The notes below the pieces were generated by a model. That model made no database searches, had not been told where the DNA came from, and saw only the letters and a program-made list of their open reading frames with translations. A DNA stretch of 64,000 nucleotides. It comes from Anaerolineae bacterium. Lineage in GTDB: Bacteria > Chloroflexota > Anaerolineae > UBA1429. Made by a program: the position numbers and the translations under genes. The DNA lies in contig JAXGPZ010000001.1 in the NCBI GenBank assembly GCA_040766725.1, forward strand, positions 1,881,946-1,945,945, written 5' to 3'. This document shows positions 1-64,000 of this stretch, piece by piece (position 1 is the first letter of the stretch; each line of letters starts with the position of its first letter).

Positions 1-99
1 GCGACCAGAACCCGTCGCAGGGCCGGCCATGGCTCAAGAGCGTGTAGCTGCCCCGCTGCTCGGCCACCGAGACCCATCGGCGTCGTTCCACTACTCGGC

Positions 100-729
100 T
101 CATCCCCACATCCCCAGCATTCCCAGGTAGGTGACCCAGGCGCCGGCCGCGAGATAGGGCCCGTAGGCCATCCTGTCCTTGCGGCCTGCCGTGCGCGTCA
201 CCAACAACAGCACCGCGCCCGCCCCCCCGGCGAGCACCCCCAGCACGAGGCCCCGCACGGCCACTGGCAGCCCCAGCACCGCGCCGATGGCGATGGCCAG
301 CTTGACGTCGCCGACGCCCAGTGCGCCGCGCCCGATGGCCCCGAGCAGGCCGAACATCATCGCCCCAAACAGCGCCCCGGTGAGCGCCATCCGCCAGTTG
401 GTGATGCCCAGCGGCGCCTGTGCCAGGCCCCACAGCAACAGCAGCAGCACCAGCAGGTTGGGCAGCCGCCGCGTGGCCAGGTCGATCAGGCTCAGGGTGG
501 CCAGCAACGTCGACACCACCACCACGGCCACGATCAGGCGCAGCTCGAACCCGGCGCCCCCCAGCGCCAGCCCCAGCAGCAGGCCGGCCAGCACGGCCCC
601 CACCGCGCTCACGCGATGGACCAGCGGCGCCTGCCGCAGCGGCAGATACGCCCGCAGGCCCACCATCCCCAACACCCCGCCGGCCGCGCCGACCACAGCG
701 CCCAGCACGGCCTGCAGGGCAACCGTCAT
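100..729 (-). CDS. tadV: Type IV prepilin peptidase (A24 family, TadV/CpaA-like), polytopic membrane protein
   Basis: 209-aa very hydrophobic ORF with a GxGDVKL aspartyl-peptidase motif. Last gene of the Tad operon. Its ATG overlaps the upstream TadG-like stop (ATGA at 726-729). Confidence 0.7.
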   Translation of the reverse strand: MTVALQAVLGAVVGAAGGVLGMVGLRAYLPLRQAPLVHRVSAVGAVLAGLLLGLALGGAGFELRLIVAVVVVSTLLATLSLIDLATRRLPNLLVLLLLLWGLAQAPLGITNWRMALTGALFGAMMFGLLGAIGRGALGVGDVKLAIAIGAVLGLPVAVRGLVLGVLAGGAGAVLLLVTRTAGRKDRMAYGPYLAAGAWVTYLGMLGMWG

Positions 730-1823
730 TCGATCAGGCTGACGGCGAGCACGCTGCCGCCCCCCGGAGGCGGCGGGTCGCCGGCCGTCCCGCCACAGTC
801 GGTCGTGCAGTTGTCGCAGCTCACCGTCACACGGATCACGGTGGACTTTTTCGTCTGCGACATCTGCACTTCATGCTTGGTCGGGTCATAGCAGGGATAG
901 GTCCCTGCATCACAGGTTACTTCCCAGTCGGCCAGCGGTGGCTCGACGATGGCGCAGCCAAAGCGCGAGATCATGTAGGTGCCGCCGTTGGGGCAGCTTT
1001 TGCCCGCGGTGCAGCCCATATACTCGAACACCGGGATCTTGATCTCCATGCCCGTCTGGTCGATGCAGTCTGACACCACCGACTCGCGCACGCCGCCGAC
1101 GCCCGGAATGCACGAAGGCAGCACCACGCGGTCTTTGCTGCCGCCGCTGGTCACCAGACAGGACATCTCGTTGGCGCCACAGCCGGTCTGAATGCACCCA
1201 TCGGGATACAGCGGGTCCTGCGAATCCGAGAAATCGACCCAGCCACGGCCCGCGCCGGTGACAATGTCATCGATGCCGTCGTTATCCATGTCACAGTCTT
1301 CGAGATCGCAGTTGATCTCTTGCTGCTCGTTCTGCGCGTTCCACACATAGATGACCTTGTCGCAGTTGCGGTTCCACACTTCTTCGCTAAAGGTGAGCGG
1401 CCACAGCCCGCAAGAGCTCGTGGCCACGCCGCAGGCCGCGGCGGCAGTGGCGTTCACCGGGTACTGGTCGACGCCCAGCAGCCCGAGCAGCGTGGTGTTG
1501 GCCTCTGTGCCGGCCTGCACCCACACGACATAGCCGTTGGTCGGGTCGACATTGCCATCCTGGTCGCGAATCTCGACGATGACAGGCCCCAGCGCGCCGT
1601 TCGCCTCGGCATACTCGAGCGCCCGGGCCGTCGCCTGAGCGCGGACGCCAAAGCACAGCTCATGGGCGCCTGCCAGCGCGCCCGCGTCGGCAGCGTTCTG
1701 CATCTCGCGGCGTACCGACAGCCCTGCGCCCACGTCGACGGCGAGCCCTGCAAAGAGCAGCAACGCCACCAACAGCACCGCCACCCACACCAACACCTGC
1801 CCTTCAGACCGTGGCTGCTTCAT
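726..1823 (-). CDS. tadG: TadG-like pilus-assembly protein (Tad_N domain) with Cys-rich, Ca-binding-like C-terminal domain
   Basis: N-terminal TM segment followed by a Tad_N-type 'MQNAADAGALAGA' signature. The C-terminal ~250 aa carry about 20 Cys and a DxDxDGxxD loop (CDMDNDGIDD). The start is set at the internal MKQPR (1823) rather than the ORF start at 1859. Confidence 0.55.
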   Translation of the reverse strand: MKQPRSEGQVLVWVAVLLVALLLFAGLAVDVGAGLSVRREMQNAADAGALAGAHELCFGVRAQATARALEYAEANGALGPVIVEIRDQDGNVDPTNGYVVWVQAGTEANTTLLGLLGVDQYPVNATAAAACGVATSSCGLWPLTFSEEVWNRNCDKVIYVWNAQNEQQEINCDLEDCDMDNDGIDDIVTGAGRGWVDFSDSQDPLYPDGCIQTGCGANEMSCLVTSGGSKDRVVLPSCIPGVGGVRESVVSDCIDQTGMEIKIPVFEYMGCTAGKSCPNGGTYMISRFGCAIVEPPLADWEVTCDAGTYPCYDPTKHEVQMSQTKKSTVIRVTVSCDNCTTDCGGTAGDPPPPGGGSVLAVSLIE

Positions 1824-1858
1824 GTTTTTTCCGATCTGTTTGATCGGCCTCCCGCCCA

Positions 1859-2284
1859 CTAATCTCCGACACCATACACAATCATCTCAGTCGTGGCCCC
1901 GATCTCGATCTCGCCCATACCGATGATCCCCCCCAGGATCGTGCCATATGGATAGGTCAACGAGACCGTGATCGGCAAACCCTTGAGCCAGTTGCCCGCC
2001 GGGTCGGGGTCGATGGTCACAGCCACCAGGGCAGAGTCCAGCCCATTGAGCTCCAGCTCGTCGCGCACCGCATCGATCATTCCCGGCTTGTTGGCCGGGA
2101 ATCGGCTCGCGTACCGCGCGCCCTCGCGGCTGGCGTTGGTGATGGCGATCTTGGTGAACATCGCCCGGCCCACGTCGACCACGCCCACCAGCAGAATCAT
2201 CAACAGCGGCAAGACGAGCGCCATCTCGACGAGGCTTTGGCCTCGCTGGCGCCGACGCCGCCCGCATCTGCTTTCGCGCCACAT
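1859..2284 (-). CDS. tadE: TadE-like pseudopilin / pilus assembly protein
   Basis: 141 aa with 'RGQSLVEMALVLPLLMILLVGVVDVGR', the TadE/TadF N-terminal signature. Lies inside the Tad operon. Confidence 0.7.
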   Translation of the reverse strand: MWRESRCGRRRRQRGQSLVEMALVLPLLMILLVGVVDVGRAMFTKIAITNASREGARYASRFPANKPGMIDAVRDELELNGLDSALVAVTIDPDPAGNWLKGLPITVSLTYPYGTILGGIIGMGEIEIGATTEMIVYGVGD

Positions 2285-2287
2285 GGG

Positions 2288-4111
2288 TCACCGTCCTCCG
2301 GTAAACCACTCCTTGATCGCCTCGAGCCCGGTCGCCTTGCCGGGCTTTTGCTCTTCTTGATAGCGCACATAGAGCCCGTCGACCCAGCGGTTGAGGCGCT
2401 CTTCGAGCGTGGTAAAGGCGTTCTGGGTGCTCTCAGTCGCTCTCACGGCCGTTTCTGAGGCCAGCGCCCGCTCGATGTGCGGATGCACCTGCCGATACTC
2501 GAACAGGCCGATGATCACCAGTGCCAACACCGCCGCGATGCGCCAGCCCTGCCGCAACTCGCGGCCATAGCCCGCCGCGCGCGGCTCGCTCCGCATTGCC
2601 TTGGCCTGGCGGTGCTCAGCGATGGTGCCCGGCACCACGCTCACCGCCAGAATCGCCGAAACGAACAGCCGGCGCGCCTCGAACACCCTGGCCACACCCG
2701 TCGCCTGAGGGTAGAGCCCGTGCATCAGCCACAAGAGCCCCATCAACACCACCGCCAGGCTCAGGCCCCAGCCCAACACGCGCAGGAGCCAGCGCTCGAT
2801 GGCGTAAAAGTTCGGCCAGGCCGGCGGCTGCGCCAGGCCGCGAATCAGCCCCGTCAGCGCCCACAACACCGCCACCATGGCGCCCGCGCGCGCGGCAACG
2901 GTGCCGGCCGCCGCAAAGTCAAAGATGGCCCAGTCGAACACCAGCCCGGCGATCAGCCCGGCCAACAGCCCCATCAAGGGCCGCGCCACCCGCGTCGTGA
3001 ACCTCGAGGGCACCGGCCGCACGCGCACGGTGAGCGGCACGGTGTGCAGGTGATGGCCCTCTGCCGCGCTGATGGCCACGCCCGAGGTGCTCTCTACCGA
3101 CACCGGCAACGAGGTGGTGTCCACCGTCACCAGCACATTGACGCGGCCCGAGAACTGCGCCGGCTCCACCCGCACCCAGGGGTCCAGCGGCGTGAGCTGC
3201 CCAAAGAGGTGCCCACGGCTGCCGCGTCGTCCGATGATCATCTCGTGCCGCACGATCTCGTCGGCCAGCACATAGCCCATCTTGAGCTGCCTGGGGTGCA
3301 CCCGCAGCTCGGGCGGCTCGACATAGCCGCTGGAGAGCACAAACGCCTCGAGGGCGGCCCGCCCATCCGAGGGGTGCTGCTTGAGCGCCTCGCGCACCAG
3401 TCGCGCCAGCTCATAGGCGCCCTCCGAATCGAGCCACTCTTCCAGCGACCCGTCCAGCATGTGTTTGACGGCGGCGTTGCCGTGCCGGTCAAAGAGCCGC
3501 ACCATCTCCTCGAGCGTCCAGGCCTCGAGGTTGGCTTTGATCCAGCCGCTGGTGGCCAGCACAAAGGGCCGCGATGCCCTCTGGCGCAGCGCCAGCCGGC
3601 GCTGATCGAACGCCTCGGCCAGCGCGGCGCGCATCGTCGGCTCCTCGAGCCCCGAGCCGAGCGCCGGCGGCGCCTCGCGGATGCGCTGCACCGCCTCGTC
3701 CAGCAGGGCGATGTCGATGGCCCGCTCGGCGCCGAACACCACCGGCAGCTCCTCGCTGAACGCCAGCACCGCCCTGAACGGCGGCGCCAACTGCGGCGCC
3801 TCGTCGGTCAGAAACGTCGAGACGGCCTGGCGCGCCTCGCGAGCCACACGCAGCGGGCTCGGTCGCGTCTCACGGGCGCCGCCCTCGCCCTCTACCAGCC
3901 ACGGCTCTTCGCCGTTGGCCCACACCGAGCCCCGCCAGTCGCGCACATCCAGATGGTAGATGCCCGACGGCGCCAACACCAGCCAGCCCAACTCGTGGCC
4001 ATACACCACCGGGTAGGGCAGCACGTAAAAGTCGTCGGGCAGCCCATCCAGCATCGCCTCGTAGACGATGTCCGATTCGACCGACCCTGGTTCTGCAATG
4101 ATCGTTGCCAT
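2288..4111 (-). CDS. NERD-domain polytopic membrane protein, function unknown, embedded in the Tad operon
   Basis: N-terminal ~90 aa (DFYVLPYPVVYGHELGWLVLAPSGIYHLDVRDWRG) match the NERD (nuclease-related domain) pattern. A long Ala/Arg-rich middle region follows, then 4-6 predicted TM helices at the C-terminus. Spacing to the neighbours is 3-6 nt. Confidence 0.5.
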   Translation of the reverse strand: MATIIAEPGSVESDIVYEAMLDGLPDDFYVLPYPVVYGHELGWLVLAPSGIYHLDVRDWRGSVWANGEEPWLVEGEGGARETRPSPLRVAREARQAVSTFLTDEAPQLAPPFRAVLAFSEELPVVFGAERAIDIALLDEAVQRIREAPPALGSGLEEPTMRAALAEAFDQRRLALRQRASRPFVLATSGWIKANLEAWTLEEMVRLFDRHGNAAVKHMLDGSLEEWLDSEGAYELARLVREALKQHPSDGRAALEAFVLSSGYVEPPELRVHPRQLKMGYVLADEIVRHEMIIGRRGSRGHLFGQLTPLDPWVRVEPAQFSGRVNVLVTVDTTSLPVSVESTSGVAISAAEGHHLHTVPLTVRVRPVPSRFTTRVARPLMGLLAGLIAGLVFDWAIFDFAAAGTVAARAGAMVAVLWALTGLIRGLAQPPAWPNFYAIERWLLRVLGWGLSLAVVLMGLLWLMHGLYPQATGVARVFEARRLFVSAILAVSVVPGTIAEHRQAKAMRSEPRAAGYGRELRQGWRIAAVLALVIIGLFEYRQVHPHIERALASETAVRATESTQNAFTTLEERLNRWVDGLYVRYQEEQKPGKATGLEAIKEWFTGGR

Positions 4112-4117
4112 GATCGC

Positions 4118-5136
4118 CTACGCCATCACAGACTGCTGATCGATCAGCCGCTCGCGCACAAACTGACCCTGCGGCTCGATCCTGAAATGCGCCGCATCGA
4201 GCCGGAACTCGAGGTCGACCGCGGCCATGCCCGCGCGGTTCTTTTCAACGCTCAGCACCAAAAAGCCGCGCATCTGCTCGCCGCGCACCGGATCGTTCAA
4301 CAGGTGCTCGCGGCTCACGATCGCGTGCTTGTTGTTCACCACCAGGCCGATGTCGGCCTCGTACTGGATGGCCGAGCTGCCGCGCAGGTCGCTCAGGCGC
4401 ATACGCGGCGACTTGAGCCCCGAGCGATCGGCTGCGGCGATGGCCACCACGCGCGAGCCGGTGTTGAGCGCCATGTCCTTGAGGCCCTGAATGACCTCGG
4501 TCATGCGCTCGTCCTCAGACTCGATGCGCACATCGGTGTTCACCTTTTGCAGGTAGTCGATGACCACCAGCAGCGGCCTGTCGATGCGCTCACTGATCTC
4601 TTGCGTCCACACCTCGACCGCGCCCAGGGTGGCGCTGGTGCGGCCGGGCCGCGCCAGGTGCAGTCGCTCTGAATAGGCCATCATCTGCGCCACCACAGCC
4701 CCATAGCGTCGGCTGCCTTGCAGCGCTGCAATGGGCCCGCGGCTGTCAGACGCGTCCATCGCCGACTCGTCGAGCCGCTTGAGCGTCAGGGCCTGATCGA
4801 ACGGCATCACGAACGCCGACTCGAGGCACAGCAGCCGCGAGATCAGGTGCTCGGGCTCGTGCTCGTAGCAGATGTACAGCGCGTGGGCGCCCGACTCGGA
4901 CTTGACCACGTTTCGCGCTAACTGCAGGGCAAGGATCGTCTTGCCCACGCCGCTGGGCCCGCCCAGCACCACCAGCTCACCGCTGCGCAGCCCGCCCCCG
5001 ATGACCTCATCTAGCGGCACGAACCCGGTTGGCAGCGGCCAGCGGCGCATGGCCTGCGCGGGCGTAACGCCGTCGATGGCGGCCAGCGTCTCACGCGCCG
5101 TCACCGGGCTATACTCGAGGGCATCCTTCTCGATGC

Positions 5137-5140
<4 letters not shown>
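4118..5140 (-). CDS. RecA-superfamily ATPase, DnaB C-terminal/KaiC/FlaH-like (AAA_25-type), standalone
   Basis: PTGFVPLDEVIGGGLRSGELVVLGGPSGVGKT (DnaB-C 'TGF..LD' plus Walker A) and LLVVIDYLQ (DnaB-type Walker B). No DnaB N-terminal domain. The ATG at 5140 overlaps the cpaF stop TGA (ATGA). The ORF-track start at 5146 is a GTG two codons upstream. Confidence 0.6.
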
Positions 5141-6516
<1,376 letters not shown>

Positions 6517-6526
6517 CGCTCTGGTC

Positions 6527-8386
6527 TCACCTCACCCAAATCGGGTCATACTCGTTGTAGGCGGTGTTCGAGATGTTCGTGATGCCGCGCCCCTGCGCGT
6601 CCATCACATAGATCTGGTTACGCAGCTCGCGGTTCGACCAAAACACGATCCGCGAACTGTCGGGCGACCACGAGGGGTGTTTGTCCCACTCCCATTTGTT
6701 GGGGGTGATGTTGCGCACACCAGACCCGTCGGGCCGCATGGTGTGGATATCATCGCTGCCAGAGGCTTGGCTCACAAAGGCAATGGTCGATCCATCGGGC
6801 GACCATACAGGATCATAGCATAGTCCTCCGGCCTCGGTCAACTGCCTTGGCTGCGGATTCGGGAACTGCGACGTCGGCGGGTCCTGGATAAAGATCTGCG
6901 CGATGCCGTTCACACTGCGCACAAAGAGCGAGTAGCGGCCGTCGGGCGAAGAGCGCTGCGCCTCGACCAGCTCCTCGTATTGTATGCGCAGCGTGCTCGA
7001 GCGCCCCAGGTACTCGCGTTGTGAGCCGTCGGGCGCCATCACCCAGTAGCCGGGATAGTCCTCATGGTCGCTGACAAAGACGATCATGTTGTGATAGGCG
7101 TTGAGCGGCCGCGGTGTGGGCACCGGCGTGGGCGCGCGCGGAGGCGCCGGCGTGGCCGTGGGCAGCGGCGTGGGCGTGGGCGTCGGTGTCGGCGTCGGCG
7201 TCAGCACCGGCACGATGTCGACGATCCGCTTCTCGGCCAGAGCGCGATCCTCCACCGGCAACAGGCTGGCCTCGACATAGGCCGCATAGGCCATGCCCAC
7301 GTCGCCCGCACTCTGATACTGGTCGCCCAGGTTGATATAGGCCGTGTACAGCATGGTGAGCACGTTGGCGCGCATGAACGCCGGCCGCCGATCAAAGACC
7401 GCGCGCAGCAGCCGCGTGGCATCGGCCCAGGCCCCGCGGTTATACATGATCTGCCCGCTGAGATAGTCGTTCACCACATCGCGCAGCAGGGCCGCCGTCG
7501 CCTCGCGCGGGCGCAACACCAGCGCCGCCTCAAAGTGCTTGACGGCCTCGGGCAGCGCCTCGGGGTTCTCGGGCCCCCTGTCCATGATCGCCTGCCCCAC
7601 CGCCAGGTGCAGCTCAAAGATCTTGGCCCGCACCACATCGCTGCGATACGAGGCGTCGAGCCGCTGCACCTGTTCATACAGCGCCAGCGCCTGATCCAAC
7701 TCGCCCGCCTCTTCGCTGGCCACCGCCTCGTTGAAGAGGGTGTCGCGCTGCTGCAGCCGGCCGATGTCGACAATGCGCGCCGCCACGTCGCGGTAGCCGG
7801 GACTGTCCACCTGCAGCGCCACATACTCGGCCATGGCCTCATCCAGAGCGCCGGCATCTTGCAGTGCCACAGCGCGCTCATAGCGCTCGAGGATCGCCGC
7901 GTCAGCCTCGATGCTCGCCAACAGCTCTTGCGCCCCTTTGTACTCGGGCGCCGCGGCCAGCAGCCGCTCTACGCGCTCCGCTGCCTCGTCATACTGACCG
8001 CCGGCGTAAAAGGCCTGCGCCTCGGCGAATAGCGCCTGCTGCTGCCGCTGCACCTGCGCCGACTGCACCTCGGGCAAGAGCTGCTGGCTGTAGATGCGCC
8101 GCCCGCCCCAGCCTGCCAGCAGCACCACCGCCAACAGCAGCGCATAGGTGGCCACGCGGCGCCAGGGGATGATGGCCCAGCGCGCACGCACGCCGCGCCC
8201 CTCGATGCCCGCACGCAGCTCTGCCTCGTCCAGCAGCTCGCGCGCGTCCTGGTCTCCGGGGTAGGCCTGCAGCACCTCTTGCAGCAGGGTGCGCACGTCC
8301 TTCCAGCGTCCCTGCTGAAACGCCTTGCGCGCTTCGATCAACGCCTCGTCGCGGCCCAGCCGCTCCACGTGCCCTTTTCTGGCCAT
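6527..8386 (-). CDS. Membrane-anchored TPR-repeat protein with (PT)n linker and C-terminal TolB-like beta-propeller
   Basis: One TM helix (WRRVATYALLLAVVLLAGW) and multiple TPR-like helical repeats. An LTPTPTPTPTPTPLPTATPAPPRAPTPVPTPRP linker follows. The C-terminus carries PD40/TolB-type repeats (SPDGRYSLF, SPDGSTIAFVS, SWSPDSSRIVFWSNR). Confidence 0.65.
   Translation of the reverse strand: MARKGHVERLGRDEALIEARKAFQQGRWKDVRTLLQEVLQAYPGDQDARELLDEAELRAGIEGRGVRARWAIIPWRRVATYALLLAVVLLAGWGGRRIYSQQLLPEVQSAQVQRQQQALFAEAQAFYAGGQYDEAAERVERLLAAAPEYKGAQELLASIEADAAILERYERAVALQDAGALDEAMAEYVALQVDSPGYRDVAARIVDIGRLQQRDTLFNEAVASEEAGELDQALALYEQVQRLDASYRSDVVRAKIFELHLAVGQAIMDRGPENPEALPEAVKHFEAALVLRPREATAALLRDVVNDYLSGQIMYNRGAWADATRLLRAVFDRRPAFMRANVLTMLYTAYINLGDQYQSAGDVGMAYAAYVEASLLPVEDRALAEKRIVDIVPVLTPTPTPTPTPTPLPTATPAPPRAPTPVPTPRPLNAYHNMIVFVSDHEDYPGYWVMAPDGSQREYLGRSSTLRIQYEELVEAQRSSPDGRYSLFVRSVNGIAQIFIQDPPTSQFPNPQPRQLTEAGGLCYDPVWSPDGSTIAFVSQASGSDDIHTMRPDGSGVRNITPNKWEWDKHPSWSPDSSRIVFWSNRELRNQIYVMDAQGRGITNISNTAYNEYDPIWVR
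7105..7215 (-). repeat. Low-complexity (ggcgt/ggtgt)n coding repeat encoding the Pro-Thr linker
   Basis: Visible run ggcgtgggcgtgggcgtcggtgtcggcgtcggcgtc on the + strand. It encodes (TP)n within the TPR/TolB gene, so it is a coding repeat and not a mobile or CRISPR repeat. Confidence 0.6.
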
Positions 8387-8397
8387 GTACTCCCCTG

Positions 8398-9342
8398 TCA
8401 GCCCCCAGATGCGGCGCCGAGCGTCTGCAGAATGCGCGGAATGCTCGGGCCAAGGATGAACACGAATAGCGCCGGAAACACCAAGAAGACCAGCGGAAAC
8501 AGCATCTTGATCGATGCTTCATGCGCCAGTTGCTCGATGCGCTGGCGCCGCTTTTCGCGGATCAACGCCGCTTGCGAGTGCAGCACGTCGGCGATGCTCA
8601 CGCCCAACTGCGCCGACTGAATCAGTACCGCCACAAACGTGCGCAGCTCGGGCACGTCGGCGCGCGTGGTGAGGCGTTGCAGCGCCTGGTCGCGGGGCGT
8701 GCCCACGCGCATCTCGAGCACCGTGCGGCGCAGCTCGCGCGTCAACGCGTTGTCCCAGCGCTCGGCCACCCGCAGCATCGCCGACTCGAATGCCAGGCCC
8801 GCCTCCACCGAGATGGTGAGCATGTCGAGCGCATCGGGCAGGCGGCGCGTGATCTCTTTGCGGCGCTGGCGGATCTTGCTGCCCAGCCACAGCGATGGCA
8901 GCAGATAGCCCAGGCCGGCCAGCACCAGCCCCATCAGCAGCCCGTTCGACAGAGTGCGCGTGCGCGCGCTCACCGCAAACCCCAGCGCGCCCAGCACGAT
9001 GCCCATCAGCACGCGCAGCCCCATAAAGTCGATGGCGCTGAGGTTGTAGGGGTTGCCGGCCTGCACCAGCTTTTGGCGGGCGTCCTCGACGCGCGCCACC
9101 GGCAGCCGCCTGGCCAGCCAGCGCACGAATCTGCGGAACGGTGGCACCACCAACCGGCGCAGTAACCCGGTCGTCTGCAGGTCCTGGTCGCGCGCCGGGC
9201 GCTGGCCCGCATACGCCTCGAGCCGCTGCTTGTCGGTGCTGGGCCTGCCCGGGCGAATGGCGAGGGCGCCAAACATCACCACCAGCGCAATCAGCGCTGC
9301 AAAGATGGCTGGGCCTACGGTCACAATGGCACTCGCGCTCAT
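8398..9342 (-). CDS. tadC: TadC (type II secretion system F-family inner-membrane platform protein)
   Basis: T2SSF domain. Start chosen at MSASAIV (9342), which has a GGAG 9 nt upstream; the ORF extends to 9492. Confidence 0.75.
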   Translation of the reverse strand: MSASAIVTVGPAIFAALIALVVMFGALAIRPGRPSTDKQRLEAYAGQRPARDQDLQTTGLLRRLVVPPFRRFVRWLARRLPVARVEDARQKLVQAGNPYNLSAIDFMGLRVLMGIVLGALGFAVSARTRTLSNGLLMGLVLAGLGYLLPSLWLGSKIRQRRKEITRRLPDALDMLTISVEAGLAFESAMLRVAERWDNALTRELRRTVLEMRVGTPRDQALQRLTTRADVPELRTFVAVLIQSAQLGVSIADVLHSQAALIREKRRQRIEQLAHEASIKMLFPLVFLVFPALFVFILGPSIPRILQTLGAASGG

Positions 9343-9359
9343 CGTGGGCATTCTCCTCG

Positions 9360-10310
9360 CTAGACGTCGATCGCCACGATGCGTTGAATGAGATAATAGC
9401 CGATCGCCTGCAACACCACGGCGCCGATCGGCAGCGCGCGGAACGGCCCGGGCTCGAGGAAGGGGTCGTAGAAGGTGGGCTCCAACAGCCACACCACCAC
9501 CGCCAGGCCGATGGGCAGCACCGCCAGGATGTTGCCCGATAGGCGCTGCTGCGCCGTCAGCGTGCGGATCTCGCCCTGCAGGCGGATGCGGTCGCGGATC
9601 GTCTCGGCGATGATCTCGAGCGTCTCGGCCAGGTTGCCGCCCGTCTGCCGCTGCACGTTGATGGCCGTCACCATCATGGCCACGTCGTCTGAGCCCACGC
9701 GCTGCGCCAGCTCTTCGAGCGCATCGGTCAGGGGCTGGCCCAGCTCGACGGCCTGCACCACGCGCGCAAACTCGGCCGCGCTGGGGTCGGGCATCTGCTC
9801 CACCACCAGCCGCAACGCCTGGTTGATGCCCTGCCCCGCCCGCAGACCGCTCACCAGCAGCGTCAACACGTCGGGGAGCTGTTCGTTCATCAGCCGCACG
9901 CGCTTGCGCGCCCGGCCGTTGAGCAGCATCTGCGAGCCCAGATAGGCCAGCACCGCGAACAGAATGCCCGCCAACGCGCCGCGCACGGCCAACCCGATCA
10001 CCAGCCCGACCACAACCAGGCCGATGGTGATCATGGTGAATTCAGAGGCGGTCACCGGCAGGTCGGCCTGTGAGAGCTTGAACGCCAGCGCCGATCCCGG
10101 GGTCGACGATCGCCGATTGCCAAAGAGGTGCCGGGCCTTGCGTTCGCTCTGTCGTGCCTCGCGGTCGAGCCCCAGCTCTTTGATGCGCTGCTCGATCGGG
10201 TCGCGCGACTGGGATGCCTTCCACAGCCACACAAACACCAGCAACGTCAGCGTCGCCATCAAGAAAGCAAAGACCAGCGGCCCCGCGCCTACCGATGCTG
10301 CGGCCCCCAC
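9360..10310 (-). CDS. tadB: TadB (T2SSF-family inner-membrane platform protein)
   Basis: Three TM segments plus a T2SSF-like cytoplasmic domain (LVSGLRAGQGINQALRLVVEQ). Sits next to tadC. Confidence 0.75.
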   Translation of the reverse strand: MGAAASVGAGPLVFAFLMATLTLLVFVWLWKASQSRDPIEQRIKELGLDREARQSERKARHLFGNRRSSTPGSALAFKLSQADLPVTASEFTMITIGLVVVGLVIGLAVRGALAGILFAVLAYLGSQMLLNGRARKRVRLMNEQLPDVLTLLVSGLRAGQGINQALRLVVEQMPDPSAAEFARVVQAVELGQPLTDALEELAQRVGSDDVAMMVTAINVQRQTGGNLAETLEIIAETIRDRIRLQGEIRTLTAQQRLSGNILAVLPIGLAVVVWLLEPTFYDPFLEPGPFRALPIGAVVLQAIGYYLIQRIVAIDV

Positions 10311-10361
10311 GCTTCTGTCTCTCCTCCTCGCTCAGCGCCGCGCGGCAGCAGCGCCCTGATG

Positions 10362-11585
10362 CTACTTGCTCCTTGCGAATAACGACCTGAGGCCCGACGC
10401 TCGGGGCGCCTCCTCGCCCTGCAGTTGCGCCACCCCATAGGCCTGCAGCAGTTTGCGGCTCAGGCCGTGATAGGCGCGGCCCAACGCGCTGCGCGGATGC
10501 CGCATGGCCACCGGCACACCGCGGTTGATGCTCGCCAGCGCCAGTTGCGGATCATCGGGTATCGTATGGCGTACGTTCAGCAGACGCCGCTCGATCTCGC
10601 TCTGGGGTATGCCATGGGTGGCCGATGCCCGGTTGAGCACCATCCACACCTTTTCTTGCGCATAGCCCCGGCTGTGCAACTGGTCGATCATGGCGCGCGC
10701 GTTGCGCACGGCCGCCATCTCGGGCGGCAATACCATCAACACCACGTCGGCCACGTCGGTGACGCTGTAGGCCACCTCGTCGAGCGGGTGCCCCAGGTCG
10801 ACCACCGTCCACGCGCACATACGCCGCAACAGCACCAGCACCCGCTCCATATGGGCCGTGCTCGGGTGCGTTTCCATGTGCCCGGGCGGGGGCGTCACCA
10901 TCACGCGCACGCCCGAGCTGTGCGTCTGCAGAATGCCGTCCAGCAGCTCTGTGTCGATCGAGCCCAGCCGCTCGAACACCTCGGCGATGGTGCGCCGCGC
11001 CGGCACGTTCATCATCACGTCCACCGCCGGCGCCATAAAGTCAGCGTCCAGCAGCGCCACGCTGGTGTGCCCATCGTGCGCCAGGCAAACGGCCAGGTTG
11101 CAGGCCACGCTCGTCCGGCCCACGCCGCCTCTGGGCCCCACCACCGCCACAATGCGCCCGTTGACGCCTTCGCCGGCCCCGGCGGGGCCAGCCGCCTCGC
11201 GCGCCGACAGCAACTGCCGCAACGTCTGTTGCAGCTCGAAGGACTGTGGCAGCAGCGGCTTGGGCAGCACCGCCCGTGCGCCGGCCATCACCGCACGGTT
11301 GGCCAGCTCCAGCCGATCCGGCTCCACCAGCATCACCACGGTGGCCATCGGGCAGCAGTCGCCCAGTTGCCGTACATACCGCTCGGGGTTGGCGCCCACA
11401 TTGTCGTCGATCATGATGATCTGCGGCGACAGGCTCACGGCCCGCGACGCGGCCAGCTCGGCTTGCGAGACCCAGAAAACGCGATTCGGTTGGTCCCACC
11501 CACGCAGGGACTCGCGCAACTCGTCTTGTGCTTCCGAGCGAGCGCTGACCAGTAGCAGCCTCAGCTCGGCATCTTGTGGCGGCAC
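10362..11585 (-). CDS. cpaE: CpaE/TadZ: N-terminal receiver-like domain + MinD/ParA-type ATPase
   Basis: A receiver-like N-terminus (LRLLLVSARSE...IIMIDDNVG) followed by a deviant Walker A, VVGPRGGVGRTSVACNLA, of the MinD/ParA type. Confidence 0.8.
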   Translation of the reverse strand: MPPQDAELRLLLVSARSEAQDELRESLRGWDQPNRVFWVSQAELAASRAVSLSPQIIMIDDNVGANPERYVRQLGDCCPMATVVMLVEPDRLELANRAVMAGARAVLPKPLLPQSFELQQTLRQLLSAREAAGPAGAGEGVNGRIVAVVGPRGGVGRTSVACNLAVCLAHDGHTSVALLDADFMAPAVDVMMNVPARRTIAEVFERLGSIDTELLDGILQTHSSGVRVMVTPPPGHMETHPSTAHMERVLVLLRRMCAWTVVDLGHPLDEVAYSVTDVADVVLMVLPPEMAAVRNARAMIDQLHSRGYAQEKVWMVLNRASATHGIPQSEIERRLLNVRHTIPDDPQLALASINRGVPVAMRHPRSALGRAYHGLSRKLLQAYGVAQLQGEEAPRASGLRSLFARSK

Positions 11586-11630
11586 AACCTACCTCCTGGC
11601 CTGGCGTCGGTGTATCTCCCCCCCGGGATC

Positions 11631-12419
11631 TCACCGCACCGGAATGCTGTACGCGTCGATCACATAGTCGATGTCGACCGGGTCAAACTCCCACTCCTGG
11701 TCGGCCCCGGGCGCGCGCAGCGCGATATCCTGGATAGCGCCCGAATCGAGCGCATACTTGAGCACCAGCGCGTCCTGGGGCGCCAACGTCACCAGCAGCG
11801 CCTTGGGTGCCGCTGGCGGCTCGTTGGTCGGCTTGCCCGCCGAATCGGTCGGCTGCGTGGCCCCGGGCAGCGCGGCGATGGTCACATTCTGCAGCAGGAT
11901 ATAGGTGATCATCTCCTCACCCTCGCCCTCGATGCCTCCCTTGGGAAACTGCATCGAGACGAGGATATCGACCCTGTCGCCGGGTTTGAGCACCGCCACC
12001 TGACTCATCAAGTCGGTGGCGGGCATGGCCACTAGCACCTGCTCGGCGTTGAGCGCCACTGCCGTGCGGCCATCGGCAGCGATGATGTTGGGATCCACCA
12101 GTCGCTGCTCGAGCAGCACCTCGCCGGTGTAGAGCTCGGTCAGCGTCAGCTTGCCCACCGCCGCCTCCACCTCAGTAAAGGCCCCCACGGGCACCGAGGC
12201 CACCGGCAGCTCTTGGGTCGTCAGCATCTCGGCGGTGAGCAACGTGCGCACGGGCACGGGCTGCGCCGTCACCACCACCTGCTGCGTGGCGCCCTCGACG
12301 CGCACCTCGCCCACTGAAACGCGAGCGGCGCGCGACAGCGTCACATAGGCCACCACCGCCGCCAGAAACGCCACCACCAGCCCGGCCAGCAGCCACAAAA
12401 AGCCCCGCAGTCGCGACAT
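11631..12419 (-). CDS. cpaB: CpaB/RcpC Flp pilus assembly protein (SAF domain)
   Basis: N-terminal TM segment and SAF-like region, with the characteristic C-terminal GGIEG...LLVTLAPQDALVLKYALDSG. Confidence 0.8.
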   Translation of the reverse strand: MSRLRGFLWLLAGLVVAFLAAVVAYVTLSRAARVSVGEVRVEGATQQVVVTAQPVPVRTLLTAEMLTTQELPVASVPVGAFTEVEAAVGKLTLTELYTGEVLLEQRLVDPNIIAADGRTAVALNAEQVLVAMPATDLMSQVAVLKPGDRVDILVSMQFPKGGIEGEGEEMITYILLQNVTIAALPGATQPTDSAGKPTNEPPAAPKALLVTLAPQDALVLKYALDSGAIQDIALRAPGADQEWEFDPVDIDYVIDAYSIPVR

Positions 12420-12434
12420 GCGCCCCCTCGCTTG

Positions 12435-12857
12435 CTACTCTCTGATCATCGATGACGTGGCTCGCAGCGTGAACGGCCCCGACGACCCGCCGCCCAGCGC
12501 CTGAATGACCGGCGCCGTGATCAGCCGCGTGTCATACGCCACCTGCACCTCCACCCGCGTCGGCCTGACCTGCGCGACCACATCGAGCCGGGCCGGGTCC
12601 AGGTTGGCGGCTGCGGCCATCTCTTCGGCAGCCGCTTCAGCGATGGCCTGCACCTCCGCGTTGGTCCCGCGTGCCACAATGCCGTGGCGCGCCCCCTGAC
12701 GGGCAGCGCTGGCCACGGCATTGTACTGAAACACCACCACAGCGAACTCGACGAACACCAACACGATGACGAGCAGCAACGGCGTCACCAGGGCGAACTC
12801 GATCAGGTCCTGCCCCTCACACCGGCGTCGCATCGGCATCCTTTCGTTGGTCGACAC
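12435..12857 (-). CDS. tadE: TadE-like protein
   Basis: GQDLIEFALVTPLLLVIVLVFVEFAVVVF is a TadE/F N-terminal signature. Located immediately after flp. Confidence 0.7.
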   Translation of the reverse strand: MSTNERMPMRRRCEGQDLIEFALVTPLLLVIVLVFVEFAVVVFQYNAVASAARQGARHGIVARGTNAEVQAIAEAAAEEMAAAANLDPARLDVVAQVRPTRVEVQVAYDTRLITAPVIQALGGGSSGPFTLRATSSMIRE

Positions 12858-12860
12858 ATC

Positions 12861-13037
12861 CTAGGGCAGCGGCCCGTTGATCCAGGCCGCTGCCACTTGC
12901 CAGATCCCTGTCAACTGACCGCCCAGGCCCGTCAGCGCGATCACGCTGGAGAGCACGAGCACCACAATCAGGAGAGCATATTCAATCGTGTCCTGGCCGT
13001 CCGACGCTTGCCTCTCGGAACGTCTCAGCGTGGCCAT
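12861..13037 (-). CDS. flp: Flp/Fap family pilin (prepilin)
   Basis: Start at MATLRR, which has a GGGAG Shine-Dalgarno sequence. A short charged leader is followed by G/QDTIEYALLIVVLVLSSVIALTGLGGQL, the class IVb Flp G/XXXXEY cleavage motif, and a hydrophobic helix. Confidence 0.75.
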   Translation of the reverse strand: MATLRRSERQASDGQDTIEYALLIVVLVLSSVIALTGLGGQLTGIWQVAAAWINGPLP

Positions 13038-13117
13038 CCGCTCTCCCTTAGCTTGGTGCTCGCGCCTCACGTGTGTCGGCCTCGCCGACAGACGGAAAGC
13101 CTGTCCTGGCGTCAGCC

Positions 13118-13255
13118 CTACTCAGTGATGTTGTCCAGCTCTCCCCGGCTGCCAAGCCAGGTCTGGATCTCGACCCAGAGGTTGTTGATCTCTGTGCCCA
13201 GCAGGCCCAGGCCGATCACGGCCACCACCACCAACAACACGATACGTCACGGCAT
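13118..13255 (-). pseudogene. Degenerate second Flp pilin paralog (mature-helix portion only), overlapping the 3' end of the plsC-like ORF
   Basis: A minus-strand frame gives M-P-TGA and then RIVLLVVVAVIGLGLLGTEINNLWVEIQTWLGSRGELDNITE*. This resembles the mature part of the adjacent flp, but the leader and G/EY site are missing and an in-frame TGA lies 2 codons after an ATG. Confidence 0.3.
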
Positions 13256-13817
13256 AGGGCCCGCCGCCGTACCAGCGGATCTTGTCCTGGCGGCCCGCCA
13301 CCTTGACCGGCAGCAACCGCAGGTGCTCGGCCGGCGCATAGATGCCCACCGGCACCACCGGCACGCGCGCCCGCAGCGCGATGCGCGCCGCTCCGCTACG
13401 CGGGTGGGCCACCTCGCCCGTCTCGGGGCTGATGCGCCCCTCGGGGAACACACACAGCGCATAGCCCGCCTGCAACGCCTCGATGGCCCCGCGCAGCGCA
13501 CGCCGCGGGTCGCCGGCGCCCGCCGACACCATGCCCGCTGCCTTGAGCACCATCTTGAGCCCCGGCACGTGGAACAGCTTGTAGGACGTGAGAAAGACCA
13601 TCCGCCGCCTGATCAGGCTGGCGACGACAAAGGGGTCCAGCGAGGTGGGATGGTTGATGGCCAGCAACACCGGCCCGTCGGGCAGCGGCGCATGCCACGC
13701 CACGCTCTTGCGCCAGCGCCACGACACCGCCCGCGCCAGGCCGCGCAGCAGGTCATACACCAGGTCAGCCACCCAGCGGGCTGCGCGCGGATAGCCTGTG
13801 TGTCTCCCCAGCGACAT
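13122..13817 (-). CDS. 1-acyl-sn-glycerol-3-phosphate acyltransferase-like (LPLAT/PlsC family); 3' end uncertain
   Basis: LLAINHPTSLDPF (an HX4D-like block) and the CVFPEGRIS motif. The C-terminal ~40 aa (GGGGRDRPGPAGH...) look like read-through into the pilin remnant. Confidence 0.65.
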   Translation of the reverse strand: MSLGRHTGYPRAARWVADLVYDLLRGLARAVSWRWRKSVAWHAPLPDGPVLLAINHPTSLDPFVVASLIRRRMVFLTSYKLFHVPGLKMVLKAAGMVSAGAGDPRRALRGAIEALQAGYALCVFPEGRISPETGEVAHPRSGAARIALRARVPVVPVGIYAPAEHLRLLPVKVAGRQDKIRWYGGGPYAVTYRVVGGGGRDRPGPAGHRDQQPLGRDPDLAWQPGRAGQHH

Positions 13818-13894
13818 CGCATCTCTCCCTACGCGTCACGGGCGTCGGCCCCCTTGCCGACGCCACGCGGCCAGCCGCGCCAGGCCATGCTGTC

Positions 13895-14947
13895 TCAGAA
13901 GGGCTTGAGCGCCGCCGGCAGGGCCACGCCCAGGCGCATCGCAGCGGTGCGCAGGTTCTCCACCGTGCCCGCCGGCAGGGGAATGCCCTGCGCCTCGCGC
14001 TCGCGCAGCGTCGCCAGCTCTGGCTCGCCGGGCGTCTGCACCTCGGCCACCCCCTCGACGGTGGGCAGGCCCTTGAGCCCTGCGATGGTGTCGTCGACGC
14101 TAACCTTGAACGCCTCCACGTCGGTAAAGGCCGCGATATCCACCGCCGCCACCACGCTGTTCTGCGTGCCGCGCCGCACCGCGCCCCCCGACAGCACCGG
14201 CGCCAGCAGCGGGTTGCCCGCCATCAGGCTCGACAGGCACTCGAACATCAGCGCCAGCCCATAGCCTTTGTAGCCGCCCGCCGGCAGCAGGATCCTGGCG
14301 GCCCGCGCGTCGGTGGTGGGGTTGCCGTCGGCATCCAGCGCCCACCCGGGCGGAATGGCGATGCCCTTGTCCACAGCGAGGTTGATCTTGCCAAAGGCCG
14401 CCACGCTGGTGGCCATGTCCATCACCAGCGGCGGTCGCTGTTTGGCCGGCACCGCGATAGCGATGGGGCTGTTGTGCACGCCGGCCGCTCGCGCCCCCGT
14501 GGGCGCCATGTTGGGCGGATTGCACACAATGGCCAGGCCGGCCATGTCGGCCGCGGCGGCCAGCAGCGCATAGTAGCCCATGGCGCCCTGGTGCGTGGTG
14601 TTGCGGATCACCGCCCAGCCCACGCCCGCCTGCCGCGCCTTGGCGATGGCCTGCCGCATCGCAAAGGTGGTCACCACCGGCCCAAAGGCATAGTCGGCCT
14701 CGATCAGCAACGTCGCTGCCGTCTCGTGCTCGATGCGGTACTGCGCCTTGGGGTTCATGCCGCCCGCGTCGACGCTCGCCATGTACTGGGGCACGCGCAG
14801 CACACCGTGCGAGTCGATGCCGCGCAGGTTGGCCCACACCAACACGTGCGCCTCGGTGGCGGCGTCCTCGGGCGCCAGCCCCATGCCCTCGAACAGCGCC
14901 GCCGTAAACCGCTCCAGGGTGGCGGCGTCGATACGCACCTCGCTCAT
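13895..14947 (-). CDS. Ldh_2 family (malate/L-lactate/sulfolactate dehydrogenase family 2) oxidoreductase
   Basis: 350 aa with NLRGIDSHGVLRVPQY and other Ldh_2 (PF02615) features. Confidence 0.75.
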   Translation of the reverse strand: MSEVRIDAATLERFTAALFEGMGLAPEDAATEAHVLVWANLRGIDSHGVLRVPQYMASVDAGGMNPKAQYRIEHETAATLLIEADYAFGPVVTTFAMRQAIAKARQAGVGWAVIRNTTHQGAMGYYALLAAAADMAGLAIVCNPPNMAPTGARAAGVHNSPIAIAVPAKQRPPLVMDMATSVAAFGKINLAVDKGIAIPPGWALDADGNPTTDARAARILLPAGGYKGYGLALMFECLSSLMAGNPLLAPVLSGGAVRRGTQNSVVAAVDIAAFTDVEAFKVSVDDTIAGLKGLPTVEGVAEVQTPGEPELATLREREAQGIPLPAGTVENLRTAAMRLGVALPAALKPF

Positions 14948-14962
14948 GCTGACCTCGCTTCC

Positions 14963-15763
14963 TTATCCTTGTGCCTGGCCCTGGCCCGCTGCGGCCAGCA
15001 GCCGCTCGAACGCGTGGCGGTGCTCGACCAGCACGCGCACCGGCTCGCTCGGGTTGATGATCTCGACGCTCGCATAGCCCTCAAAGCCATCGTGCAGCAG
15101 CAGCCCGAACTGGCAGACGTTGTCGGCCTCGGTGGGCGCCTGCTGAAGCGCGTCGGCCGTAAAGTGCAGATGCCGCACTAGGCCGCGCAGCAGGCCATAG
15201 GCCTCGCCCACCGACTCGCCCCGCAACAGGTGATGCGCACTGTGCCACAGCACGCCCAGGTGCTGGCAGGCGGCCCGGTCGACGATGGCGCGGGCATAGC
15301 GCGCCAGCATGTTGGTGTGCGTCTCCACCAGCACCGTTACGCCATGTTGGCCGGCCCACTCGTCGACGGCCGCGTACGACGCCGCCGCCAGATCGAACAC
15401 CTGCTCGCGCAGCGCCGCGTCTTCCTCGGGCAGGGGGTCAGCAAAGGTGCGCACCAGCGGCGCGCCCACCTCGGCGGCCAGCACGATGTATTGCCGCAGA
15501 CGCGCCCTGTTGGCCCGCTGCACGTCGCTGCCGGGCGCAAAGAGCCGCACCCCGCTGGCGATGCAGGTGGCCTCGAGGCCGCTATCGGCCAGTCTGGCGC
15601 GGGCCTCGCGCAGGCGCCAGGGCGCCGTGCCCAGCTCGATGCCGTGCCCATGCCCCCACTCTGGGCGGAACTCGAGCCCAGCATAGCCGTACCGACGCGC
15701 CGCCGCGATCAGCCCTGGCAGTCGTTCGCGCGGCAGCACCGAACTCATGAACCCTAGCTTCAT
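14963..15763 (-). CDS. Sugar phosphate isomerase/epimerase (xylose isomerase-like TIM barrel)
   Basis: MKLGFMSSVLP... YGYAGLEFRPEW... VLVETHTN, typical of the AP-endonuclease-2/XylA-like TIM barrel. The start is set at MKLGF. Confidence 0.65.
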   Translation of the reverse strand: MKLGFMSSVLPRERLPGLIAAARRYGYAGLEFRPEWGHGHGIELGTAPWRLREARARLADSGLEATCIASGVRLFAPGSDVQRANRARLRQYIVLAAEVGAPLVRTFADPLPEEDAALREQVFDLAAASYAAVDEWAGQHGVTVLVETHTNMLARYARAIVDRAACQHLGVLWHSAHHLLRGESVGEAYGLLRGLVRHLHFTADALQQAPTEADNVCQFGLLLHDGFEGYASVEIINPSEPVRVLVEHRHAFERLLAAAGQGQAQG

Positions 15764-15826
15764 CTCTGCACTCCTTTGTGGCGCTGCCAGGATTCTAGCG
15801 CCGCTCCGCGCGCCGTCAAGCACCAG

Positions 15827-15854
15827 TTGAAGTCGCCAGCAGAACCGCTATCAT
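15827..15854 (+). promoter_or_regulatory. Candidate sigma70-type promoter (TTGAAG-16-TATCAT) for the rubrerythrin-like gene, in a divergent intergenic region
   Basis: A hexamer pair read directly from the sequence, 35 nt upstream of the GGAGG SD and the ATG at 15890. Confidence 0.3.
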
Positions 15855-15889
15855 GGGTGTACAGAGCCGTGTGCCACCAGGAGGCAGAG

Positions 15890-16378
15890 ATGGTCACCCT
15901 TTCAGCCCGTGATGCCCTACGCTATGCCCTGCAGATCGAGACCAACGGCCAGGCCTTTTACCGCGAGGTGGCCGCCCGCGCCCAAGACCGCAACGCCCGG
16001 CTGCTCTTTGCCGATCTCGCCGACCAGGAGGCGCGCCACTATCGCACCTTTGCGGCCATGCTCGCCAAGGCTCCCCCCGCGCCCGAGCCCTCTTTCGAGG
16101 AACGACGCCAGATCGAGGCCCATCTGCAGGCGCTCTACGACCGCGCCCTCTTTGGCGGCGAGGAGCGCGGCACGGCGCTGGCGCAACAGGCCGTCGATGA
16201 GGCCGCCGCCGTGCGCGCCGCCATGGCGTTCGAGAAGGACACGCTGCTCTTTTTCTTCGAGTTGCGCGACCTGGTGCCCAGCGCCGACGGCGCCGTGCTG
16301 GCGGCCATCATCGGCGAGGAGCAAGAGCACCTGCGCCAGTTGGCGCGCGTGCTGCGCGACCTGCCCTGGGTTCCCTGA
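15890..16378 (+). CDS. Rubrerythrin/ferritin-like diiron domain protein
   Basis: 162 aa; ALQIETNGQAFYREVA....EARHYRTF and a second EEQEHLRQL half-site (ExxH pairs). GGAGG SD sequence. Confidence 0.6.
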   Translation: MVTLSARDALRYALQIETNGQAFYREVAARAQDRNARLLFADLADQEARHYRTFAAMLAKAPPAPEPSFEERRQIEAHLQALYDRALFGGEERGTALAQQAVDEAAAVRAAMAFEKDTLLFFFELRDLVPSADGAVLAAIIGEEQEHLRQLARVLRDLPWVP

Positions 16379-16416
16379 GCGGCGCCGTCGCCGCGGGCGT
16401 CACCCGTTTGCAAACG

Positions 16417-16447
16417 AAAAGAGGGCCCCTCGCGAGGGGCCCTCTTG
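16417..16447. terminator. Bidirectional intrinsic terminator hairpin between convergent genes
   Basis: aaaaGAGGGCCCCTCG/CGAGGGGCCCTCtt is a perfect 12-bp GC-rich stem flanked by A-run and T-run. It sits between the + rubrerythrin-like gene and the - amidohydrolase gene. Confidence 0.6.
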
Positions 16448-16463
16448 TACGCGGGCGCAGGCC

Positions 16464-17495
16464 CTACATCTTGACCAGCCGGTGAAAGTTGCCGTTGTAC
16501 ACCTTTTCGAGCACGTCGTCGGGCAGGTGCAGGCCGTAGATGTTGAAACGCCCCTGCCCACCGCGCGGCCCGGTGGTGTATGGAAAGTACTCGTCGCGCG
16601 TCTCGAGAAAGCGATAGTGCACCCGAAACATGTCGGGCAGCGGCGTGATGTCGGTGCCAAACACGATGCGGTCCGCGTACTTGATGAACCACTCGCGAGC
16701 GGCATAGGGCACGCGGCCCAGCTCGGCAATGCGCGCCGAGATGTCGGTGTTAAAGTTCGGGTACTTGTCCAGCATCTGCGACACGAACGCCAGGTTCTCG
16801 GGGTAGCACCCCACGTGCGCCGTGATGAACGTCGTGCGCGGGTGGGCCTCGATCAGCCGGTACAGGCTCTCGATCAGCTCCATGAACTTGGGATACTGCG
16901 GTCCATAGAACATCCAGCTCGGATGGTCATGCAGCTCGTCCCAGCGCTCATTGAAGCGATCCAGCGGCTTGAAGAACGCCGTCGGGTCGGCCACGTGGAT
17001 CAGCACGGGAATGTCCAGCTCGGCGCACTGCTCGAACACATCGCCGATGCGCGGGTCGTCGGGCCACAAGAGCTTGCCGTCGCAGTCGTGGAACTGCAGG
17101 CCCAGGCTCTTGAAGATCTTGAGGCCCCTGGCGCCGGCGGCCACGTCGGCGGCGAGCTGCCTGGTGGCCTGCGCGGTCCACTCGGCCGTGCCGGCCCCTT
17201 CCCAGTTCACGTTGCAGAAGGTGCAAAAGCGCCCCGGGTGGGTCTCGTCGAGCGTCTCCAGGCTGCGCTTGAGGTCATCGCCCCAGCCGCCGCTCAGGTT
17301 CACGATCGTCTTGACGCGCACCTCGTCGAGGTTGGCCAGCAGCTCAGGCACGTCGACCTTGGCAAAGCGCGGATGGTTGACCGGCAGATGGTTGTGCCCA
17401 TCGACCACGTCGAACTTGGGCCGGCGCACCTCGGTGACCGGAGTGACCACCTCGGATATGGGATAGTAGTCCTCGACAAAGATACTGCCCTGCAT
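16464..17495 (-). CDS. Amidohydrolase-2 family TIM-barrel metal-dependent hydrolase (lactonase/decarboxylase-like)
   Basis: VDGHNHLPV... HVADPT... ITAHVGC... FGTDI, the PF04909-type metal ligand pattern. About 65-70% identical to the 21115-22155 paralog. Confidence 0.7.
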   Translation of the reverse strand: MQGSIFVEDYYPISEVVTPVTEVRRPKFDVVDGHNHLPVNHPRFAKVDVPELLANLDEVRVKTIVNLSGGWGDDLKRSLETLDETHPGRFCTFCNVNWEGAGTAEWTAQATRQLAADVAAGARGLKIFKSLGLQFHDCDGKLLWPDDPRIGDVFEQCAELDIPVLIHVADPTAFFKPLDRFNERWDELHDHPSWMFYGPQYPKFMELIESLYRLIEAHPRTTFITAHVGCYPENLAFVSQMLDKYPNFNTDISARIAELGRVPYAAREWFIKYADRIVFGTDITPLPDMFRVHYRFLETRDEYFPYTTGPRGGQGRFNIYGLHLPDDVLEKVYNGNFHRLVKM

Positions 17496-17513
17496 ATTCG
17501 CTCCTCGAATCCT

Positions 17514-18404
17514 CTAGCCTTTGACGCCGGTAAAGACAATGCCCTGCACAAAGTAGCGCTGCGCGAAAAAGTAGATGATCAGTACCGGCATCATCACGAT
17601 CACCGATGCGGCCATCAACAGCTCCCACTTGGTCTCGTATTGCCCGCGGAAGAGCTGCAGGCCCAGCGCCAGCGTGTAGCGCTTCTGATCGTTGAGATAG
17701 ATCAGCGGGCCCATAAAGTCGTTCCAGCGGTAGAGGAACTGAAAGATGGCCACCGTGCCGATCACCGGCTTGCTCAGCGGGCCCACAATGCGCCAGAACA
17801 CGCCGAACACGCCACAGCCATCGATCTTGGCGGCGTCATCCAGATCGAGCGGCAAGGTCATAAAGAACTGCCGCATCAAAAAGATGTTGAACGGGCCGCC
17901 GCCAAAGAACGCCGGCACGATCAGCGGCACGAACGTGTTCACAAACCCCATCGACCGCCAGATGGCGAACACCGGGATCATGGTCACGTGCTGCGGCAGC
18001 ATCATGGTGGCGATGACGATCAGGAACAGCGTGTCGCGGCCCACCCAGCGCAATCGTGCAAAGCTATAGCCCACGATGGCCGAGGTCAGCGTGGCGCCCA
18101 CCACCGTCCACGCGGTGATGATCACCGTGTTCAGGGTAAAGGTGGCAAACGGCACATAGTTCCAGGCCATGGGATAGTTGCTCCACACGAACGGATCGGG
18201 GATCCACTCGGGCGGAAAGATGAACACGGCGCCGGGCCGCTTGAGCGACGTCGACACCATCCAGAGAAAAGGCACCATCAGCACCGCGGCGCCCGCAAAC
18301 AGGATGACATAGACCACCGTGCGCTGCAGTCGCTGCATAAAGCTGATGCTGCTGGTGATCTTGAGCTTTTGCACTGGCCGGGCGGTGGGTGTAGCAGTCT
18401 CCAT
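17514..18404 (-). CDS. Carbohydrate ABC transporter permease (MalG-like)
   Basis: Six TM segments and the EAA-like loop (LDDAAKIDGCGVFGVFWRIVGP). Confidence 0.8.
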   Translation of the reverse strand: METATPTARPVQKLKITSSISFMQRLQRTVVYVILFAGAAVLMVPFLWMVSTSLKRPGAVFIFPPEWIPDPFVWSNYPMAWNYVPFATFTLNTVIITAWTVVGATLTSAIVGYSFARLRWVGRDTLFLIVIATMMLPQHVTMIPVFAIWRSMGFVNTFVPLIVPAFFGGGPFNIFLMRQFFMTLPLDLDDAAKIDGCGVFGVFWRIVGPLSKPVIGTVAIFQFLYRWNDFMGPLIYLNDQKRYTLALGLQLFRGQYETKWELLMAASVIVMMPVLIIYFFAQRYFVQGIVFTGVKG

Positions 18405-18413
18405 AGTGACCTC

Positions 18414-19367
18414 CTAGCCCTTGCGCAGCTCGCCCTCATAGTGGACCCAGCCCACCGAGGAGCGGAACACGATCACTGTCAGGATCATGATGTAGATGAA
18501 CAGCAACCAGGCGATGGCCGAGGCAAAGCCCATGCGGAACCAACGGAACGCGTTCAGGTACATGTACAGCAACGTGAACATGCTGGCGTTGTTGGGGCCG
18601 CCCTCGGTCAGGATGAACGCCTGGGTAAAGGTCTGCAACGCGCCGATGATGCCGTTCACCAGGTTAAAGAACAACACCGGCGAGATCATCGGCAGCGTCA
18701 CCTTCCAGAACTTTTTCCAGGAGCTGGCGCCGTCGACGGTGGCCGCCTCATACAGGTCAGTCGGAATGCCCTGCAGCCCCGCCAGATAGATCAACATGGC
18801 CGAGCCCACATCCCACAGGCTCATGATGATCAGCGAGGGGATGACCCACTGCCGCTGCACCAGCCACGCCGGCCCCTGGATCTTGAACAGTCCCCACAGG
18901 GCATAGTTCAGCAGGCCGAACTCGCTGTTGAAAATCCAGCGCCACATCATGGCCACGGCCACGCCCGACAGCACAGCCGGCAGATAGTAGATGCTTCGAA
19001 AGACGAAAATGCCCTTGACGTTCTGGTTCATCAACAGCGCAATCGCCAGACCGAGCACCAGCCGCAAAGGCACACTCACCACCGAGTAGTAGGTGGTGAT
19101 GATAAACGAGTGCAGCACCACCGGGTCGCCCCGGGTAAAGATGTAGCCATAGTTCTTGAGGCCGGTAAAGGTGGGCGACGTCAGGATGTCCCAGTCAGTC
19201 ATGCTGAGGTATAGCGACGCGACCATCGGCACCAGGGTGAACCCCAGAAAGCCGATGATCCAGGGAGAGGCCAACAGCCAACCCCAAAAGTTCTCGCGCC
19301 GCTCACCCGAGCTCATCGCCTGCCAGCGGTCACGCAACGTGCGCCGTGTGACGCTCGCACTAGCCAT
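18414..19367 (-). CDS. Carbohydrate ABC transporter permease (MalF-like)
   Basis: Six TM segments and the EAA loop (YEAATVDGASSWKKFWKVTLP). Confidence 0.8.
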   Translation of the reverse strand: MASASVTRRTLRDRWQAMSSGERRENFWGWLLASPWIIGFLGFTLVPMVASLYLSMTDWDILTSPTFTGLKNYGYIFTRGDPVVLHSFIITTYYSVVSVPLRLVLGLAIALLMNQNVKGIFVFRSIYYLPAVLSGVAVAMMWRWIFNSEFGLLNYALWGLFKIQGPAWLVQRQWVIPSLIIMSLWDVGSAMLIYLAGLQGIPTDLYEAATVDGASSWKKFWKVTLPMISPVLFFNLVNGIIGALQTFTQAFILTEGGPNNASMFTLLYMYLNAFRWFRMGFASAIAWLLFIYIMILTVIVFRSSVGWVHYEGELRKG

Positions 19368-19432
19368 CAGCGCTCCTCCTAAAGCATACCGGCAGGGAGC
19401 CGTAGAGCCCCCTGCCGGTTGTTGCCACGAAA

Positions 19433-20863
19433 CTAGACGCCCTTGCCAGCCAAGACGTCATCGATGGCCTTCTTGGCGTCGTCCATCGCCTGCTGCACGT
19501 CCTTGCCCTCTTCCATCACCAGCGTCAACTCGTCGGTGATGAACTTGGACCACTGAGCCGTGGTGGGCTCGGCAGTGTTGGGCGAGTACATGGACTTGTC
19601 GGTCCACTTGAGGAAAAGCGAGCGGTTCTTGGGGTTGAACGTCGGGTTGAACCACAGCGGGGCCGTGTCTGAACGCGACGGGATGACCGTGTCGCTATTG
19701 CCCAGCACGCCCGAGCCAGCAAAGCTGCCCAGGTACGACACCCACGTGAACGCGGCGTCGGCCACCTTGGTGTTCTTGGCGATGGTGTTGCCCAGGCCAT
19801 GGATTTGGCAGATCGACTTGCCGGTCGGCGCGTACGGAATGGGCACAGCGTCCCACTCGAAATCGACGACCTGCTCGTTGAGCGTGCCCACGTTCCAGCT
19901 ACCGATGTGCATCAGGCCCACGCGGCCGGTGACGAACTGGTCGCTGGCGCCCATCGTCTGCAGCGCCTCGGCGCCCGGCGAAAGGCCCTCGAGACGGTAC
20001 GACACGTACTCGCGCAGCGCCTCAACGGCCGGCGCCTCGTTCATCGTGAACGCCGTCTTGTCCTCGTTCAAAAGGGTGCCACCGTTCGAGTACACCCAGT
20101 TGAACCAGCCGGTCTGACCGGTGTTGGAGGCCACCATGCCATACTGCGTGGTGCGCTCGCCTTCCTTCTTGGTCATGGCCGTCGCGTATTCCTTGCACAT
20201 CACCCAGTCCCAAGCGCTAAAGTCATCGGCGCTATCGGGCATCGACAGGCCGGCCTCGTCCAGCAGGCTCGTGTTCACAGCCAGGGTGATGGTGTCATAG
20301 TCGCGCGGCCAAGAGTAGGCGTCGCCCTCGAACACATAGGCGGCCTTCAGGGCGTCAAAGTTGAGCTCCCAGTCCGTCTTGAGCTTCTCGTCGGCGTCCA
20401 GCAACGGCTGAATGTTCATCAGCGTGTCTTTGGCCACCAGTGAAGCAAAGTTGGACATGTTGAGCCAGAAGGTGTCCGGGGCATCGCCGCCGGCCAGGGC
20501 CGTCCACAGCTTGTCCCAGTACTGCGCCCAGGGCACGAGCTCCGAGTTCATCTTGATGTTGGGCGCCAGGTCTTTGAACAGGTCGAGCTGCATGTCGATG
20601 GCGCGCTGCTGCTCAGAGCCCCACCACATGTAGCGCACGTCGACAGCCTTCTCGGCCGGCGCCGCTACCTCCACGACCTTCTCGACGACCTTCTCGACGA
20701 TCTTGGGCGTGCCCTCGACGATGACCTCTTCTTTGACGATCTGGGTCACCACCTTCTCGACTTCGACGACCTTCGGCTGGCAGGCTGCCAGCAGGGTGCC
20801 GCCGGCTGCCACTGCAGCGGTGGTGAGAAACTGACGTCGGCTGAAATGCTTGCTGAAAGCCAT
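19433..20863 (-). CDS. ABC transporter sugar-binding lipoprotein (SBP family 1), Tat signal
   Basis: RRQFLTTAAVAAGGTLLAAC is a twin-arginine signal plus lipobox. A PT/EV-rich linker follows, then an SBP_bac_1-type fold. Confidence 0.8.
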   Translation of the reverse strand: MAFSKHFSRRQFLTTAAVAAGGTLLAACQPKVVEVEKVVTQIVKEEVIVEGTPKIVEKVVEKVVEVAAPAEKAVDVRYMWWGSEQQRAIDMQLDLFKDLAPNIKMNSELVPWAQYWDKLWTALAGGDAPDTFWLNMSNFASLVAKDTLMNIQPLLDADEKLKTDWELNFDALKAAYVFEGDAYSWPRDYDTITLAVNTSLLDEAGLSMPDSADDFSAWDWVMCKEYATAMTKKEGERTTQYGMVASNTGQTGWFNWVYSNGGTLLNEDKTAFTMNEAPAVEALREYVSYRLEGLSPGAEALQTMGASDQFVTGRVGLMHIGSWNVGTLNEQVVDFEWDAVPIPYAPTGKSICQIHGLGNTIAKNTKVADAAFTWVSYLGSFAGSGVLGNSDTVIPSRSDTAPLWFNPTFNPKNRSLFLKWTDKSMYSPNTAEPTTAQWSKFITDELTLVMEEGKDVQQAMDDAKKAIDDVLAGKGV

Positions 20864-21010
20864 GATGCGGTTCTCCTCTCACTCTACTCGGAATCCTGAG
20901 CCCTTCGACACAACCCTGACACTGATAGTGACGCGCGTTCTCCGTCCTCCTTGACTGATCTGCCGCGGCATCCCAAAGCTGCGGTTGGCCGCTCAACCCG
21001 CACCGTTAAT

Positions 21011-21039
21011 ATAGTAGCCCCCAGCCCCCCTCGCGTCAA
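21011..21039 (-). promoter_or_regulatory. Candidate promoter (TTGACG-17-TACTAT on the minus strand) for the amidohydrolase/ABC cassette 1 operon
   Basis: Lies in the 250-nt lower-GC intergenic region, about 145 nt upstream of the binding-protein start at 20863. Confidence 0.3.
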
Positions 21040-21114
21040 GTGCCAATCTGTACGATGCTGCACTATCGATCATAGACATTCAGTGTCACCGACAGTTTCG
21101 ATCATTCCGAGCGT

Positions 21115-22155
21115 CTAGCCGCACCGTTCGGGCACCAGCCGCTCAAAGTTGCGGTGGTACACCTTTTCCAGCACATCGTCGGGCAAAAAGACGCCGTGCA
21201 CCCGCCAGCTCATCACGTTTTGGTTCGAGCCAGCATGCGAGGGCATGTACTGGTCGGCCGTCTCGAGCCAGCGATAGTGCACGCGGTACATCTCGGGCGT
21301 GATGGTCAGGTCGGTGCCGAACACGATGCGATCGGCGTACTTGATGAACCAGTCGCGCGCCGAATAGGGCACCCGCCCCAGCTCGTTCAGCCGCGCTGAA
21401 AAGTCGGTGTACAGGTTCGGGTACTTGTCCAGCATCTGCGACGAGAACCCGAGGTTCTCGGACCAGCAGCCCACGTGCGCGGTGATGAACGTCGTCCGCG
21501 GGTGCGCCTCGATCAGCCGGTACAGGCTCTCGATCAGCTCCATGAACGTGGGGAACTGCGACCCGTAAAAGTGCCAGTCGGGCCGCCGCTTGAGCCCGCC
21601 ATAGCGCTCGTTGAAGCGGTCCAGCGGCTTGAAGAAGGACGTCGGGTCGGCCGTGTGGATCAGCACCGGCAGGCCCAGCTCGGCGCACTGCTCGAACACG
21701 TCGCCGATGCGCGGGTCGTCGGGCATCAGCAGCTTGTCGTTGCAGTCACGCCAGTGCAGGCCCAGCTGTTTAAAGATCTTGAGGCCCCTGGCGCCGGCGG
21801 CCACATCGGCGGCCAACTGCCGGGTGGCCTTGTCGGCCCAGTCTGGCGCGCCCGCACCGCCCCAGTGCACGTTACAGAAGGTGCAAAAGCGCCCCGGATG
21901 AGCCTCGTCGAGGATCTCCAGGCTGCGCTTGAGGTCATCGCCCCAGCCACCGCTCAGGTTGACGATGGTCTTGATGCGCACCTCGTCCAGCGTGGCCACG
22001 ATCGCGGGCACGTCCACCTGGGTGGCGCGCGGGCCTGCCACGGCGATGTGGTTGTGCCCGTCGATCACGTCGAACTTGGGCCAGGGCACCTCGTGCACCG
22101 GCGTCACCACCTCGGGCACCGGGCAATACTCTTCGACCAGGATGCTGTCTTGCAT
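21115..22155 (-). CDS. Amidohydrolase-2 family hydrolase (paralog of 16464-17495)
   Basis: Same motif set as its paralog (IDGHNHIAV, HTADPT, ITAHVGC). Start at MQDSIL (22155) with GGAGGG SD; the ORF-track N-extension is rejected. Confidence 0.7.
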   Translation of the reverse strand: MQDSILVEEYCPVPEVVTPVHEVPWPKFDVIDGHNHIAVAGPRATQVDVPAIVATLDEVRIKTIVNLSGGWGDDLKRSLEILDEAHPGRFCTFCNVHWGGAGAPDWADKATRQLAADVAAGARGLKIFKQLGLHWRDCNDKLLMPDDPRIGDVFEQCAELGLPVLIHTADPTSFFKPLDRFNERYGGLKRRPDWHFYGSQFPTFMELIESLYRLIEAHPRTTFITAHVGCWSENLGFSSQMLDKYPNLYTDFSARLNELGRVPYSARDWFIKYADRIVFGTDLTITPEMYRVHYRWLETADQYMPSHAGSNQNVMSWRVHGVFLPDDVLEKVYHRNFERLVPERCG

Positions 22156-22333
22156 CGTCCCTCCACCAACAGGATTCTGTGAGGCGCGCCGCGCGCATTG
22201 TGGCCTGTGCGCCGCACGTTCGAGCACCTTGCATAGCCAAAACCCGCGCCCTGGGTGAATGCCAGGCCGGCCGCAAACGAAACAGGCGCGCCTCACACAG
22301 GCCGGCGTGCCTGTGGCTGCCACTCCACTATCG

Positions 22334-23236
22334 CTAGCCCTTGACTCCGCTGATCACCACGCCCTGGATGAACTGCCGTTGCGCGAAAAAGAACAGCAGA
22401 ATGCAGGGCAGCGCCGCCACAAACGATGCCGCCATCAGCAGGTTCGTGTCGGTGCTATACACCTGGCGAAAGCCCTGCAGGCCCAGCGCCAGCGTCCAGT
22501 TCTCGCGGTGATGGAGATAGATCAGCGGCCCGAAAAACTCGTTCCAGCCATACATAAAGTGAAAGATCGCCACGGTGCCCAGCGCCGGCTTGGCCATCGG
22601 CACAATCACGTGCCAAAAGGTCTGCAGCGGGTTGCAGCCATCGATGCGGGCCGCATCGTCCATCTCCAGTGGGATGGTCATAAAGAACTGCCGCAGCAAA
22701 AAGATGTCATACGGGTTCCCGAAAAAGGTCGGGACGATCAGCGGCTTGAGCGTGTCCACCCACTTGATCTTGGAGAACATGATATACACCGGGATCAGCG
22801 TCACCTGGCTGGGCAGCATGATCGTCGACAGCAGCAACAGGAACATGATGTTCAGCCCGGGGGCGCGGAACCTGGAAAAGCCATAGGCGGCCAACGAGCA
22901 GGAGATCAGCACGCCGGCCATGCCGATGAACGTCACCTTGATCGTGTTCCAGGTGTAGAGCGCAAAGTCGATCGTCGTCAGCGCCTTGGGGTAGTTGCTC
23001 CACATCACCGGCTCAGGCATCCACTGGATCGGGTAGACTCCCACCTGGCCCATCGTCTTGAGCGAGGTCGAGAGCATCCACACCAGCGGCAACAGCACCG
23101 CCACGGCGCCCAGCGTCAAGATGAGCTCGATCACCAGCTTTTGGACGAAATCCGACGGCTTGAGCCCCAGAATGCGCTTGGCCTGCACATGCTCAGTGGC
23201 AGCTCTCTGCGTAAAGAGTCCAGCTTCAGATCCCAT
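22334..23236 (-). CDS. Carbohydrate ABC transporter permease (MalG-like)
   Basis: Six TM segments and an EAA loop (MDDAARIDGCNPLQTFWHVIVP). Confidence 0.8.
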   Translation of the reverse strand: MGSEAGLFTQRAATEHVQAKRILGLKPSDFVQKLVIELILTLGAVAVLLPLVWMLSTSLKTMGQVGVYPIQWMPEPVMWSNYPKALTTIDFALYTWNTIKVTFIGMAGVLISCSLAAYGFSRFRAPGLNIMFLLLLSTIMLPSQVTLIPVYIMFSKIKWVDTLKPLIVPTFFGNPYDIFLLRQFFMTIPLEMDDAARIDGCNPLQTFWHVIVPMAKPALGTVAIFHFMYGWNEFFGPLIYLHHRENWTLALGLQGFRQVYSTDTNLLMAASFVAALPCILLFFFAQRQFIQGVVISGVKG

Positions 23237-23239
23237 TGC

Positions 23240-24160
23240 TCACCCCCTGCCTCCCTTGAGCTGCCCCTCATAGTAGACCCATGCGGCCGAACTTCTGAAG
23301 ATGAGCAACGTCAGCAGCAGCACAAAGAGAAAGAGCACCCAGGCCAGGGCCGAGGCATAGCCCATCTTGCTGTAGTAAAAGGCGTTGCGGTAGAGGTACA
23401 GGTTGTAGAACCAGGTGGCATAGTTGGGGCCGCCGTCGGTCATCACATAGGCGTTGGTAAAGTATTGGAACGTGCCGATGGTGCCCATGACCAGGTTGTA
23501 AAAGATCACCGGCGAGATCATCGGCAACGTCACCTTCCAGAACCGGTGCCAACCGTTGGCGCCGTCCACCTTGGCGGCGTCATACAGCGTGGTGGGCACC
23601 CCCTGCAGCCCCGCCAGGTAGAGGATCATGCCGCCGCCCACGCCCCACAGGCTCATGATGGCCAGCGCGGGCAGCGCCCACTGCGGCGAGGCCAGCCACC
23701 CTGGCCCCTTGATGCCAAACAGGGCCAGCGCCCAGTTCAGCACGCCAAAGCGCTTGTTAAAGACAAACCCCCACAAGATGGCCACGGGCACACCCTGGAT
23801 GATCGAGGGCAGGTAGTAAAGCGTGCGCCACACCGACAGGCCGGGGATCTGGGCATTCAACAGTAGCGCCAGCAACAGACCGGCAGCCAGGCCCGGGATG
23901 AGCGACATGCCGGCAAAACTGAACGTCACCTTGACCGACTGCCAAAAGAGGGGATCGATCGTCAGGTTGCGATAGTTCGCAGCGCCGATCCACTTGGCGG
24001 GCTGGATGACGTTGTACTCCATGAAGGCCATGGCGAACGAGGTGACCATCGGGGCGAGGGTGAACACGAGAAACCCAATGATCCATGGACTGATAAGGCC
24101 ATAGGCCCAAAGCGCCTCGCGGCGCGCAGGGGTCATCCGAAAGCGTTGTGTTCGCTCCAT
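23240..24160 (-). CDS. Carbohydrate ABC transporter permease (MalF-like)
   Basis: Six TM segments and an EAA loop (YDAAKVDGANGWHRFWKVTLP). Confidence 0.8.
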   Translation of the reverse strand: MERTQRFRMTPARREALWAYGLISPWIIGFLVFTLAPMVTSFAMAFMEYNVIQPAKWIGAANYRNLTIDPLFWQSVKVTFSFAGMSLIPGLAAGLLLALLLNAQIPGLSVWRTLYYLPSIIQGVPVAILWGFVFNKRFGVLNWALALFGIKGPGWLASPQWALPALAIMSLWGVGGGMILYLAGLQGVPTTLYDAAKVDGANGWHRFWKVTLPMISPVIFYNLVMGTIGTFQYFTNAYVMTDGGPNYATWFYNLYLYRNAFYYSKMGYASALAWVLFLFVLLLTLLIFRSSAAWVYYEGQLKGGRG

Positions 24161-24250
24161 TGCAGAACTCCTCGGTTGCTAGTAGGACTGCCGTTCATCT
24201 GGCAAGACCGGGCAGGGAACGCTCGCTCCCTGCCCGGTGCGTCATCCTGA

Positions 24251-25717
24251 CTAGCCCTTCTGAGCCCAGTACTCGTCCAGATAGCCCTGCACGGTCTTGT
24301 CCAGGTCTTGCATGATCAGAGCGCAATCGCGCTCTTCGCCCAGCAACACGCGGTCCATGGCGGCGCCGACAGCATCGCCGACCTTGGCGGGCTGCGGCTT
24401 CCAGGCCTCATGGTTGGGCACATCGCCATAGTCGATGGCGGTCAGCAGCGCCTGCTCGTCCACGCCGGGGAACTTTTCCTTCAGCGCCTGCAAGAAGATG
24501 TCTTTGCCCGACAGGCGTGCAGGCACCGAGCCCCACGTCAGCGCAAACCGCTCCAGAATGCCGGGCGAGCAGCACCACTTGGCCACCTCCCAGCCAGCAT
24601 CCTGTTGCTTGCCGGCCGCGGCCATCACAAAGGTGTCAGCATCAACCTGCGCGCTGACCACCCCGGTCGGGCCCTTGGGCACGGCGCCGATGTCCCAGGC
24701 GAACTCGAGCTGGGCATAGACCTCGCCCATCATCCAGGTGTGGCAGTGCCACATGGCCACCATGCCGCTCGCGAACGGATCGTTGGCCAGCGAAAAGGCC
24801 TCCTGGGCCATCTCGGCAGACGCCACAAAGTAGTGTTTCCAGATCGAGTCGCTCATCCACTGGGCGCGCGCCGCATAGGCCGGGTCGTCGAACAACGACG
24901 TCTTGTAGTCGTCAGAAACGCCCGTGGCCGAGGTCGCCCCGAACTGACGGGCCAACCCCGCAAAGTCCATCCACGACTCGTCATAGCCCCACTGCACGAC
25001 GTCGGTGGGGTCGAACCCGGTCTTGTCAGCCGAGTTGCCCTTGGAGTCCAGCGTCAACTGCCGCCCCACCTCGACCAGCTTGTCGAACGTCCAGTTCGCA
25101 TCGTTCCACACGTGCGGGACCTCGTCGACACCGGCCGCCTCGAACAGCGACTTGTTGTAGTAGATGAACGACGGATACACGGCCATCGGCAGGCCCAGCG
25201 TGCCCTTGGAGTAGGTGTGCAGGGTCACCGTCGAACCGTAAAAGTCGCTCATGTCGTACTGGTCGCGCTCCACCAGCGGCTGCAGGTCCAGCCAGGCGTC
25301 GCTGTCGTACAGCTCGGCCACGCCGCCAACGCCGATGGGCATGACGATGTCGGGGGGCGTGCCGGCGGCCAGCATCGCCGAGAACTTGGCCAGGTGCTCT
25401 TCGTGAGGCGTGACCATCAGCTCGGCCGAGATGCCCTGGTCGGCCAGCGTCTCGTTGCACTCGTTGATCAGCGCGGTCTCTTCGGCGATCTGGCTCTCAG
25501 AGGTGCCGGTGCCAAAGCCCACAAAGATGAGGACCTTCTGGGCCGCGGCGGCTTTGGGCGCCTCGGCCTTTTTCTCTGCAGGTGCAGCTTCTGCCGGCGG
25601 CGCTTCCTTGGGCGCCGGCGTAGCCTTGGGTGCACAGGCCGCCAGTAGGGCTGCCCCTGCGCTGGCAGCAAACAGACCTAGGAAGCTTCTTCGCGACACT
25701 CCTGCCTGACCAAACAT
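24251..25717 (-). CDS. ABC transporter sugar-binding lipoprotein (SBP family 1), Tat-like signal
   Basis: Start at MFGQAGVSRRSFLGLFAASAGAALLAAC (AGGAGG SD). An APKEAPPAEAAPAEKK linker is followed by the SBP fold. Confidence 0.8.
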   Translation of the reverse strand: MFGQAGVSRRSFLGLFAASAGAALLAACAPKATPAPKEAPPAEAAPAEKKAEAPKAAAAQKVLIFVGFGTGTSESQIAEETALINECNETLADQGISAELMVTPHEEHLAKFSAMLAAGTPPDIVMPIGVGGVAELYDSDAWLDLQPLVERDQYDMSDFYGSTVTLHTYSKGTLGLPMAVYPSFIYYNKSLFEAAGVDEVPHVWNDANWTFDKLVEVGRQLTLDSKGNSADKTGFDPTDVVQWGYDESWMDFAGLARQFGATSATGVSDDYKTSLFDDPAYAARAQWMSDSIWKHYFVASAEMAQEAFSLANDPFASGMVAMWHCHTWMMGEVYAQLEFAWDIGAVPKGPTGVVSAQVDADTFVMAAAGKQQDAGWEVAKWCCSPGILERFALTWGSVPARLSGKDIFLQALKEKFPGVDEQALLTAIDYGDVPNHEAWKPQPAKVGDAVGAAMDRVLLGEERDCALIMQDLDKTVQGYLDEYWAQKG

Positions 25718-25942
25718 GATCTCTTCCTCCTTTGGAAGTATGCGGCCGCCACGGCAATCCGTGGTGGTCGCCCGGCAACCTTGCAGCACTCGCCGCTGCC
25801 ACAAACACGATAACACCTCATTTTACGCCTGTCAAGGGCATTGTCTGCCCAGTTGCGCCGATGCCAACCTGTTGACGCGCCGCGGCCGTCGCTCTATGAT
25901 GCAGCCAACCCGCGCCACAAGGCGCTGCTCTCGGAGGTCGCT

Positions 25943-27067
25943 ATGCCCCACACCTACCGCATCGGGGCCATCGGCTTTGCCCATGGCCACATCTTTACCC
26001 TGCTCAAGTCGTTTGCCGACCTGCCCAACGTCGAGTGGGTGGCCTGCGCCGACACCGTGCCCGCCACGCCCTCGCTCACCCAGCGCACCGAGCGCTCCAT
26101 CCAGCGCATGCGCGACCTCGTCGGCCCTGTCAAGGCCTATGACGACTACCGCGAGCTGCTGGACAAGGAAAAGCTCGACATCGTGGTGGTCTGCCCCGAG
26201 AACGCCCGGCACGGCGAGGTGGCCGAGGCCATCGCCGCCCACGGCGCCCACATGATGACCGAAAAGCCCATGTCGGCCAGCCTGCCCGACGCGCTGCGCA
26301 TGTGGCGCGCCGCCCAGGCCAACGATGTGCGCCTCTTTATCAACTGGCCCACCACCTGGTCGCCTGCCACGCGCACCGTCAAGCGCCTGCTCGACGAGGG
26401 CGTCATCGGCCGCGTGCTCGAGGTCAAATGGCGCAATGGCGGCTCGATGGGCCCCATGTCCTACAGCCAGCCCGAGCCCCCCGGCCACGTCAAGGGCGCC
26501 GAGTGGTGGCATCAGTCGGCCCCGGGCGGCGGCGCGCTGCTCGACTATACCTGCTACGGCGCCTGCCTGGCGCGCTGGTATATCGGTGCGCCCGCCACTG
26601 CCGCCAGCGGCCTGCGCCTCAACCTCACCAGCCACTATGGCGATGCCGACGACAACGCCGTCATCACCGTGCGCTTTCCCAAGGCGTTCGCCGTGCTCGA
26701 GGCCACCTGGACCACCTGGAACCCGGCCATCCCCAGCATCTTGGTGTATGGCGAGCGCGGCGCGCTGATGGTCAATCGCCGCCCGGGCGCCGACCCTCAC
26801 GACAACGCCCAGGTGGTCGAGGTGTACACCTCGCGCGCCCACGGCGTGGTGCCGCCCGACGAGCTCATCGAGCCCGACCCGCTGCCCGCCGGCCGCGAGA
26901 CGCTGGCCAAAGAGTTCATCCACCACATCGAAACCGGCGAGCCGCTGCACCCCACCGTCGATCCCGCCCAGAACCTCGAGGTGATGGCCATCCTCGACGC
27001 GGGCATCCGCTCGGCAGTAAGCGGCCGGCTCGAGCTGGTCAACGACCTGACCTGGTGCATCGGCTAA
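25943..27067 (+). CDS. Gfo/Idh/MocA family NAD(P)-dependent oxidoreductase
   Basis: YRIGAIGFAHGHIF Rossmann N-terminus and EKPMSASL. Start at MPHTYR (GGAGG SD). Confidence 0.8.
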   Translation: MPHTYRIGAIGFAHGHIFTLLKSFADLPNVEWVACADTVPATPSLTQRTERSIQRMRDLVGPVKAYDDYRELLDKEKLDIVVVCPENARHGEVAEAIAAHGAHMMTEKPMSASLPDALRMWRAAQANDVRLFINWPTTWSPATRTVKRLLDEGVIGRVLEVKWRNGGSMGPMSYSQPEPPGHVKGAEWWHQSAPGGGALLDYTCYGACLARWYIGAPATAASGLRLNLTSHYGDADDNAVITVRFPKAFAVLEATWTTWNPAIPSILVYGERGALMVNRRPGADPHDNAQVVEVYTSRAHGVVPPDELIEPDPLPAGRETLAKEFIHHIETGEPLHPTVDPAQNLEVMAILDAGIRSAVSGRLELVNDLTWCIG

Positions 27068-27085
27068 GTCAAAGGAGAAGGAACC

Positions 27086-28162
27086 ATGGACAAGGTAAAG
27101 ATCGGCGTGCTCGGCTATGGCGTCATCGCCCAGAGCACCTACATGCCCGCGCTCAGCAAGATGCGCAACGTCGAGGTGGTGGCCATCTGCGACCTCGTGC
27201 CCGAGCGCGCCAAGGACTGCGCTGCCCGCTACAACGTGCCGCAGGTCTACACCGACCTGGACGAGATGCTGGCCAAGTCGGGCATCGATATGATGGTCAA
27301 CCTCACCCACATCCAGGCCCACTTTGAGACCAACCTCAAGGCCCTGCAGGCGGGCAAGCACGTCTACTCTGAAAAGACGATGACCACCACCGTGGCCGAG
27401 GCGACCACCCTGATCAACGAGGCCCAAAAGCAGGGCGTGCGCCTGGGCGCAGCCGCCGCCATGATGCTCAACCCGGCCGTCATCAAGGCCAAAGAGCTGA
27501 TCAAGAGCGGCGCTATCGGCAAGGTCGCCTACATCGTGGCGCACCACTCGCACGGCGGCGCGGCCAGCTTTGAGAACTGGACCACCGACCCCACCTGGTT
27601 CTACAAGCCCGGCGCCGGCCCGCTCTATGACATGGGCGTCTATGCCCTGCACACCATCACCGGCCTGCTGGGCCCGGCCAAGTCCGTTTGCGGCATGTCG
27701 GGCATCGCCATCCCCCAGCGCAAGGTGCGCTCTGGCCCCGTGGCCGGCAAGATCATCGACGTCGAGGTGGACGATAACACCCTGATGATCATGGACTTTG
27801 GCGAGTCGAGCTTTGCCTTCCTCGACTGCACCTACTGCGCCTTTGGCCACCGCGGCCCCCGCACCCAGATCTTTGGCTCTGAGGGCACCATCAACTTTAA
27901 CGACTATGGCGCCCCCACGCCGCTGTCGGTCTATCGCGACGACTGGGACCTCGGGCTCAAGGGCTGGATGGACATCGACCTGGGCCGCGGCGCCCAGTGG
28001 TCGCTGCCCGCCGGCGTCGAGCACCTGGTCGACTGCATCCTCGACCCGTCCAAAGAGGTGATCGTCTCGGGCGAGCATGCCCGCCACGTCATCGAGATCA
28101 TGAACAAGTGCACCGCGGCCGCCCACAACGGCGTCACCCTGCCGCTGGAAACGGTCTTCTAG
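27086..28162 (+). CDS. Gfo/Idh/MocA family oxidoreductase
   Basis: VKIGVLGYGVIAQ... YSEKTMTTTVAEA. Confidence 0.8.
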   Translation: MDKVKIGVLGYGVIAQSTYMPALSKMRNVEVVAICDLVPERAKDCAARYNVPQVYTDLDEMLAKSGIDMMVNLTHIQAHFETNLKALQAGKHVYSEKTMTTTVAEATTLINEAQKQGVRLGAAAAMMLNPAVIKAKELIKSGAIGKVAYIVAHHSHGGAASFENWTTDPTWFYKPGAGPLYDMGVYALHTITGLLGPAKSVCGMSGIAIPQRKVRSGPVAGKIIDVEVDDNTLMIMDFGESSFAFLDCTYCAFGHRGPRTQIFGSEGTINFNDYGAPTPLSVYRDDWDLGLKGWMDIDLGRGAQWSLPAGVEHLVDCILDPSKEVIVSGEHARHVIEIMNKCTAAAHNGVTLPLETVF

Positions 28163-28170
28163 GGGGCCCT

Positions 28171-29244
28171 ATGCGCACCATCCGCCTGGGCTATGTCGGC
28201 TGTGGGTTCATGGCGCAGACTGTCCATCTGCCCAACCTGACGAGCATCGCGGGCTGCGAGCTGCTGGCGCTGGCCGAGCTGCGCCCCGAGCTGGGCCGGC
28301 GTGTGCAGCAATCGCTGGGCATTCCGCGCCTCTACCGCGATCACGAGGCGTTGTTGGCCGACCCCGACATCGACGCCATTGCGGTCTCGGCCGCCTTTGG
28401 CGTGCAGGGACAGATCGCGCGCGACGCCCTCGAAACCGGCAAGGACGTGTTCATGGAAAAGCCCATGGCCGTCTCTATAGCCCAGGCCGATGCCATCCTG
28501 GCCGCCGAGCGCCGCAGTGGCCGGCGCGTCATGGTGGGCTACATGAAGCGCTATGACGCCGGCAACGAGCTGGCCAGGGCGCAGATCGACGCCTTGCGCG
28601 CCTCGGGCGAGGCCGGGCCGCTGACCTATGCGCGCAACCACGGCTTTTGCGGCAACTGGACGGCGGGCGCCTCTGGCCCGCCGATCAGCACCGACGAGCC
28701 GATGCCGCCTGCGCCGCCCCCGAGCCTGCCCGCCTGGCTACCGGCCGACTATGCCGGCCGCTACCTGTCGTACCTGCAACAGTACACGCACAACATCAAC
28801 CTGCTGCGCTGGCTGCTCGACGCCGGCGACCGTGTCTCGGTGCGCGTGGTCGACCTGGATGCCGACGGCTACACCGGCCTGGTGGTGTTCGACATGGCCG
28901 GCGTGCGCGCCACCCTCGAGACGGGGCAACTGTCGCACTATCGCTGGGACGAGCACACCCAGGTCTACTTTCGCGACGGCTGGGTGGCCACCTGGGCGCC
29001 GCCCCTGCTCCTCAAGAACCAGCCGGCCGAGGTCGAGGTCTACCGCGCGGGGCGGGCGCAGCGCTTTGAGCGCCTCATTCCGGCCGCTGCCTGGTCGTGG
29101 GCCTACCGGCGCGAGGCCGAGGCGTTCATCCGCTGCCTGCAGACGGGCGAGCCCTTTCGCTCGTCGGCCAGCGACACGCGCACCGATGTGCGCCTGTTTG
29201 AAGAGATCTACCGCGCCTTTCTCGAGCAGCAGGGCATCCTCTAG
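28171..29244 (+). CDS. Gfo/Idh/MocA family oxidoreductase
   Basis: IRLGYVGCGFMAQ...FMEKPMAVS. Start at MRTIRL (AGGGGG SD); the long ORF-track N-extension is rejected. Confidence 0.75.
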   Translation: MRTIRLGYVGCGFMAQTVHLPNLTSIAGCELLALAELRPELGRRVQQSLGIPRLYRDHEALLADPDIDAIAVSAAFGVQGQIARDALETGKDVFMEKPMAVSIAQADAILAAERRSGRRVMVGYMKRYDAGNELARAQIDALRASGEAGPLTYARNHGFCGNWTAGASGPPISTDEPMPPAPPPSLPAWLPADYAGRYLSYLQQYTHNINLLRWLLDAGDRVSVRVVDLDADGYTGLVVFDMAGVRATLETGQLSHYRWDEHTQVYFRDGWVATWAPPLLLKNQPAEVEVYRAGRAQRFERLIPAAAWSWAYRREAEAFIRCLQTGEPFRSSASDTRTDVRLFEEIYRAFLEQQGIL

Positions 29245-29268
29245 GCAACGTCAGGCGAGCCCGGCCGC

Positions 29269-29799
29269 CTAGCCCAGCAGCAGCAGCCCGTACAGGTTGT
29301 GCGGCTCGTTGCGCTCGCGCAGCGTGTGGATGGGCAGCCCCTGGGCGCGCGCCGTGGCGAACACATCGATGCCGCAGGCCTCCATCGAGGGGCGCGCCTC
29401 TTGCGGGTGGGCGCAGCGCTCGAGGTTGCAGCCCTCGCACAAGCGGCAGGGCCCCTCGCCCAGCGCCAACGCCTGGTGCCACCCGTCGAAGAACGCCGCG
29501 CGCTCGACCGCCACCATCGGCGCGCTGGGCCGCAGCTCACCGACGAAATGCGCCAGCACGCCCAGGCGATAGCCATCGAGCAACGCGCGCGTCTCGGCCG
29601 GCGTGGGCGAGTGCGGCGGGCACGTCAGGCGCCGGCCATAGCCGCCGCAGCCATAGCGGCACTTCCAGCGCACCCATTCGCCCGTCACCACGTCGCGCGG
29701 GTCGAGGGCCACGGCGTCGGCCGCGCCCAGCTCGAGCAACCGCGTTACATAGGGCTCCGCCTTGCTGCGCTCGTACATCACCCGCTCAATCTGCGCCAT
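29269..29799 (-). CDS. DUF2284-type predicted metal-binding protein (Cys-rich)
   Basis: WKCRYGCGGYGRRLTCPP together with a later CRLCEGCNLERC cluster. Confidence 0.5.
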   Translation of the reverse strand: MAQIERVMYERSKAEPYVTRLLELGAADAVALDPRDVVTGEWVRWKCRYGCGGYGRRLTCPPHSPTPAETRALLDGYRLGVLAHFVGELRPSAPMVAVERAAFFDGWHQALALGEGPCRLCEGCNLERCAHPQEARPSMEACGIDVFATARAQGLPIHTLRERNEPHNLYGLLLLG

Positions 29800-29810
29800 G
29801 CTCCCCCCTC

Positions 29811-30428
29811 CTATCGGGCCAGCCCGGCCACACGCAATGCCGCCGCGATGTCCTCGGCGATCATGGCCACTTTGCTCTTTTCGATGCCATAGCTGGGCCC
29901 CGCCTGCAGATACGACGGAAAGGCCCGCGCCCCGACGAACCAGTACTCGCCGCCGCGGATTCTGTAGGTGGCGCCCGCCGGAATGGGCCTTGGCTGGCCA
30001 GCGCGCCGCGCGATGGCGTTCGCCGCCTTGATGGCCACATCGCCCATCAGCAGATAGGCGCGCACCCCCTCAAACGGCGCCAGCTCCTGCTCGAGCAGAC
30101 GCGAACAGGCGTTGATGGCCGCCGTCGGCACGCCATAGCCCACCTTGCCGCACTTGACGGCCGTGGTGCAATAGATGCCGTGCTCCAGCAACTCGGCCAG
30201 CGCTGCCGCCCTCAGGCCTGCACTGGCCAGGGCCGCCAGCGTGGTCGCCTCATAGAGTGCCGTCGGCCCCTGATAGCAGTTGTCGGCCGCCTGCGGCGCG
30301 GCCGTCTCTGCAATCAGCACCACCCGCACACGCTCGGGATCCACCTCCGCCGCCGGCACGTGATAGGCGCCCTGCTCGACGCCTTCGCACGGCCAGTCGA
30401 CACAGCCTACCCGCTCGCTGATGCGCAT
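29811..30428 (-). CDS. Uracil-DNA glycosylase superfamily protein (family 4/5-like)
   Basis: VVLIAETAAP (GEaPG-like), YCTTAVKCG and YLLMGDVA blocks, arranged as in the UDG fold. Confidence 0.5.
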   Translation of the reverse strand: MRISERVGCVDWPCEGVEQGAYHVPAAEVDPERVRVVLIAETAAPQAADNCYQGPTALYEATTLAALASAGLRAAALAELLEHGIYCTTAVKCGKVGYGVPTAAINACSRLLEQELAPFEGVRAYLLMGDVAIKAANAIARRAGQPRPIPAGATYRIRGGEYWFVGARAFPSYLQAGPSYGIEKSKVAMIAEDIAAALRVAGLAR

Positions 30429-30576
30429 CTCGGCCTCCTGTTGCCACGCCCCACGCCCTGATGGTACTCGATCGCGTTACGCCTGTCAGCCACTGCACAG
30501 AACCCGGCCTTCGAATGCGCTTGACAAGACCGGCGGCCTGTGCCACCATACACCCATACGTGAACGCAGGCCGCAA

Positions 30577-30606
30577 TTGACAGGGCGTGATTTGGGGTGC
30601 TATACT
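30577..30606 (+). promoter_or_regulatory. Strong sigma70-like promoter TTGACA-18-TATACT
   Basis: Consensus -35 (30577-30582) and near-consensus -10 (30601-30606), in a lower-GC intergenic island upstream of the peptide ABC operon. Confidence 0.5.
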
Positions 30607-30811
30607 GTCGCATGTTGGCGTTGCCTGTTCATCAAAGCCGATGAGCCGATACGACCTCGGCGCCACTCGAGCCAAGGATACCATGGCTTCTAGCCTTTAT
30701 AGACGATCGCAGAGCCCAGAGGCCGCCCGTAATGCAGCGGCGGTTCTGTGCGGCTCTATCGCTCAGGTGCGCACGCACTTGATGCAGGTTGATACGTTCG
30801 GTTCACCCGGT

Positions 30812-30838
30812 GCGCGACGCGTTGTCGCGCCTTTTTTG
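30812..30838 (+). terminator. Intrinsic terminator/attenuator within the leader (GCGCGAC-gcgtt-GTCGCGC + CTTTTTTG)
   Basis: A perfect 7-bp GC stem followed by a T6 run on the + strand, about 225 nt downstream of the promoter and 175 nt upstream of the binding-protein start. Confidence 0.5.
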
Positions 30839-31013
30839 TATCTGCCGTTTCCGCTTTGGTTTGCGGAGTGCGGCGCCCGCGCTGGAAGACATGGACCAGC
30901 GCTCATCCAGGCGCGCCGTTTTCAGATAACCACTCCGAGAAAGGGGGTCACCGTCGAGCCACGTATGCCTGGCCAGCAGAACGTCCAACATGCATCATGA
31001 AGGAGACCATGTT

Positions 31014-33137
31014 ATGCCAAGGATCCAACTGAACCGTCGCGAGTTCCTATTTGCATCGGCCATGGGCGCCGTGGGCATGGCCCTAGCGGCCTGCGCCAAG
31101 GCTCCGGCCACCGAGGCCCCCGCCGAGGCTCCCGCCGAAGCCCCTGCCGCTCAACCGACGGCAGCGCCCACCAACACGCCCATCCCGACGCAATCTGCGA
31201 CGGCCACACCCGTGCCGACCGCCGTGCCCGTCAAAGAGGCCCCCGAGCTCGCCGAGCTGGTGGCCGCGGGCAAACTGCCGCCCCTCGCCGATCGCCTTCC
31301 CAAGGTGCCGCTCACCCTGGCCGGCGTCGACGGTGTGGGCGCCTATGGCGGCCGCATCCGCACCTTCCATCCCAACCTGGGCAGCGGCACCGAAGAGTGG
31401 TTCTACGGCCACTCGCCTTTCCGCTGGATCGATGACGGCCAGGGCATCGCCCCCGGCCTCTGCGACACGTGGGAGACCAACGAAGAGAACACCGAGTGGA
31501 CCATCCACATCCGCGAGGGCGTCAGATGGTCTGACGGCGAGCCCTGCACCGTCGATGACGTGCTCTTCTGGTGGAACGATCTCGTTCTCTTCCCAGACTT
31601 TCCGGATCAGCCACCCGACTTTGGGCAGGCCGGCGGCGAGTTGGTCGAGCTCGTCAGGGTCGATGACTACACCCTGACGTTCAAGTACGCCGTCTCGGCG
31701 CCGTTGACGCTCAAGCGTCTGGCCATGTGGGTCAATGGCAACATCGGCCCGCGCTTTATCGCGCCCAAGCACTATCTCGAGCAGTTCCATCCCAAGTACA
31801 ATACGGAGATGAAGGACGTCGAGACGCTGCGCGAAAAGATCATCTACCGCCAGAACCCCGATTGCCCCGTGCTCTCGGCCTGGAGCTGCGACAAGTACGA
31901 TCCAGGTGAGCAGCGCGTGTGGAAGCGCAACCCGTACTACTACTGCGTCGATACCGAAGGCAACCAGCTCCCGTACGTCGATGGCATCGATGAAAAGATG
32001 ATCCAGGACGCGCAGGTGCAGGTGCTGACGGTGCTCCAGGGTGGCGTCGACTATCTGCCCTCGGTCAACCACTCGATGGCCTACTCGGACATCGCCACGG
32101 TGAGCGAGGCGCAGGATGCCGGCAACTATACCCTGATGCTCATCGACGGCGGTGGTGGCTCGGGCGTCTACTACTTCCATAACTTTGACACGCCCGACGA
32201 CAAAAAGCGCGAGCTCTATCGGAACCCCGATTTCAAGCGCGCCATGGGCCACTGCATGGATCGTCCGACCATCCAAAAGATGATCTTCTTTGGCACCGGC
32301 GAGTTGACCTCGGGCACCATGAGCCCCAAGGCCATCGAGTTCCACTTTAACGACAAGGCCCGCGAGATGTACGCCAAGTGGCGCGACATGTTCGTGGAGT
32401 ATGACATCGAAAAGGCCAAGAGCCTGCTCGATGGCATCGGCGTGGTCGACGCGGACGGCGACGGCTGGCGCGAGTTCCCTGACGGCTCTAAACTCGAGAT
32501 CAGCATCGACTATCCGGCCGATATGACCGCCATGAACGTCCAGGGCCTGGAGATCTGCACCAAGGGCTGGAATGACGCCGGCCTCAACATCGTGCACAAC
32601 CCCATCCCGCCCGCCGAGTTCGGCACCCTCTGGAATGCCGGCAAACTCGAGATCCGCGCTGGCTGGGGCGCCTCTGACGGCCCCGACCTCCTCGTCTACC
32701 CGAGCTGGCTGGTTCCCAACGAGCCCGAGCGCTTTGCTCCGCTCTGCGGCAACCGCTACCAGCAGTTGGGCACCGAGAAGGAAGACACCGAGCTCGACAA
32801 GAGCCCGTGGGACCGTACTCCGCCGCGGTGGGCTTCGATGGAGCCTGGCTTTGCCGACACCGTCGTCCCCAAGATGCAGGACTTGCTTACCGAAGCCCTG
32901 CTCGAGCCGGACGAGTTGGTTCGTATGCAGATCGTGTGGGACCTGATCGACATTCATGTCGAACAGGGCGGCTTTGGCATGGGTTCGGTGGCCAACCAGG
33001 TGCGCATGTTCATCAAGAACAAGGACCTGATGAACGTGCCCGACAAGGAAGACTTGAAACTGGGCGGCTTTTGCGATCCGTGGATCGTCCCGCACCCGGC
33101 CATTCACAATCCCGAGACCTTCTACTGGAAGGCATAG
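31014..33137 (+). CDS. ABC transporter substrate-binding lipoprotein, family 5 (Dpp/Opp/Nik-type), unusually long (707 aa)
   Basis: MPRIQLNRREFLFASAMGAVGMALAAC (Tat-like signal plus lipobox). An Ala/Pro/Thr-rich linker precedes the SBP_bac_5 fold. GGAGA SD sequence. Confidence 0.8.
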   Translation: MPRIQLNRREFLFASAMGAVGMALAACAKAPATEAPAEAPAEAPAAQPTAAPTNTPIPTQSATATPVPTAVPVKEAPELAELVAAGKLPPLADRLPKVPLTLAGVDGVGAYGGRIRTFHPNLGSGTEEWFYGHSPFRWIDDGQGIAPGLCDTWETNEENTEWTIHIREGVRWSDGEPCTVDDVLFWWNDLVLFPDFPDQPPDFGQAGGELVELVRVDDYTLTFKYAVSAPLTLKRLAMWVNGNIGPRFIAPKHYLEQFHPKYNTEMKDVETLREKIIYRQNPDCPVLSAWSCDKYDPGEQRVWKRNPYYYCVDTEGNQLPYVDGIDEKMIQDAQVQVLTVLQGGVDYLPSVNHSMAYSDIATVSEAQDAGNYTLMLIDGGGGSGVYYFHNFDTPDDKKRELYRNPDFKRAMGHCMDRPTIQKMIFFGTGELTSGTMSPKAIEFHFNDKAREMYAKWRDMFVEYDIEKAKSLLDGIGVVDADGDGWREFPDGSKLEISIDYPADMTAMNVQGLEICTKGWNDAGLNIVHNPIPPAEFGTLWNAGKLEIRAGWGASDGPDLLVYPSWLVPNEPERFAPLCGNRYQQLGTEKEDTELDKSPWDRTPPRWASMEPGFADTVVPKMQDLLTEALLEPDELVRMQIVWDLIDIHVEQGGFGMGSVANQVRMFIKNKDLMNVPDKEDLKLGGFCDPWIVPHPAIHNPETFYWKA

Positions 33138-33235
33138 CGCGGCCCTGATCACCGCACCGAAAGATCTCCGAGAGAGGGGAGACCCCTCCCCTCTCTCGGC
33201 CGAGGCAGGTGAGACATTCAGTTCAAGGGGGTGCG

Positions 33236-34219
33236 ATGCTCAACTACATTATCAGGCGAATAGGCTATCTGTTCGTCACACTCATCTTTGTCATGATCAT
33301 CGGTTTTGTCATCATCGAGCTGCCGCCCGGCTCTTATCTCGAGTTCGAGCTGCAGCGCATTCGCCTGCTGGGCGGCGACCTCTCCCAGGCTCAGATCAAG
33401 GCCCTCGAGATCCAGTATGGGGTCAATGACCCGATCTACCTCAAATTCTGGAAGTGGATCTCGCGCTTTGTGACGGGCGACTTTGGCGAGTCGTTCGAGT
33501 ACAACCTGCCGGCCCGCAACCTCGTGTTTGCCCGCCTGCCTTTTACCATCATCATCTCGGTCCTCACGCTGATCTTCTCTTGGACCATCTCGATCGCCGT
33601 GGGCGTGTACTCGGCCACCCATCGCCGCACCGCGCTGGATTACACCATCACCGTGCTGCAGTTCACCGGCCTTTCGGTGCCGGCGTTCCTGCTCGCGCTG
33701 GTGGTGATGGTCTTTGCGCAACGCACTCTGGGCCTGCATGTCGGCGGCCTCTACTCTGACCAGTTCGTGAACGCCCCCTGGAGCTGGGACAAGTTCGTCG
33801 ACCTGCTCAAACACCTGTGGATTCCCATCGTCGTCATCGGCGCCTACAACACCGCCTGGCTGAGCCGCGTCATGCGCAGCAACCTGCTCGATGTGCTCGG
33901 CATGCAGTATGTGCAGACGGCGCGCTCCAAGGGCCTGCTCGAGCGACGCGTCATCTGGAAGCACGCCGTGCGCAACGCGCTGCATCCCCTGGTGATGGTG
34001 CTGGGCATGAGCCTGCCGGCCATCATCTCGGGCGAGACCGTGGTGGCCATCGTGCTCAACTTGCCCACCACCGGCCCGCTCTACTTTAGGGCGCTGCTCC
34101 AGCAAGACATGTATCTGGCTGCCAGCTTCCTGGTGTTCCTGGCCATCACGCTGCTGATCGGCAACTTGCTTGCAGACATCCTGCTCGCATGGCTCGACCC
34201 GCGCATCCGGTTTGAGTGA
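33236..34219 (+). CDS. ABC transporter permease (DppB/OppB-like)
   Basis: Six TM segments and the BPD_transp_1 EAA loop (YVQTARSKGLLERRVIWKHAVRNAL). Confidence 0.8.
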   Translation: MLNYIIRRIGYLFVTLIFVMIIGFVIIELPPGSYLEFELQRIRLLGGDLSQAQIKALEIQYGVNDPIYLKFWKWISRFVTGDFGESFEYNLPARNLVFARLPFTIIISVLTLIFSWTISIAVGVYSATHRRTALDYTITVLQFTGLSVPAFLLALVVMVFAQRTLGLHVGGLYSDQFVNAPWSWDKFVDLLKHLWIPIVVIGAYNTAWLSRVMRSNLLDVLGMQYVQTARSKGLLERRVIWKHAVRNALHPLVMVLGMSLPAIISGETVVAIVLNLPTTGPLYFRALLQQDMYLAASFLVFLAITLLIGNLLADILLAWLDPRIRFE

Positions 34220-34238
34220 GTCACAGGAGGCGAACAAG

Positions 34239-35387
34239 ATGACTGAAGCAGTTCCGACCCTCCCGCACGTGGACATGATCGCCGAACCGGTGTCCGAAGT
34301 CGGCTTGATGTCGCAATGGAAGCTGATGGCGCTGCGCTTTCGCCGCAACGCCCTCGCCATGATCGGCCTCATCGGCCTTATCATCGGCTATACCATCATC
34401 GCCGTGGCGCCCTTCTTGGGCCCCAACGACTATCTGCGGCAAGACTCGGACTATGTCTCGGGGCCGCCAACGCCCATCGTGTTCCACAATCAGGCCGGCA
34501 GGTTCAGCCTGCGGCCCTACGCCATGGCCATCACCACCGAGCTGGACCCGGTCGCGTTCAAGTTCAAGTACGTCAAAGACGAGACCACCTTCTACCCCAT
34601 CAAGTTCTTTGTCAAGGGCGACCCCTATACCATGCTGGGGTTCATCAAGAGCGACGTGCACCTCTTTGGGCTCGATGCGCCGCACCGCGTCTATCCCTTT
34701 GGGGCCGACCCGCTGGGCCGCTGTATGCTGACCCGCGTGCTCATGGGCGGGCAGATCTCGATGACCGTCGGCCTGCTGGGCGTGGCCATGTCCATCGTCT
34801 TTGGCTCCATCATGGGCACCGCCTCGGGCTACTATGGCGGCCTCGTCGATGACGTCATGCAGCGCATCATCGAGATCATCGCCAGCTTTCCCACTGTGCC
34901 CCTGTGGGCCGCCCTGGCCGCCGCCCTGCCCAAGAGCTCGAGCACGTTCACGCCCCTGCACCGCTATTTCCTCATCACGGTCATCCTTTCTCTGGTGAAC
35001 TGGACCGGCCTCGCGCGCCAACTGCGCGCTAAGGTCATGTCCTACAGCAACTCTGACTTTACCATGGCGGCCCTGGCCGCCGGCGCCAGCGACCGCCGCA
35101 TCATCTTTGTGCACATGCTGCCCAACGCCGCCAGCCACATCATCGTGGTGGCCGCACTGGCCATCCCCGGCATGATCCTCGGCGAGACGCAACTGAGCTT
35201 TCTCGGCCTCGGCATCATGCCCCCGCTGGTGAGCTGGGGCGCACTGCTCAAAGATGCGCAGCAGGTGTCGGTCGTCATCCAGCAACCGTGGCTGGTCATC
35301 CCTGGCGCGGCGGTGATCATCACCGTGCTCCTATTCAGTTTCCTGGGCGATGGCCTCCGCGACGCCGTCGACCCCTACTCGATCTAG
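34239..35387 (+). CDS. ABC transporter permease (DppC/OppC-like, long N-terminal region)
   Basis: AGGAGG SD sequence, an OppC_N-like N-terminus, and an EAA-like FTMAALAAGASDRRIIFVHMLPNA. Confidence 0.8.
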   Translation: MTEAVPTLPHVDMIAEPVSEVGLMSQWKLMALRFRRNALAMIGLIGLIIGYTIIAVAPFLGPNDYLRQDSDYVSGPPTPIVFHNQAGRFSLRPYAMAITTELDPVAFKFKYVKDETTFYPIKFFVKGDPYTMLGFIKSDVHLFGLDAPHRVYPFGADPLGRCMLTRVLMGGQISMTVGLLGVAMSIVFGSIMGTASGYYGGLVDDVMQRIIEIIASFPTVPLWAALAAALPKSSSTFTPLHRYFLITVILSLVNWTGLARQLRAKVMSYSNSDFTMAALAAGASDRRIIFVHMLPNAASHIIVVAALAIPGMILGETQLSFLGLGIMPPLVSWGALLKDAQQVSVVIQQPWLVIPGAAVIITVLLFSFLGDGLRDAVDPYSI

Positions 35388-35407
35388 CAAGGAGGCACTG
35401 TTTCGCC

Positions 35408-36475
35408 ATGGAAGTCAAGACGGCAAACGGCCAGCCCCCGGTGCTGAGCATCAAGAACCTGAAAACCTACTTTTACACCGACCTGGGCGTCTCGCGCGCC
35501 CTGAACGGCGTCAGCTTTGACGTGCCCTTTGGCCGCGTGATGGGCCTGGTGGGCGAATCGGGCTGCGGCAAGAGCGTCACCTCGCTCTCGGTGATGCGTC
35601 TGGTGCCCAAGCCCGGCCGCATCGTCGACGGCAGCATCGTCTTTAACCGCGGCGAGCGCACCAAGGACGGCTACAAGGTCATCGAGTCCATCGAGATGAC
35701 CGAGCTGCAAGACAACGGCCCCAAGGTCCGCTCCATCCGCGGCGCCGAGATGGCCATGATCTTTCAAGAGCCCATGACCTCGCTCAACCCCTCGTACACC
35801 GTGGGCAACCAGGTGGCCGAGACCATCATCCTGCATCAGGATGTAGACAAGCGCGAGGCCATGAAGCGCGCCATCGACATCGTCGACCGTGTGGGCCTGC
35901 CCAAACCGGCCGACCTCGTCAAGCGCTACCCCCACGAGCTCTCGGGCGGCATGCGCCAGCGCGCCATGGTCGCCCTGGCCCTCTCGTGCCGGCCCGCGCT
36001 GCTCTTTGCCGACGAGCCCACCACCGCACTCGACGTGACCACCGAGGCCCAGATCCTCGACCTCATGCGCGAGCTGCAGGCCGAGATGGGCATGACCATC
36101 GTCTTTATCACCCACAACCTGGGCGTGGTGGCGCAGATGTGCGACACCGTCGGCATCATGTACCTGGGCCGCATCGTCGAGATGGCCGATGTCGAGACCG
36201 TGTTCTACAACCCCAAGCACCCCTACACCGCAGCGCTCTTGCGCTCGATTCCGCACGTGGGCAGCGGCTCCAAAGAGCGCCTCGCGCCCATTCGGGGCGT
36301 GGTGCCAGACCCCTACGCCACCATCAGTGGCTGCCCCTTCCACCCGCGCTGCGACAGCTACATGCCGGGTGTGTGCGATGCCGCGGTGCCCGCCGAGACC
36401 GACCTCGGCGACGGCCACATGGTTCGCTGCTTCCTGTACTCGGACAAGGGCGAGGTGGAAGACAATGGCAAATAG
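35408..36475 (+). CDS. ABC transporter ATP-binding protein (DppD/OppD-like)
   Basis: GESGCGKS Walker [16 protein letters not shown] signature, [10 protein letters not shown] Walker B, and a C-terminal oligopeptide-type extension. Confidence 0.85.
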
Positions 36476-37496
36476 CGCAGTCCAAGACAAAGAGGTCATC
36501 CTCGAGGTAAAGGGCCTCAAGAAGCACTTTCCCATCCGGGGTGGCCTGTTCAAGCGCACCCTGGGCGCCGTCAAGGCGGTCGACGGCGTTGACTTTTTCG
36601 TGCGTGAGGGCGAGACGCTCGGCCTGGTGGGCGAGTCTGGTTGTGGCAAAACCACCGCCGGCCGCACCATCCTGCGCCTGTACGAGCCCACGGCCGGCAC
36701 CATCCACTTCAAGGACCCCGACCTGGGCTGGTCGAACCTCGAGAGCATGTCGCGGCAAGAGCTGTTGCCCATCCGCCGCAACATGCAGATCATCTTCCAG
36801 GACCCCTTCTCGTCGCTCAACCCGCGCATGACCGTCAAGCGCATCGTCGCCGAGCCGCTGGTCATTGCCGAGGGCGGCACCGCCGACTCGCACGAAGACC
36901 GGGTGGCCGAGCTGCTGCGCCTCGTGGGCATGCGCCCCGAGTACATGAGCCGCTACCCCCACGCCTTCTCGGGCGGTCAGCGCCAGCGCCTCGGCATCGC
37001 CCGCGCTCTGGCGCTCAACCCCAAGCTCATCATCTGCGACGAGCCGGTGTCGGCCCTCGACGTCTCGATCCAGGCGCAGGTGCTCAACCTGCTCGAAGAC
37101 CTGCAGGGCCGGCTGGGTCTCACCTACCTGTTCATCGCCCACGACCTGAGCGTCGTCGAGCACATCACCGACCGCGTGGCCGTGATGTATGTGGGCAAGA
37201 TCGTCGAGCTCGCCTCGACTGAAGAGCTCTACTACCACCCCAAGCATCCCTACACCGAGGCGCTCATGGCCGCGGTGCCCAAGCCCGACCCGCGTCGGCG
37301 CGACCGGCCCATTCGCCTGCCCGGCGAGGTGGCCAGCCCGGCCAACCCGCCCTCGGGCTGCTACTTTCACCCGCGCTGCCGCTATGCCAAGGAGATCTGC
37401 CGCACCGAGGCGCCGCCCTTTGAAGAGGTCGAGCATGATCACTGGGCGGCGTGCCACTTTGCGCGCGAGCTGAGTCTGCGAGGCGTTGTCGTCTAG
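36464..37496 (+). CDS. ABC transporter ATP-binding protein (DppF/OppF-like)
   Basis: [34 protein letters not shown]. The start overlaps the preceding gene's stop. Confidence 0.85.
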
Positions 37497-37497
37497 C

Positions 37498-37896
37498 ATG
37501 GAACACAAGACGCGGTGGTCTGAAGGAGCGCTGCACTATCTGTTGTGGGCCGTCACAACCCTGATCACTCTGGTCGACATCCTGGCGGTGCGGATGGCGG
37601 TCATGAGCATCGCCACCGCCATCGTCGCCGCCATTCCGCGGCCCATCACGGCCGACGACCCGCGCTGGACGCTGAGCGCCGTCGAACTCTTTACCTGGTT
37701 CTTCTTGATCGCGGCGGGCCTGGGCTTTACCATCTTTGCCGAGTACCGCCTGCGCACTGCGATGGACGACGTCTCGCCCACCTCGGGCGCGCCGGTCGAC
37801 GGTGGCCCCCGCAAGCAGATGCGCACCGCTCTGACCATCTGGGCCTGGCAGGCCGGCATCATCGTCGTTGGCGTCATCATCAGCGTGCTCCTCTGA
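37498..37896 (+). CDS. Hypothetical small integral membrane protein (3-4 TM)
   Basis: Hydrophobic 132-aa ORF immediately after the dpp ATPase genes and before the FtsX permease. No recognisable motif. Confidence 0.35.
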   Translation: MEHKTRWSEGALHYLLWAVTTLITLVDILAVRMAVMSIATAIVAAIPRPITADDPRWTLSAVELFTWFFLIAAGLGFTIFAEYRLRTAMDDVSPTSGAPVDGGPRKQMRTALTIWAWQAGIIVVGVIISVLL

Positions 37897-37983
37897 CGTG
37901 GATCCAGACGAGGCCCGACTGCGGTCGGGCCTCGTAGCCTTTTTGGTAGCGGCCGTCACTCGGGCTAGAATCCCCCGCGGAGG

Positions 37984-40878
37984 TTGCTCTTGCTTCGCGT
38001 CGTCTTGCACCGCATCCAAGGCCGCCCTGGCCTGGCCGCCCTCTCGGTCCTCGCCATCGCCCTGGCCATCGGGCTGGCCACCAGCGTGCCGATCTTTGCC
38101 CAGGCCGTCAACCGCGCCATCCTCGAGGAAGAGCTTGGCCGCCTCGAGACCGACCTGCGGCGCTCGCCGCTGACCGTCAAGGCCTACTATCTGCCCGCCA
38201 GCACCGACCCCTTTACCGCCGAGCAGGCCCTCTCCTCACTGGTGTTCATGCAGGGCATCTATCAGCGCAACACCGACCTGCCCGTGACGCAGCAGCAGGT
38301 GGCCATCAGCTCGTCGGGGCTCTTGCTCAAGACGCAGCAGCCCGGCAGCTACGGCCCGGCCGGCACCTTTCTCGCCAACGCCAGTGTGGGGTTCCTCTCT
38401 GACATCGAGCAGCACATCGCCGTCGTCGACGGCGACGCCTGGGGCGCCGCCTCGACCGGCGCCCGCCTCAACGTGTGGATGCACGAATCCTTTGCCACCG
38501 AGCTCGGCCTGCACGCCGGCGAGGCCTATGACCTGCAGCCCATCTCGTCGCCTGCCACCATCGCCATCCGCATCGCCGGCCTGTGGGCGCCCAGCGATGC
38601 CACCGATCCTTACTGGCCAGCCAGCCCCAACTCCACCTACCGCAGCCTGCTGCTGGTGCACGGCGACGAGTACACCGCCCTGGTGCAGCCCCTGCTGGGC
38701 ACCATGCCCACCGCCTCGGTGCACTGGTCGCTGCACCTCGACGAGGCGCGCTTTGTGCCCGAGCTGGCCCGGCGCTACGTCGAGGGCCTCAGTCGCGCCG
38801 ACGTCGAGGTGCACCAGATGCTGCCCGACGCCAAGCTCGACGTGGCCGCCCTGCCCGCCCTGCAGGGCTACCTCGAACGCCTGCGGCCGCTCACCCTGCT
38901 GCTGTTCGGCTTTAGCGTGCCCATCATCGGTTTTGTGCTCTACTTTGTCGCCGTCGTCTCGGCCATTGCCGCCGACAGCGAGCGGCAGGTGGTGGCCGTG
39001 CTCGTCAGCCGCGGCGCCAGCGACGCCCAGGTCACCCTGCTGGCGCTGATCGAGGGCGGGCTGCTCTTGCTGCTGGGCACGCCCATCGGCATAGCCCTGG
39101 GCCTGGGCATCGGCCGCCTGATGGGCTACACCACCAGCTTTTTGCGGTTCGGGGCCATGTCGCCGCTCAACGTCTCGCTCGCGGGCCTCAACGGCTGGTT
39201 GATCGCGCTGACCATGCTCGTCTCGCTGCTGGCGCGCGTCTACCCCACCCTCACCACGCGCGGGCAGGGCGTCATCGCCCACGCCCGCGAGGTGGGCCGC
39301 CAGCTCAAGCCGCCCTTCTGGCAGTGCTATTATGTCGACCTCATCCTGATCTTGCCCACCTACTACCTGCTGCGGCAGCTCGCCCTGGCCGGTTCTATCT
39401 CCATCGGCAAGTGGCGCTCTTCGGGCGATCTCTTTAGCGACCCGATGGTCTTCTTGGTGCCCGCCTTTTTCATCATGACGTGCGCCCTGCTGGCGGCCCG
39501 CCTGGTGCCGCTGCTGCTGCGCCTGCTCGACCGCGCCTTCTCTAGCCTGCTGCCGGTGACGCCCGCCCTCACCCTGCAACAGCTCGGCCGGCGCGGCGGC
39601 GTGTACACCAACGCGCTGCTGCTCATCATGACCATGATGGCCGTGGGCGTCTTTGTCGCCTCGATGGCCGTCAGCCTCGACGACTGGCTGGCCGACCGCA
39701 TCGCCTATCGCATCGGCGCCGACCTGGCCTTTCGCGTCGACGAGGGCCCCAGCAACATCACCGCCGGCGCCTCGACCCTCGAGGAAGGCGGCTTTGTCGA
39801 GCAGATCGACCCGGGGCGCTGGCTGGTGCCCCTCGAAGACCTCGAGGCCATCCCCGGCGTGCGCGCCGCCACCTGGACGGGCCGCTACCGCGCCCACATC
39901 CCCGTCGACCCCACCAAGGTCGACCGTGGCTGGTTTCTGGCCATCGACCGCCAGAGCTTTCCCGACGCGGCCGCCTTTCGCCCCGATTTCGCCAGCGACT
40001 CGCTCGGCATGCTGATGAACCGCCTCGCCATCCACAGCAACGGCGTGCTCGTCTCTGAGGGCTACCTGGGGCGCACCGGCATGCAGGTGGGCGACCCGCT
40101 GCGCATCTGGGTGTCGACCGACGGCGCCAACACCATCGAGCTCAACCTGCTGATCGTGGGCAGCTACCGCCTCTTTCCCACCGTCTATGAAGGCCAGTAC
40201 GCCGCCGACGACGTGGCCGCGCGCCTCAAGCGCTCTGAAGAGGAGCGCGATACGGTGGTGGGCAACCTGGACTATATCATGAGCATGGGCGGCGGCGTGG
40301 CCACCTACAACGTGTGGCTGCGCGCTGATCCTGACGCCGACCTGCTGACGTTGCGCCGCGGCATCAGCGAGGTGGCGCCCTACACCGCCAACCACCTCGA
40401 TGTGTGGACCCTCACGGCGGAAGAGATCGAACGCAAAGAGCGCGTGGGCGTGTATGGCGTGCTCACCTCGGGGTTCATCGCGTCGCTGTTGCTGGCGGCC
40501 ATGGGGCTGCTCATCCAGCATCGCCGCTCGCTCGAGGATCGCCTGTGGCGCTTTGCGGCGCTGCGCGCCCTGGGCCTGAGCCAGCAGCAGGTGGTGGCGC
40601 AGGTGCAGCTCGAGTATCTGACGGTGCTGGTGCTGGGCCTGGCCGCCGGGGGGGCCATCGGCGTGGCTGCGGCGCGCATCTTTGTGCCCTTTTTCCGCGT
40701 CACCACCGCCGAGGGCGTCTTGCCGCTGCCGCCGCTGCGGCCTCAGCTCGACATCGCCAGCATGTGGGTGATGGCGGGGGCCTTTGCCCTGGTGCAGATC
40801 GTGATACAGGGCGGCCTATTGCACCGGGCGCTGCGCTCTGACCTGTTTCAGGTGCTGCGCATGGGCGCCCGCGAATAG
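37984..40878 (+). CDS. FtsX-family ABC transporter permease with two FtsX domains (MacB/YbbP-like), 964 aa
   Basis: An N-terminal TM helix and large extracytoplasmic domains. Two four-TM FtsX-type blocks (around aa 300-460 and 840-960). Apparent TTG start after GGAGG. Confidence 0.6.
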   Translation: MLLLRVVLHRIQGRPGLAALSVLAIALAIGLATSVPIFAQAVNRAILEEELGRLETDLRRSPLTVKAYYLPASTDPFTAEQALSSLVFMQGIYQRNTDLPVTQQQVAISSSGLLLKTQQPGSYGPAGTFLANASVGFLSDIEQHIAVVDGDAWGAASTGARLNVWMHESFATELGLHAGEAYDLQPISSPATIAIRIAGLWAPSDATDPYWPASPNSTYRSLLLVHGDEYTALVQPLLGTMPTASVHWSLHLDEARFVPELARRYVEGLSRADVEVHQMLPDAKLDVAALPALQGYLERLRPLTLLLFGFSVPIIGFVLYFVAVVSAIAADSERQVVAVLVSRGASDAQVTLLALIEGGLLLLLGTPIGIALGLGIGRLMGYTTSFLRFGAMSPLNVSLAGLNGWLIALTMLVSLLARVYPTLTTRGQGVIAHAREVGRQLKPPFWQCYYVDLILILPTYYLLRQLALAGSISIGKWRSSGDLFSDPMVFLVPAFFIMTCALLAARLVPLLLRLLDRAFSSLLPVTPALTLQQLGRRGGVYTNALLLIMTMMAVGVFVASMAVSLDDWLADRIAYRIGADLAFRVDEGPSNITAGASTLEEGGFVEQIDPGRWLVPLEDLEAIPGVRAATWTGRYRAHIPVDPTKVDRGWFLAIDRQSFPDAAAFRPDFASDSLGMLMNRLAIHSNGVLVSEGYLGRTGMQVGDPLRIWVSTDGANTIELNLLIVGSYRLFPTVYEGQYAADDVAARLKRSEEERDTVVGNLDYIMSMGGGVATYNVWLRADPDADLLTLRRGISEVAPYTANHLDVWTLTAEEIERKERVGVYGVLTSGFIASLLLAAMGLLIQHRRSLEDRLWRFAALRALGLSQQQVVAQVQLEYLTVLVLGLAAGGAIGVAAARIFVPFFRVTTAEGVLPLPPLRPQLDIASMWVMAGAFALVQIVIQGGLLHRALRSDLFQVLRMGARE

Positions 40879-40908
40879 CCCGCCCCGTTCTGTGGCCCTG
40901 GTCCTGGG

Positions 40909-41394
40909 CTAGACCAGCTCAAACGTCATGAGGCTGTTGTAGAACATGCCGGCGTAGTACTCGTAGGTGGCCACATCCTTGCCCTGGGCGATAAAGGTCA
41001 GTTGGGCGTCGCCCCAGAACATGGTGCGGACCCAGCGCTTGCGCTCCACGTCACCGTCGCGGTAGACAAAGCGCGCGTCCCAGCCCTTGAACACCCGCGT
41101 GACGGTCTCTTTGCGCCACTCGATGTCGACGATGTCGAGCTGCGACAGCCCCTGCTCAAAGCCCTCGCGCAGCGCAGAGATGTCATCCTCTTCCACCGAA
41201 TAGTCGAGCGTCACCTTTTCGACCAGCAGGCAGGTGTCCATGTCGTCGAGGTCGGGCACGAACAGCGCCCCCGGGTTGCCCGTGTTCAGCTCCAGCCGGT
41301 GCCAATCTTGCGGCACCCACACGCCATAGCCGGCGTCGCCGAACACGTGCTTGTAGATTCCAGTTCCCTTGGCGCGTTTGGGCTCGTCTGCCAT
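40909..41394 (-). CDS. Hypothetical soluble protein
   Basis: Start at MADEPKR (GGGGGAG SD). No recognisable family motif. Confidence 0.4.
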   Translation of the reverse strand: MADEPKRAKGTGIYKHVFGDAGYGVWVPQDWHRLELNTGNPGALFVPDLDDMDTCLLVEKVTLDYSVEEDDISALREGFEQGLSQLDIVDIEWRKETVTRVFKGWDARFVYRDGDVERKRWVRTMFWGDAQLTFIAQGKDVATYEYYAGMFYNSLMTFELV

Positions 41395-41483
41395 CTTCTC
41401 CCCCTTGAAAAGTCTGACGTTCATTATACCTGGCCCACCTGCCTGCAACAACTGCCCCGCCCGCTGGCGTGCCCCCGCCAGGG

Positions 41484-43025
41484 TCAGTCGGGCAGGATGT
41501 CCAGGAACACCGGCAACAGCATTTGGTCCACCGGCGCATAGCGATCGGTCAGCAGCACCGTGCGGTCCTCGGCCAGCAGCGCGTCCAGCGTCGCCTCGTC
41601 GAGCAGTTGCGCGGCCAGCTCCTCAGAGTGCACCGCCAAACCGTCGCGGTCCAGCGGCTCGTCGCTGGCGATGATCACGATGGTGTAGCGCGTGGCGCGG
41701 CGCCACGAGTCGACGTCCATCACCGCATACACGTGCCGCCACGTCTGCCGCAGCGTGTGGACATATGAACGGAACAGCTCGCCCGATGGCCCGTCGATCA
41801 TGTTGATCACATACAGGCCGTCGGGGGCCATCCAGGCGTGCACCTGCTGGTTGAACTCGTGCGTCGTCAGGTGATAGGGCACTGAAAAGTCGTTGAACGC
41901 GTCGCCGAACACCAGGTCATAGGCGCGGTCGGGCGTGCGCTCCAGGAACATGCGCGCGTCCTCGTTGTAGGTGCGGATGCGCGTGTCGCGCTCCAGGCCC
42001 AGCATCTGGTGGGCGATCTCGGTCACCCCCGGGTCGATCTCGATCACGTCGAGCTCGCTCTCGGGCAACACCGCCTCCATGTAGCGCGGAAAGGTGTAGC
42101 CGCCCCCGCCGATGAACAGCGCCTGCAGCGGATTGTGTCGCTCGGCCTGATAGGCCGTGGCGCCGGCATACATACGCTCGTAGGTGTACACCAGCCGCGT
42201 GGGGTCATCGAGCGACGAGTAGCTGTGCACCAGCCGGTCGAGGATCAGCACCTTGACGGGATGCCCCTCGCGGGTCTCGTCGCCCACCTTGATGCAGTAA
42301 TAGTCGCTCTCGAGCGTGCAGGGGCCACGGAACCAGCCGCGCTGCACGGCGATGCCGGTGCCGCCCGCCAGCAGCGCCAGGCAGATGGCGATGGCCCACC
42401 AGCGCCCGCGCCCCCCAATGACGGCGCCCATCAGCAGCAGCAGGCAGCCGATGCCCCACACCACCGGCCGGGTGCCGAACTGCGAGATCAGCCAGAACCC
42501 CGTGGCAAAGGTGGCCACGATGCTGCCCACCGTCTCGAGGGCGTGGATGCGCCCCACCGTGCTGCCCGCCTCTTGCACGTCGCGCATCGTCAGCCGCACC
42601 ACCACCGGCGAGATGCAGCCCAGCGCCAGGCAGGGCAAGAACGCCAGCCCGATGCCCAGCGCCGCCAGCCCCGCCACATACGACAGGTTCGCCTGGGCGA
42701 GCTTTTCCACCTGCGCCACGGCATCGATGATGTCCACCAGCAGCACGCTCCAACTGAGCAGGCCGCCGACGATCAGCAACACCGCCAGCAGCCGCGGCGA
42801 CGACCAGCGGTCGGCCAGGCGCCCGCCCAGCCAGCTCCCCAGGCTGATGCCCAGCATGACGATGCTGATGATGGCCGTCCACGTGTAGAGCGACCAGCCC
42901 ACGTATGTCGCCGCGATGCGCCCCACCACCAGCTCGAGCGCCATGATGCTGCCGCTGGCCAGCACAGCGATGAGCCCCGGGCGCCAGTGCCAGCCATGCT
43001 CTCGGGTCTGAGCCGTCGCGCTCAT
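41484..43025 (-). CDS. Spermidine-synthase-like (PABS/AdoMet-MTase fold) protein fused to an N-terminal polytopic membrane domain
   Basis: C-terminal LFIGGGGYTFPRYM...DVIEIDPGV...LVFGDAFND resembles spermidine synthase. The N-terminal ~200 aa have 5-6 TM helices. Start at MSATAQ overlaps the upstream gene's stop (ATGA at 43022-43025). Confidence 0.6.
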   Translation of the reverse strand: MSATAQTREHGWHWRPGLIAVLASGSIMALELVVGRIAATYVGWSLYTWTAIISIVMLGISLGSWLGGRLADRWSSPRLLAVLLIVGGLLSWSVLLVDIIDAVAQVEKLAQANLSYVAGLAALGIGLAFLPCLALGCISPVVVRLTMRDVQEAGSTVGRIHALETVGSIVATFATGFWLISQFGTRPVVWGIGCLLLLMGAVIGGRGRWWAIAICLALLAGGTGIAVQRGWFRGPCTLESDYYCIKVGDETREGHPVKVLILDRLVHSYSSLDDPTRLVYTYERMYAGATAYQAERHNPLQALFIGGGGYTFPRYMEAVLPESELDVIEIDPGVTEIAHQMLGLERDTRIRTYNEDARMFLERTPDRAYDLVFGDAFNDFSVPYHLTTHEFNQQVHAWMAPDGLYVINMIDGPSGELFRSYVHTLRQTWRHVYAVMDVDSWRRATRYTIVIIASDEPLDRDGLAVHSEELAAQLLDEATLDALLAEDRTVLLTDRYAPVDQMLLPVFLDILPD

Positions 43026-43672
43026 CGCGTCACCTCCCCAGCCATGGCCCGCCCCGCAATGCGCAGCGCCAGCGCCCACAGCAGCAGCAGCCCGCCCACC
43101 GCCGCGATGATCAGGTCCACCCGCAGCGTGGGGATCAGCCAAAAGCCGGTGCCCACCGTGCCGATGATGCTGCCCAGCGTGGCCACCGCATAGATGCTGC
43201 CCACCGTGCGCCCGGCGCGCGCCAGGTCGTGCACGGCCAGCCGCGCCACTAGCGGCGATACGCACCCCAGCACCGTGCTGGGCAGCAGGAACATGGCGGC
43301 CATCACGCCCACCACCCGCCACAGCAGCGGCAGACGGCTCTCGCCCGGCTCGAGCAGGCCGTCGATGGGCAACACCAGCAGCGCCGCCAGCCCGGCCAGT
43401 GCAAAGATCAGGCCCAGCAGCCGCACCGACGGCCGCCGGTCGGCCAGCCGCCCGCCCAGGTAGTTGCCCGCGCTGATGCCCGTCAGCACCACGCCGATGA
43501 CCGTGGTCCACGTGTAGAGCGACGAGCCCACATAGGGCGCAATGACGCGACCGGCCGCCAGCTCGAGCACCATGATGCACAGGCTCGAGATGAACACCGT
43601 CAGATAGGGCCGCCAGAGCCAGTGGCGCGCGGGTGGCGCCGCCTCGACCTGTTCGATGACAGACATGGGCAC
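43022..43672 (-). CDS. Standalone polytopic membrane protein, paralog of the membrane domain of the downstream spermidine-synthase-like fusion
   Basis: About 50% identity to the N-terminal domain of 41484-43025 (WLWRPYLTVF...LELAAGRVIAPYVGSSLYTWT versus WHWRPGLIAV...LELVVGRIAATYVGWSLYTWT). Confidence 0.5.
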   Translation of the reverse strand: MPMSVIEQVEAAPPARHWLWRPYLTVFISSLCIMVLELAAGRVIAPYVGSSLYTWTTVIGVVLTGISAGNYLGGRLADRRPSVRLLGLIFALAGLAALLVLPIDGLLEPGESRLPLLWRVVGVMAAMFLLPSTVLGCVSPLVARLAVHDLARAGRTVGSIYAVATLGSIIGTVGTGFWLIPTLRVDLIIAAVGGLLLLWALALRIAGRAMAGEVTR

Positions 43673-43724
43673 TCCTCGCTGGTTGGGCTGGAAGCCGGCC
43701 CGGCCGGTGTCGGTGACGTCGCTC

Positions 43725-44456
43725 TCAGCCGCGGCCGATATAGAGCTGCTGCAGCGGCAGCACGATCGCCTCGAGCATGTTGGCCTCGGGCGGCAGCGTG
43801 GCCATCAACAGCGCCACCCGCGCCATGTCGGCCGTGGCGATCATCGGCTCGTCGTCCATGTCGCGGTCTGAATGCACGCGCCGCTCTACCGCCGTGTTGC
43901 CCGGGTGCAGGCAGCTCACGGCAATGCCATAGTCGCGCCCCTCGAGCGCCGCCGCCTGCGTGAGCCCCCACACGCCGAACTTGGCCGCCGTGTAGGGCGC
44001 CATGTTCACCCGCGTGCGCGATGCCGAGATCGACCCGATGTTGATGATGCGCCCGTTGCGCGCGGGCTTCATAATCCTGAACGCCTCGCGCGTGCACAGG
44101 AACGGCCCCGTCAGGCAGGCGCCGATGACATTGTCCCACTGCGCCAGCGTCAGCTCTTCGATCGGGCCGTCGTCGAACGCGCCCGAGCTGTTCACCAGTA
44201 GGTCGAGCCGCCCATAGCGCGCCATCGTCTCGGCAAAGAGCGCCTGCACCTGCGCCTCGTCGGTCACGTCGCAGCGCGCGGCCAGCGCCTGAGCGCCCAA
44301 CGCGCGCGCCTCGGCCGCTGCCGCTTCCAGGCGCGCCATCGTACGCCCCGAGACCACCACCGTGCAGCCCTCGGCGGCGAACGCCAGCGCGATCCCCTTG
44401 CCGATGCCGCTGCCGCCGCCGGTGACGATCGCTACCTTGCCATCCAGTTGGCCCAT
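43725..44456 (-). CDS. SDR family short-chain dehydrogenase/reductase
   Basis: Start at MGQLDGKVAIVTGGGSGIGKG (TGxxxGxG). YTAAK catalytic YxxxK. Confidence 0.8.
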   Translation of the reverse strand: MGQLDGKVAIVTGGGSGIGKGIALAFAAEGCTVVVSGRTMARLEAAAAEARALGAQALAARCDVTDEAQVQALFAETMARYGRLDLLVNSSGAFDDGPIEELTLAQWDNVIGACLTGPFLCTREAFRIMKPARNGRIINIGSISASRTRVNMAPYTAAKFGVWGLTQAAALEGRDYGIAVSCLHPGNTAVERRVHSDRDMDDEPMIATADMARVALLMATLPPEANMLEAIVLPLQQLYIGRG

Positions 44457-44601
44457 GGCCCGCCTCCCATCCACATTTTCCGGCAGTATGCGCGCGTTGC
44501 AGCGGCTGCGCAAGCCTCTGCAACAGCCCCTCGCCACGCTTTGACACCCCGCACCTGCCGTGCCACACTGAACGGCAGTTCCGCTTGGGAGGTCCATCAA
44601 C

Positions 44602-46272
44602 ATGCGTGTTGCCGAGGTCGTCGTCCGCATCCTGGAAAAAGAGGGCATCACCGCCGCCTTTGGCATCCCGGGCGCGGCCATCAACCCGGTCTACGAGCAC
44701 CTGGGCACGTCGGCCCAGATCCGTCACTATATCGCGCGCCACGAAGAGGGCGCGGTGCACGCCGCCGACGGCCACTTTCGCGCCAGCGGGCGCATGGCCC
44801 TGGCCATCTGCACGTCGGGCCCCGGCGCCACCAACTTTGTGACCGGCCTCTACACCGCGCAGGTCGACTCGATGCCCCTCATCGCCATCACCGGCCAGAA
44901 CACGCGCGACAACCTCAACAAAGAGGCCTTTCAGGCCGTCGACATCGCCACCATCTGCAAGCCGGTGGCCAAAGCCACCTGGTGCATCACCGTGCCCGAG
45001 CAGGTGCCCGCCATCATGCAAAAGGCCTTCTGGACGGCCCGCGAAGGCCGCCCCGGCCCCGTGCTGCTCGACCTGCCGCTGGACGTGCAGATGGCCGACA
45101 TCCCCTTTGACCCCGACGCCTATGCGCCCCTGCCCGTCGTCAGGCCGGCGCCCGACGCGACGCAGATCGCCCGCGCCGTCGACCTGCTGCTGGCCGCCGA
45201 GCACCCCATCATGATCATGGGGGGCGGCGTGCTGCTCAGCGGCGCCGCTGAACGCTGCGTGGCGCTGGCCGAGCACCTGGCGTTGCCCGTGGTCACCACC
45301 TACATGGCCACCGGCGGCATCGCCGCCGACCACCCGCTGCACGTGGGCCACATCGGCATTCAGGTGGGCAGCCCCTACGGCAACCGCATGTTCCTGGGCT
45401 CTGACCTGGTGCTGGGCATCGGCTGCCGCTTCAACGACCGGCACACCGGCAAGCTGAGCGTCTACACCCAGGGGCGCCGCTTTATCCACGTCAACATCGA
45501 GCCCGAGCACATCGGCCGCATCGTGCCCACCGAGCTGGGCATCGTCGCCGACGCCGGCCTGGCCATCGACGCGCTGCTGGCCGAGGCCCGCCGCCGCACG
45601 CCGCCCCGCCGGCCGCAGGGCCGCGTGGCCACCATCCCCCAGGACCGCGCCGCCGCCGCGCGCCGCACCGACTTTTGCCAGGTGCCCATCAAGCCGCAGC
45701 GCGTCTATCACGAGATGAACGCCTTTTTCCCGGCCGACGCCATGTTCACCACCGGCTGCGGCCTCACGCAGATCTGGTCGGGCCAGTTCCAACACACCTC
45801 GCGCCCCATGACCTACCTGGCCTCGGGCGGAGCCGGCACCCTGGGCTATGACCTGCCCGCGGCCATCGGCGCCAAGGTGGCCTGCCCCGACCGCATCGCC
45901 GTGGCCGTCATGGGCGATGGCGGCTTTGGCTTTATGATGGAAGAGCTGGCCATGGCCTGCCAGCATCAGGTGCCCGTCATCACCATCATCGTCAACAACG
46001 GCTATCTCTCGCTCATCCGCCAGAACCAGCGCTATGCCTACGAGTACGAGTACGGCGTCGACCTGACCTACAACGGCCGTGGCATCGACTTTGTGCGGCT
46101 GGCCGAGGCCTTTGGCGCCTATGGCGAGCGCGTCGAGCGCCCCGAGGACCTGCGCCCCGCCTTTGAGCGCGCGGTGGCCTGCGGCCGCCCCGCCGTCATC
46201 GACGTCATCGTCGAGCGCCAGACCGACGCCGCCATGGGCGCGGCCCTCGACGCCATACGCGAGTTCGACTAG
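44602..46272 (+). CDS. Thiamine-pyrophosphate-dependent enzyme (acetolactate-synthase-like large-subunit fold)
   Basis: The N-terminal TPP_enzyme_N block (GIPGAAINPVYEHL...ICTSGPGATNFVTGL). A central domain and a C-terminal GDGGFGFMMEELAMA...NNGYLSLIRQ TPP-binding motif. Confidence 0.75.
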   Translation: MRVAEVVVRILEKEGITAAFGIPGAAINPVYEHLGTSAQIRHYIARHEEGAVHAADGHFRASGRMALAICTSGPGATNFVTGLYTAQVDSMPLIAITGQNTRDNLNKEAFQAVDIATICKPVAKATWCITVPEQVPAIMQKAFWTAREGRPGPVLLDLPLDVQMADIPFDPDAYAPLPVVRPAPDATQIARAVDLLLAAEHPIMIMGGGVLLSGAAERCVALAEHLALPVVTTYMATGGIAADHPLHVGHIGIQVGSPYGNRMFLGSDLVLGIGCRFNDRHTGKLSVYTQGRRFIHVNIEPEHIGRIVPTELGIVADAGLAIDALLAEARRRTPPRRPQGRVATIPQDRAAAARRTDFCQVPIKPQRVYHEMNAFFPADAMFTTGCGLTQIWSGQFQHTSRPMTYLASGGAGTLGYDLPAAIGAKVACPDRIAVAVMGDGGFGFMMEELAMACQHQVPVITIIVNNGYLSLIRQNQRYAYEYEYGVDLTYNGRGIDFVRLAEAFGAYGERVERPEDLRPAFERAVACGRPAVIDVIVERQTDAAMGAALDAIREFD

Positions 46273-46283
46273 AAGAGCGCGCC

Positions 46284-47378
46284 ATGCAGCAGGTGACCAT
46301 CTACCGCCAGCCCGGCCGCTTTGCCGGCTGGCCCGCCAACTATGGCCTGTGGGCCTGGGGCAACGAGCTGGTGCTCTGCTTTACCGCCGGCTACCACGAC
46401 AGCCAGGGGCGCTTTCATGCCCGCGATGTGACGCGCCCCTTTGAGACGCTGCAGGCTCGCAGCCTCGACGGCGGCGAGACCTGGCAGGTGGAGCCCTTTC
46501 CCGGGGGCACGCCGGGCGGGCGGGCCCTCTCGGCCGACGAGCACATGCTGCCCGAGCTGGGCGCGGCCGCCGCCATCGCCGCCGGCGATGCGCCCCGGCC
46601 CTCGCCCGGCGGCTGGAACCTGCTGCACCCCGACCTGGCCATCATGTGCGCCCGCACCGGCCTGGCCGCGGGCGTGCAATCCTTCTTTTACGTCTCCACC
46701 GACCGCTGCCACCACTGGCAGGGGCCCTATGCGCTGCCCATGTTCGGGCAGACGGGCGTCGCCGCGCGCACCGACGTGGTCGTGCTCGGCGAGCACGAGG
46801 CGCTGCTGCTGCTGACCGCCAACAAGGCCGACGGCCACGAGGGCCGCGTGCTCTGCGCCCACACCGCCGATGGCCTGGGCACGTTCGAGCTGCGCGCCTT
46901 CGTCGGGCCCGAGCCGCCCACTGGCGCGTTCGACATCATGCCGGCCAGCGTGCGCCTGCCCACCGGCGCCATCCTCACGGCCATCCGCTGCCGCGGCGCC
47001 GATGGCGCGGCGTGGATCGACCTGTGGCGCTCTGACGACCGCGGCTGCACCTGGCGCCGCATCGCCCGTCCGGTGGCCTTTCGCGAGCCGGGCCACAGCG
47101 GCAACCCGCCCACCCTCACGCTGCTGCCCGACGGCCGCCTGGCCCTCGCCTACGGCAACCGCGACGCGCCCTACACCATCGCCGCGCGCCTCAGCACCGA
47201 CGAGGGCGCCACCTGGTCGGCCGAGGTGACCCTGCGCGCCGGCGGCGGCAGCCGCGACCTGGGCTATCCCCGCACGGCGCCGCGCGCCGATGGCGCCCTG
47301 GTCACCGCCTACTATTTCAACGATCGGCCCGACGGCGACGGCGAGCGCTTTGTCGCCGCCACCATCTGGCGGCCCTGA
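46284..47378 (+). CDS. BNR/Asp-box repeat protein (sialidase/exo-alpha-sialidase-like beta-propeller), cytoplasmic
   Basis: Asp-box motifs SLDGGETW, STDRCHHW, SDDRGCTW, STDEGATW. No signal peptide. Confidence 0.55.
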   Translation: MQQVTIYRQPGRFAGWPANYGLWAWGNELVLCFTAGYHDSQGRFHARDVTRPFETLQARSLDGGETWQVEPFPGGTPGGRALSADEHMLPELGAAAAIAAGDAPRPSPGGWNLLHPDLAIMCARTGLAAGVQSFFYVSTDRCHHWQGPYALPMFGQTGVAARTDVVVLGEHEALLLLTANKADGHEGRVLCAHTADGLGTFELRAFVGPEPPTGAFDIMPASVRLPTGAILTAIRCRGADGAAWIDLWRSDDRGCTWRRIARPVAFREPGHSGNPPTLTLLPDGRLALAYGNRDAPYTIAARLSTDEGATWSAEVTLRAGGGSRDLGYPRTAPRADGALVTAYYFNDRPDGDGERFVAATIWRP

Positions 47379-47612
47379 GCCAGCGCCGGCGCCAGATGCT
47401 TGACGCCGGGGCGTAAAGGCATCTATAGTATCAGCGAGGCGTCAGCTCTTGGGGGGACGCTCGCGGCCTCACCACTCGAGTCTGTCATGAGTTCGGGGCG
47501 CACGTCGGGCACGCCACGCCCGCAACGGGTTAGCGCCTCTGGGGCGCCAGGCCCTGGCCTGGTCGGTATCTGCGTGCGCGTCCCCCGCCTGGCTCGGCAA
47601 AGGGGGGTCGCC

Positions 47613-48539
47613 ATGCCAACCATCGATCTCCGCTCTCGCGCCCGTGGAGCCCTGCTCGGCCTCGCCGCCGGCGACGCGCTGGGCGCCGCTGTCGAGTTCA
47701 CGCCCGGGCCGCACCACCTCACCGACATGGTCGGCGGTGGCCCCTTTGCCCTGTGGCCGGGCGAGTGGACCGACGACACCAGCATGGCCCTCTGCCTGGC
47801 CAGCAGCCTCGTCGAGCTCGGCCGATTCGACCCCGCCGACCAGATGGAGCGCTATCTGCGCTGGTGGCGCGAGGGCTACATGTCGAGCAACGGCCTCTGC
47901 TTTGACATCGGCAACACCGTGGCCACCGCCCTGCGCCGCTACCAGGCCAGCGGCGAGCCCTACGCCGGCGCCACCGATCCCTTCTCGGCCGGCAACGGCT
48001 CGCTGATGCGCCTGGCGCCCGTGCCCCTCTTTTTCCACGACGACGCCGAGGCGGCTATCGAGCACGCCGCGCTGAGCTCGCGCACCACCCACGCCACCCT
48101 GGAGGCCGTCGACGCCTGCCGCTACTATGCCGGGCTGATCTGGGGCGCACTGCAGGGCCTCGACAAGGCCACGCTGCTCGCACCCCATTATGCGCCCGTG
48201 CCCGGCCTGTGGGAGCGCGCCCCCCTGGCCCCCGAGATCGCTGCCGTGGCGGCGGGCTCTTTTCGGCACAAAGAGCCGCCCGCGATCGAGGGCAGCGGCT
48301 ATGTGGTCCGCTCGATGGAAGCCGCGCTGTGGGCGCTCCACAAGAGCGAGGGCTACCGCCAGGGCGCGCTGCTGGCCGTCAACCTGGGCGACGACGCCGA
48401 CACCACCGGCGCCATCTATGGGCAGTTGGCCGGCGCCCTCTATGGCGAGCAGGACATCCCCGCCGACTGGCGCGGCAAGCTGGCCCTGCGCCAGCGCATC
48501 ATCCAGTTGGCCGACGACCTGGTGGCGCCGCCGCGCTAG
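47613..48539 (+). CDS. ADP-ribosylglycohydrolase family protein (DraG-like)
   Basis: [18 protein letters not shown]...WTDDTSMAL...[20 protein letters not shown]. Start at MPTIDL (GGGGGG SD). Confidence 0.7.
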
Positions 48540-49474
48540 ACCTCGCCGCGGCGCGCGATGGCCAGCGTGTAGGGCGTGGTCTCCCTGAGCATGTCCCACA
48601 GCCCGGCCGACGCCTGGTAGGCCTGCTCGCCCAGGCCGATGTGCACCAGACAGCAGGTCAGGCGCCGCCGCCAGTCGGGCACGTTCAGCCCGATGGCCTC
48701 CCAGTGGCGCAGCGCGGCGCCCAAAAAGTCGATCTCGCGCCAGGCCGGGAACCAGGGCTGCCAGTAGAGCAGCCAGGCCAGGTCGTACAGATGGTCGCCA
48801 TACAGGCTGCAGCCCCAGTCGAGCACGGCCGTGATGCGCTCGGCCTGCACCAGCACGTTATAGTGCAGCAGGTCGCTGTGGATCAGATGCCGCTCCTCGG
48901 GCAGGCCCTCTGACAGCTCGACCAGCCGGGCGTAGGCCTCGTCGTGGGCGGCCAAAGCCTCTGACGATGTCGCCAGCTTTTGCCGCCAGCCGTGGATGCG
49001 GGTGGCCGCGGGGTCGTCGGTGTTGACCGCCAGCAGCACGTCGCGCCAGCCGGCGCGCGCGCCGTGTCCATCGGGCCCCCAGGCGCCAAAGCCGGTCGTC
49101 GCCGAAAGGTCGGCCTGGCGGGCGGCATCGAGCGCCGCGAACAACGCCGGCAGCAGCGCCTGCATCTGCGCGCCGCTCACCCCGTCGATGTGCTCGCCCT
49201 CGTGCCGCTCGGCCACCGCCAGGTAGCCGCCCGGCGCCTCGTCCACGGCCACCACCTGCGGAATCGGCAGCGCCGCCGAGCTGAACTGCGCGGCGAAGCG
49301 GTCCTTGAAATAGACCTCGACATAGGCCCCCAGGCGAGCCACATAGCCGCGGCCGGCATGGTTGAACGCGTAGGCGCGCGACCAGACGCCTGCGCCCAAC
49401 AGCGCCACGTCGCTCACGTCGCCACCGAAACGCCCGGCGAGCAGAGCCCGCACGTCCTCTACCGTCATATCCAA
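48536..49474 (-). CDS. Aminoglycoside/choline-kinase-like phosphotransferase (APH family)
   Basis: Brenner motif [11 protein letters not shown] and [15 protein letters not shown] (a DxG-type Mg-binding loop). Confidence 0.65.
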
Positions 49475-49502
49475 CAGCGCCGCTCCTCTACGTGTCTCGT
49501 GC

Positions 49503-50351
49503 TCAAACCTCGCCGGCGGCCACGCGTCGCAGCCAGGCCTTTTCGACCTCGGGCATGCCCTCGGTCAACCGCGCCGCCGCCATGATCGGCAGCCAGGCCG
49601 CCACCTGTTCCCGGTCGAGCGCGCGCCGCTCGCCATAGGCGCGCCGATAGGCGTCATACACGCTCTGGCGCAGGCGGTCGATCAGCCACACCTCGACCCG
49701 CGCATAGCCCTCGGGCGGCGCCCCCGAGCGCAACAGCAGCGTCGTGCGCGCCACATCGGCTAGAGGGTTGCCGCACACCGCCGTCATCCAGTCGATGATC
49801 ACCGGCCCCCTGGCCGTCAGCACCACATTGTCGGGGTGCAGATCGCCATGACACAGCACCTCGCCCTCGGGCAGCGCCGCCAGCCGCGCCAGCAGATCGG
49901 CCCGCAGCTCGGCAGCGATGCCCGGCGCGCGCTCCAGATTCCACCGCACATAGTCGTGCAATGGCATGAGCCCCTCGCCCGCCACGCCGTGCAGGGCCGC
50001 GTGCAACTCGCCCAACACCCGGCCACAGGCGCGTGCGCGCCACAGGTGCGCCCGCGTGTGCGCCAGCAGCGACGGCCCCACAATGCGCTCATAGACGATG
50101 CCCAGCCGCCCCTCGACGGTCACCAGCTCGCCCACAGCGGGCGCCGCCAGCCCCGCCTCGTGCGCCAAGCGCGTGGTGTGCGCCTCGCGCCGCACCGGCT
50201 CCTCGCGAAAGCCCGCGTGGAACAGCTTGAGCACCTGCCCCTGGCCCCACGCGAGCACGTCGGCCGTGCGGCCGCGCCCCACCACCGCGAGGTCGCTCAG
50301 CGCAACCTCGCGCGGCGCGAACGACTCCTGCCCGCCCGGGTCAGTAGGCAA
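49503..50351 (-). CDS. APH-family phosphotransferase (second, diverged copy)
   Basis: HGDLHPDNVVL and IDWMTAVCGNPLADVA. Confidence 0.65.
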   Translation of the reverse strand: MPTDPGGQESFAPREVALSDLAVVGRGRTADVLAWGQGQVLKLFHAGFREEPVRREAHTTRLAHEAGLAAPAVGELVTVEGRLGIVYERIVGPSLLAHTRAHLWRARACGRVLGELHAALHGVAGEGLMPLHDYVRWNLERAPGIAAELRADLLARLAALPEGEVLCHGDLHPDNVVLTARGPVIIDWMTAVCGNPLADVARTTLLLRSGAPPEGYARVEVWLIDRLRQSVYDAYRRAYGERRALDREQVAAWLPIMAAARLTEGMPEVEKAWLRRVAAGEV

Positions 50352-52338
50352 GCACCACCGCCTGATGGCCCACCACCAGCGGTGCCGTCATACGCAAAGC
50401 GCCATCCACAGCGGTCAACGCCAGCGTTGTGCCCTGCGGCGCCAGCGTCGCCGCGGTCACCGCCTCGGGCACCCGCACCGTGAGCGCCACGTCGTGCAGC
50501 GCCGGCAGGTCCTCGATCACCAGGCAGTTGCCGCGCTGCAGCGGCGGCGCGTACATCAGGTGCGCGATATAGCGGCGCTGCTCGGGCTGGTGCATCAGCG
50601 TGACGCGGCCCGCGCTGGGCAGCTCGGCGGCGATGGCCGGACGCGTGTGCAGCAGGCGCAGCGCGTTGATGAACAGCTCGCGATGCACGCGCGCGCCCCC
50701 GCGGTGATAGATCATCCCCAGCGGGTGCGCCAGATAGACCACGTTGCCCTTGCGCACCGCCGCCGGATGCTCGGCCACCTCGAGCCGGTTGGGCGTGTTG
50801 CGATGCGAGCAGTAGCGCCCATAGGTGCGATCGAAATAGGGCTCGCGGATCGTCGCCAGCACCTCGGCGTCGCCGTGCGGGGCCACGCGCACCCCCGCGA
50901 TGTCGTTGAGGAACGGGCTGCTGACGATGCCCTGCTGCAGCGCCGCCGCTGCCACGGTATAGTCCTGCGCATAGCGCGCGGGGCCGGCATAGTCGGCGCC
51001 GATGTCGACGGCCAGTGCGTCGCGGTCGGCCAGCAGCGCGCTCTCGCCCAAGACCAGCACCTTGCCGCCCTGCGCCACATAGTCGCGCAGCCGCGCCGCA
51101 TCGGCGGCCGTCAGGCAGCGCCCGCCCGTCAGAATCACCGCCTCATAACGGCCCAGCGGCTCGTCGGGGCGCACCAGGTCATAGTCACAGTGGGCCTCGA
51201 GCAGCATGTTGATCACACCCTGATCGTGCGCCTCGACGCCCGTGCGCCACACCCCCAGCGTGGCATAGCACTCGGCGTCGATGAACGCCTCGATCTGCTC
51301 GAGATAGGCGTACGCCTCGCCGATCGAGCGGTAGGTCTCCAGGTCCATCGCGCCCGCCGGGTGCAGCTGGTCGCCAAAACAGGGGATGCAGCCGTGGGCC
51401 ACCATCGTTGCCGTCTCGTAGCGGATGGCGTCGGGGTGCTTGAACCCGCCAAACTCGCCCCACGAGGTGTGGAACTTGCCGCTCATGGCGATCGTCGGGC
51501 GGCCGCGGCGCCCAAAGAACTTGGCCCGCATCGAGAGCTTGTCATAGCCGCCCCAGGTGGTGGGCAGGTCCTCGAGCTCATAGTGCGTGTTCAGGTGCGG
51601 GATGTCGGTGCCCGGCGCGGTGTGGTTGCCATCGGGGTACATCACCGTCGTGCCGTTGTAAAAGACCGTCCCCTCGGGATAGTAGCTGTGCAACTGGGCG
51701 TTGCACGCCTCCATGAACCGCCGCCACTTGCGCCCGTTGTAGGCCAGCGCCTGCGCCGGGTCGTTGACGTCGAGCCCCTCGGCCGCCATGCCCTGCCGGC
51801 AGTTGTCGCAGTAGCACACCGGCCCGTTGGTGATGTCGTACCACAGCCCGTCCAACGGATACCACTCGCATAGCTCGCGGCTCTGCGCCAGAATGAGCTC
51901 TAGATAGGCGCCGCTGGGGCACAGGTCGATCCACGAGCCAAAGGGCCGCGGCGCGTGCGGGTCGGGGTTGCCGATGGCGCCCTTGTCGCGCGACGAGGGC
52001 CGCCCCTCGATGTCGCGCACCACCCACTCGGGGTGCATGGCCGCGTCGGTGGCCGACCACCCCACCGTCACATACACCGGGCAGCGCACGCCGATCTCGT
52101 GACACGCCTCGATCTGCGCGCCCACCAGGTCGAACTCGAGCGTCGGGTGCACCATGCCCACCTTGGTGGGGTAATAGCTCCACGAGTGGTGGCACTTGGC
52201 AAAGATGTTGATGGCGTTGACGCGCCCCAACTGCAGCGCCTCTTGGAACTGCGCCTTGCCAAAGCGGCTGCCCACCCCCGGGATGTGCTCCGACGTGTGA
52301 AAGTCCAGATGCACCTGTCGTGTCGGCTGGTAGACCAT
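50341..52338 (-). CDS. Putative glycoside hydrolase (GHL6-like TIM barrel with beta-galactosidase-trimerisation-like C-terminal domain)
   Basis: N-terminal VHLDFHTSE...CHEIGVRCPVYVTVGW (TIM-barrel GH-like). A later flavodoxin-like block, GGKVLVLGESAL. Family assignment is from memory of these families and is uncertain. Confidence 0.4.
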   Translation of the reverse strand: MVYQPTRQVHLDFHTSEHIPGVGSRFGKAQFQEALQLGRVNAINIFAKCHHSWSYYPTKVGMVHPTLEFDLVGAQIEACHEIGVRCPVYVTVGWSATDAAMHPEWVVRDIEGRPSSRDKGAIGNPDPHAPRPFGSWIDLCPSGAYLELILAQSRELCEWYPLDGLWYDITNGPVCYCDNCRQGMAAEGLDVNDPAQALAYNGRKWRRFMEACNAQLHSYYPEGTVFYNGTTVMYPDGNHTAPGTDIPHLNTHYELEDLPTTWGGYDKLSMRAKFFGRRGRPTIAMSGKFHTSWGEFGGFKHPDAIRYETATMVAHGCIPCFGDQLHPAGAMDLETYRSIGEAYAYLEQIEAFIDAECYATLGVWRTGVEAHDQGVINMLLEAHCDYDLVRPDEPLGRYEAVILTGGRCLTAADAARLRDYVAQGGKVLVLGESALLADRDALAVDIGADYAGPARYAQDYTVAAAALQQGIVSSPFLNDIAGVRVAPHGDAEVLATIREPYFDRTYGRYCSHRNTPNRLEVAEHPAAVRKGNVVYLAHPLGMIYHRGGARVHRELFINALRLLHTRPAIAAELPSAGRVTLMHQPEQRRYIAHLMYAPPLQRGNCLVIEDLPALHDVALTVRVPEAVTAATLAPQGTTLALTAVDGALRMTAPLVVGHQAVVLAY

Positions 52339-52470
52339 CTCATGCTCCTCGCTATCGGCTTGCTGGCCAGAGACTAGCCGATGCGCCTGGCAGGGTCAAG
52401 CCCTGCAGGGCGCTTGCGGCGCGCTCGCAGTCGCGCTAGCATGGCCGCACAACCCCAAAGGAGATCGCCC

Positions 52471-53340
52471 ATGCGCACCTGGAAACTGGCCTTTATGGCC
52501 TCGCTCAGCTATGCCCGCCAGTCGCCCGCCGAGGTGGTGGCCTCGCTCAAGGCCCTCGGCTATGAGGCCGTCGAATGGACCAGCAGCCACTTTGACCCAC
52601 GCCGCATGACGCCGCGCCAACTGCGCGAGCCCATCGACGCCGCCGCCGAGGCCGGCCTGGTCACCTCAGAGGTGTGCGCCCAACAAGATGTCGTCATCCT
52701 CGACGACGCCGAGCGCCGCGACCGCATCGCCGCCGCGCGCGATGCCATCGTCGCCGCCGGCGAGTGCGGCGTGCCCGCCGTCAACCTCTTTACCGGCCCG
52801 CGCCCGTGGATCGCCGGCACCCCCGTGGTCGGCCAAGACGTCAGCCTGGGCGCCGCCTGGGACATGGTCTATGAGGCCTTTGATGTGTGGGTGCCCGTCG
52901 CCGAGCGCGCCGGCGTGGCCATCGCCGTCGAGGGCGTATGGGGCATGCTCTGCCACGACGTCTACACCACGCTGCCCCTCATCGAGCGCTACAACTCGCC
53001 CAACCTGGGCGTGAACTTTGATCCGTCACACGACGTGCTGGTGGGCAACACCGACAGCGGCGACATCGTGCGGCTGTGGGGCCGCGAGCGCATCCACCAT
53101 GTGCACCTCAAAGACGCGGTGGGCGTGGCCCAGGCGGGCAAGTTCGTCTTTCCCATGCTGGGCGAGGGCATCGTGCCCTGGGACGCGTTCTTTGGCGCCC
53201 TGGACGACATCGGCTATGACGGCTGCTGCTCGGTCGAGTTCGAGTCGTTCCGCTACTATCGCGACATCTTGCGCGACGACGGCGAGGAAGCCGCGCGGCT
53301 GTCGATCATGCAGGTGCGCCGCCTGCTCGGCGAGGAGTAG
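52471..53340 (+). CDS. Sugar phosphate isomerase/epimerase (xylose-isomerase-like TIM barrel)
   Basis: Start at MRTWKLAF (AAAGGAG SD). ...IHHVHLKD...VEFESF metal-site pattern. Paralog of 14963-15763. Confidence 0.7.
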   Translation: MRTWKLAFMASLSYARQSPAEVVASLKALGYEAVEWTSSHFDPRRMTPRQLREPIDAAAEAGLVTSEVCAQQDVVILDDAERRDRIAAARDAIVAAGECGVPAVNLFTGPRPWIAGTPVVGQDVSLGAAWDMVYEAFDVWVPVAERAGVAIAVEGVWGMLCHDVYTTLPLIERYNSPNLGVNFDPSHDVLVGNTDSGDIVRLWGRERIHHVHLKDAVGVAQAGKFVFPMLGEGIVPWDAFFGALDDIGYDGCCSVEFESFRYYRDILRDDGEEAARLSIMQVRRLLGEE

Positions 53341-53417
53341 CCCCCGCCTGACAGGGCAACAGCCCCCTGGGCGACAGTCGCTGCCAGGGGGCTGTTCACT
53401 TCGATGGCGTCAGCGCG

Positions 53418-55304
53418 CTACCGGGGCAGGTGCTCGGCCGCCCACTCGACGCCCAGCTCTTGCAGCTTGGCGAGCGTGGGCACGCCGCTCTCGGCATCCC
53501 AACCGGCCATGGCATAGTAGGTGTGCACGGCCTCTTCCAGCTCTTCGCGGTCGATGCCGCCATCCTCCAGCGCGCCGTCGGTGGTGGGCCCATACGAGCG
53601 CTCGGGCAGGCGGTCGTCGGCCACGGTCCAGCCCTCGCGCATGTTGAACACTCGCGCCAGCGTCCAGGCGCGCTCGCCCAGCTTCATCAGCTCGTAGGTG
53701 CTCACATCAAAGCCGGTGGCGCCGCGCACCAGTTGCACATATTCGTCCATGGTCCACGGCACAAAGTGGCAGCAGGGCAGCACGTTGCGCATGGCGCAGT
53801 AGAGCGAGTTCAGCAGCGTGGCGCGCACCTTGGCGGGGCCCAGGTCCTCCAGCGGCAGTGGCTCGAGGATGCCCAGCTCGCGCAGCAGGCCGTTGGGCAT
53901 AAAGCCGTCGTCGGTGGGCGTGGCCAGGCCGGCATCGTGCAGCGCGTGCATGTGATCGGCCCCTGTGGGCGACAGCGCATAGCCGATGGCCATGCCCCGC
54001 TTAAAGCGCGGCTCGTGCATGGGGAACTCTTGCTTCTTGGTGGCCATCGCGAATATGGCCGCATCGCCGCCGAGCCTGTCGGCCATGCGCGCCGAGCCCA
54101 GCCCCAGGAACTTGCCAAAGCCCTCTTGCCGCGCGATCTTTTCGATGCACGCCAACATTGCGTCGGCGTTGCCAAAGCGCAGGTCGATGCCGTCGGTGTC
54201 CTCGAGCGTCAGCATGCCGCGCTCGAACGCCTCCATGGCAAAGGCGATGTTCACGCCCGTGGCAATGGTGTCGATGCCATAGGCGTTGCACAGCGCCGAG
54301 CCGCGGGTCACCGCCACCACGTCGCCGATGCCACAGGCCGAGCCCAGGGCGCCGGCCGTCTCGTACTCGGGCCCGCCATAGTCCGAGTCCACCCCCTCGA
54401 TCTTGACGACCTTTTTGCAGCGCACGGCGCAGGCGGTGCAGCCCTCCATGCCCTGCCCGATCTCGGGCATGAACTTTTGCGACGAGAGGTTCCAGGCGCC
54501 CTCGTCGAACAGGCCGTCGCGAAAGTTGCGGATGGGCAGGTTGCCGGTGACGCTCGAGTCGGTCAGGTTGGCGCCGGTGCCCCACTTGTGCATGCCCGCG
54601 GCGCGTTCGCCGGCGGCCACGCCGCGCGCCATCGAGCGCGCCAGCTCGCTCACCACCTCGGGGTTGGCCCCGTCCAGCTTCATGGTGCCGCGCGCCACCA
54701 CCGCCTTGAGGTTCTTGGAGCCCATCACCGCGCCCAGGCCGGTGCGGCCGGCCGCATCTTTGAGCTCGTTCATGATGCAGGCAAAGAGCACCTGGTTCTC
54801 GCCGCCCGGCCCGATCATCGCCGCGCCCAGGCGCCGCTCGCCCAGCTCGCTCTGCAGGGCGGTCAACGTCTCTTTGGTCGTCTGGCCCCACAGATGGCCC
54901 GCATCGCGCAGCTCGGCCTCGCCATTGTGCACCCACAGGTACACCGGCTTGGGCGCGATGCCCTCAAAGATGATCGCGTCAAAGCCGGCGCGCTTGAACT
55001 CGAACGGAAAGTGCCCGCCCACCTCAGAGGCGCCAAACCCGCCCGTCAGCGGCGACTTTGACCCCACCGTGCTGCGCGACAGGCCCGAGGCCGCCAGCCC
55101 CGTCAGCACGCCCGCCGCAAACACCAGCTTGTTGTCTGGTCCCAGCGGGTCGGCGCCCTTGGGCACCTCGCGCAACAGCACGTCGGCGATCACGTTCCAG
55201 CCGCCCATATACTTGCGCATATAGAGCAGGCCCGGCTCTTCCACGTCGATCGTGCCCTTGGTCAGGTTCACCCGCAGGATCTTGTTGTGAAAGGACCTCG
55301 CCAT
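53418..55304 (-). CDS. aor: Aldehyde:ferredoxin oxidoreductase (tungsten-containing AOR family)
   Basis: N-terminal NKILRVNLTKG...MGGW, AOR_N then AOR_C domains (GLDTIATG, the CxxC..C cluster). 629 aa. Start at MARSFH (GGGAGG SD). Confidence 0.85.
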   Translation of the reverse strand: MARSFHNKILRVNLTKGTIDVEEPGLLYMRKYMGGWNVIADVLLREVPKGADPLGPDNKLVFAAGVLTGLAASGLSRSTVGSKSPLTGGFGASEVGGHFPFEFKRAGFDAIIFEGIAPKPVYLWVHNGEAELRDAGHLWGQTTKETLTALQSELGERRLGAAMIGPGGENQVLFACIMNELKDAAGRTGLGAVMGSKNLKAVVARGTMKLDGANPEVVSELARSMARGVAAGERAAGMHKWGTGANLTDSSVTGNLPIRNFRDGLFDEGAWNLSSQKFMPEIGQGMEGCTACAVRCKKVVKIEGVDSDYGGPEYETAGALGSACGIGDVVAVTRGSALCNAYGIDTIATGVNIAFAMEAFERGMLTLEDTDGIDLRFGNADAMLACIEKIARQEGFGKFLGLGSARMADRLGGDAAIFAMATKKQEFPMHEPRFKRGMAIGYALSPTGADHMHALHDAGLATPTDDGFMPNGLLRELGILEPLPLEDLGPAKVRATLLNSLYCAMRNVLPCCHFVPWTMDEYVQLVRGATGFDVSTYELMKLGERAWTLARVFNMREGWTVADDRLPERSYGPTTDGALEDGGIDREELEEAVHTYYAMAGWDAESGVPTLAKLQELGVEWAAEHLPR

Positions 55305-55421
55305 GTGTAGACGCCTCCCATGGTGCAGTGAATGGCGGCATTGTACATGCTTTGGCGGCGGGCGGTCAAGACGTGGTCTGACCACTCCGCCGCTCTCATG
55401 GCCTTGCAGGCCGGCACGCCC

Positions 55422-56912
55422 CTATGGTCGGCCGGCGCCCCATCGCTCCAGCCGGTCTTGCAGCTCGGCCAGGCGCTCGGCCGCCGTCGGCCAAGGGGTC
55501 TCGCCACAGCCCTGCTGCTCGACGCACGGATACACGGCGCGATACTCGGGCTTGAGCACGCCGGCGGCCGTGCGGTGCCCCCAGTGGGCGCCCACATCGC
55601 CCTTGGACCCTTCCACCTTCCACCCCTCATCAAAGGCGGCAAAGTAGGCCACTTCCACGCCCTCGGCCTCGGCCCAGGCGTACACCTCGGCGAAATAGCG
55701 CGCCGCGTTGGCCTCTGACGGCACGGCCTCGCCCTCGGGGCTGCCGGCTGTGGGCCAGCCCGTCTCTGAGATGATGATCTCCTTGTCTGGATAGGCCGCC
55801 TGCAGCCGGCCGTACATCGTCGCCAAGGCATCGGCCGCCTCGTCGATGCTCACCCCCTCGAAGAAGGGATAGTAGGTCGCCATCACCACATCGCACTCGG
55901 CCACCAGTGTGGGGTACGACAGCAGCGCCGCCGCTGTGTCTGACGTGGTGACGGCCACGCCCTGCCCCTGCAGCCCGGCCCTGGCATAGCGCAGGTAGCG
56001 CGCCAGTTGTAGCGCCGACAGGTCGCCGCGATGCAGGCACTCCGAGCCCACCACCACCGCGTCGCACCAGCCGCGCTTGGCCACGTCGACCAGCACATCG
56101 ATCTCGGACTTTATCTGGGGGTCGTCCATGGCGCCGCCGAGCCAGGCGCCCGCATAGACGCGATAGCCGAACGCGTGGGCCAGCGGATACAGCTTGAGCA
56201 GCTCGCCCGACACGCCGAACGTCCGCAGCGTGTCCACCTGCGGCCGCATGGTGCGCAGGTGCCGCTCCATCTGCCGCAATGGAATGTGGCTGCCCAGGTT
56301 GGGGCTCTGTCCGTCGGTGTAGGGCGAATAGTTGAGCGCGATGCTGGGCGCGCTCAGCCTGGGGTTGAGCGGCGACCGGCTGGCCACGGCCTGCTCAACC
56401 GCCTGTGGCTCGGGCTCGGTCACGGCCGCAACGGGCTCATCGGCGCGCTGCCACTTGCCCTCGCGGGGCAAGATGGTCACCTGGCCCTCGGGGGTGCGGG
56501 TCACCACCAACTGGTCGAGAGCCACCCGCGCCGTCTCCTCATAGTCACTGTCAGGAACGTACTCGGCCGAGATGAGCAGCACATAGAGCACAACGGCATC
56601 GATGTCGTCTCCGCCAGTGATGAACTGCAGCCAAAATGAGCCATCCTCCTCGACCGGCACGCTTGGCGTGACCCAGGTGGGCTTGGGGCCCCAGATGCGC
56701 CCGCCTTCGCTGACCTGCAGATAGCCGCTGACGGCCAACCCCGGTCTGGAATGCAACACAGTGCCCAGTATGGACTCTTGCACGCCGTATGGCGGCACGT
56801 GATCGAGTTGTAGCAGCGGCGCGGGCTCAGCGGCGACCAGCGATGGCCCCAGCGACAGCCCCAGAGAGAGCACAAAGACGGCAGACAACAGCCTACGCAA
56901 CCAGCGGTTCAT
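55422..56912 (-). CDS. Secreted glycoside hydrolase family 17 (glucan endo/exo-1,3-beta-glucosidase-like) with N-terminal extra domain
   Basis: Signal peptide MNRWLRRLLSAVFVLSLGLSLGPSLVAA. C-terminal TIM barrel with IIISETGWPTAG (GH17 catalytic nucleophile motif). Confidence 0.6.
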   Translation of the reverse strand: MNRWLRRLLSAVFVLSLGLSLGPSLVAAEPAPLLQLDHVPPYGVQESILGTVLHSRPGLAVSGYLQVSEGGRIWGPKPTWVTPSVPVEEDGSFWLQFITGGDDIDAVVLYVLLISAEYVPDSDYEETARVALDQLVVTRTPEGQVTILPREGKWQRADEPVAAVTEPEPQAVEQAVASRSPLNPRLSAPSIALNYSPYTDGQSPNLGSHIPLRQMERHLRTMRPQVDTLRTFGVSGELLKLYPLAHAFGYRVYAGAWLGGAMDDPQIKSEIDVLVDVAKRGWCDAVVVGSECLHRGDLSALQLARYLRYARAGLQGQGVAVTTSDTAAALLSYPTLVAECDVVMATYYPFFEGVSIDEAADALATMYGRLQAAYPDKEIIISETGWPTAGSPEGEAVPSEANAARYFAEVYAWAEAEGVEVAYFAAFDEGWKVEGSKGDVGAHWGHRTAAGVLKPEYRAVYPCVEQQGCGETPWPTAAERLAELQDRLERWGAGRP

Positions 56913-57024
56913 GGGTCACAAAGGTCCTTTCCGACAGGATTCGATCTACGCCCGACCCGTGCGCAGCGCGAGAGCGCGGCCAACTCCGCGCTCTCTTGCC
57001 GTTCGTCAGTCGGCCGCCAGGGGC

Positions 57025-58527
57025 TCAATCCAGCCCCAGATAGCGCAAGCCTCGAAACCGCACCACGCCCTCGCCGCTGGCATAGAGCGTGATCCACAAC
57101 GGCCGGCCTGTCTCGGCGCGTCCGCTGCGGCTGAACTTGGCCCATGCCACGCCGTCGGCGCTCCAGAACGCCACCACGTCGTGCTCCAGGTGCCACAGCT
57201 TGAGCCACACCCGCGAGCCGCACTCGGCCTGGCTGGCCGGCCGGCCGTCGACGAACGCCCAGGCGCGCCCGCCGCCCGTGCCCGCGCCGATCGCTGCGCC
57301 CCCGCGCCCATCCTGCAGCAACAGGCCCGCCTCAGCGCCCGCCGGCACGTCGATCTCGACCAGCACCTCGTAGCTGTGGTTCACCGGCGAGCTGGCCACA
57401 TAGGCCACCCTGTCCCAGTCGGCGAGCCCCGCGCCAGACGCGGCCGCGCCAGGCGCGGCCATCAACAGCGCGCCGTCCTCACACCGATAGGCTGCGCGCC
57501 CGCCCGCGCCGGTGCGCCGCCACTGCACGCCCAGCGCGCCCGCGCCAAAGTCGTCCGAAAGCGGCAGCCCGTGGCCCACGTCCTCGCCGGCCGGCTTGGG
57601 CAGCAGCCCGTCGGCCGCCTGCCGCACGATGGGCCAGCCGTCGTCGGTCCACTCCACCGGCAACAGCAGCACCGGCCGCCCCAGCGTGGCATAGCCGCGC
57701 TCCACCGCGTGATAGACCAGCCACCAGCGCCCCTCGACGTCGTCGATCAGCGTGCCGTGCCCCTGCGACCACCACTTTTCCTCGCGCGAGCCGGTGTGCA
57801 CCAGCGGGTTGTGGGGCGAGTTCTCCCACGGGCCCAGCGGCGAGCGCGCCCGCGCCACCACCGCCATGTGGCTGGTGGCCGGCCCCCAGGTGCCCCCCTG
57901 CGCCGAAACCAGATAGAGCCAATCGCCCCGCCACACGAACTTGGGGCTCTCGAGGCAAAAACACTCAGCCACCCACTCGTCGGGATAGGGCCAGCCCGCA
58001 TACACGCGCCCCATCTCGCCGGTCACCGCCAGCCCGTCGGCCGACAGCGGCGCCGCCATGCCCGCGCTCACATACAGATAGCGCCGCCCGTCGCGGTCGG
58101 CCACATGCCCCGGATCGATATAGCCATCGACGTGCAGATCCACCGGCTCGCTCCAGGGGCCGGCCGGATCGCTGGCCGTGCACACATAGTTGGCAAACCG
58201 TGGCCGTTGCCCCTCACCGCGCGGCTGCACCACCGGCAGATAGAGGTAGTAGAGCTCGCCGTGCCGCACCAGCTCGGGCGCCCAGATGTCGCCCAGCTCG
58301 ACGTCGAGCGCGTTGCCCAGCGGCCGCCAGTTGACCAGGTCGCGCGAGTGCCACAGCAGCACGCCCGGCGCCATCGACTGCACCATGTAATAGTCGGCGC
58401 CCACGCGCACCAACGACGGGTCGGCATAGTTGCCCGCGATGATCGGGTTGCGATAGTAGCCGTTGCCCAGGTCGGCGCACGGCTGCCGCTCAGCCCGCAC
58501 CTGCGCCACACGATCCAGCTTGCCCAT
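57025..58527 (-). CDS. Glycoside hydrolase family 43 (beta-xylosidase/alpha-L-arabinofuranosidase-like) with C-terminal beta-sandwich
   Basis: YRNPIIAGNYADPSLVRVGADYYMV (GH43 N-terminal catalytic Asp block). Five-bladed propeller signatures, then a concanavalin-like C-terminal domain. Confidence 0.7.
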   Translation of the reverse strand: MGKLDRVAQVRAERQPCADLGNGYYRNPIIAGNYADPSLVRVGADYYMVQSMAPGVLLWHSRDLVNWRPLGNALDVELGDIWAPELVRHGELYYLYLPVVQPRGEGQRPRFANYVCTASDPAGPWSEPVDLHVDGYIDPGHVADRDGRRYLYVSAGMAAPLSADGLAVTGEMGRVYAGWPYPDEWVAECFCLESPKFVWRGDWLYLVSAQGGTWGPATSHMAVVARARSPLGPWENSPHNPLVHTGSREEKWWSQGHGTLIDDVEGRWWLVYHAVERGYATLGRPVLLLPVEWTDDGWPIVRQAADGLLPKPAGEDVGHGLPLSDDFGAGALGVQWRRTGAGGRAAYRCEDGALLMAAPGAAASGAGLADWDRVAYVASSPVNHSYEVLVEIDVPAGAEAGLLLQDGRGGAAIGAGTGGGRAWAFVDGRPASQAECGSRVWLKLWHLEHDVVAFWSADGVAWAKFSRSGRAETGRPLWITLYASGEGVVRFRGLRYLGLD

Positions 58528-58566
58528 GACAGCTCCCTTCCGCATCGAGATACGGCCCTCTTGAGC

Positions 58567-59178
58567 CTAATCCAGCGGCGCCCAGCGCTGCAAGGCCTCA
58601 TCATAGGCCCACAGCGCGTCCTCGGCCAGGTCGAACAGCCAGCCGTGGAGCGCCAACACGCCGCGCGCCTCGGCCGACTGCACGCAGGGGTGTTGCCGCA
58701 GCCGCTCGAGCTGCAACACCACGTTGGCGCGCTCGGCCGCCAGCGCGCGCTCTGCAGGCGGCGCATAGGCCGCTGCGCGCGTCACCGCCTCGGACGCGCC
58801 CGCCAACCAGCGCGCCACGTGCGGCTCGTGGGCGGTGTCGGCGTGCGCCAGCAGCGCGGCAATGCCCCCGCAGTGCGTGTGGCCGCACACCACCACATGC
58901 GCCACCCCCAGGTGCTGCACTGCATACTCGAGGGCGGCGCCGACGCTGTCGTCGCGCCCATCGGCCGGCGGCACGAGGTTGGCGATGTTGCGCAGCACAA
59001 ACAGCTCGCCCGGCCCCGCCCCCACGATCTGCTCGGGCGCCACCCGCGCATCGCAGCAGCCAATCCACAGCACCTGCGGATGCTGCCCCTCGGCCGCCAG
59101 CCGCCGCAGCAACGCCCCCGCGCTGGCCCCCGCCTGCCGCAGCCGCCCGTGCCGCGCCTCGAACTCGCTCCAGAGCAT
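58567..59178 (-). CDS. Beta-class carbonic anhydrase
   Basis: CCDARV (CxDxR) and HTHCGG zinc-ligand motifs. Confidence 0.75.
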   Translation of the reverse strand: MLWSEFEARHGRLRQAGASAGALLRRLAAEGQHPQVLWIGCCDARVAPEQIVGAGPGELFVLRNIANLVPPADGRDDSVGAALEYAVQHLGVAHVVVCGHTHCGGIAALLAHADTAHEPHVARWLAGASEAVTRAAAYAPPAERALAAERANVVLQLERLRQHPCVQSAEARGVLALHGWLFDLAEDALWAYDEALQRWAPLD

Positions 59179-59202
59179 CGCGCCTCCCCCTGGCGTCAGC
59201 CG

Positions 59203-60225
59203 CTACATCCACGCCCGCTTGCGCAGCCACAACGCCATGGCCACCGGCAGCATCACCATCAGCGCCAGCGCCGTCACCAACACCGTCGGGCCCGTCCACA
59301 CGCCAAAGCGGCCCGACGCCTGGAAAAAGTTCATGCCAAAGAACCCGCTGAGAAAGGTGATGGGCGCAAAGAGCACTGTGATCACCGTCAACGTCCGCAC
59401 CACCTCGTTCAGCCGGTTGTTGATCACCGAAAGGTGCGTGTCCAGCGCGCTCGACACCAGGTCGCGCAGATTCTCGGCGATATCGGTCAGCCGCACATAG
59501 TGGTCGTACACGTCGCGAAAGTAGATCAGCTTGTCGCTGTCGAGGACCTCGTCATCGCCGCGGGCCAGCTTGTTCATCACCTCGCGCTGCGGCGCCACCA
59601 CCCGTCGCAGGTGCAGCAGCGCGCGCTTGTAGCGCATGATCGTCGCCAGGATGTCGCGGCCGTCGCCGGCCAGCACGTCGTCCTCGATCTGGTCGACCAC
59701 CTCATCCAGGTCGTCGACGACCCGCATATAGTCGTCGGCCAGCTCGTCGGCCAGTCGATAGAGCAGGTGCGTGGCGCCGCGCTGCAGCAGGCGCTCGTCG
59801 CGCTGGCAGGCCGCCCACAGGCGCTCCAACGCCTCGGCGGGGTGGTGCTGGTGCGTCACCAGAAAGCCTGGCCCCACAAAGATGTCGATCTCGCGGATCT
59901 CGAGCGCCTCGTCGGCCTTGGCGTGCAGCATGGCCGCGTGCAGCCCCACGTACAGGTAGCGCTCCCAGTCGTCCACCTTGGGCACATGGTGCTCCACCAG
60001 GGCGTCGTCTACCGCCAGCGGATGAAAGCCAAACACCTTGCGCAGCAGCTCGCGGTTGGCCTCGACATCGGCGACGTCCAGGTCGACCCACAGCACCCCG
60101 CCGTTGGCCAGCGCCTGGGCCAGCTCCTCGCCCGATAGCCCCAGGCGCACCGCCCCCTGAGCATCACGGTACAACGATCGGTACACGCCGCCCTCCCCGG
60201 CCGCCGCGAGCGGCCCTGGCCCCAT
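59203..60225 (-). CDS. corA: CorA family Mg2+/Co2+ transporter
   Basis: C-terminal two TM helices with the GMNF motif (FFGMNFFQ). Start at MGPGPL; the ORF-track N-extension is rejected. Confidence 0.75.
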   Translation of the reverse strand: MGPGPLAAAGEGGVYRSLYRDAQGAVRLGLSGEELAQALANGGVLWVDLDVADVEANRELLRKVFGFHPLAVDDALVEHHVPKVDDWERYLYVGLHAAMLHAKADEALEIREIDIFVGPGFLVTHQHHPAEALERLWAACQRDERLLQRGATHLLYRLADELADDYMRVVDDLDEVVDQIEDDVLAGDGRDILATIMRYKRALLHLRRVVAPQREVMNKLARGDDEVLDSDKLIYFRDVYDHYVRLTDIAENLRDLVSSALDTHLSVINNRLNEVVRTLTVITVLFAPITFLSGFFGMNFFQASGRFGVWTGPTVLVTALALMVMLPVAMALWLRKRAWM

Positions 60226-60334
60226 ACAGGCCTCGCGCTTGACGAGGCGTCCACCAGCACGGTAACATGCCCTTTGGCGGCGGCATGATAGCACATTCGC
60301 CCCGATCCGTCGCCGCCCTGCAAGGAGGTGCACC

Positions 60335-61102
60335 ATGCTCGTGCTCGGCATCATCGGCAGCCCGCGCCACAACGGTCGTTCCAGCGAACTGGCAGACGCT
60401 GCCCTACGCGGCGCGGCCAGCCACGGCGCCGACGTGGCCAAGCTCTACCTCGTCGACTATGACGTGCGCCCCTTTGTGGCCCAGGGCGGCTCGGAAGAGG
60501 GCGCGCGCTTTTGCCCCGCCGAGCTCTCAGAGGCGGTGGCCGCTGCCGATGCGCTGGTCGTCACCGCCCCCGTCTACTGGGGCGATATCAACGGCCTAAG
60601 CAAGGATTTCATGGATAGCGTGGTGTTGCCGGTGGGCCAGGGCAACGGCCTGCCCGCCCTGGGCGCCGCCATCGCCGGCGGCAGCGGCAAGGGCCTCATC
60701 TCGGGCGTGCAGAGCATCTACCACTGGTTCTACCACAAGCAGATGCGCGCTATCGACCCCACGCCCGTCTCGCGGTTCAACCTGCCCGACGCGTTGGCCA
60801 GCATGGAGCGCTCGGGCGCGCGCCTGGCCGAGATGGCCGCCCGCCGCACCTCCTTTGCCGGCGACACCGGCGACGCTCGCTGGCCCGACGTGGTGGCCTG
60901 GTATGCCAACCTGCCCTACCTGCGCGCCGGCCCCGCCGAAGAGTTCCTGATGCTGGCGCGCCAACTGCTGCGCGCCGCCGGCCCCGGCGTCGATCACCAC
61001 GCCGTCGAGCTCTACGATGCCGCGCTGGCCGCCGGTGAACGGGGCGACCTCGCCGCCGCCGGCCGTCTCGCCACCGAGACCTATCGCCTGCTGTTCCACT
61101 AG
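60335..61102 (+). CDS. NAD(P)H-dependent FMN reductase / flavodoxin-like fold protein
   Basis: MLVLGIIGSPRHNGRSSELAD...VVTAPVYWGDINGLSKDF. AAGGAGG SD sequence. Confidence 0.6.
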   Translation: MLVLGIIGSPRHNGRSSELADAALRGAASHGADVAKLYLVDYDVRPFVAQGGSEEGARFCPAELSEAVAAADALVVTAPVYWGDINGLSKDFMDSVVLPVGQGNGLPALGAAIAGGSGKGLISGVQSIYHWFYHKQMRAIDPTPVSRFNLPDALASMERSGARLAEMAARRTSFAGDTGDARWPDVVAWYANLPYLRAGPAEEFLMLARQLLRAAGPGVDHHAVELYDAALAAGERGDLAAAGRLATETYRLLFH

Positions 61103-61285
61103 CGCCTGCCGCCTCGCACGGCGTTCGTGCGGCGTAGCGCCCGATCTGGCGCGCTGCGCGCAACCTTTGCACCTGCGGCGCTGTCTCTATGGTTGCGACC
61201 ATCGCGTGTTGCTGGCGCCTGCATGTTGGCGCCCACAAGCGGCGGTGCTACACTTGTAATCTGTCAAGTACATCAAGGAGCCTTC

Positions 61286-62152
61286 ATGCAGATCGTCACC
61301 GATCGGGGAATGGACCTCAGTCCAGAGCAACTGGCAGGGATCGAGATCCACCAGGCGCCACTGCTCATCAACCTCGATGGCCGCACCTACCGCAGTGGTG
61401 TAGACATCGAGCCCGGCGAGTTCTACCACCTGCTCGCCGATAGCCATAGCTTTCCCACCACCACGCAGCCCTCGCCCGGTGACTTTGCGGAGCTGTACCG
61501 GCGCCTGGCCGTCGACGACCCCGAGATCCTGTCGATCCACATCTCCTCGGGCCTCAGCGGCACGCTCAACGCCGCCCGCATCGGCGCCGAGATGACGCCC
61601 GAGGCCCGCGTCACCCTGGTCGACACCAAGACCCTCTCGGGCGGCGAGGGCTGGCAGGTCGAGGCCGCCGCGCGCGCCGTCAAGGCCGGCTGGCCGCTCG
61701 ACGCCATCGTGGCCCTGCTGGGCCGCATCCGCGACGCCGCCGACACCATGTTCACCCTCGACGAGCTGCGCTATCTGGTGCACGGCGGGCGCATCAGCCA
61801 CATCAAGGGCCTGCTGGCCCAGGTGCTCAGGATTCGCCCCGTCATCGGCGTCGAAAAGGTGCTCGGCAAGTATGAGCAGCTCGGGCAGGCGCGCACCTTT
61901 TCGCGCGCCACGCAACTGCTGGCCGACCTGGTGGCGGCACGTCACCGCCCCGGCTCGCGCCTGCGCGTGCAGGTGATGCACGCCTACAACCCCGAGGGCG
62001 CCGCCGACCTGCGCGCCAGGCTCGACGCCCTGTTCGACTGCGAATGGCGCCCTGTGAGCCACATCGCCCCCGTGCTGGGCGCTCACACCGGCCCCAGCAT
62101 GATCGGCGCCGTCTTTGCGCCGCAGGCGGTGTTCAACGGGTTGCCCTGGTAG
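61286..62152 (+). CDS. DegV family fatty-acid-binding protein
   Basis: MQIVTDRGMDL...TTTQPSPGDF...ILSIHISSGLSGT, DegV hallmarks. AAGGAG SD sequence. Confidence 0.75.
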   Translation: MQIVTDRGMDLSPEQLAGIEIHQAPLLINLDGRTYRSGVDIEPGEFYHLLADSHSFPTTTQPSPGDFAELYRRLAVDDPEILSIHISSGLSGTLNAARIGAEMTPEARVTLVDTKTLSGGEGWQVEAAARAVKAGWPLDAIVALLGRIRDAADTMFTLDELRYLVHGGRISHIKGLLAQVLRIRPVIGVEKVLGKYEQLGQARTFSRATQLLADLVAARHRPGSRLRVQVMHAYNPEGAADLRARLDALFDCEWRPVSHIAPVLGAHTGPSMIGAVFAPQAVFNGLPW

Positions 62153-62232
62153 GCCCTGTCGGCGGGCGGCCATTTGGCGATTGTGGCCCTCGGGCCCACA
62201 ATCGCCTCATCACCCTGCCGGAGCATGTCGCC

Positions 62233-63402
62233 GTGACCGTTGCCCTGCGCCCGTCGGCCCGCACCAGCCTGCGCGAGCTGTTCCTGCTCGACCCTGACAC
62301 CATCTACCTGAACCACGGCTCCTTTGGGGCCACGCCGCGCCCGGTGTTCGAGGCCTATCAGCGCTGGCAGCGCGAGCTCGAGCTGCAGCCCACCGCCTAC
62401 TTTCGCCGCGCGCCCGAGCGGCTGCACGCCGCGCGCCAGGCCCTGGGAGATCTGGTGGGCGCCTCCGCCAGCGACCTGCTGCTGGTGACCAACATCACCG
62501 TGGCCATCAACATCGTGGCGCGCTCGCTCGCCCTGCAGCCCGGCGATGAGGTGCTGGCCACCGATCTCGAGTATGGCGCCATGGACTATGCCTGGCAGCA
62601 CGCCTGCGCCCTGGCCGGCGCCACCTATGTGCGTCAGCCGGTGCCGCTGCCCGTGACGAGCGCCGCGCAGGTGGTCGAGGCCATCTGGGCCGGCGTGACG
62701 CCGCGCACGCGGGTGCTCTTTATCAGCCACTATACCTCGGGCACGGCGCTGCGCCTGCCCATCGAGCCGCTCATCGCCCGGGCACGCGCTCGAGGCATCC
62801 TCACCGTCGTCGACGGCGCGCACGCCCCCGGCCAGCTCGACCTGGACCTGACCGCCCTGGGCGCGGATTTCTATGGCGCCAACTGCCACAAGTGGCTGCT
62901 CACGCCCAAGGGCTGCGGCTTTTTGTACGCGCGGCCCGCGGTGCACGAGCTGCTGCAGCCCCTGGTTGTGAGCTGGGGCTACCGGCGGCGCGACGGCGGC
63001 GAGCCGCGCTTCATCGCCGAGCACCAGTATCAGGGCACGCGCGACCTGGCCTCCTTCCTGGCCCTGCCCGACGCCATCGCCTTTCAGCGCGACCACGACT
63101 GGGCGCAGGTGCGCGCCGCTTGCCACGCCCTGCTCGTCGACACGCGCCAGCGCCTGCAGCAGCTCACCGGCCTGCCGCCGCTCTGCCCGGCCAGCGCCGA
63201 CTGGTTCATGCAGATGGCGCTGCTGCCGCTGCCACCGTGCGACACGGCGCGCCTCAAAGAGGACCTGCTAGCGCGCTACCGCATCGAGATCCCCTGCATG
63301 GCCACGCCCATGCCCGGCCTGCGCCTCTCGCTGCAGGGCTATAACACGCCCGACGACGCCGCTGCGCTGCTGGCGGCCCTGCGCGAGCTGCTCGCGCTCT
63401 GA
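62233..63402 (+). CDS. Aminotransferase class V (isopenicillin-N-epimerase/cysteine-desulfurase-like PLP enzyme)
   Basis: YLNHGSFGATPRPV...DGAHAPGQLDLDL...YGANCHKWLLTPKGCGFLY (PLP lysine in NCHKW). The start is uncertain (GTG 62233 assumed). Confidence 0.6.
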   Translation: MTVALRPSARTSLRELFLLDPDTIYLNHGSFGATPRPVFEAYQRWQRELELQPTAYFRRAPERLHAARQALGDLVGASASDLLLVTNITVAINIVARSLALQPGDEVLATDLEYGAMDYAWQHACALAGATYVRQPVPLPVTSAAQVVEAIWAGVTPRTRVLFISHYTSGTALRLPIEPLIARARARGILTVVDGAHAPGQLDLDLTALGADFYGANCHKWLLTPKGCGFLYARPAVHELLQPLVVSWGYRRRDGGEPRFIAEHQYQGTRDLASFLALPDAIAFQRDHDWAQVRAACHALLVDTRQRLQQLTGLPPLCPASADWFMQMALLPLPPCDTARLKEDLLARYRIEIPCMATPMPGLRLSLQGYNTPDDAAALLAALRELLAL

Positions 63403-63466
63403 CGCACGAGCGGGGCGGCCAGACGTATCCGGTCGCCCCGCTCGGTGTAGCCTCCGTCGCCGCGCG

Positions 63467-64000
63467 CTAGGACGGCGTCTCGACCGCCTCGGGCGGCGCG
63501 GGCCGATCGACGGCCGTTGCCGGCGCGGCCCAGGCGCTCTTGCAGACGAACAACGCCACCGCCGCCGCCGCAAACGCCGCCCCGCCGATCACGCCGGCCA
63601 CCGTTGGCCCCAGCAGCGGGTTGGGCTCGCCCTGGATGAGCATTAGCGGCAGCCCCGCCATGCCGTTCAGCACCGCATGGCCGATCACCGCCGGCCACAC
63701 GCTGCCCGCCTTCCACGTCAGCCAGGCGAACACCGTGCCGCCCATCAGGCAGAACCAGACCATCGCCAGCGGCCCCAGCCAGGGCGCGCCGGGATAGTCC
63801 AGCCCATAGTTGTGCCCCATGACGATGTAGGGCGCGTGCCACACGCCCCAGACGGCGCCGCTGATGAGCACCGCCTTGCGCGGTCCCAGCGCCATCAGCC
63901 GCGGGAAAAGATAGCCGCGCCAGCCAAACTCCTCGCCAAAGGTGGCCAGCCCGTTGACGAACGGCGAGATGAGCAGCCCCACCAGCGCCCCCTGAATGGC
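63467..64000 (-). CDS. CPBP-family intramembrane metalloprotease (CAAX protease/Abi), 5'-partial at window edge
   Basis: FGEEFGWRGYLFP (EExxxR), WGVWHAPY and IGHAVLN motifs. The ORF continues beyond position 64000. Confidence 0.6.
   Translation of the reverse strand, partial: AIQGALVGLLISPFVNGLATFGEEFGWRGYLFPRLMALGPRKAVLISGAVWGVWHAPYIVMGHNYGLDYPGAPWLGPLAMVWFCLMGGTVFAWLTWKAGSVWPAVIGHAVLNGMAGLPLMLIQGEPNPLLGPTVAGVIGGAAFAAAAVALFVCKSAWAAPATAVDRPAPPEAVETPS

Follow-up and report, generated by a model that had tools for sequence, protein, structure and literature searches.

The window, the 64-kb stretch of DNA analyzed here, carries between positions 100 and 13037 a run of 13 co-directional genes, as the earlier note had stated, which all lie on the minus strand and encode the parts of a Tad/Flp pilus together with three extra proteins. 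The encoded set comprises Flp, TadE, CpaB, CpaE/TadZ, TadB, TadC, CpaF, a second TadE, TadG, and TadV, and the Tad-specific parts all fall within this single, tightly packed, co-directional block. With the best-supported starts, the intergenic spacing is −4 to +51 nt, which upholds the tight packing first described as 0–50 nt plus overlaps. Of the three ATGA start/stop overlaps originally counted, only two were found, at cpaF/ATPase (5137–5140) and tadG/tadV (726–729). The GC3 of the coding frame is 0.81–0.94 across the 13 genes. A remnant of a further pilin gene lies just outside the block as the earlier note had delimited it. From the highest to the lowest coordinate, the features are as follows (a slash within a sequence marks the processing site):

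13118–13243, minus strand: 3′ remnant of flp-1, the canonical major-pilin gene, encoding IVLLVVVAVIGLG...DNITE*
12861–13037, minus strand: flp-2, candidate Flp-type prepilin of 58 aa, MATLRRSERQASDG/QDTIEYALLIVVLVL..., mature part 44 aa
12435–12833, minus strand: tadE-like minor pilin 1, 132 aa from the ATG (longest ORF starts at 12857)
11631–12419, minus strand: cpaB/rcpC, N-terminal TM anchor followed by SAF and RcpC domains
10362–11585, minus strand: cpaE/tadZ-like gene of the ParA/MinD family, with an N-terminal extension and the variant P-loop GPRGGVGRT
9360–10310, minus strand: tadB platform protein, one T2SSF domain (Pfam 75.3 bits)
8398–9342, minus strand: tadC platform protein, one T2SSF domain (Pfam 63.4 bits)
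6527–8386, minus strand: accessory gene 1, bitopic TPR/PD40 protein of 619 aa (Pfam PD40 57.5 bits, TPR_2 42.3 bits)
5137–6516, minus strand: cpaF/tadA secretion ATPase, the pilus motor (Pfam T2SSE 209.7 bits)
4118–5140, minus strand: accessory gene 2, stand-alone RecA-superfamily ATPase of 340 aa, its ATG overlapping the cpaF stop (ATGA)
2288–4111, minus strand: accessory gene 3, NERD-TM membrane protein of 607 aa (Pfam NERD 25.8 bits)
1859–2284, minus strand: tadE-like minor pilin 2 (Pfam TadE 61.6 bits), motif RG/QSLVEMALV
726–1823, minus strand: tadG-like large pseudopilin, 365 aa from the ATG (longest ORF starts at 1859)
100–729, minus strand: tadV/cpaA prepilin peptidase (Pfam Peptidase_A24 50.8 bits), its ATG overlapping the tadG stop (ATGA)

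Pfam scores were judged against gathering thresholds and NCBIfam scores against curated cut-offs. The Pfam models for TadE (twice), SAF and RcpC, ParA/CbiA, T2SSF (twice), T2SSE, Tad, and Peptidase_A24 all passed; flp misses the Flp_Fap model. CpaF, CpaE, and TadE exceed the Pfam thresholds while falling under the NCBIfam cut-offs. Minor pilin 1, with the motif EG/QDLIEFALV, scores 46.9 bits against TadE (gathering score 22.9). CpaB has a TM segment at residues 10–28, matches SAF (37.6 bits) and RcpC (36.3 bits), and passes the NCBIfam equivalog TIGR03177 (98.3 bits versus a cut-off of 71). For CpaE, matches to ParA (39.6 bits) and CbiA (34.4 bits) are accompanied by a KGGVGR-variant match, with all NCBIfam scores under the cut-offs; its orthologues have the P-loop KGGTGRT, and homologues show Response_reg matches. 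The start of tadC was placed at an internal ATG; the longest ORF, extending to 9492, overlaps tadB. In the related assembly L001 this gene is called at 314 aa. The best NCBIfam match of CpaF, a protein 60–90% identical across related loci, is the TadA family (333 bits versus a cut-off of 373). TadG combines a Tad domain (PF13400, 46.6 bits) and a TM segment at 10–28 with a Cys-rich C-terminal domain. TadV consists of the A24 domain only, without a methyltransferase domain, and has ~7 TM segments; both Asp motifs are visible, SLIDLATRRLP and GVGDVKL.

The pilin genes require closer description. The flp-2 gene is preceded by GGGAG upstream of its ATG and is also called as a gene in L001. It gave no match to Flp_Fap even at E ≤ 10 and no NCBIfam match, and its designation as a candidate flp, as in the earlier note, derives solely from its processing motif (G/QDTIEYALL, of the G/QDxIEY type), single hydrophobic helix, mature length, and position. 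Upstream of it, alignment by blastn to L001 (99.5% identical) shows the window to lack 726 nt at 13243/13244. The missing DNA comprises ~480 nt upstream of flp-1, with the presumed promoter region, and the 5′ portion of flp-1 itself, whose remnant is joined out of frame to an acyltransferase ORF (13122–13817). The intact orthologue in the nearest species, L009, reads MTSLYLYIKNWIKAQEG/QDLIEY, and the restored flp-1 matches Flp_Fap with E = 1.4e-4, its 22 bits falling short of the gathering score (32.2). In L001 itself, flp-1 contains an in-frame TGA where L009 has a Trp codon. Two assemblies thus show two different lesions in this gene. The Tad parts are all encoded, but the deletion makes the description of a complete operon doubtful, and this copy may be only weakly expressed or may rely on flp-2 together with read-through from the gene upstream.

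Taken further, these lesions raise the possibility, which we consider rather doubtful, that the operon copy is silenced or decaying and that little or no pilus is made. Both the 726 nt present only in L001 and the TGA found there would agree with such decay, as would the finding of Xia et al. (PMC4877987) that transcription was lacking in Anaerolineales pilus clusters not preceded by pilA. Conversely, none of the 13 downstream ORFs is disrupted and their coding-frame GC3 is strong, flp-2 has a credible ribosome-binding site as well as a processing motif, and read-through from the co-directional acyltransferase gene could drive expression. The deletion junction lacks microhomology and thus could be an assembly join, and the TGA could be a read error. 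Silencing is a matter of expression state and is compatible with the identification of the locus.

The gene order was compared by tblastn across 80 non-redundant loci, with order counts drawn from the 61 related loci with enough flank and the 53 with enough downstream flank. The arrangement TPR/PD40–cpaF–ATPase, in which the first gene lies between tadC and cpaF and the last lies directly downstream of cpaF, is present in 50 of the 61. Downstream, the NERD-TM gene is found in 27 of the 53 loci, and tadE directly follows the ATPase gene in 14. The order is also conserved in three syntenic loci with precomputed Pfam annotation (L003, L005, and L007). The layout typical of the lineage is flp(1–2)–tadE–cpaB–cpaE/tadZ–tadB–tadC–[TPR/PD40 protein]–cpaF–[DnaB-C-like ATPase]–[NERD-TM protein]–tadE–tadG–tadV. 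A conserved, highly transcribed pilA-cpaB-cpaE-tadB-tadC-cpaF cluster of Anaerolineales had already been published in 2016 (Xia et al., PMC4877987). The order had been called non-canonical; it does differ from that of proteobacterial and actinobacterial Tad loci but is standard within the lineage. In the same way, the three interleaved genes are real, but the shared order and the 2016 cluster identify them as conserved, lineage-specific parts of the locus rather than interruptions.

The TPR/PD40 protein is predicted to be oriented N-in, C-out. A short cytoplasmic N-terminus precedes a TM segment at ~72–90 and ~300 aa of TPR repeats, followed by a Pro/Thr-rich linker (~395–425) and a C-terminal PD40 (TolB-like) β-propeller, the most conserved part of the protein, which scores 77 bits against the TolB propeller model TIGR02800 (cut-off 343).

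The second accessory protein resembles the C-terminal domain of DnaB (Pfam DnaB_C 88.6, AAA_25 49.5, and KaiC-type ATPase 37.1 bits), and DnaB ATPase domains are its best PDB matches in both sequence and fold. It scores 82 bits against the DnaB equivalog TIGR00665 (cut-off 385), and the DnaB N-terminal domain is absent. The Walker A motif, the CYEH glutamate, the Walker B motif (VVDYLQK), and a DLRGSSAxQYEAD motif are invariant among 26 homologues. Related proteins are encoded in 536 species genomes. One homologue, 42–43% identical and from an Actinomycetota MAG (L088), lies divergently beside a pair of flp genes in a Tad locus where cpaE and cpaF are adjacent in the canonical way; here the ATPase–Tad association recurs in an independent arrangement. 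Not all homologues are next to Tad genes: close ones (52–54% identical) stand apart from any such gene in at least two genomes, as do more distantly related ones in about seven further genomes.

The NERD-TM protein contains a degenerate NERD-like domain (~20–170), a helical domain (~199–259), a PapD/ASH/MSP-like Ig sandwich (~267–364), 5–6 TM helices (~369–550), and a C-terminal coiled coil. Its AF2 model has a mean pLDDT of 74 and gives Foldseek matches to PapD-like/ASH domains. Across the family the NERD glutamate is not conserved, and the clade of the window has lost the Asp as well. The central module is common to membrane Ser/Thr kinases. The gene is variably present, being absent from a good fraction of loci.

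The ATPase, nearest in sequence and fold to a helicase motor domain, and the fusion of a NERD domain to a polytopic membrane region could suggest a DNA-uptake (competence) machine, in which the Tad pilus captures DNA, the hexameric DnaB-like ATPase acts as an ssDNA translocase, and the NERD-TM protein serves as a nuclease or channel, with ComFA and ComEC as the analogues invoked for the two proteins. A published link between Tad pili and DNA uptake is reportedly made in the title of one paper, and the Tad pili of M. luteus are said to have been linked with transformation by Angelov et al. in 2015. That study of M. luteus Tad pili is cited in a review (PMC6916266). We consider this role improbable. 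The catalytic residues of NERD are lost as described above, the NERD and Ig domains are predicted to be cytoplasmic by the positive-inside rule, and the corresponding module in Ser/Thr kinases is on the cytoplasmic side. Moreover, many loci keep the ATPase without NERD-TM, the ATPase has no DnaB N-terminal domain, and ComEA, ComEC, and DprA-like genes were not found in the 64-kb window.

A Pfam scan of every called gene in the 64-kb window gave no match to Secretin, Secretin_N, or any TadD/RcpB-type family, which bears out the reported absence of secretin, RcpB, and TadD. None of the three appears in the precomputed Pfam lists within ±10 kb of the three annotated syntenic loci. The absence of TadD holds by homology; the TPR-containing envelope protein at a fixed position may be a functional analogue. 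CpaB/RcpC is kept, unlike in minimal actinobacterial Tad systems, and a review names it among the parts that monoderm Tad systems lack (PMC6916266). As to lineage, the exact CpaF protein is present on contigs of MAG GCA_964415325.1 and of a Logan assembly, and the named homologues of the neighboring ATPase are nearly all from Anaerolineae, Caldilineae, Ardenticatenia, or other Chloroflexota. On the basis of the literature, this phylum is increasingly regarded as probably monoderm, with a multilayered envelope (10.1101/2025.08.19.671072; PMC7332563). In several Chloroflexota, Tad pili are the sole pilus system, and filaments have been seen by EM (PMC7332563; 10.1101/2025.08.19.671072; PMC13319060).

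It is very unlikely that the machine is of diderm type, with its secretin and pilotin genes in another part of the genome. Points in favor of this reading are that the inspected stretch is 64 kb of a genome, that Chloroflexota envelopes are multilayered (PMC7332563, PMC13319060), and that the locus keeps CpaB/RcpC, which binds the secretin in Pseudomonas (PMC12307814). Set against this are the secretin-free surveys above, the description of Chloroflexota as without a true outer membrane (10.1101/2025.08.19.671072), their placement among monoderm phyla carrying Tad pili in the review cited above (PMC6916266), and the loss of the secretin described for monoderm Tad systems (PMC6668835). That the three interleaved genes are unrelated cargo, a defense or mobile insertion, is effectively refuted by synteny: NERD, DnaB_C/AAA, and TPR domains are frequent in defense islands, and the NERD region weakly matches MAD6 and PglW and the ATPase mad8 (E = 5e-7), but the PADLOC matches are marginal and partial, the positions and order are constant in dozens of species at 26–90% protein identity, the composition equals that of the flanking tad genes, the gaps are 6–11 nt plus the ATGA overlap with cpaF, and no integrase, transposase, or repeats were seen.

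We therefore conclude, with good confidence, that positions 100–13037 hold a lineage-typical, secretin-less Tad/Flp (type IVc) pilus operon of an Anaerolineae-type Chloroflexota bacterium; the monoderm-type reading of the earlier note is supported by gene content, the missing secretin, TadD, and RcpB, and lineage, with the qualifications given above. By comparison with known Tad systems, TadV would cleave the Flp and TadE/TadG prepilins after the Gly of the G/Q(D/S/V)L(I/V)E motif, and the TadB/TadC platform, driven by a CpaF hexamer, would polymerize Flp into a thin adhesive filament that is primed or tipped by TadE, TadE2, and TadG. CpaE/TadZ, with its variant P-loop, would position the machine, and a membrane-anchored ring of CpaB/RcpC, a protein known as a ring-shaped conduit (PMC12307814), would guide the filament away from the membrane.

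Roles for the accessory proteins can be proposed only tentatively, from position, domain content, and analogy. The long extracytoplasmic TPR arm and β-propeller probably anchor the machine in the wall or the outer layers of the envelope, or else provide a passage across these, the job done in diderm Tad systems by the secretin and the TPR lipoprotein TadD. The ATPase, translationally coupled to CpaF and with intact catalytic motifs, probably assembles into a ring that either binds to the CpaF motor or controls its activity. KaiC-family ATPases are associated with the archaellum and with type IV pili of archaea (PMC4858521), and the pairing of RecA/KaiC-type ArlH with ArlI offers an analogy, not an orthology, which is weakened in that the ATPase resembles DnaB more closely than ArlH/KaiC, both in sequence and in fold. 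The NERD-TM protein, with its nuclease glutamate lost and a juxtamembrane module as in receptor kinases, is probably a dispensable regulatory or scaffolding subunit. With a layout common to many Anaerolineae-type Chloroflexota, the operon is thus largely ordinary; what sets it apart are the damage to its first pilin gene and three accessory genes that are conserved and unstudied.

The window region 100-13037 contains 13 ORFs, all on the minus strand, with a third-position GC content of 0.81-0.94 in the coding frame and an intergenic spacing of -4 to +51 nt when the best-supported starts are used. These starts are the ones favoured by purine-rich motifs upstream and by the genes called independently on contig L001, which is 99.5% identical. 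The earlier note was right to identify a Tad/Flp pilus operon here, as the core components, flp excepted, match Pfam families above the gathering scores. It had also claimed three ATGA overlaps; only two were found, between cpaF and the next gene and between tadG and tadV.

Genes of the operon, listed along the minus strand (coordinates, strand, description)
12861-13037, minus, flp-2, putative pilin
12435-12833, minus, tadE1, Pfam TadE (PF07811) 46.9 bits, above the gathering score
11631-12419, minus, cpaB, Pfam SAF 37.6 and RcpC 36.3 bits, above the gathering scores
10362-11585, minus, cpaE/tadZ, Pfam ParA (PF10609) 39.6 and CbiA (PF01656) 34.4 bits, above the gathering scores
9360-10310, minus, tadB, Pfam T2SSF (PF00482) 75.3 bits, above the gathering score
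8398-9342, minus, tadC, Pfam T2SSF (PF00482) 63.4 bits, above the gathering score
6527-8386, minus, TPR/PD40 protein
5137-6516, minus, cpaF, Pfam T2SSE (PF00437) 209.7 bits against a gathering score of 24.9
4118-5140, minus, DnaB-C-like ATPase
2288-4111, minus, NERD-TM protein
1859-2284, minus, tadE2, Pfam TadE (PF07811) 61.6 bits, above the gathering score
726-1823, minus, tadG, Pfam Tad (PF13400) 46.6 bits, above the gathering score
100-729, minus, tadV, Pfam Peptidase_A24 (PF01478) 50.8 bits, above the gathering score

The best NCBIfam match of CpaF is the TadA family, at 333 bits slightly below the cut-off of 373, and CpaB/RcpC passes the equivalog TIGR03177 (98.3 bits, cut-off 71). The split platform is present as adjacent TadB and TadC genes with one T2SSF domain apiece, as are pseudopilins of the TadE/TadF/TadG type (PF07811 twice, PF13400 once). 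The TadV/CpaA-type peptidase (209 aa) has A24 as its sole domain, with both Asp motifs and without a methyltransferase domain. CpaE/TadZ falls under every NCBIfam cut-off. Its P-loop (residues about 150-158) reads GPRGGVGRT in the window, and 27 of 41 orthologues have KGGTGRT; an Arg thus takes the place of the canonical Walker A Lys, and the protein weakly matches the NCBIfam ‘KGGVGR-motif variant AAA ATPase’ domain. CpaE/TadZ may bind ATP but not hydrolyse it. A consensus scan of the intergenic regions gave no sigma-70 promoter or terminator above shuffled expectation, and Rfam searches gave no riboswitch or other RNA family, whether in the window at the gathering threshold or, at E<=1, in the L001 upstream region.

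Genes were called across the full 64-kb window, and each one was scanned with Pfam. None matches Secretin, Secretin_N or a TadD/RcpB-type family, which bears out the proposed absence of the RcpA/CpaC secretin, RcpB and TadD from the window. Precomputed Pfam lists likewise hold no secretin within 10 kb on either side of three syntenic loci (L003, L005 and L007). The sole TPR protein of the operon (6527-8386) begins MARKGHVERLGRDE, has neither a signal peptide nor a lipobox, and matches no TadD- or RcpB-type family in Pfam or NCBIfam. The monoderm-type reading is supported by these absences and by recent literature, which in the available text regards the Chloroflexota as probably monoderm, their envelope being multilayered (PMC7332563; 10.1101/2025.08.19.671072; PMC13319060). 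A minimal actinobacterial monoderm Tad system was also considered: according to the available text of PMC6916266, the systems of Bifidobacterium breve and Micrococcus luteus share with the window locus the lack of secretin, RcpB and TadD and the possession of a Flp pilin (putative in the window), minor pilins of the TadE type, TadB/TadC, TadA/CpaF and TadZ. In that text, however, the actinobacterial system is minimal and without RcpC, whereas the window locus keeps CpaB/RcpC, above the equivalog cut-off, together with three accessory proteins, and this assignment was rejected. CpaB/RcpC is kept despite the absent secretin partner; in Pseudomonas it is a dodecameric ring conduit (PMC12307814). 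Diderm Tad systems (A. actinomycetemcomitans flp-tadV-rcpCAB-tadZABCDEFG, Caulobacter cpa and Pseudomonas rcp/tad) have the core of Flp (putative in the window), TadV/CpaA, RcpC/CpaB, TadZ/CpaE, TadA/CpaF, TadB, TadC and TadE/F/G in common with the window, but they also have an RcpA/CpaC secretin, RcpB and a TadD lipoprotein pilotin; a secretin-dependent machine was rejected, since the called genes of the window include none of these three.

The operon belongs to a lineage with a stable gene order. The exact CpaF protein occurs on a contig of MAG GCA_964415325.1 and in the Logan assembly of SRR28082821, and the named homologues of the ATPase come nearly all from Anaerolineae, Anaerolineales, Caldilineae, Ardenticatenaceae or ‘Chloroflexota bacterium’ MAGs. 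All three homologue loci checked, in a genome of Ardenticatenaceae and in one MAG each of Caldilineae and Anaerolineae, carry the same series, flp(1-2) - tadE - cpaB - cpaE - (small ORF) - tadB - tadC followed by a protein of ~620 aa, cpaF, a DnaB_C ATPase of ~350 aa, a NERD protein of ~625-650 aa, tadE, tadG and, farther on, tadV. The small ORF of ~50 aa lies between cpaE and tadB in L005 (4455-4610) and L007 (4622-4774); the cpaE-tadB gap in the window measures just 51 nt and holds no equivalent. When each species was represented by a single genome, 536 genomes proved to encode relatives of the ATPase, and the best 80 of their loci were searched with all 13 window proteins by tblastn. The succession TPR/PD40 - cpaF - ATPase, with cpaF directly upstream, is present in 50 of the 61 loci with at least 4.2 kb of upstream sequence, and cpaF lies farther upstream in two more. 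Where at least 2.6 kb of downstream sequence was present (53 loci), a NERD-TM gene follows in 27 and tadE comes directly after the ATPase in 14.

The order in B. breve and M. tuberculosis loci is tadZ-tadA-tadB-tadC, and in an Actinomycetota locus (L088) cpaE adjoins cpaF. The Chloroflexales order is the canonical rcpC-tadZABC in the available text of PMC7332563, whereas cpaF follows tadBC in the window. Given the conserved loci described here and their contrast with the Chloroflexales and L088 orders, the position of cpaF downstream of tadBC is a lineage trait. The order had been called non-canonical and three extra genes had been described as interleaved. Both descriptions hold in so far as cpaF is displaced relative to Chloroflexales and L088 and the three genes are present; neither feature is peculiar to the window, as most of the related loci are alike, and the gene order with its extra genes is a known lineage-wide layout. 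The Anaerolineales cluster of pilA, cpaB, cpaE, tadB, tadC and cpaF is described as conserved and highly transcribed (Xia et al. 2016, PMC4877987, available text). This cluster and other Chloroflexota Tad pili, observed by EM or cryo-ET, share with the window a phylum-level lineage, these genes and a leading flp (putative in the window), and a secretin is reported in neither. The available parts of these descriptions name canonical tad genes only, and the TPR/PD40, DnaB-C-like ATPase and NERD-TM genes are absent there; no description of the three components was found in the literature searched.

The DnaB-C-like ATPase is a 340-aa protein whose start overlaps the cpaF stop. Its Pfam matches are DnaB_C (88.6 bits), AAA_25 and a KaiC-type ATPase (37 bits). 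Walker A (GxxGVGKT), the glutamate of CYEH, Walker B (VVDYLQK) and DLRGSSAxQYEAD, a motif we take to be Arg-finger-like after motif H4 of DnaB, are invariant among 26 homologues of 48-80% identity, and the protein is therefore likely, judged from its sequence, to be an active ATPase. Sequence and profile searches of the PDB ranked RecA concatemers, DnaB and then KaiC, with profile positions 14-122 matching residues 152-260 of a 2vye chain. The AF2 model is only moderate (mean pLDDT 69, pTM 0.74, C-terminal third below 50) and is not used here for fine structural detail; its top 50 Foldseek matches are all DnaB-type helicases, including the ATPase domain of phage G40P, with TM-scores to DnaB chains of ~0.65 by query and 0.5 by target. 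In common with DnaB, the protein has a RecA-like motor, Walker A/B, a catalytic Glu, Arg-finger-type motifs and a helix aligning with the DnaB linker. In contrast to DnaB, it lacks the N-terminal primase-binding domain and is encoded in a pilus operon rather than a replication locus.

Two identities were considered for this protein. KaiC-family ATPases adjoin archaeal type IV pilus and archaellum loci, and as with ArlH-ArlI and archaeal KaiC, a RecA-superfamily ATPase is here encoded beside a TadA/FlaI-type secretion ATPase (PMC4858521), with which it probably works in the filament machine. Orthology to ArlH/KaiC is unsupported, however: at ~340 aa the protein is nearest the DnaB C-terminal domain by sequence and fold (KaiC 37 against DnaB_C 88.6 bits in Pfam; KaiC_arch 35 bits against NCBIfam cut-offs of ~250), and its best matches include no ArlH/FlaH structure. 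The likeness to ArlH/KaiC is at most a functional analogy. Identity as the DnaB replicative helicase was rejected, as only the C-terminal domain is present (TIGR00665, 81.6 bits against 385). The ATPase is accordingly described as a DnaB-CTD-like protein. Its family is mostly, not always, Tad-linked: about 9 of the 80 loci place it away from a Tad locus, two of them with 52-54% identity. Homologues of 45-54% identity with no detectable tad gene nearby occur in L025 (3061-4242), L034 (7811-8950, Litorilinea sp.) and L086 (9773-10927), the last among apparent ribosomal-protein genes. In the Actinomycetota MAG contig JBKKCR010000068.1 (L088), a 42-43%-identical homologue (8999-10930) is divergent from two flp genes within an actinobacterial Tad locus of canonical cpaE-cpaF adjacency. 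This single example suggests that the association with Tad genes reaches beyond Chloroflexota in a different arrangement.

The TPR/PD40 protein (619 aa) has a single TM helix at about 72-90, followed by TPR repeats over ~300 aa, a linker of Pro/Thr character and then the PD40 repeats. Positive charge is higher on the N-terminal side of the TM helix, from which an N-in/C-out topology is predicted, and the propeller is the most conserved region among 44 orthologues. A TadD identity was rejected, since the protein is a TM-anchored TPR and PD40 fusion with no lipoprotein signal and no homology-level match. TolB, which combines an N-terminal domain with a six-bladed propeller, fits no better, as only the PD40 repeats at 476-613 match (TIGR02800, 77 bits against 343).

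The NERD-TM protein (607 aa) matches NERD at 25.8 bits (gathering score 22.1). Its AF2 model (pLDDT 74) contains an alpha/beta NERD-like domain, a helical region, an Ig sandwich of the PapD/ASH/MSP type, 5-6 TM helices and a coiled coil; Foldseek returned mainly matches to the Ig domain and no functional lead. The catalytic residues of NERD domains are of the PD-(D/E)xK type (Asp ... Glu-x-Lys). Among 32 orthologues, various residues, His and Tyr among them, stand in place of the Glu, and the clade of the window has lost the Asp (ELGW...HLDVRDW); nuclease activity is therefore unlikely on these residues. A word-indexed search gave only 7 proteins and its alignment-extended repeat no more, whereas an exhaustive profile search of representatives gave 96 clusters of the full-length type (E<=1e-30). 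Outside them, the helical and Ig module lies between the kinase domain and the TM segment of membrane Ser/Thr kinases, a position that argues for the cytoplasmic side. The Ig-like (PapD/ASH-type) module, single in NERD-TM, occurs as 15-17 tandem copies in three proteins of 2100-2270 aa (P0189, P0224 and P0261). For all three accessory genes, a defence island was dismissed, the PADLOC matches being marginal and partial.

In most related loci, flp is present once or twice, its leader reading M..LYL.IKNWL..EEG|QDLIEY. The ORF flp-2 carries the motif DG|QDTIEYALL, one hydrophobic helix and a mature part of 44 aa, and gave no Flp_Fap match at E<=10 and no NCBIfam match. Its putative identity, the weak point of the annotation, follows solely from the motif, the single helix, the mature length and the position. 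The canonical gene upstream, flp-1, is present in the window only as a tail (13118-13243, minus strand) and is thus a truncated second pilin gene. At 13243/13244, the window lacks 726 nt of contig L001, comprising the 3′ end of an acyltransferase gene, an intergenic stretch of ~480 nt and codons 1-26 of flp-1 (coordinates compared: L001 2548-3273 and 3196-3398; L009, from the nearest species, about 2130-2260). Restored from L001/L009, flp-1 scores 22 bits against a Flp_Fap gathering score of 32.2. In L001 itself, where the gene starts MTSLYLYIKN*IKAQEG|QDLIEYALI..., an in-frame TGA stands where L009 has a Trp codon. Unless assembly or read errors are responsible, the canonical pilin gene carries two different lesions in two assemblies. 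The 726-nt gap is a deletion or, alternatively, an assembly artefact, a reading to which the junction lends itself because microhomology was sought there and none was found. Pilus clusters without a preceding pilA showed no transcription in the available text of Xia et al. (PMC4877987). Together with the lesions, this result suggests that the window copy of the operon may be silent or weakly expressed.

Elsewhere in the window, the genes code for ABC transporters, oxidoreductases, glycoside hydrolases and the like. The longest ORF there, of 1075 aa (56911-60138, plus strand), has no Pfam match and a GC1 of 0.89 and was rejected as an antisense artefact of high GC; three real genes lie under it.

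Genes beneath the 1075-aa ORF (coordinates, strand, description)
57025-58545, minus, GH43 glycosidase
58567-59178, minus, beta-carbonic anhydrase
59203-60441, minus, CorA Mg2+ transporter

Two tandem, similarly organised cassettes occupy 16464-25816 (minus strand), each combining one Amidohydro_2 enzyme with a pair of BPD_transp_1 permeases and a binding protein of the extracellular or TAT-signal kind; the arrangement resembles a duplicated ABC module for the uptake of sugars or aromatic acids. The window also encodes a 698-aa protein with an MFS-like membrane region and a spermidine-synthase-like domain (41484-43580, minus strand) and a 964-aa FtsX-type permease (37984-40878, plus strand). 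The ORFs 28159-28641, 37486-37896 and 40909-41451 have no Pfam match.

By established Tad biology, TadV would cut the prepilins at G|Q, and CpaF would power TadB/TadC to polymerise Flp. TadE and TadG would prime or tip the fibre, and TadZ, with its KGGxGR-type variant P-loop, would position the machine. By analogy, the ATPase, presumably co-translated with CpaF, may assemble into a ring and either dock on the motor or regulate it. The TPR/PD40 protein may anchor the machine to, or open a path through, the wall and outer layers, and NERD-TM could be an optional regulatory or scaffold subunit. Taken further, these roles would define an Anaerolineae-type Chloroflexota sub-type of Tad system, in which a CpaF-coupled, DnaB-C-like ring ATPase is a second motor or regulator (a functional counterpart of ArlH), the membrane-anchored TPR and beta-propeller protein and the CpaB ring replace the secretin and TadD in taking the filament across a multilayered monoderm envelope, and a kinase-less NERD-TM adds optional regulation; this model is speculative, and we consider it rather doubtful as a whole.

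In several filamentous Chloroflexota, Tad genes are apparently the sole pilus system, with filaments visible by EM (PMC7332563; 10.1101/2025.08.19.671072; PMC13319060, available text), and Tad pili of this phylum have been proposed to drive aggregation and the formation of flocs, and possibly movement over surfaces, in the communities of wastewater and sediment. By itself, the operon is merely one more example. Its remaining interest lies in the pilin-gene lesions, which indicate that such an operon in a MAG should not be taken as piliation, and in the conserved, uncharacterised TPR/PD40 protein and DnaB-C-like ATPase. These two are near-constant, unannotated members of the Tad locus of this lineage. 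They are candidates for two questions raised in the available text of PMC6916266 and PMC6920026, namely how a Tad filament passes through a thick, secretin-less envelope and by what means a machine with only one CpaF motor stays assembled and is regulated.

Follow-up and report, generated by a model that had tools for sequence, protein, structure and literature searches.

The window, as we call the whole 64,000-nucleotide stretch of DNA analysed here, carries on its forward strand an operon for a peptide-type ABC transporter, in which an SBP (binding-protein) gene is followed by OppB-, OppC-, OppD- and OppF-like genes (Table 1). The SBP carries a twin-arginine lipoprotein signal, and relatives of the protein place the window in the uncultured Anaerolineales of the Chloroflexota. 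A UDG-like gene lies upstream on the opposite strand. Judged from its sequence, the region in front of the SBP gene serves this Opp/Dpp-type operon of an Anaerolineales bacterium as a 5' mRNA leader of about 400 nt that acts in cis. The start codon of the SBP gene, placed at 31015 in the first-pass annotation of this DNA, is the ATG at 31014, in a frame backed by the SBP_bac_5 match. The same annotation had described a leader of about 55% GC between flanks of about 70%. We measured 57.5-62% in the leader; the upstream gene does stand at 67-74%, and the dip relative to it is real, whereas most of the body of the SBP gene is at 55-68%. The dip in GC therefore holds only against what lies upstream and against the first 400 nt of the SBP gene.

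Table 1. Features of the leader and of the operon behind it, with positions numbered along the window
Feature	Positions	Strand	Basis
UDG-like gene, upstream of the leader	29811-30428	-	Pfam scan
Operon promoter: -35 TTGACA (30577-30582), 18-nt spacer, extended -10 TGCTATACT (30598-30606)	30577-30606	+	Motif scan
P1 hairpin, UCAUC-AAAGCC-GAUGA	30629-30644	+	Alignments, alifold
P2 hairpin, GCCGA-UACGACC-UCGGC, abutting P1	30645-30661	+	alifold
P3, GCCA paired with UGGC of the AUGGC start	30662-30687	+	alifold, columns 99-102 with 125-128
Leader ORF, 105 codons, running through T1 and P4	30683-31000	+	Open frame from aligned AUG in six leaders
T1, canonical intrinsic terminator, 8-bp stem and T6	30812-30838	+	Pattern scan, folding, position kept in L007
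P4, 59-nt extended hairpin closed by GGA/UUU(C), then U run	30865-30923	+	Six-leader comparison
P4 base stem in the window, CGGCGC/GCGCCG			
P4 base stem in L001, CGACGUGG/CCACGUCG			
P4 base stem in L026, AUGGCGCG/CGCGCCAU			
P4 base stem in L025, GUGGCGCUCG/CGGGCGUCAU			
P5, small hairpin, anti-SD-like CUCC paired with GGGG of the orphan SD	30933-30946	+	Columns 118-121 with 130-133
Orphan SD, AGAAAGGGGGUCACC	30938-30952	+	Pairing energy, position statistics in relatives
Conserved block GCCUGGCCAGC (consensus GCCUGGCAAGC), 5' side of weakly supported helix P6	30967-30977	+	Alignments
Real SD AAGGAG (31000-31005) and ATG (31014-31016) of the SBP_bac_5 gene	31000-31016	+	
SBP gene (SBP_bac_5)	31014-33137	+	Pfam; frame confirmed
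Perfect 14-bp GC hairpin without U tract, just past the SBP stop codon	33168-33199	+	z = -3.2
Regulated operon: SBP, OppB-, OppC-, OppD- and OppF-like genes	31014-37496	+	Pfam scans

Sixty-two loci were gathered from genome and metagenome collections, by protein searches and by contig look-ups, and profile searches were run with two conserved parts of the leader. Homologs of the leader were found only upstream of the closest relatives of the SBP (76-90% amino acid identity), in Anaerolineales MAGs, and fall into six distinct versions: that of the window, L007 (identical to L023, L057 and L061, with L058 and L059 differing by 1 nt), L001, L025, L026 and L043. Common to the six are the promoter, P1-P3, a covarying P4 with its short U run, P5 with the orphan Shine-Dalgarno element (orphan SD), and the real SD. 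Three further loci, L002, L060 and L062 (SBP identity 80-83%), share only the last ~85-120 nt of the leader. SBP relatives at 50-65% identity also have long leaders (~550-900 nt in L053 and L054), in which we recognised neither P1-P4 nor a spanning ORF, and additional protein searches and contig look-ups brought no new type of long leader. Because homologous leaders occur only upstream of SBP genes and T1 is missing from most of them, we regard the leader as cis-acting and T1 as specific to one lineage.

The promoter matches the consensus at 11 of 12 positions and has a TG one base 5' of the -10 hexamer; the predicted transcription start is A30612/T30613. The TTGACA-18-TATACT promoter of the first-pass annotation, at 30577-30606, is therefore near-consensus and also unique in the window: the pattern TTGAC-N17-19-TATACT occurs once in the 64 kb and in none of 100 shuffles, and TGNTATACT is likewise found once only. 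The arrangement TTGACA-18-TGCTATACT is identical in four leaders (window, L025, L026 and L043), and L007 has the variant TTGACG-17-TGATATACT. Our scan found no second promoter-like site between T1 and the SBP gene. An internal promoter after P4 was considered and set aside, being present only in the paralog L002 and missing from the six long leaders.

Downstream of the promoter lies a 5' domain made up of P1, P2 and P3. The stem of P1 (UCAUC-N6-GAUGA) is invariant among the six leaders and encloses a variable loop; as it shows no covariation, P1 may be a DNA operator palindrome instead of an RNA element. A covariation check found compensatory changes in P2 and in the base stem of P4. In P2 (GCCGAC-N5-GUCGGC) they amount to two pairs, in L001 only, among six sequences (GCUGGC/GCCAGC versus GCCGAC/GUCGGC). 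The covariation picture of P3 is mixed, again over six sequences only. P3 encloses a weak SD-like AAGGA (30674-30678) and the AUG of the leader ORF (30683-30685), and the string AAGG-N5-AUGG aligns in four of the six leaders, L043 lacking the AAGG and L025 the AUG. Between P1-P3 and T1, about 110 nt show no sequence conservation.

T1 begins ~205 nt beyond the -10 element. Its hairpin, GCGCGACG-CGU-UGUCGCGC (30812-30830), has eight pairs, six of them G-C, around a loop of three, with a dG of -13.2 kcal/mol, and the T6 tract (30832-30837) follows it. A loose terminator pattern is by itself at chance level (1 found versus 0.9 expected in 2.5 kb). Under a stricter definition the whole window holds four terminators on both strands, among which T1 alone has a T6, making it the strongest intrinsic terminator in the 64 kb. 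The hairpin with T6 that had been reported at 30812-30838, some 200 nt past the promoter, was borne out in this way, and the gap to the gene, given earlier as 175 nt to the SD and ATG, stands as well, the SBP ATG lying 176 nt 3' of T1.

L007 has a terminator at the matching place, 195 nt from its predicted start and 178 nt before its ATG (199 and 176 nt in the window), and keeps the 3' arm and the U tract of T1 with one A-U to G.U change. This agreement in position is meaningful because the middle of the leader around T1 has been randomised between the two (27-40% identity, the random level), while the 316 four-fold sites of the SBP gene are still 66% identical. A counterpart of T1 is missing in the other four homologous leaders (L001, L025, L026 and L043); T1 is therefore not part of the conserved core, and attenuation at T1 is not the ancestral function of the leader. 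We accordingly read T1, as far as sequence goes, as a functional but lineage-specific premature terminator or attenuator, and not as the core of a riboswitch. Since there is no second promoter before the SBP gene, the operon would depend on read-through, so that T1 would have to be leaky or a regulated attenuator. Such dependence follows the logic of an attenuator rather than that of an independent sRNA gene. The premature-termination reading in the first-pass annotation thus survives in part: the single promoter and the retention of T1 in L007 support it, and T1 is not the conserved core of the leader. An RNA of ~225 nt is probably made in this lineage, and it looks like a by-product of attenuation, not an independent sRNA gene.

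Downstream of T1, P4 is present in all six leaders at a length of 56-64 nt. Its base-stem sequences differ and yet stay complementary (Table 1), and across the six it is closed by GGA/UCC and followed by a short run of 2-5 U. In the window P4 has a dG of -28.3 and a z of -2.2, and it may be a second, weak terminator. P5 partly sequesters the orphan SD in this clade. The conserved block beyond it, with the consensus GCCUGGCAAGC, was also considered as a sigma-54 promoter; this reading was rejected, a GC element at the required spacing being found in L025 only.

No element of the leader is conserved more widely than the orphan SD, which the first-pass annotation does not contain. In the window it sits 62-76 nt before the SBP start codon and pairs with the 16S tail more strongly than the real SD does (-16.7 versus -9.5 kcal/mol, for a tail GAUCACCUCCUUUCU that is assumed and does not come from this genome). 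A comparable element (dG <= -12) occurs at -125 to -60 in 22 of the 29 non-redundant SBP leaders from Chloroflexota; shuffled leaders average 2.65 and never exceed 8. Leaders that otherwise cannot be aligned, GC-poor and GC-rich ones among them, carry, besides a normal SD, AAGGAGGUG(G/A)U at 77-105 nt upstream of the start codon. The exact 11-mer of the orphan SD is found once per locus, at that site only, and the same type of sequence works as a true SD at another site in the window. No leader group has a conserved AUG, GUG or UUG 4-12 nt past the orphan SD, and in AT-rich relatives many stop codons lie downstream of it. In the short-leader paralogs L002 and L060, whose promoters are TTGACA-17-TATCCT and TTGACA-17-TATGCT (L060 having two promoter-element units in tandem), the orphan SD lies only ~6-12 nt from the predicted 5' end. 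The leader of the sugar SBP_bac_1 operon, also in the window, is an ordinary one of 83 nt that has no orphan SD, and we therefore dropped the idea that the element is a general mark of binding-protein genes in this genome.

Strong complementarity to the (assumed) 16S tail and the lack of a usable start codon are traits that the orphan SD shares with a STAB-SD. At the STAB-SD of cry3A in Bacillus thuringiensis (Agaisse and Lereclus, 1996; Mathy et al., 2007; reviewed in PMC4113751), a bound 30S subunit stops RNase J1, and the cry3A leader has its promoter at -558 and a stable 5' end at -129 (PMC4113751). The likeness lies in an SD-like site, with no start codon to serve, in a long 5' UTR far upstream of the gene (-129 there, -62 to -76 here and -60 to -125 in relatives), in a distant promoter (-558 there versus about -400 here), and in the placement of the element at the predicted 5' end in the short-leader paralogs, as in the mature cry3A transcript. 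The two cases differ in that the element here belongs to Chloroflexota and to transporter binding-protein genes, and is partly paired with an upstream CUCC in P5. By this analogy, the orphan SD is probably a family-wide STAB-SD-like element that stabilises SBP mRNA.

At the other end of the SBP gene, a perfect GC hairpin lacking a U tract follows the gene at all 13 loci examined, the window included. We consider it probably a 3' stabiliser or a partial terminator that bounds the SBP cistron. Intercistronic 3' hairpins, for instance the malE-malF REP of E. coli, raise the levels of binding proteins. As at malE-malF, a stable hairpin without a U tract stands here right after the cistron of an ABC binding protein; its arms are polypurine and polypyrimidine (GAGAGGGGAG/CUCCCCUCUC), however, and it is not a REP element.

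The leader also contains a long open frame. From the aligned AUG, the frame is open for 105, 105, 83, 93, 99 and 99 codons in the six leaders, each at P = 0.026-0.049 against dinucleotide shuffles (Fisher combination ~1e-4), and in all six its stop lies past P4 and 14-88 nt before the SBP start; in the window the stop UGA overlaps the SD of the SBP gene. Long stop-free frames are, for their part, frequent in these sequences, and AT-rich relatives have no such leader ORF. The AUG aligns in five of the six leaders, and L025 has a GUG slightly downstream with the AAGG kept. SD pairing of the ORF is weak (-4 to -8 kcal/mol) and the spacing short, and the AUG is predicted to be paired in P3.

As a protein, the product of this frame shows no conservation. 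GC3 is 0.54-0.66 versus 0.74-0.86 in the SBP gene, which means that the frame has no GC3 bias; there is no Pfam match, and gene callers called nothing in the leader. Between the window and L007, whose SBPs are 91% identical, the peptides reach 40% identity over 67 aa only, where blocks of nucleotides are conserved, and the peptide gave no alignment with that of L026. The reading frame through P4 moreover differs among the window, L025 and L026. The first-pass annotation was right that the frame 30587-31000 reads through the terminator, as the frame listing confirms, and mistaken in calling it the only ORF here, since several others, of 46-90 aa and on either strand, overlap the region. Its suggestion of a leader-peptide attenuator, taken as one of the trp/his type, fails on two sides: a short leaderless peptide is not conserved, and the long ORF has no codon runs and no stop before T1. 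The leaderless candidate, a 10-codon ORF at 30612-30644, has the same length in L007, and L025, L026 and L001 lack its AUG. An 11-codon uORF over the SD (30965-31000) is kept only in L007 and lies within the frame of the long ORF, so that it is not separable from it. A gene on the minus strand was rejected too, the longest frames there being shorter and inconsistent.

Searches against known RNA families returned nothing of use. None of the 4227 models of Rfam 15 matched 30300-31200 at E <= 10, and across the window none reached its gathering score. Six related loci gave no match at E <= 1 in their leaders either; their sole match (mir-1281, E = 0.92) is a chance one on the hairpin after the SBP gene of L027. 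ARAGORN detected no tRNA or tmRNA. A hammerhead-like reading of (C)UGAUGAG-stem-CG was rejected, the GAAA core not being conserved and Rfam giving no match. Our literature search found no description of such leaders in Chloroflexota. The leader is real, conserved and structured, and no catalogued RNA family includes it.

The explanation that we consider best, with confidence about evenly balanced, is a leader that would combine attenuation at T1, stabilisation through the orphan SD and read-through gated by translation. It builds on what the locus shows, namely the promoter and the terminator, conserved modules of which P2 and P4 covary, an open frame and the orphan SD, and from these we infer termination, its coupling to translation and stabilisation. 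One very strong promoter of the sigma-70 type would start transcription at ~30612. T1 would then stop part of the transcripts, in this species as in its nearest relative, and yield a leader RNA of ~225 nt, and only read-through transcripts would reach the transporter genes. On these, the orphan SD would dock a 30S subunit and, in the manner of a STAB-SD, shield the SBP message from decay starting at the 5' end; with the hairpin past the SBP stop protecting the 3' side, the SBP cistron would be stabilised at both ends.

Read-through itself may be governed by the leader ORF, and here our preferred candidate is a tentative one. Attenuation of pyrBI and pyrE in E. coli is reportedly a translation-coupled read-through of an intrinsic terminator. 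Following the pyrBI/pyrE principle, a ribosome trailing the polymerase along the 105-codon ORF could keep the hairpins of T1 and P4 from forming, because the ORF runs through both and the ribosome follows the polymerase; P1-P3 would gate initiation at the AUG at 30683. Translation of a leader ORF free of constraint on its sequence would then prevent T1 and P4 and set the level of read-through. The arrangement agrees with the pyrBI/pyrE type in that the ORF (30683-31000) spans T1 and P4 in the window and P4 in all six leaders. In both, a leader ORF with an irrelevant peptide crosses an attenuator hairpin, no antiterminator is needed, and there is a single promoter. Differences are the length of the ORF (83-105 codons versus 44), its weak SD, and a U-rich pause tract that is not obvious here in 30700-30810, by reading the sequence alone. 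In its fullest form this would be a 30S docking site on the binding-protein mRNAs of Chloroflexota, joined in this Anaerolineales clade to an attenuator ORF of ~100 codons whose translation carries the polymerase past one or two terminator hairpins, with P1-P3 sensing a signal. Such a riboswitch-like control over peptide uptake would be without a described counterpart, and we give it little credence.

Several other explanations have to be weighed against this leader with a gated terminator and a docking site. The riboswitch proposed in the first-pass annotation, or a related leader bound by a protein, would have P1-P2-P3 (30629-30687) bind a metabolite or an RNA-binding protein and control T1/P4 or the SD, the ORF being open by chance. 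The order of promoter, structured 5' domain, terminator and gene, upstream of a transporter, is indeed that of a terminator-platform riboswitch; P2 covaries, P1 and P2 abut as if stacked, and the leader lies in cis to one transporter family only. The loop of P3 also holds the AAGGA, which we take to resemble a CsrA-type site. Unlike such riboswitches, however, the leader has no Rfam match at E <= 10, an unconserved spacer of ~110 nt separates the domain from T1, T1 is missing in four of six leaders, and the invariant P1 stem, over only six sequences, gives no sign of acting as RNA. No conserved antiterminator was found either: the alternative structures that the first-pass annotation had envisaged come down to a best partner of the T1 5' arm at 30618-30624, which has no counterpart in L007. 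The riboswitch reading thus lacks support, and we judge a sensing leader of either kind unlikely. A long leader that is constitutive and senses nothing strikes us as rather improbable, too. T1 would in that case damp a very strong promoter, and the hairpins and the orphan SD would serve processing and stability and a high ratio of SBP to permease. This would suit the fact that across the wide family conservation extends only to the orphan SD and the 3' hairpin, that paralogs manage with leaders of ~85 nt beginning at the orphan SD, and that T1 is lineage-specific. It leaves unexplained why P1-P3 and P4 have stayed conserved, with covariation in part, at a divergence that randomises unconstrained sequence, and why the position of T1 is kept in the ortholog and the reading frame kept open.

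An independent sRNA of ~225 nt acting in trans, from the promoter to T1, with the transporter expressed by read-through or from an unrecognised promoter, was another proposal of the first-pass annotation. Terminated riboswitch leaders do act in trans in Listeria, and the region has a strong promoter and a terminator of its own and a first ~95 nt conserved with L007. We nevertheless find it quite improbable and without support: the RNA occurs only fused to SBP leaders, with no copy elsewhere in the window or the 62 loci; four of six homologs lack T1; there is no downstream promoter; the body (about 30693-30812) is at random-level identity even with the ortholog; and the fold of the putative RNA (229 nt) reaches a z of just -1.8 for the plus strand and -1.4 for the minus. 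Least of all do we expect a small protein gene, in which the 105-aa (or 137-aa) ORF at 30683/30587-31000 would encode a functional protein. Although six leaders keep the frame open from an aligned AUG, it has no Pfam match, a GC3 well below that of the SBP gene and no call from gene finders. Its product is 40% identical over 67 aa where the SBP is at 91%, has no similarity to that of L026, and is read in different frames through the conserved blocks.

Anaerolineae are degraders that dominate in digesters, sludge and sediments and can hardly be cultivated; their most expressed genes include those for the binding proteins of peptide-type ABC transporters. The STAB-SD mechanism is known in a handful of genes of Firmicutes. 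Should the orphan SD prove STAB-SD-like, it would amount to a family-wide design rule in another phylum and would explain the overproduction of the binding protein. The leader with P1-P4 and T1 is a candidate uncatalogued cis-regulatory RNA for curation of the Rfam type, and gene finders and annotators should leave its ORF of 105 to 137 aa uncalled. A long ORF that is free in its sequence and spans terminators can, moreover, be put to the test here.

Of the 29 non-redundant Chloroflexota SBP_bac_5 leaders, 22 carry an orphan Shine-Dalgarno (SD) element, AAGGAGGUGRU, at a long distance upstream of the SBP start; it has no start codon of its own and is stronger than the real SD of these leaders. 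The window's sugar-type ABC operon (SBP_bac_1 and two permeases) lacks it from its 83-nt leader. This operon is driven from a TTGACA-17-TGTTATCGT promoter, and its true start is ATG 25717, the mechanical ORF start at GTG 25816 being over-extended. In L060, a short-leader paralog locus, two tandem units precede one SBP paralog, each made of a promoter (TTGACA-17-TATCCT/TATGCT) followed by an orphan SD and AUUCGCG within ~10 nt.

Between the window and its nearest ortholog, L007, unconstrained intergenic DNA (window 30693-30812) is 27-40% identical, the random level, although identity at four-fold sites in the adjacent gene is 66%. Synonymous sites turn over more slowly than non-coding DNA in these genomes.

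Downstream of the SBP stop codon, the window and 12 related loci carry a perfect GC hairpin of 11-17 bp with no U tract, whose arms are polypurine/polypyrimidine (GAGAGGGGAG/CUCCCCUCUC) in 10 of 13 cases. This hairpin resembles a 3' stabiliser or a partial terminator, one that would uncouple permease from SBP levels. Apart from T1, the leader's own intrinsic terminator, a search of both strands turned up just three canonical intrinsic terminators in the 64-kb window, a kind of element that is rare in this genome.

Coordinates of the features (window positions unless a related locus is named)
Feature	Locus	Position	Strand
Orphan SD	window	30938-30952	
Orphan SD	L005, L008, L011, L013, L027, L029, L031, L038, L039, L042, L044, L045, L050, L053, L054, L056	-77 to -105 from SBP start	
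Tandem promoter-SD units	L060	2141-2169; 2257-2285	
Second promoter-like site	window	30522-30550	
Second promoter-like site	L007	3520-3548	
Leader part with the insertion	L001	3567-3640	
Promoter-like site in insertion	L001	3586-3613	
Region with far-upstream promoter, distant SBP homologs	L053; L054; L027	1071-2001; 1419-2001; 1438-1817	
Hairpin after SBP stop	window	33168-33199	
Hairpin after SBP stop	L001, L002, L005, L007, L008, L011, L013, L025, L027, L053, L054, L056	equivalent to window copy	
Sugar-type operon leader region	window	25717-25835	-
SBP_bac_1 operon promoter	window	25835-25807	-
Intrinsic terminators	window	2326-2345; 16422-16443; 48238-48255	+; -; +

Additional promoter-like sites occur around the leader. 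A weaker one (TTGACA-17-CACCAT) lies 55 nt 5' of the window's main promoter, and its -35 region (CGCTTGAC) is kept in L007, where the site reads TTGACG-17-CACAAT. In L001, an insertion of ~45 nt takes the place of P1, the first hairpin of the leader's 5' domain, and carries a second such site, TTGACA-16-TATATT. Strong consensus promoters also stand 345-900 nt 5' of the start codon in more distant SBP homologs. In Anaerolineae, SBP genes of this family generally have very long leaders.
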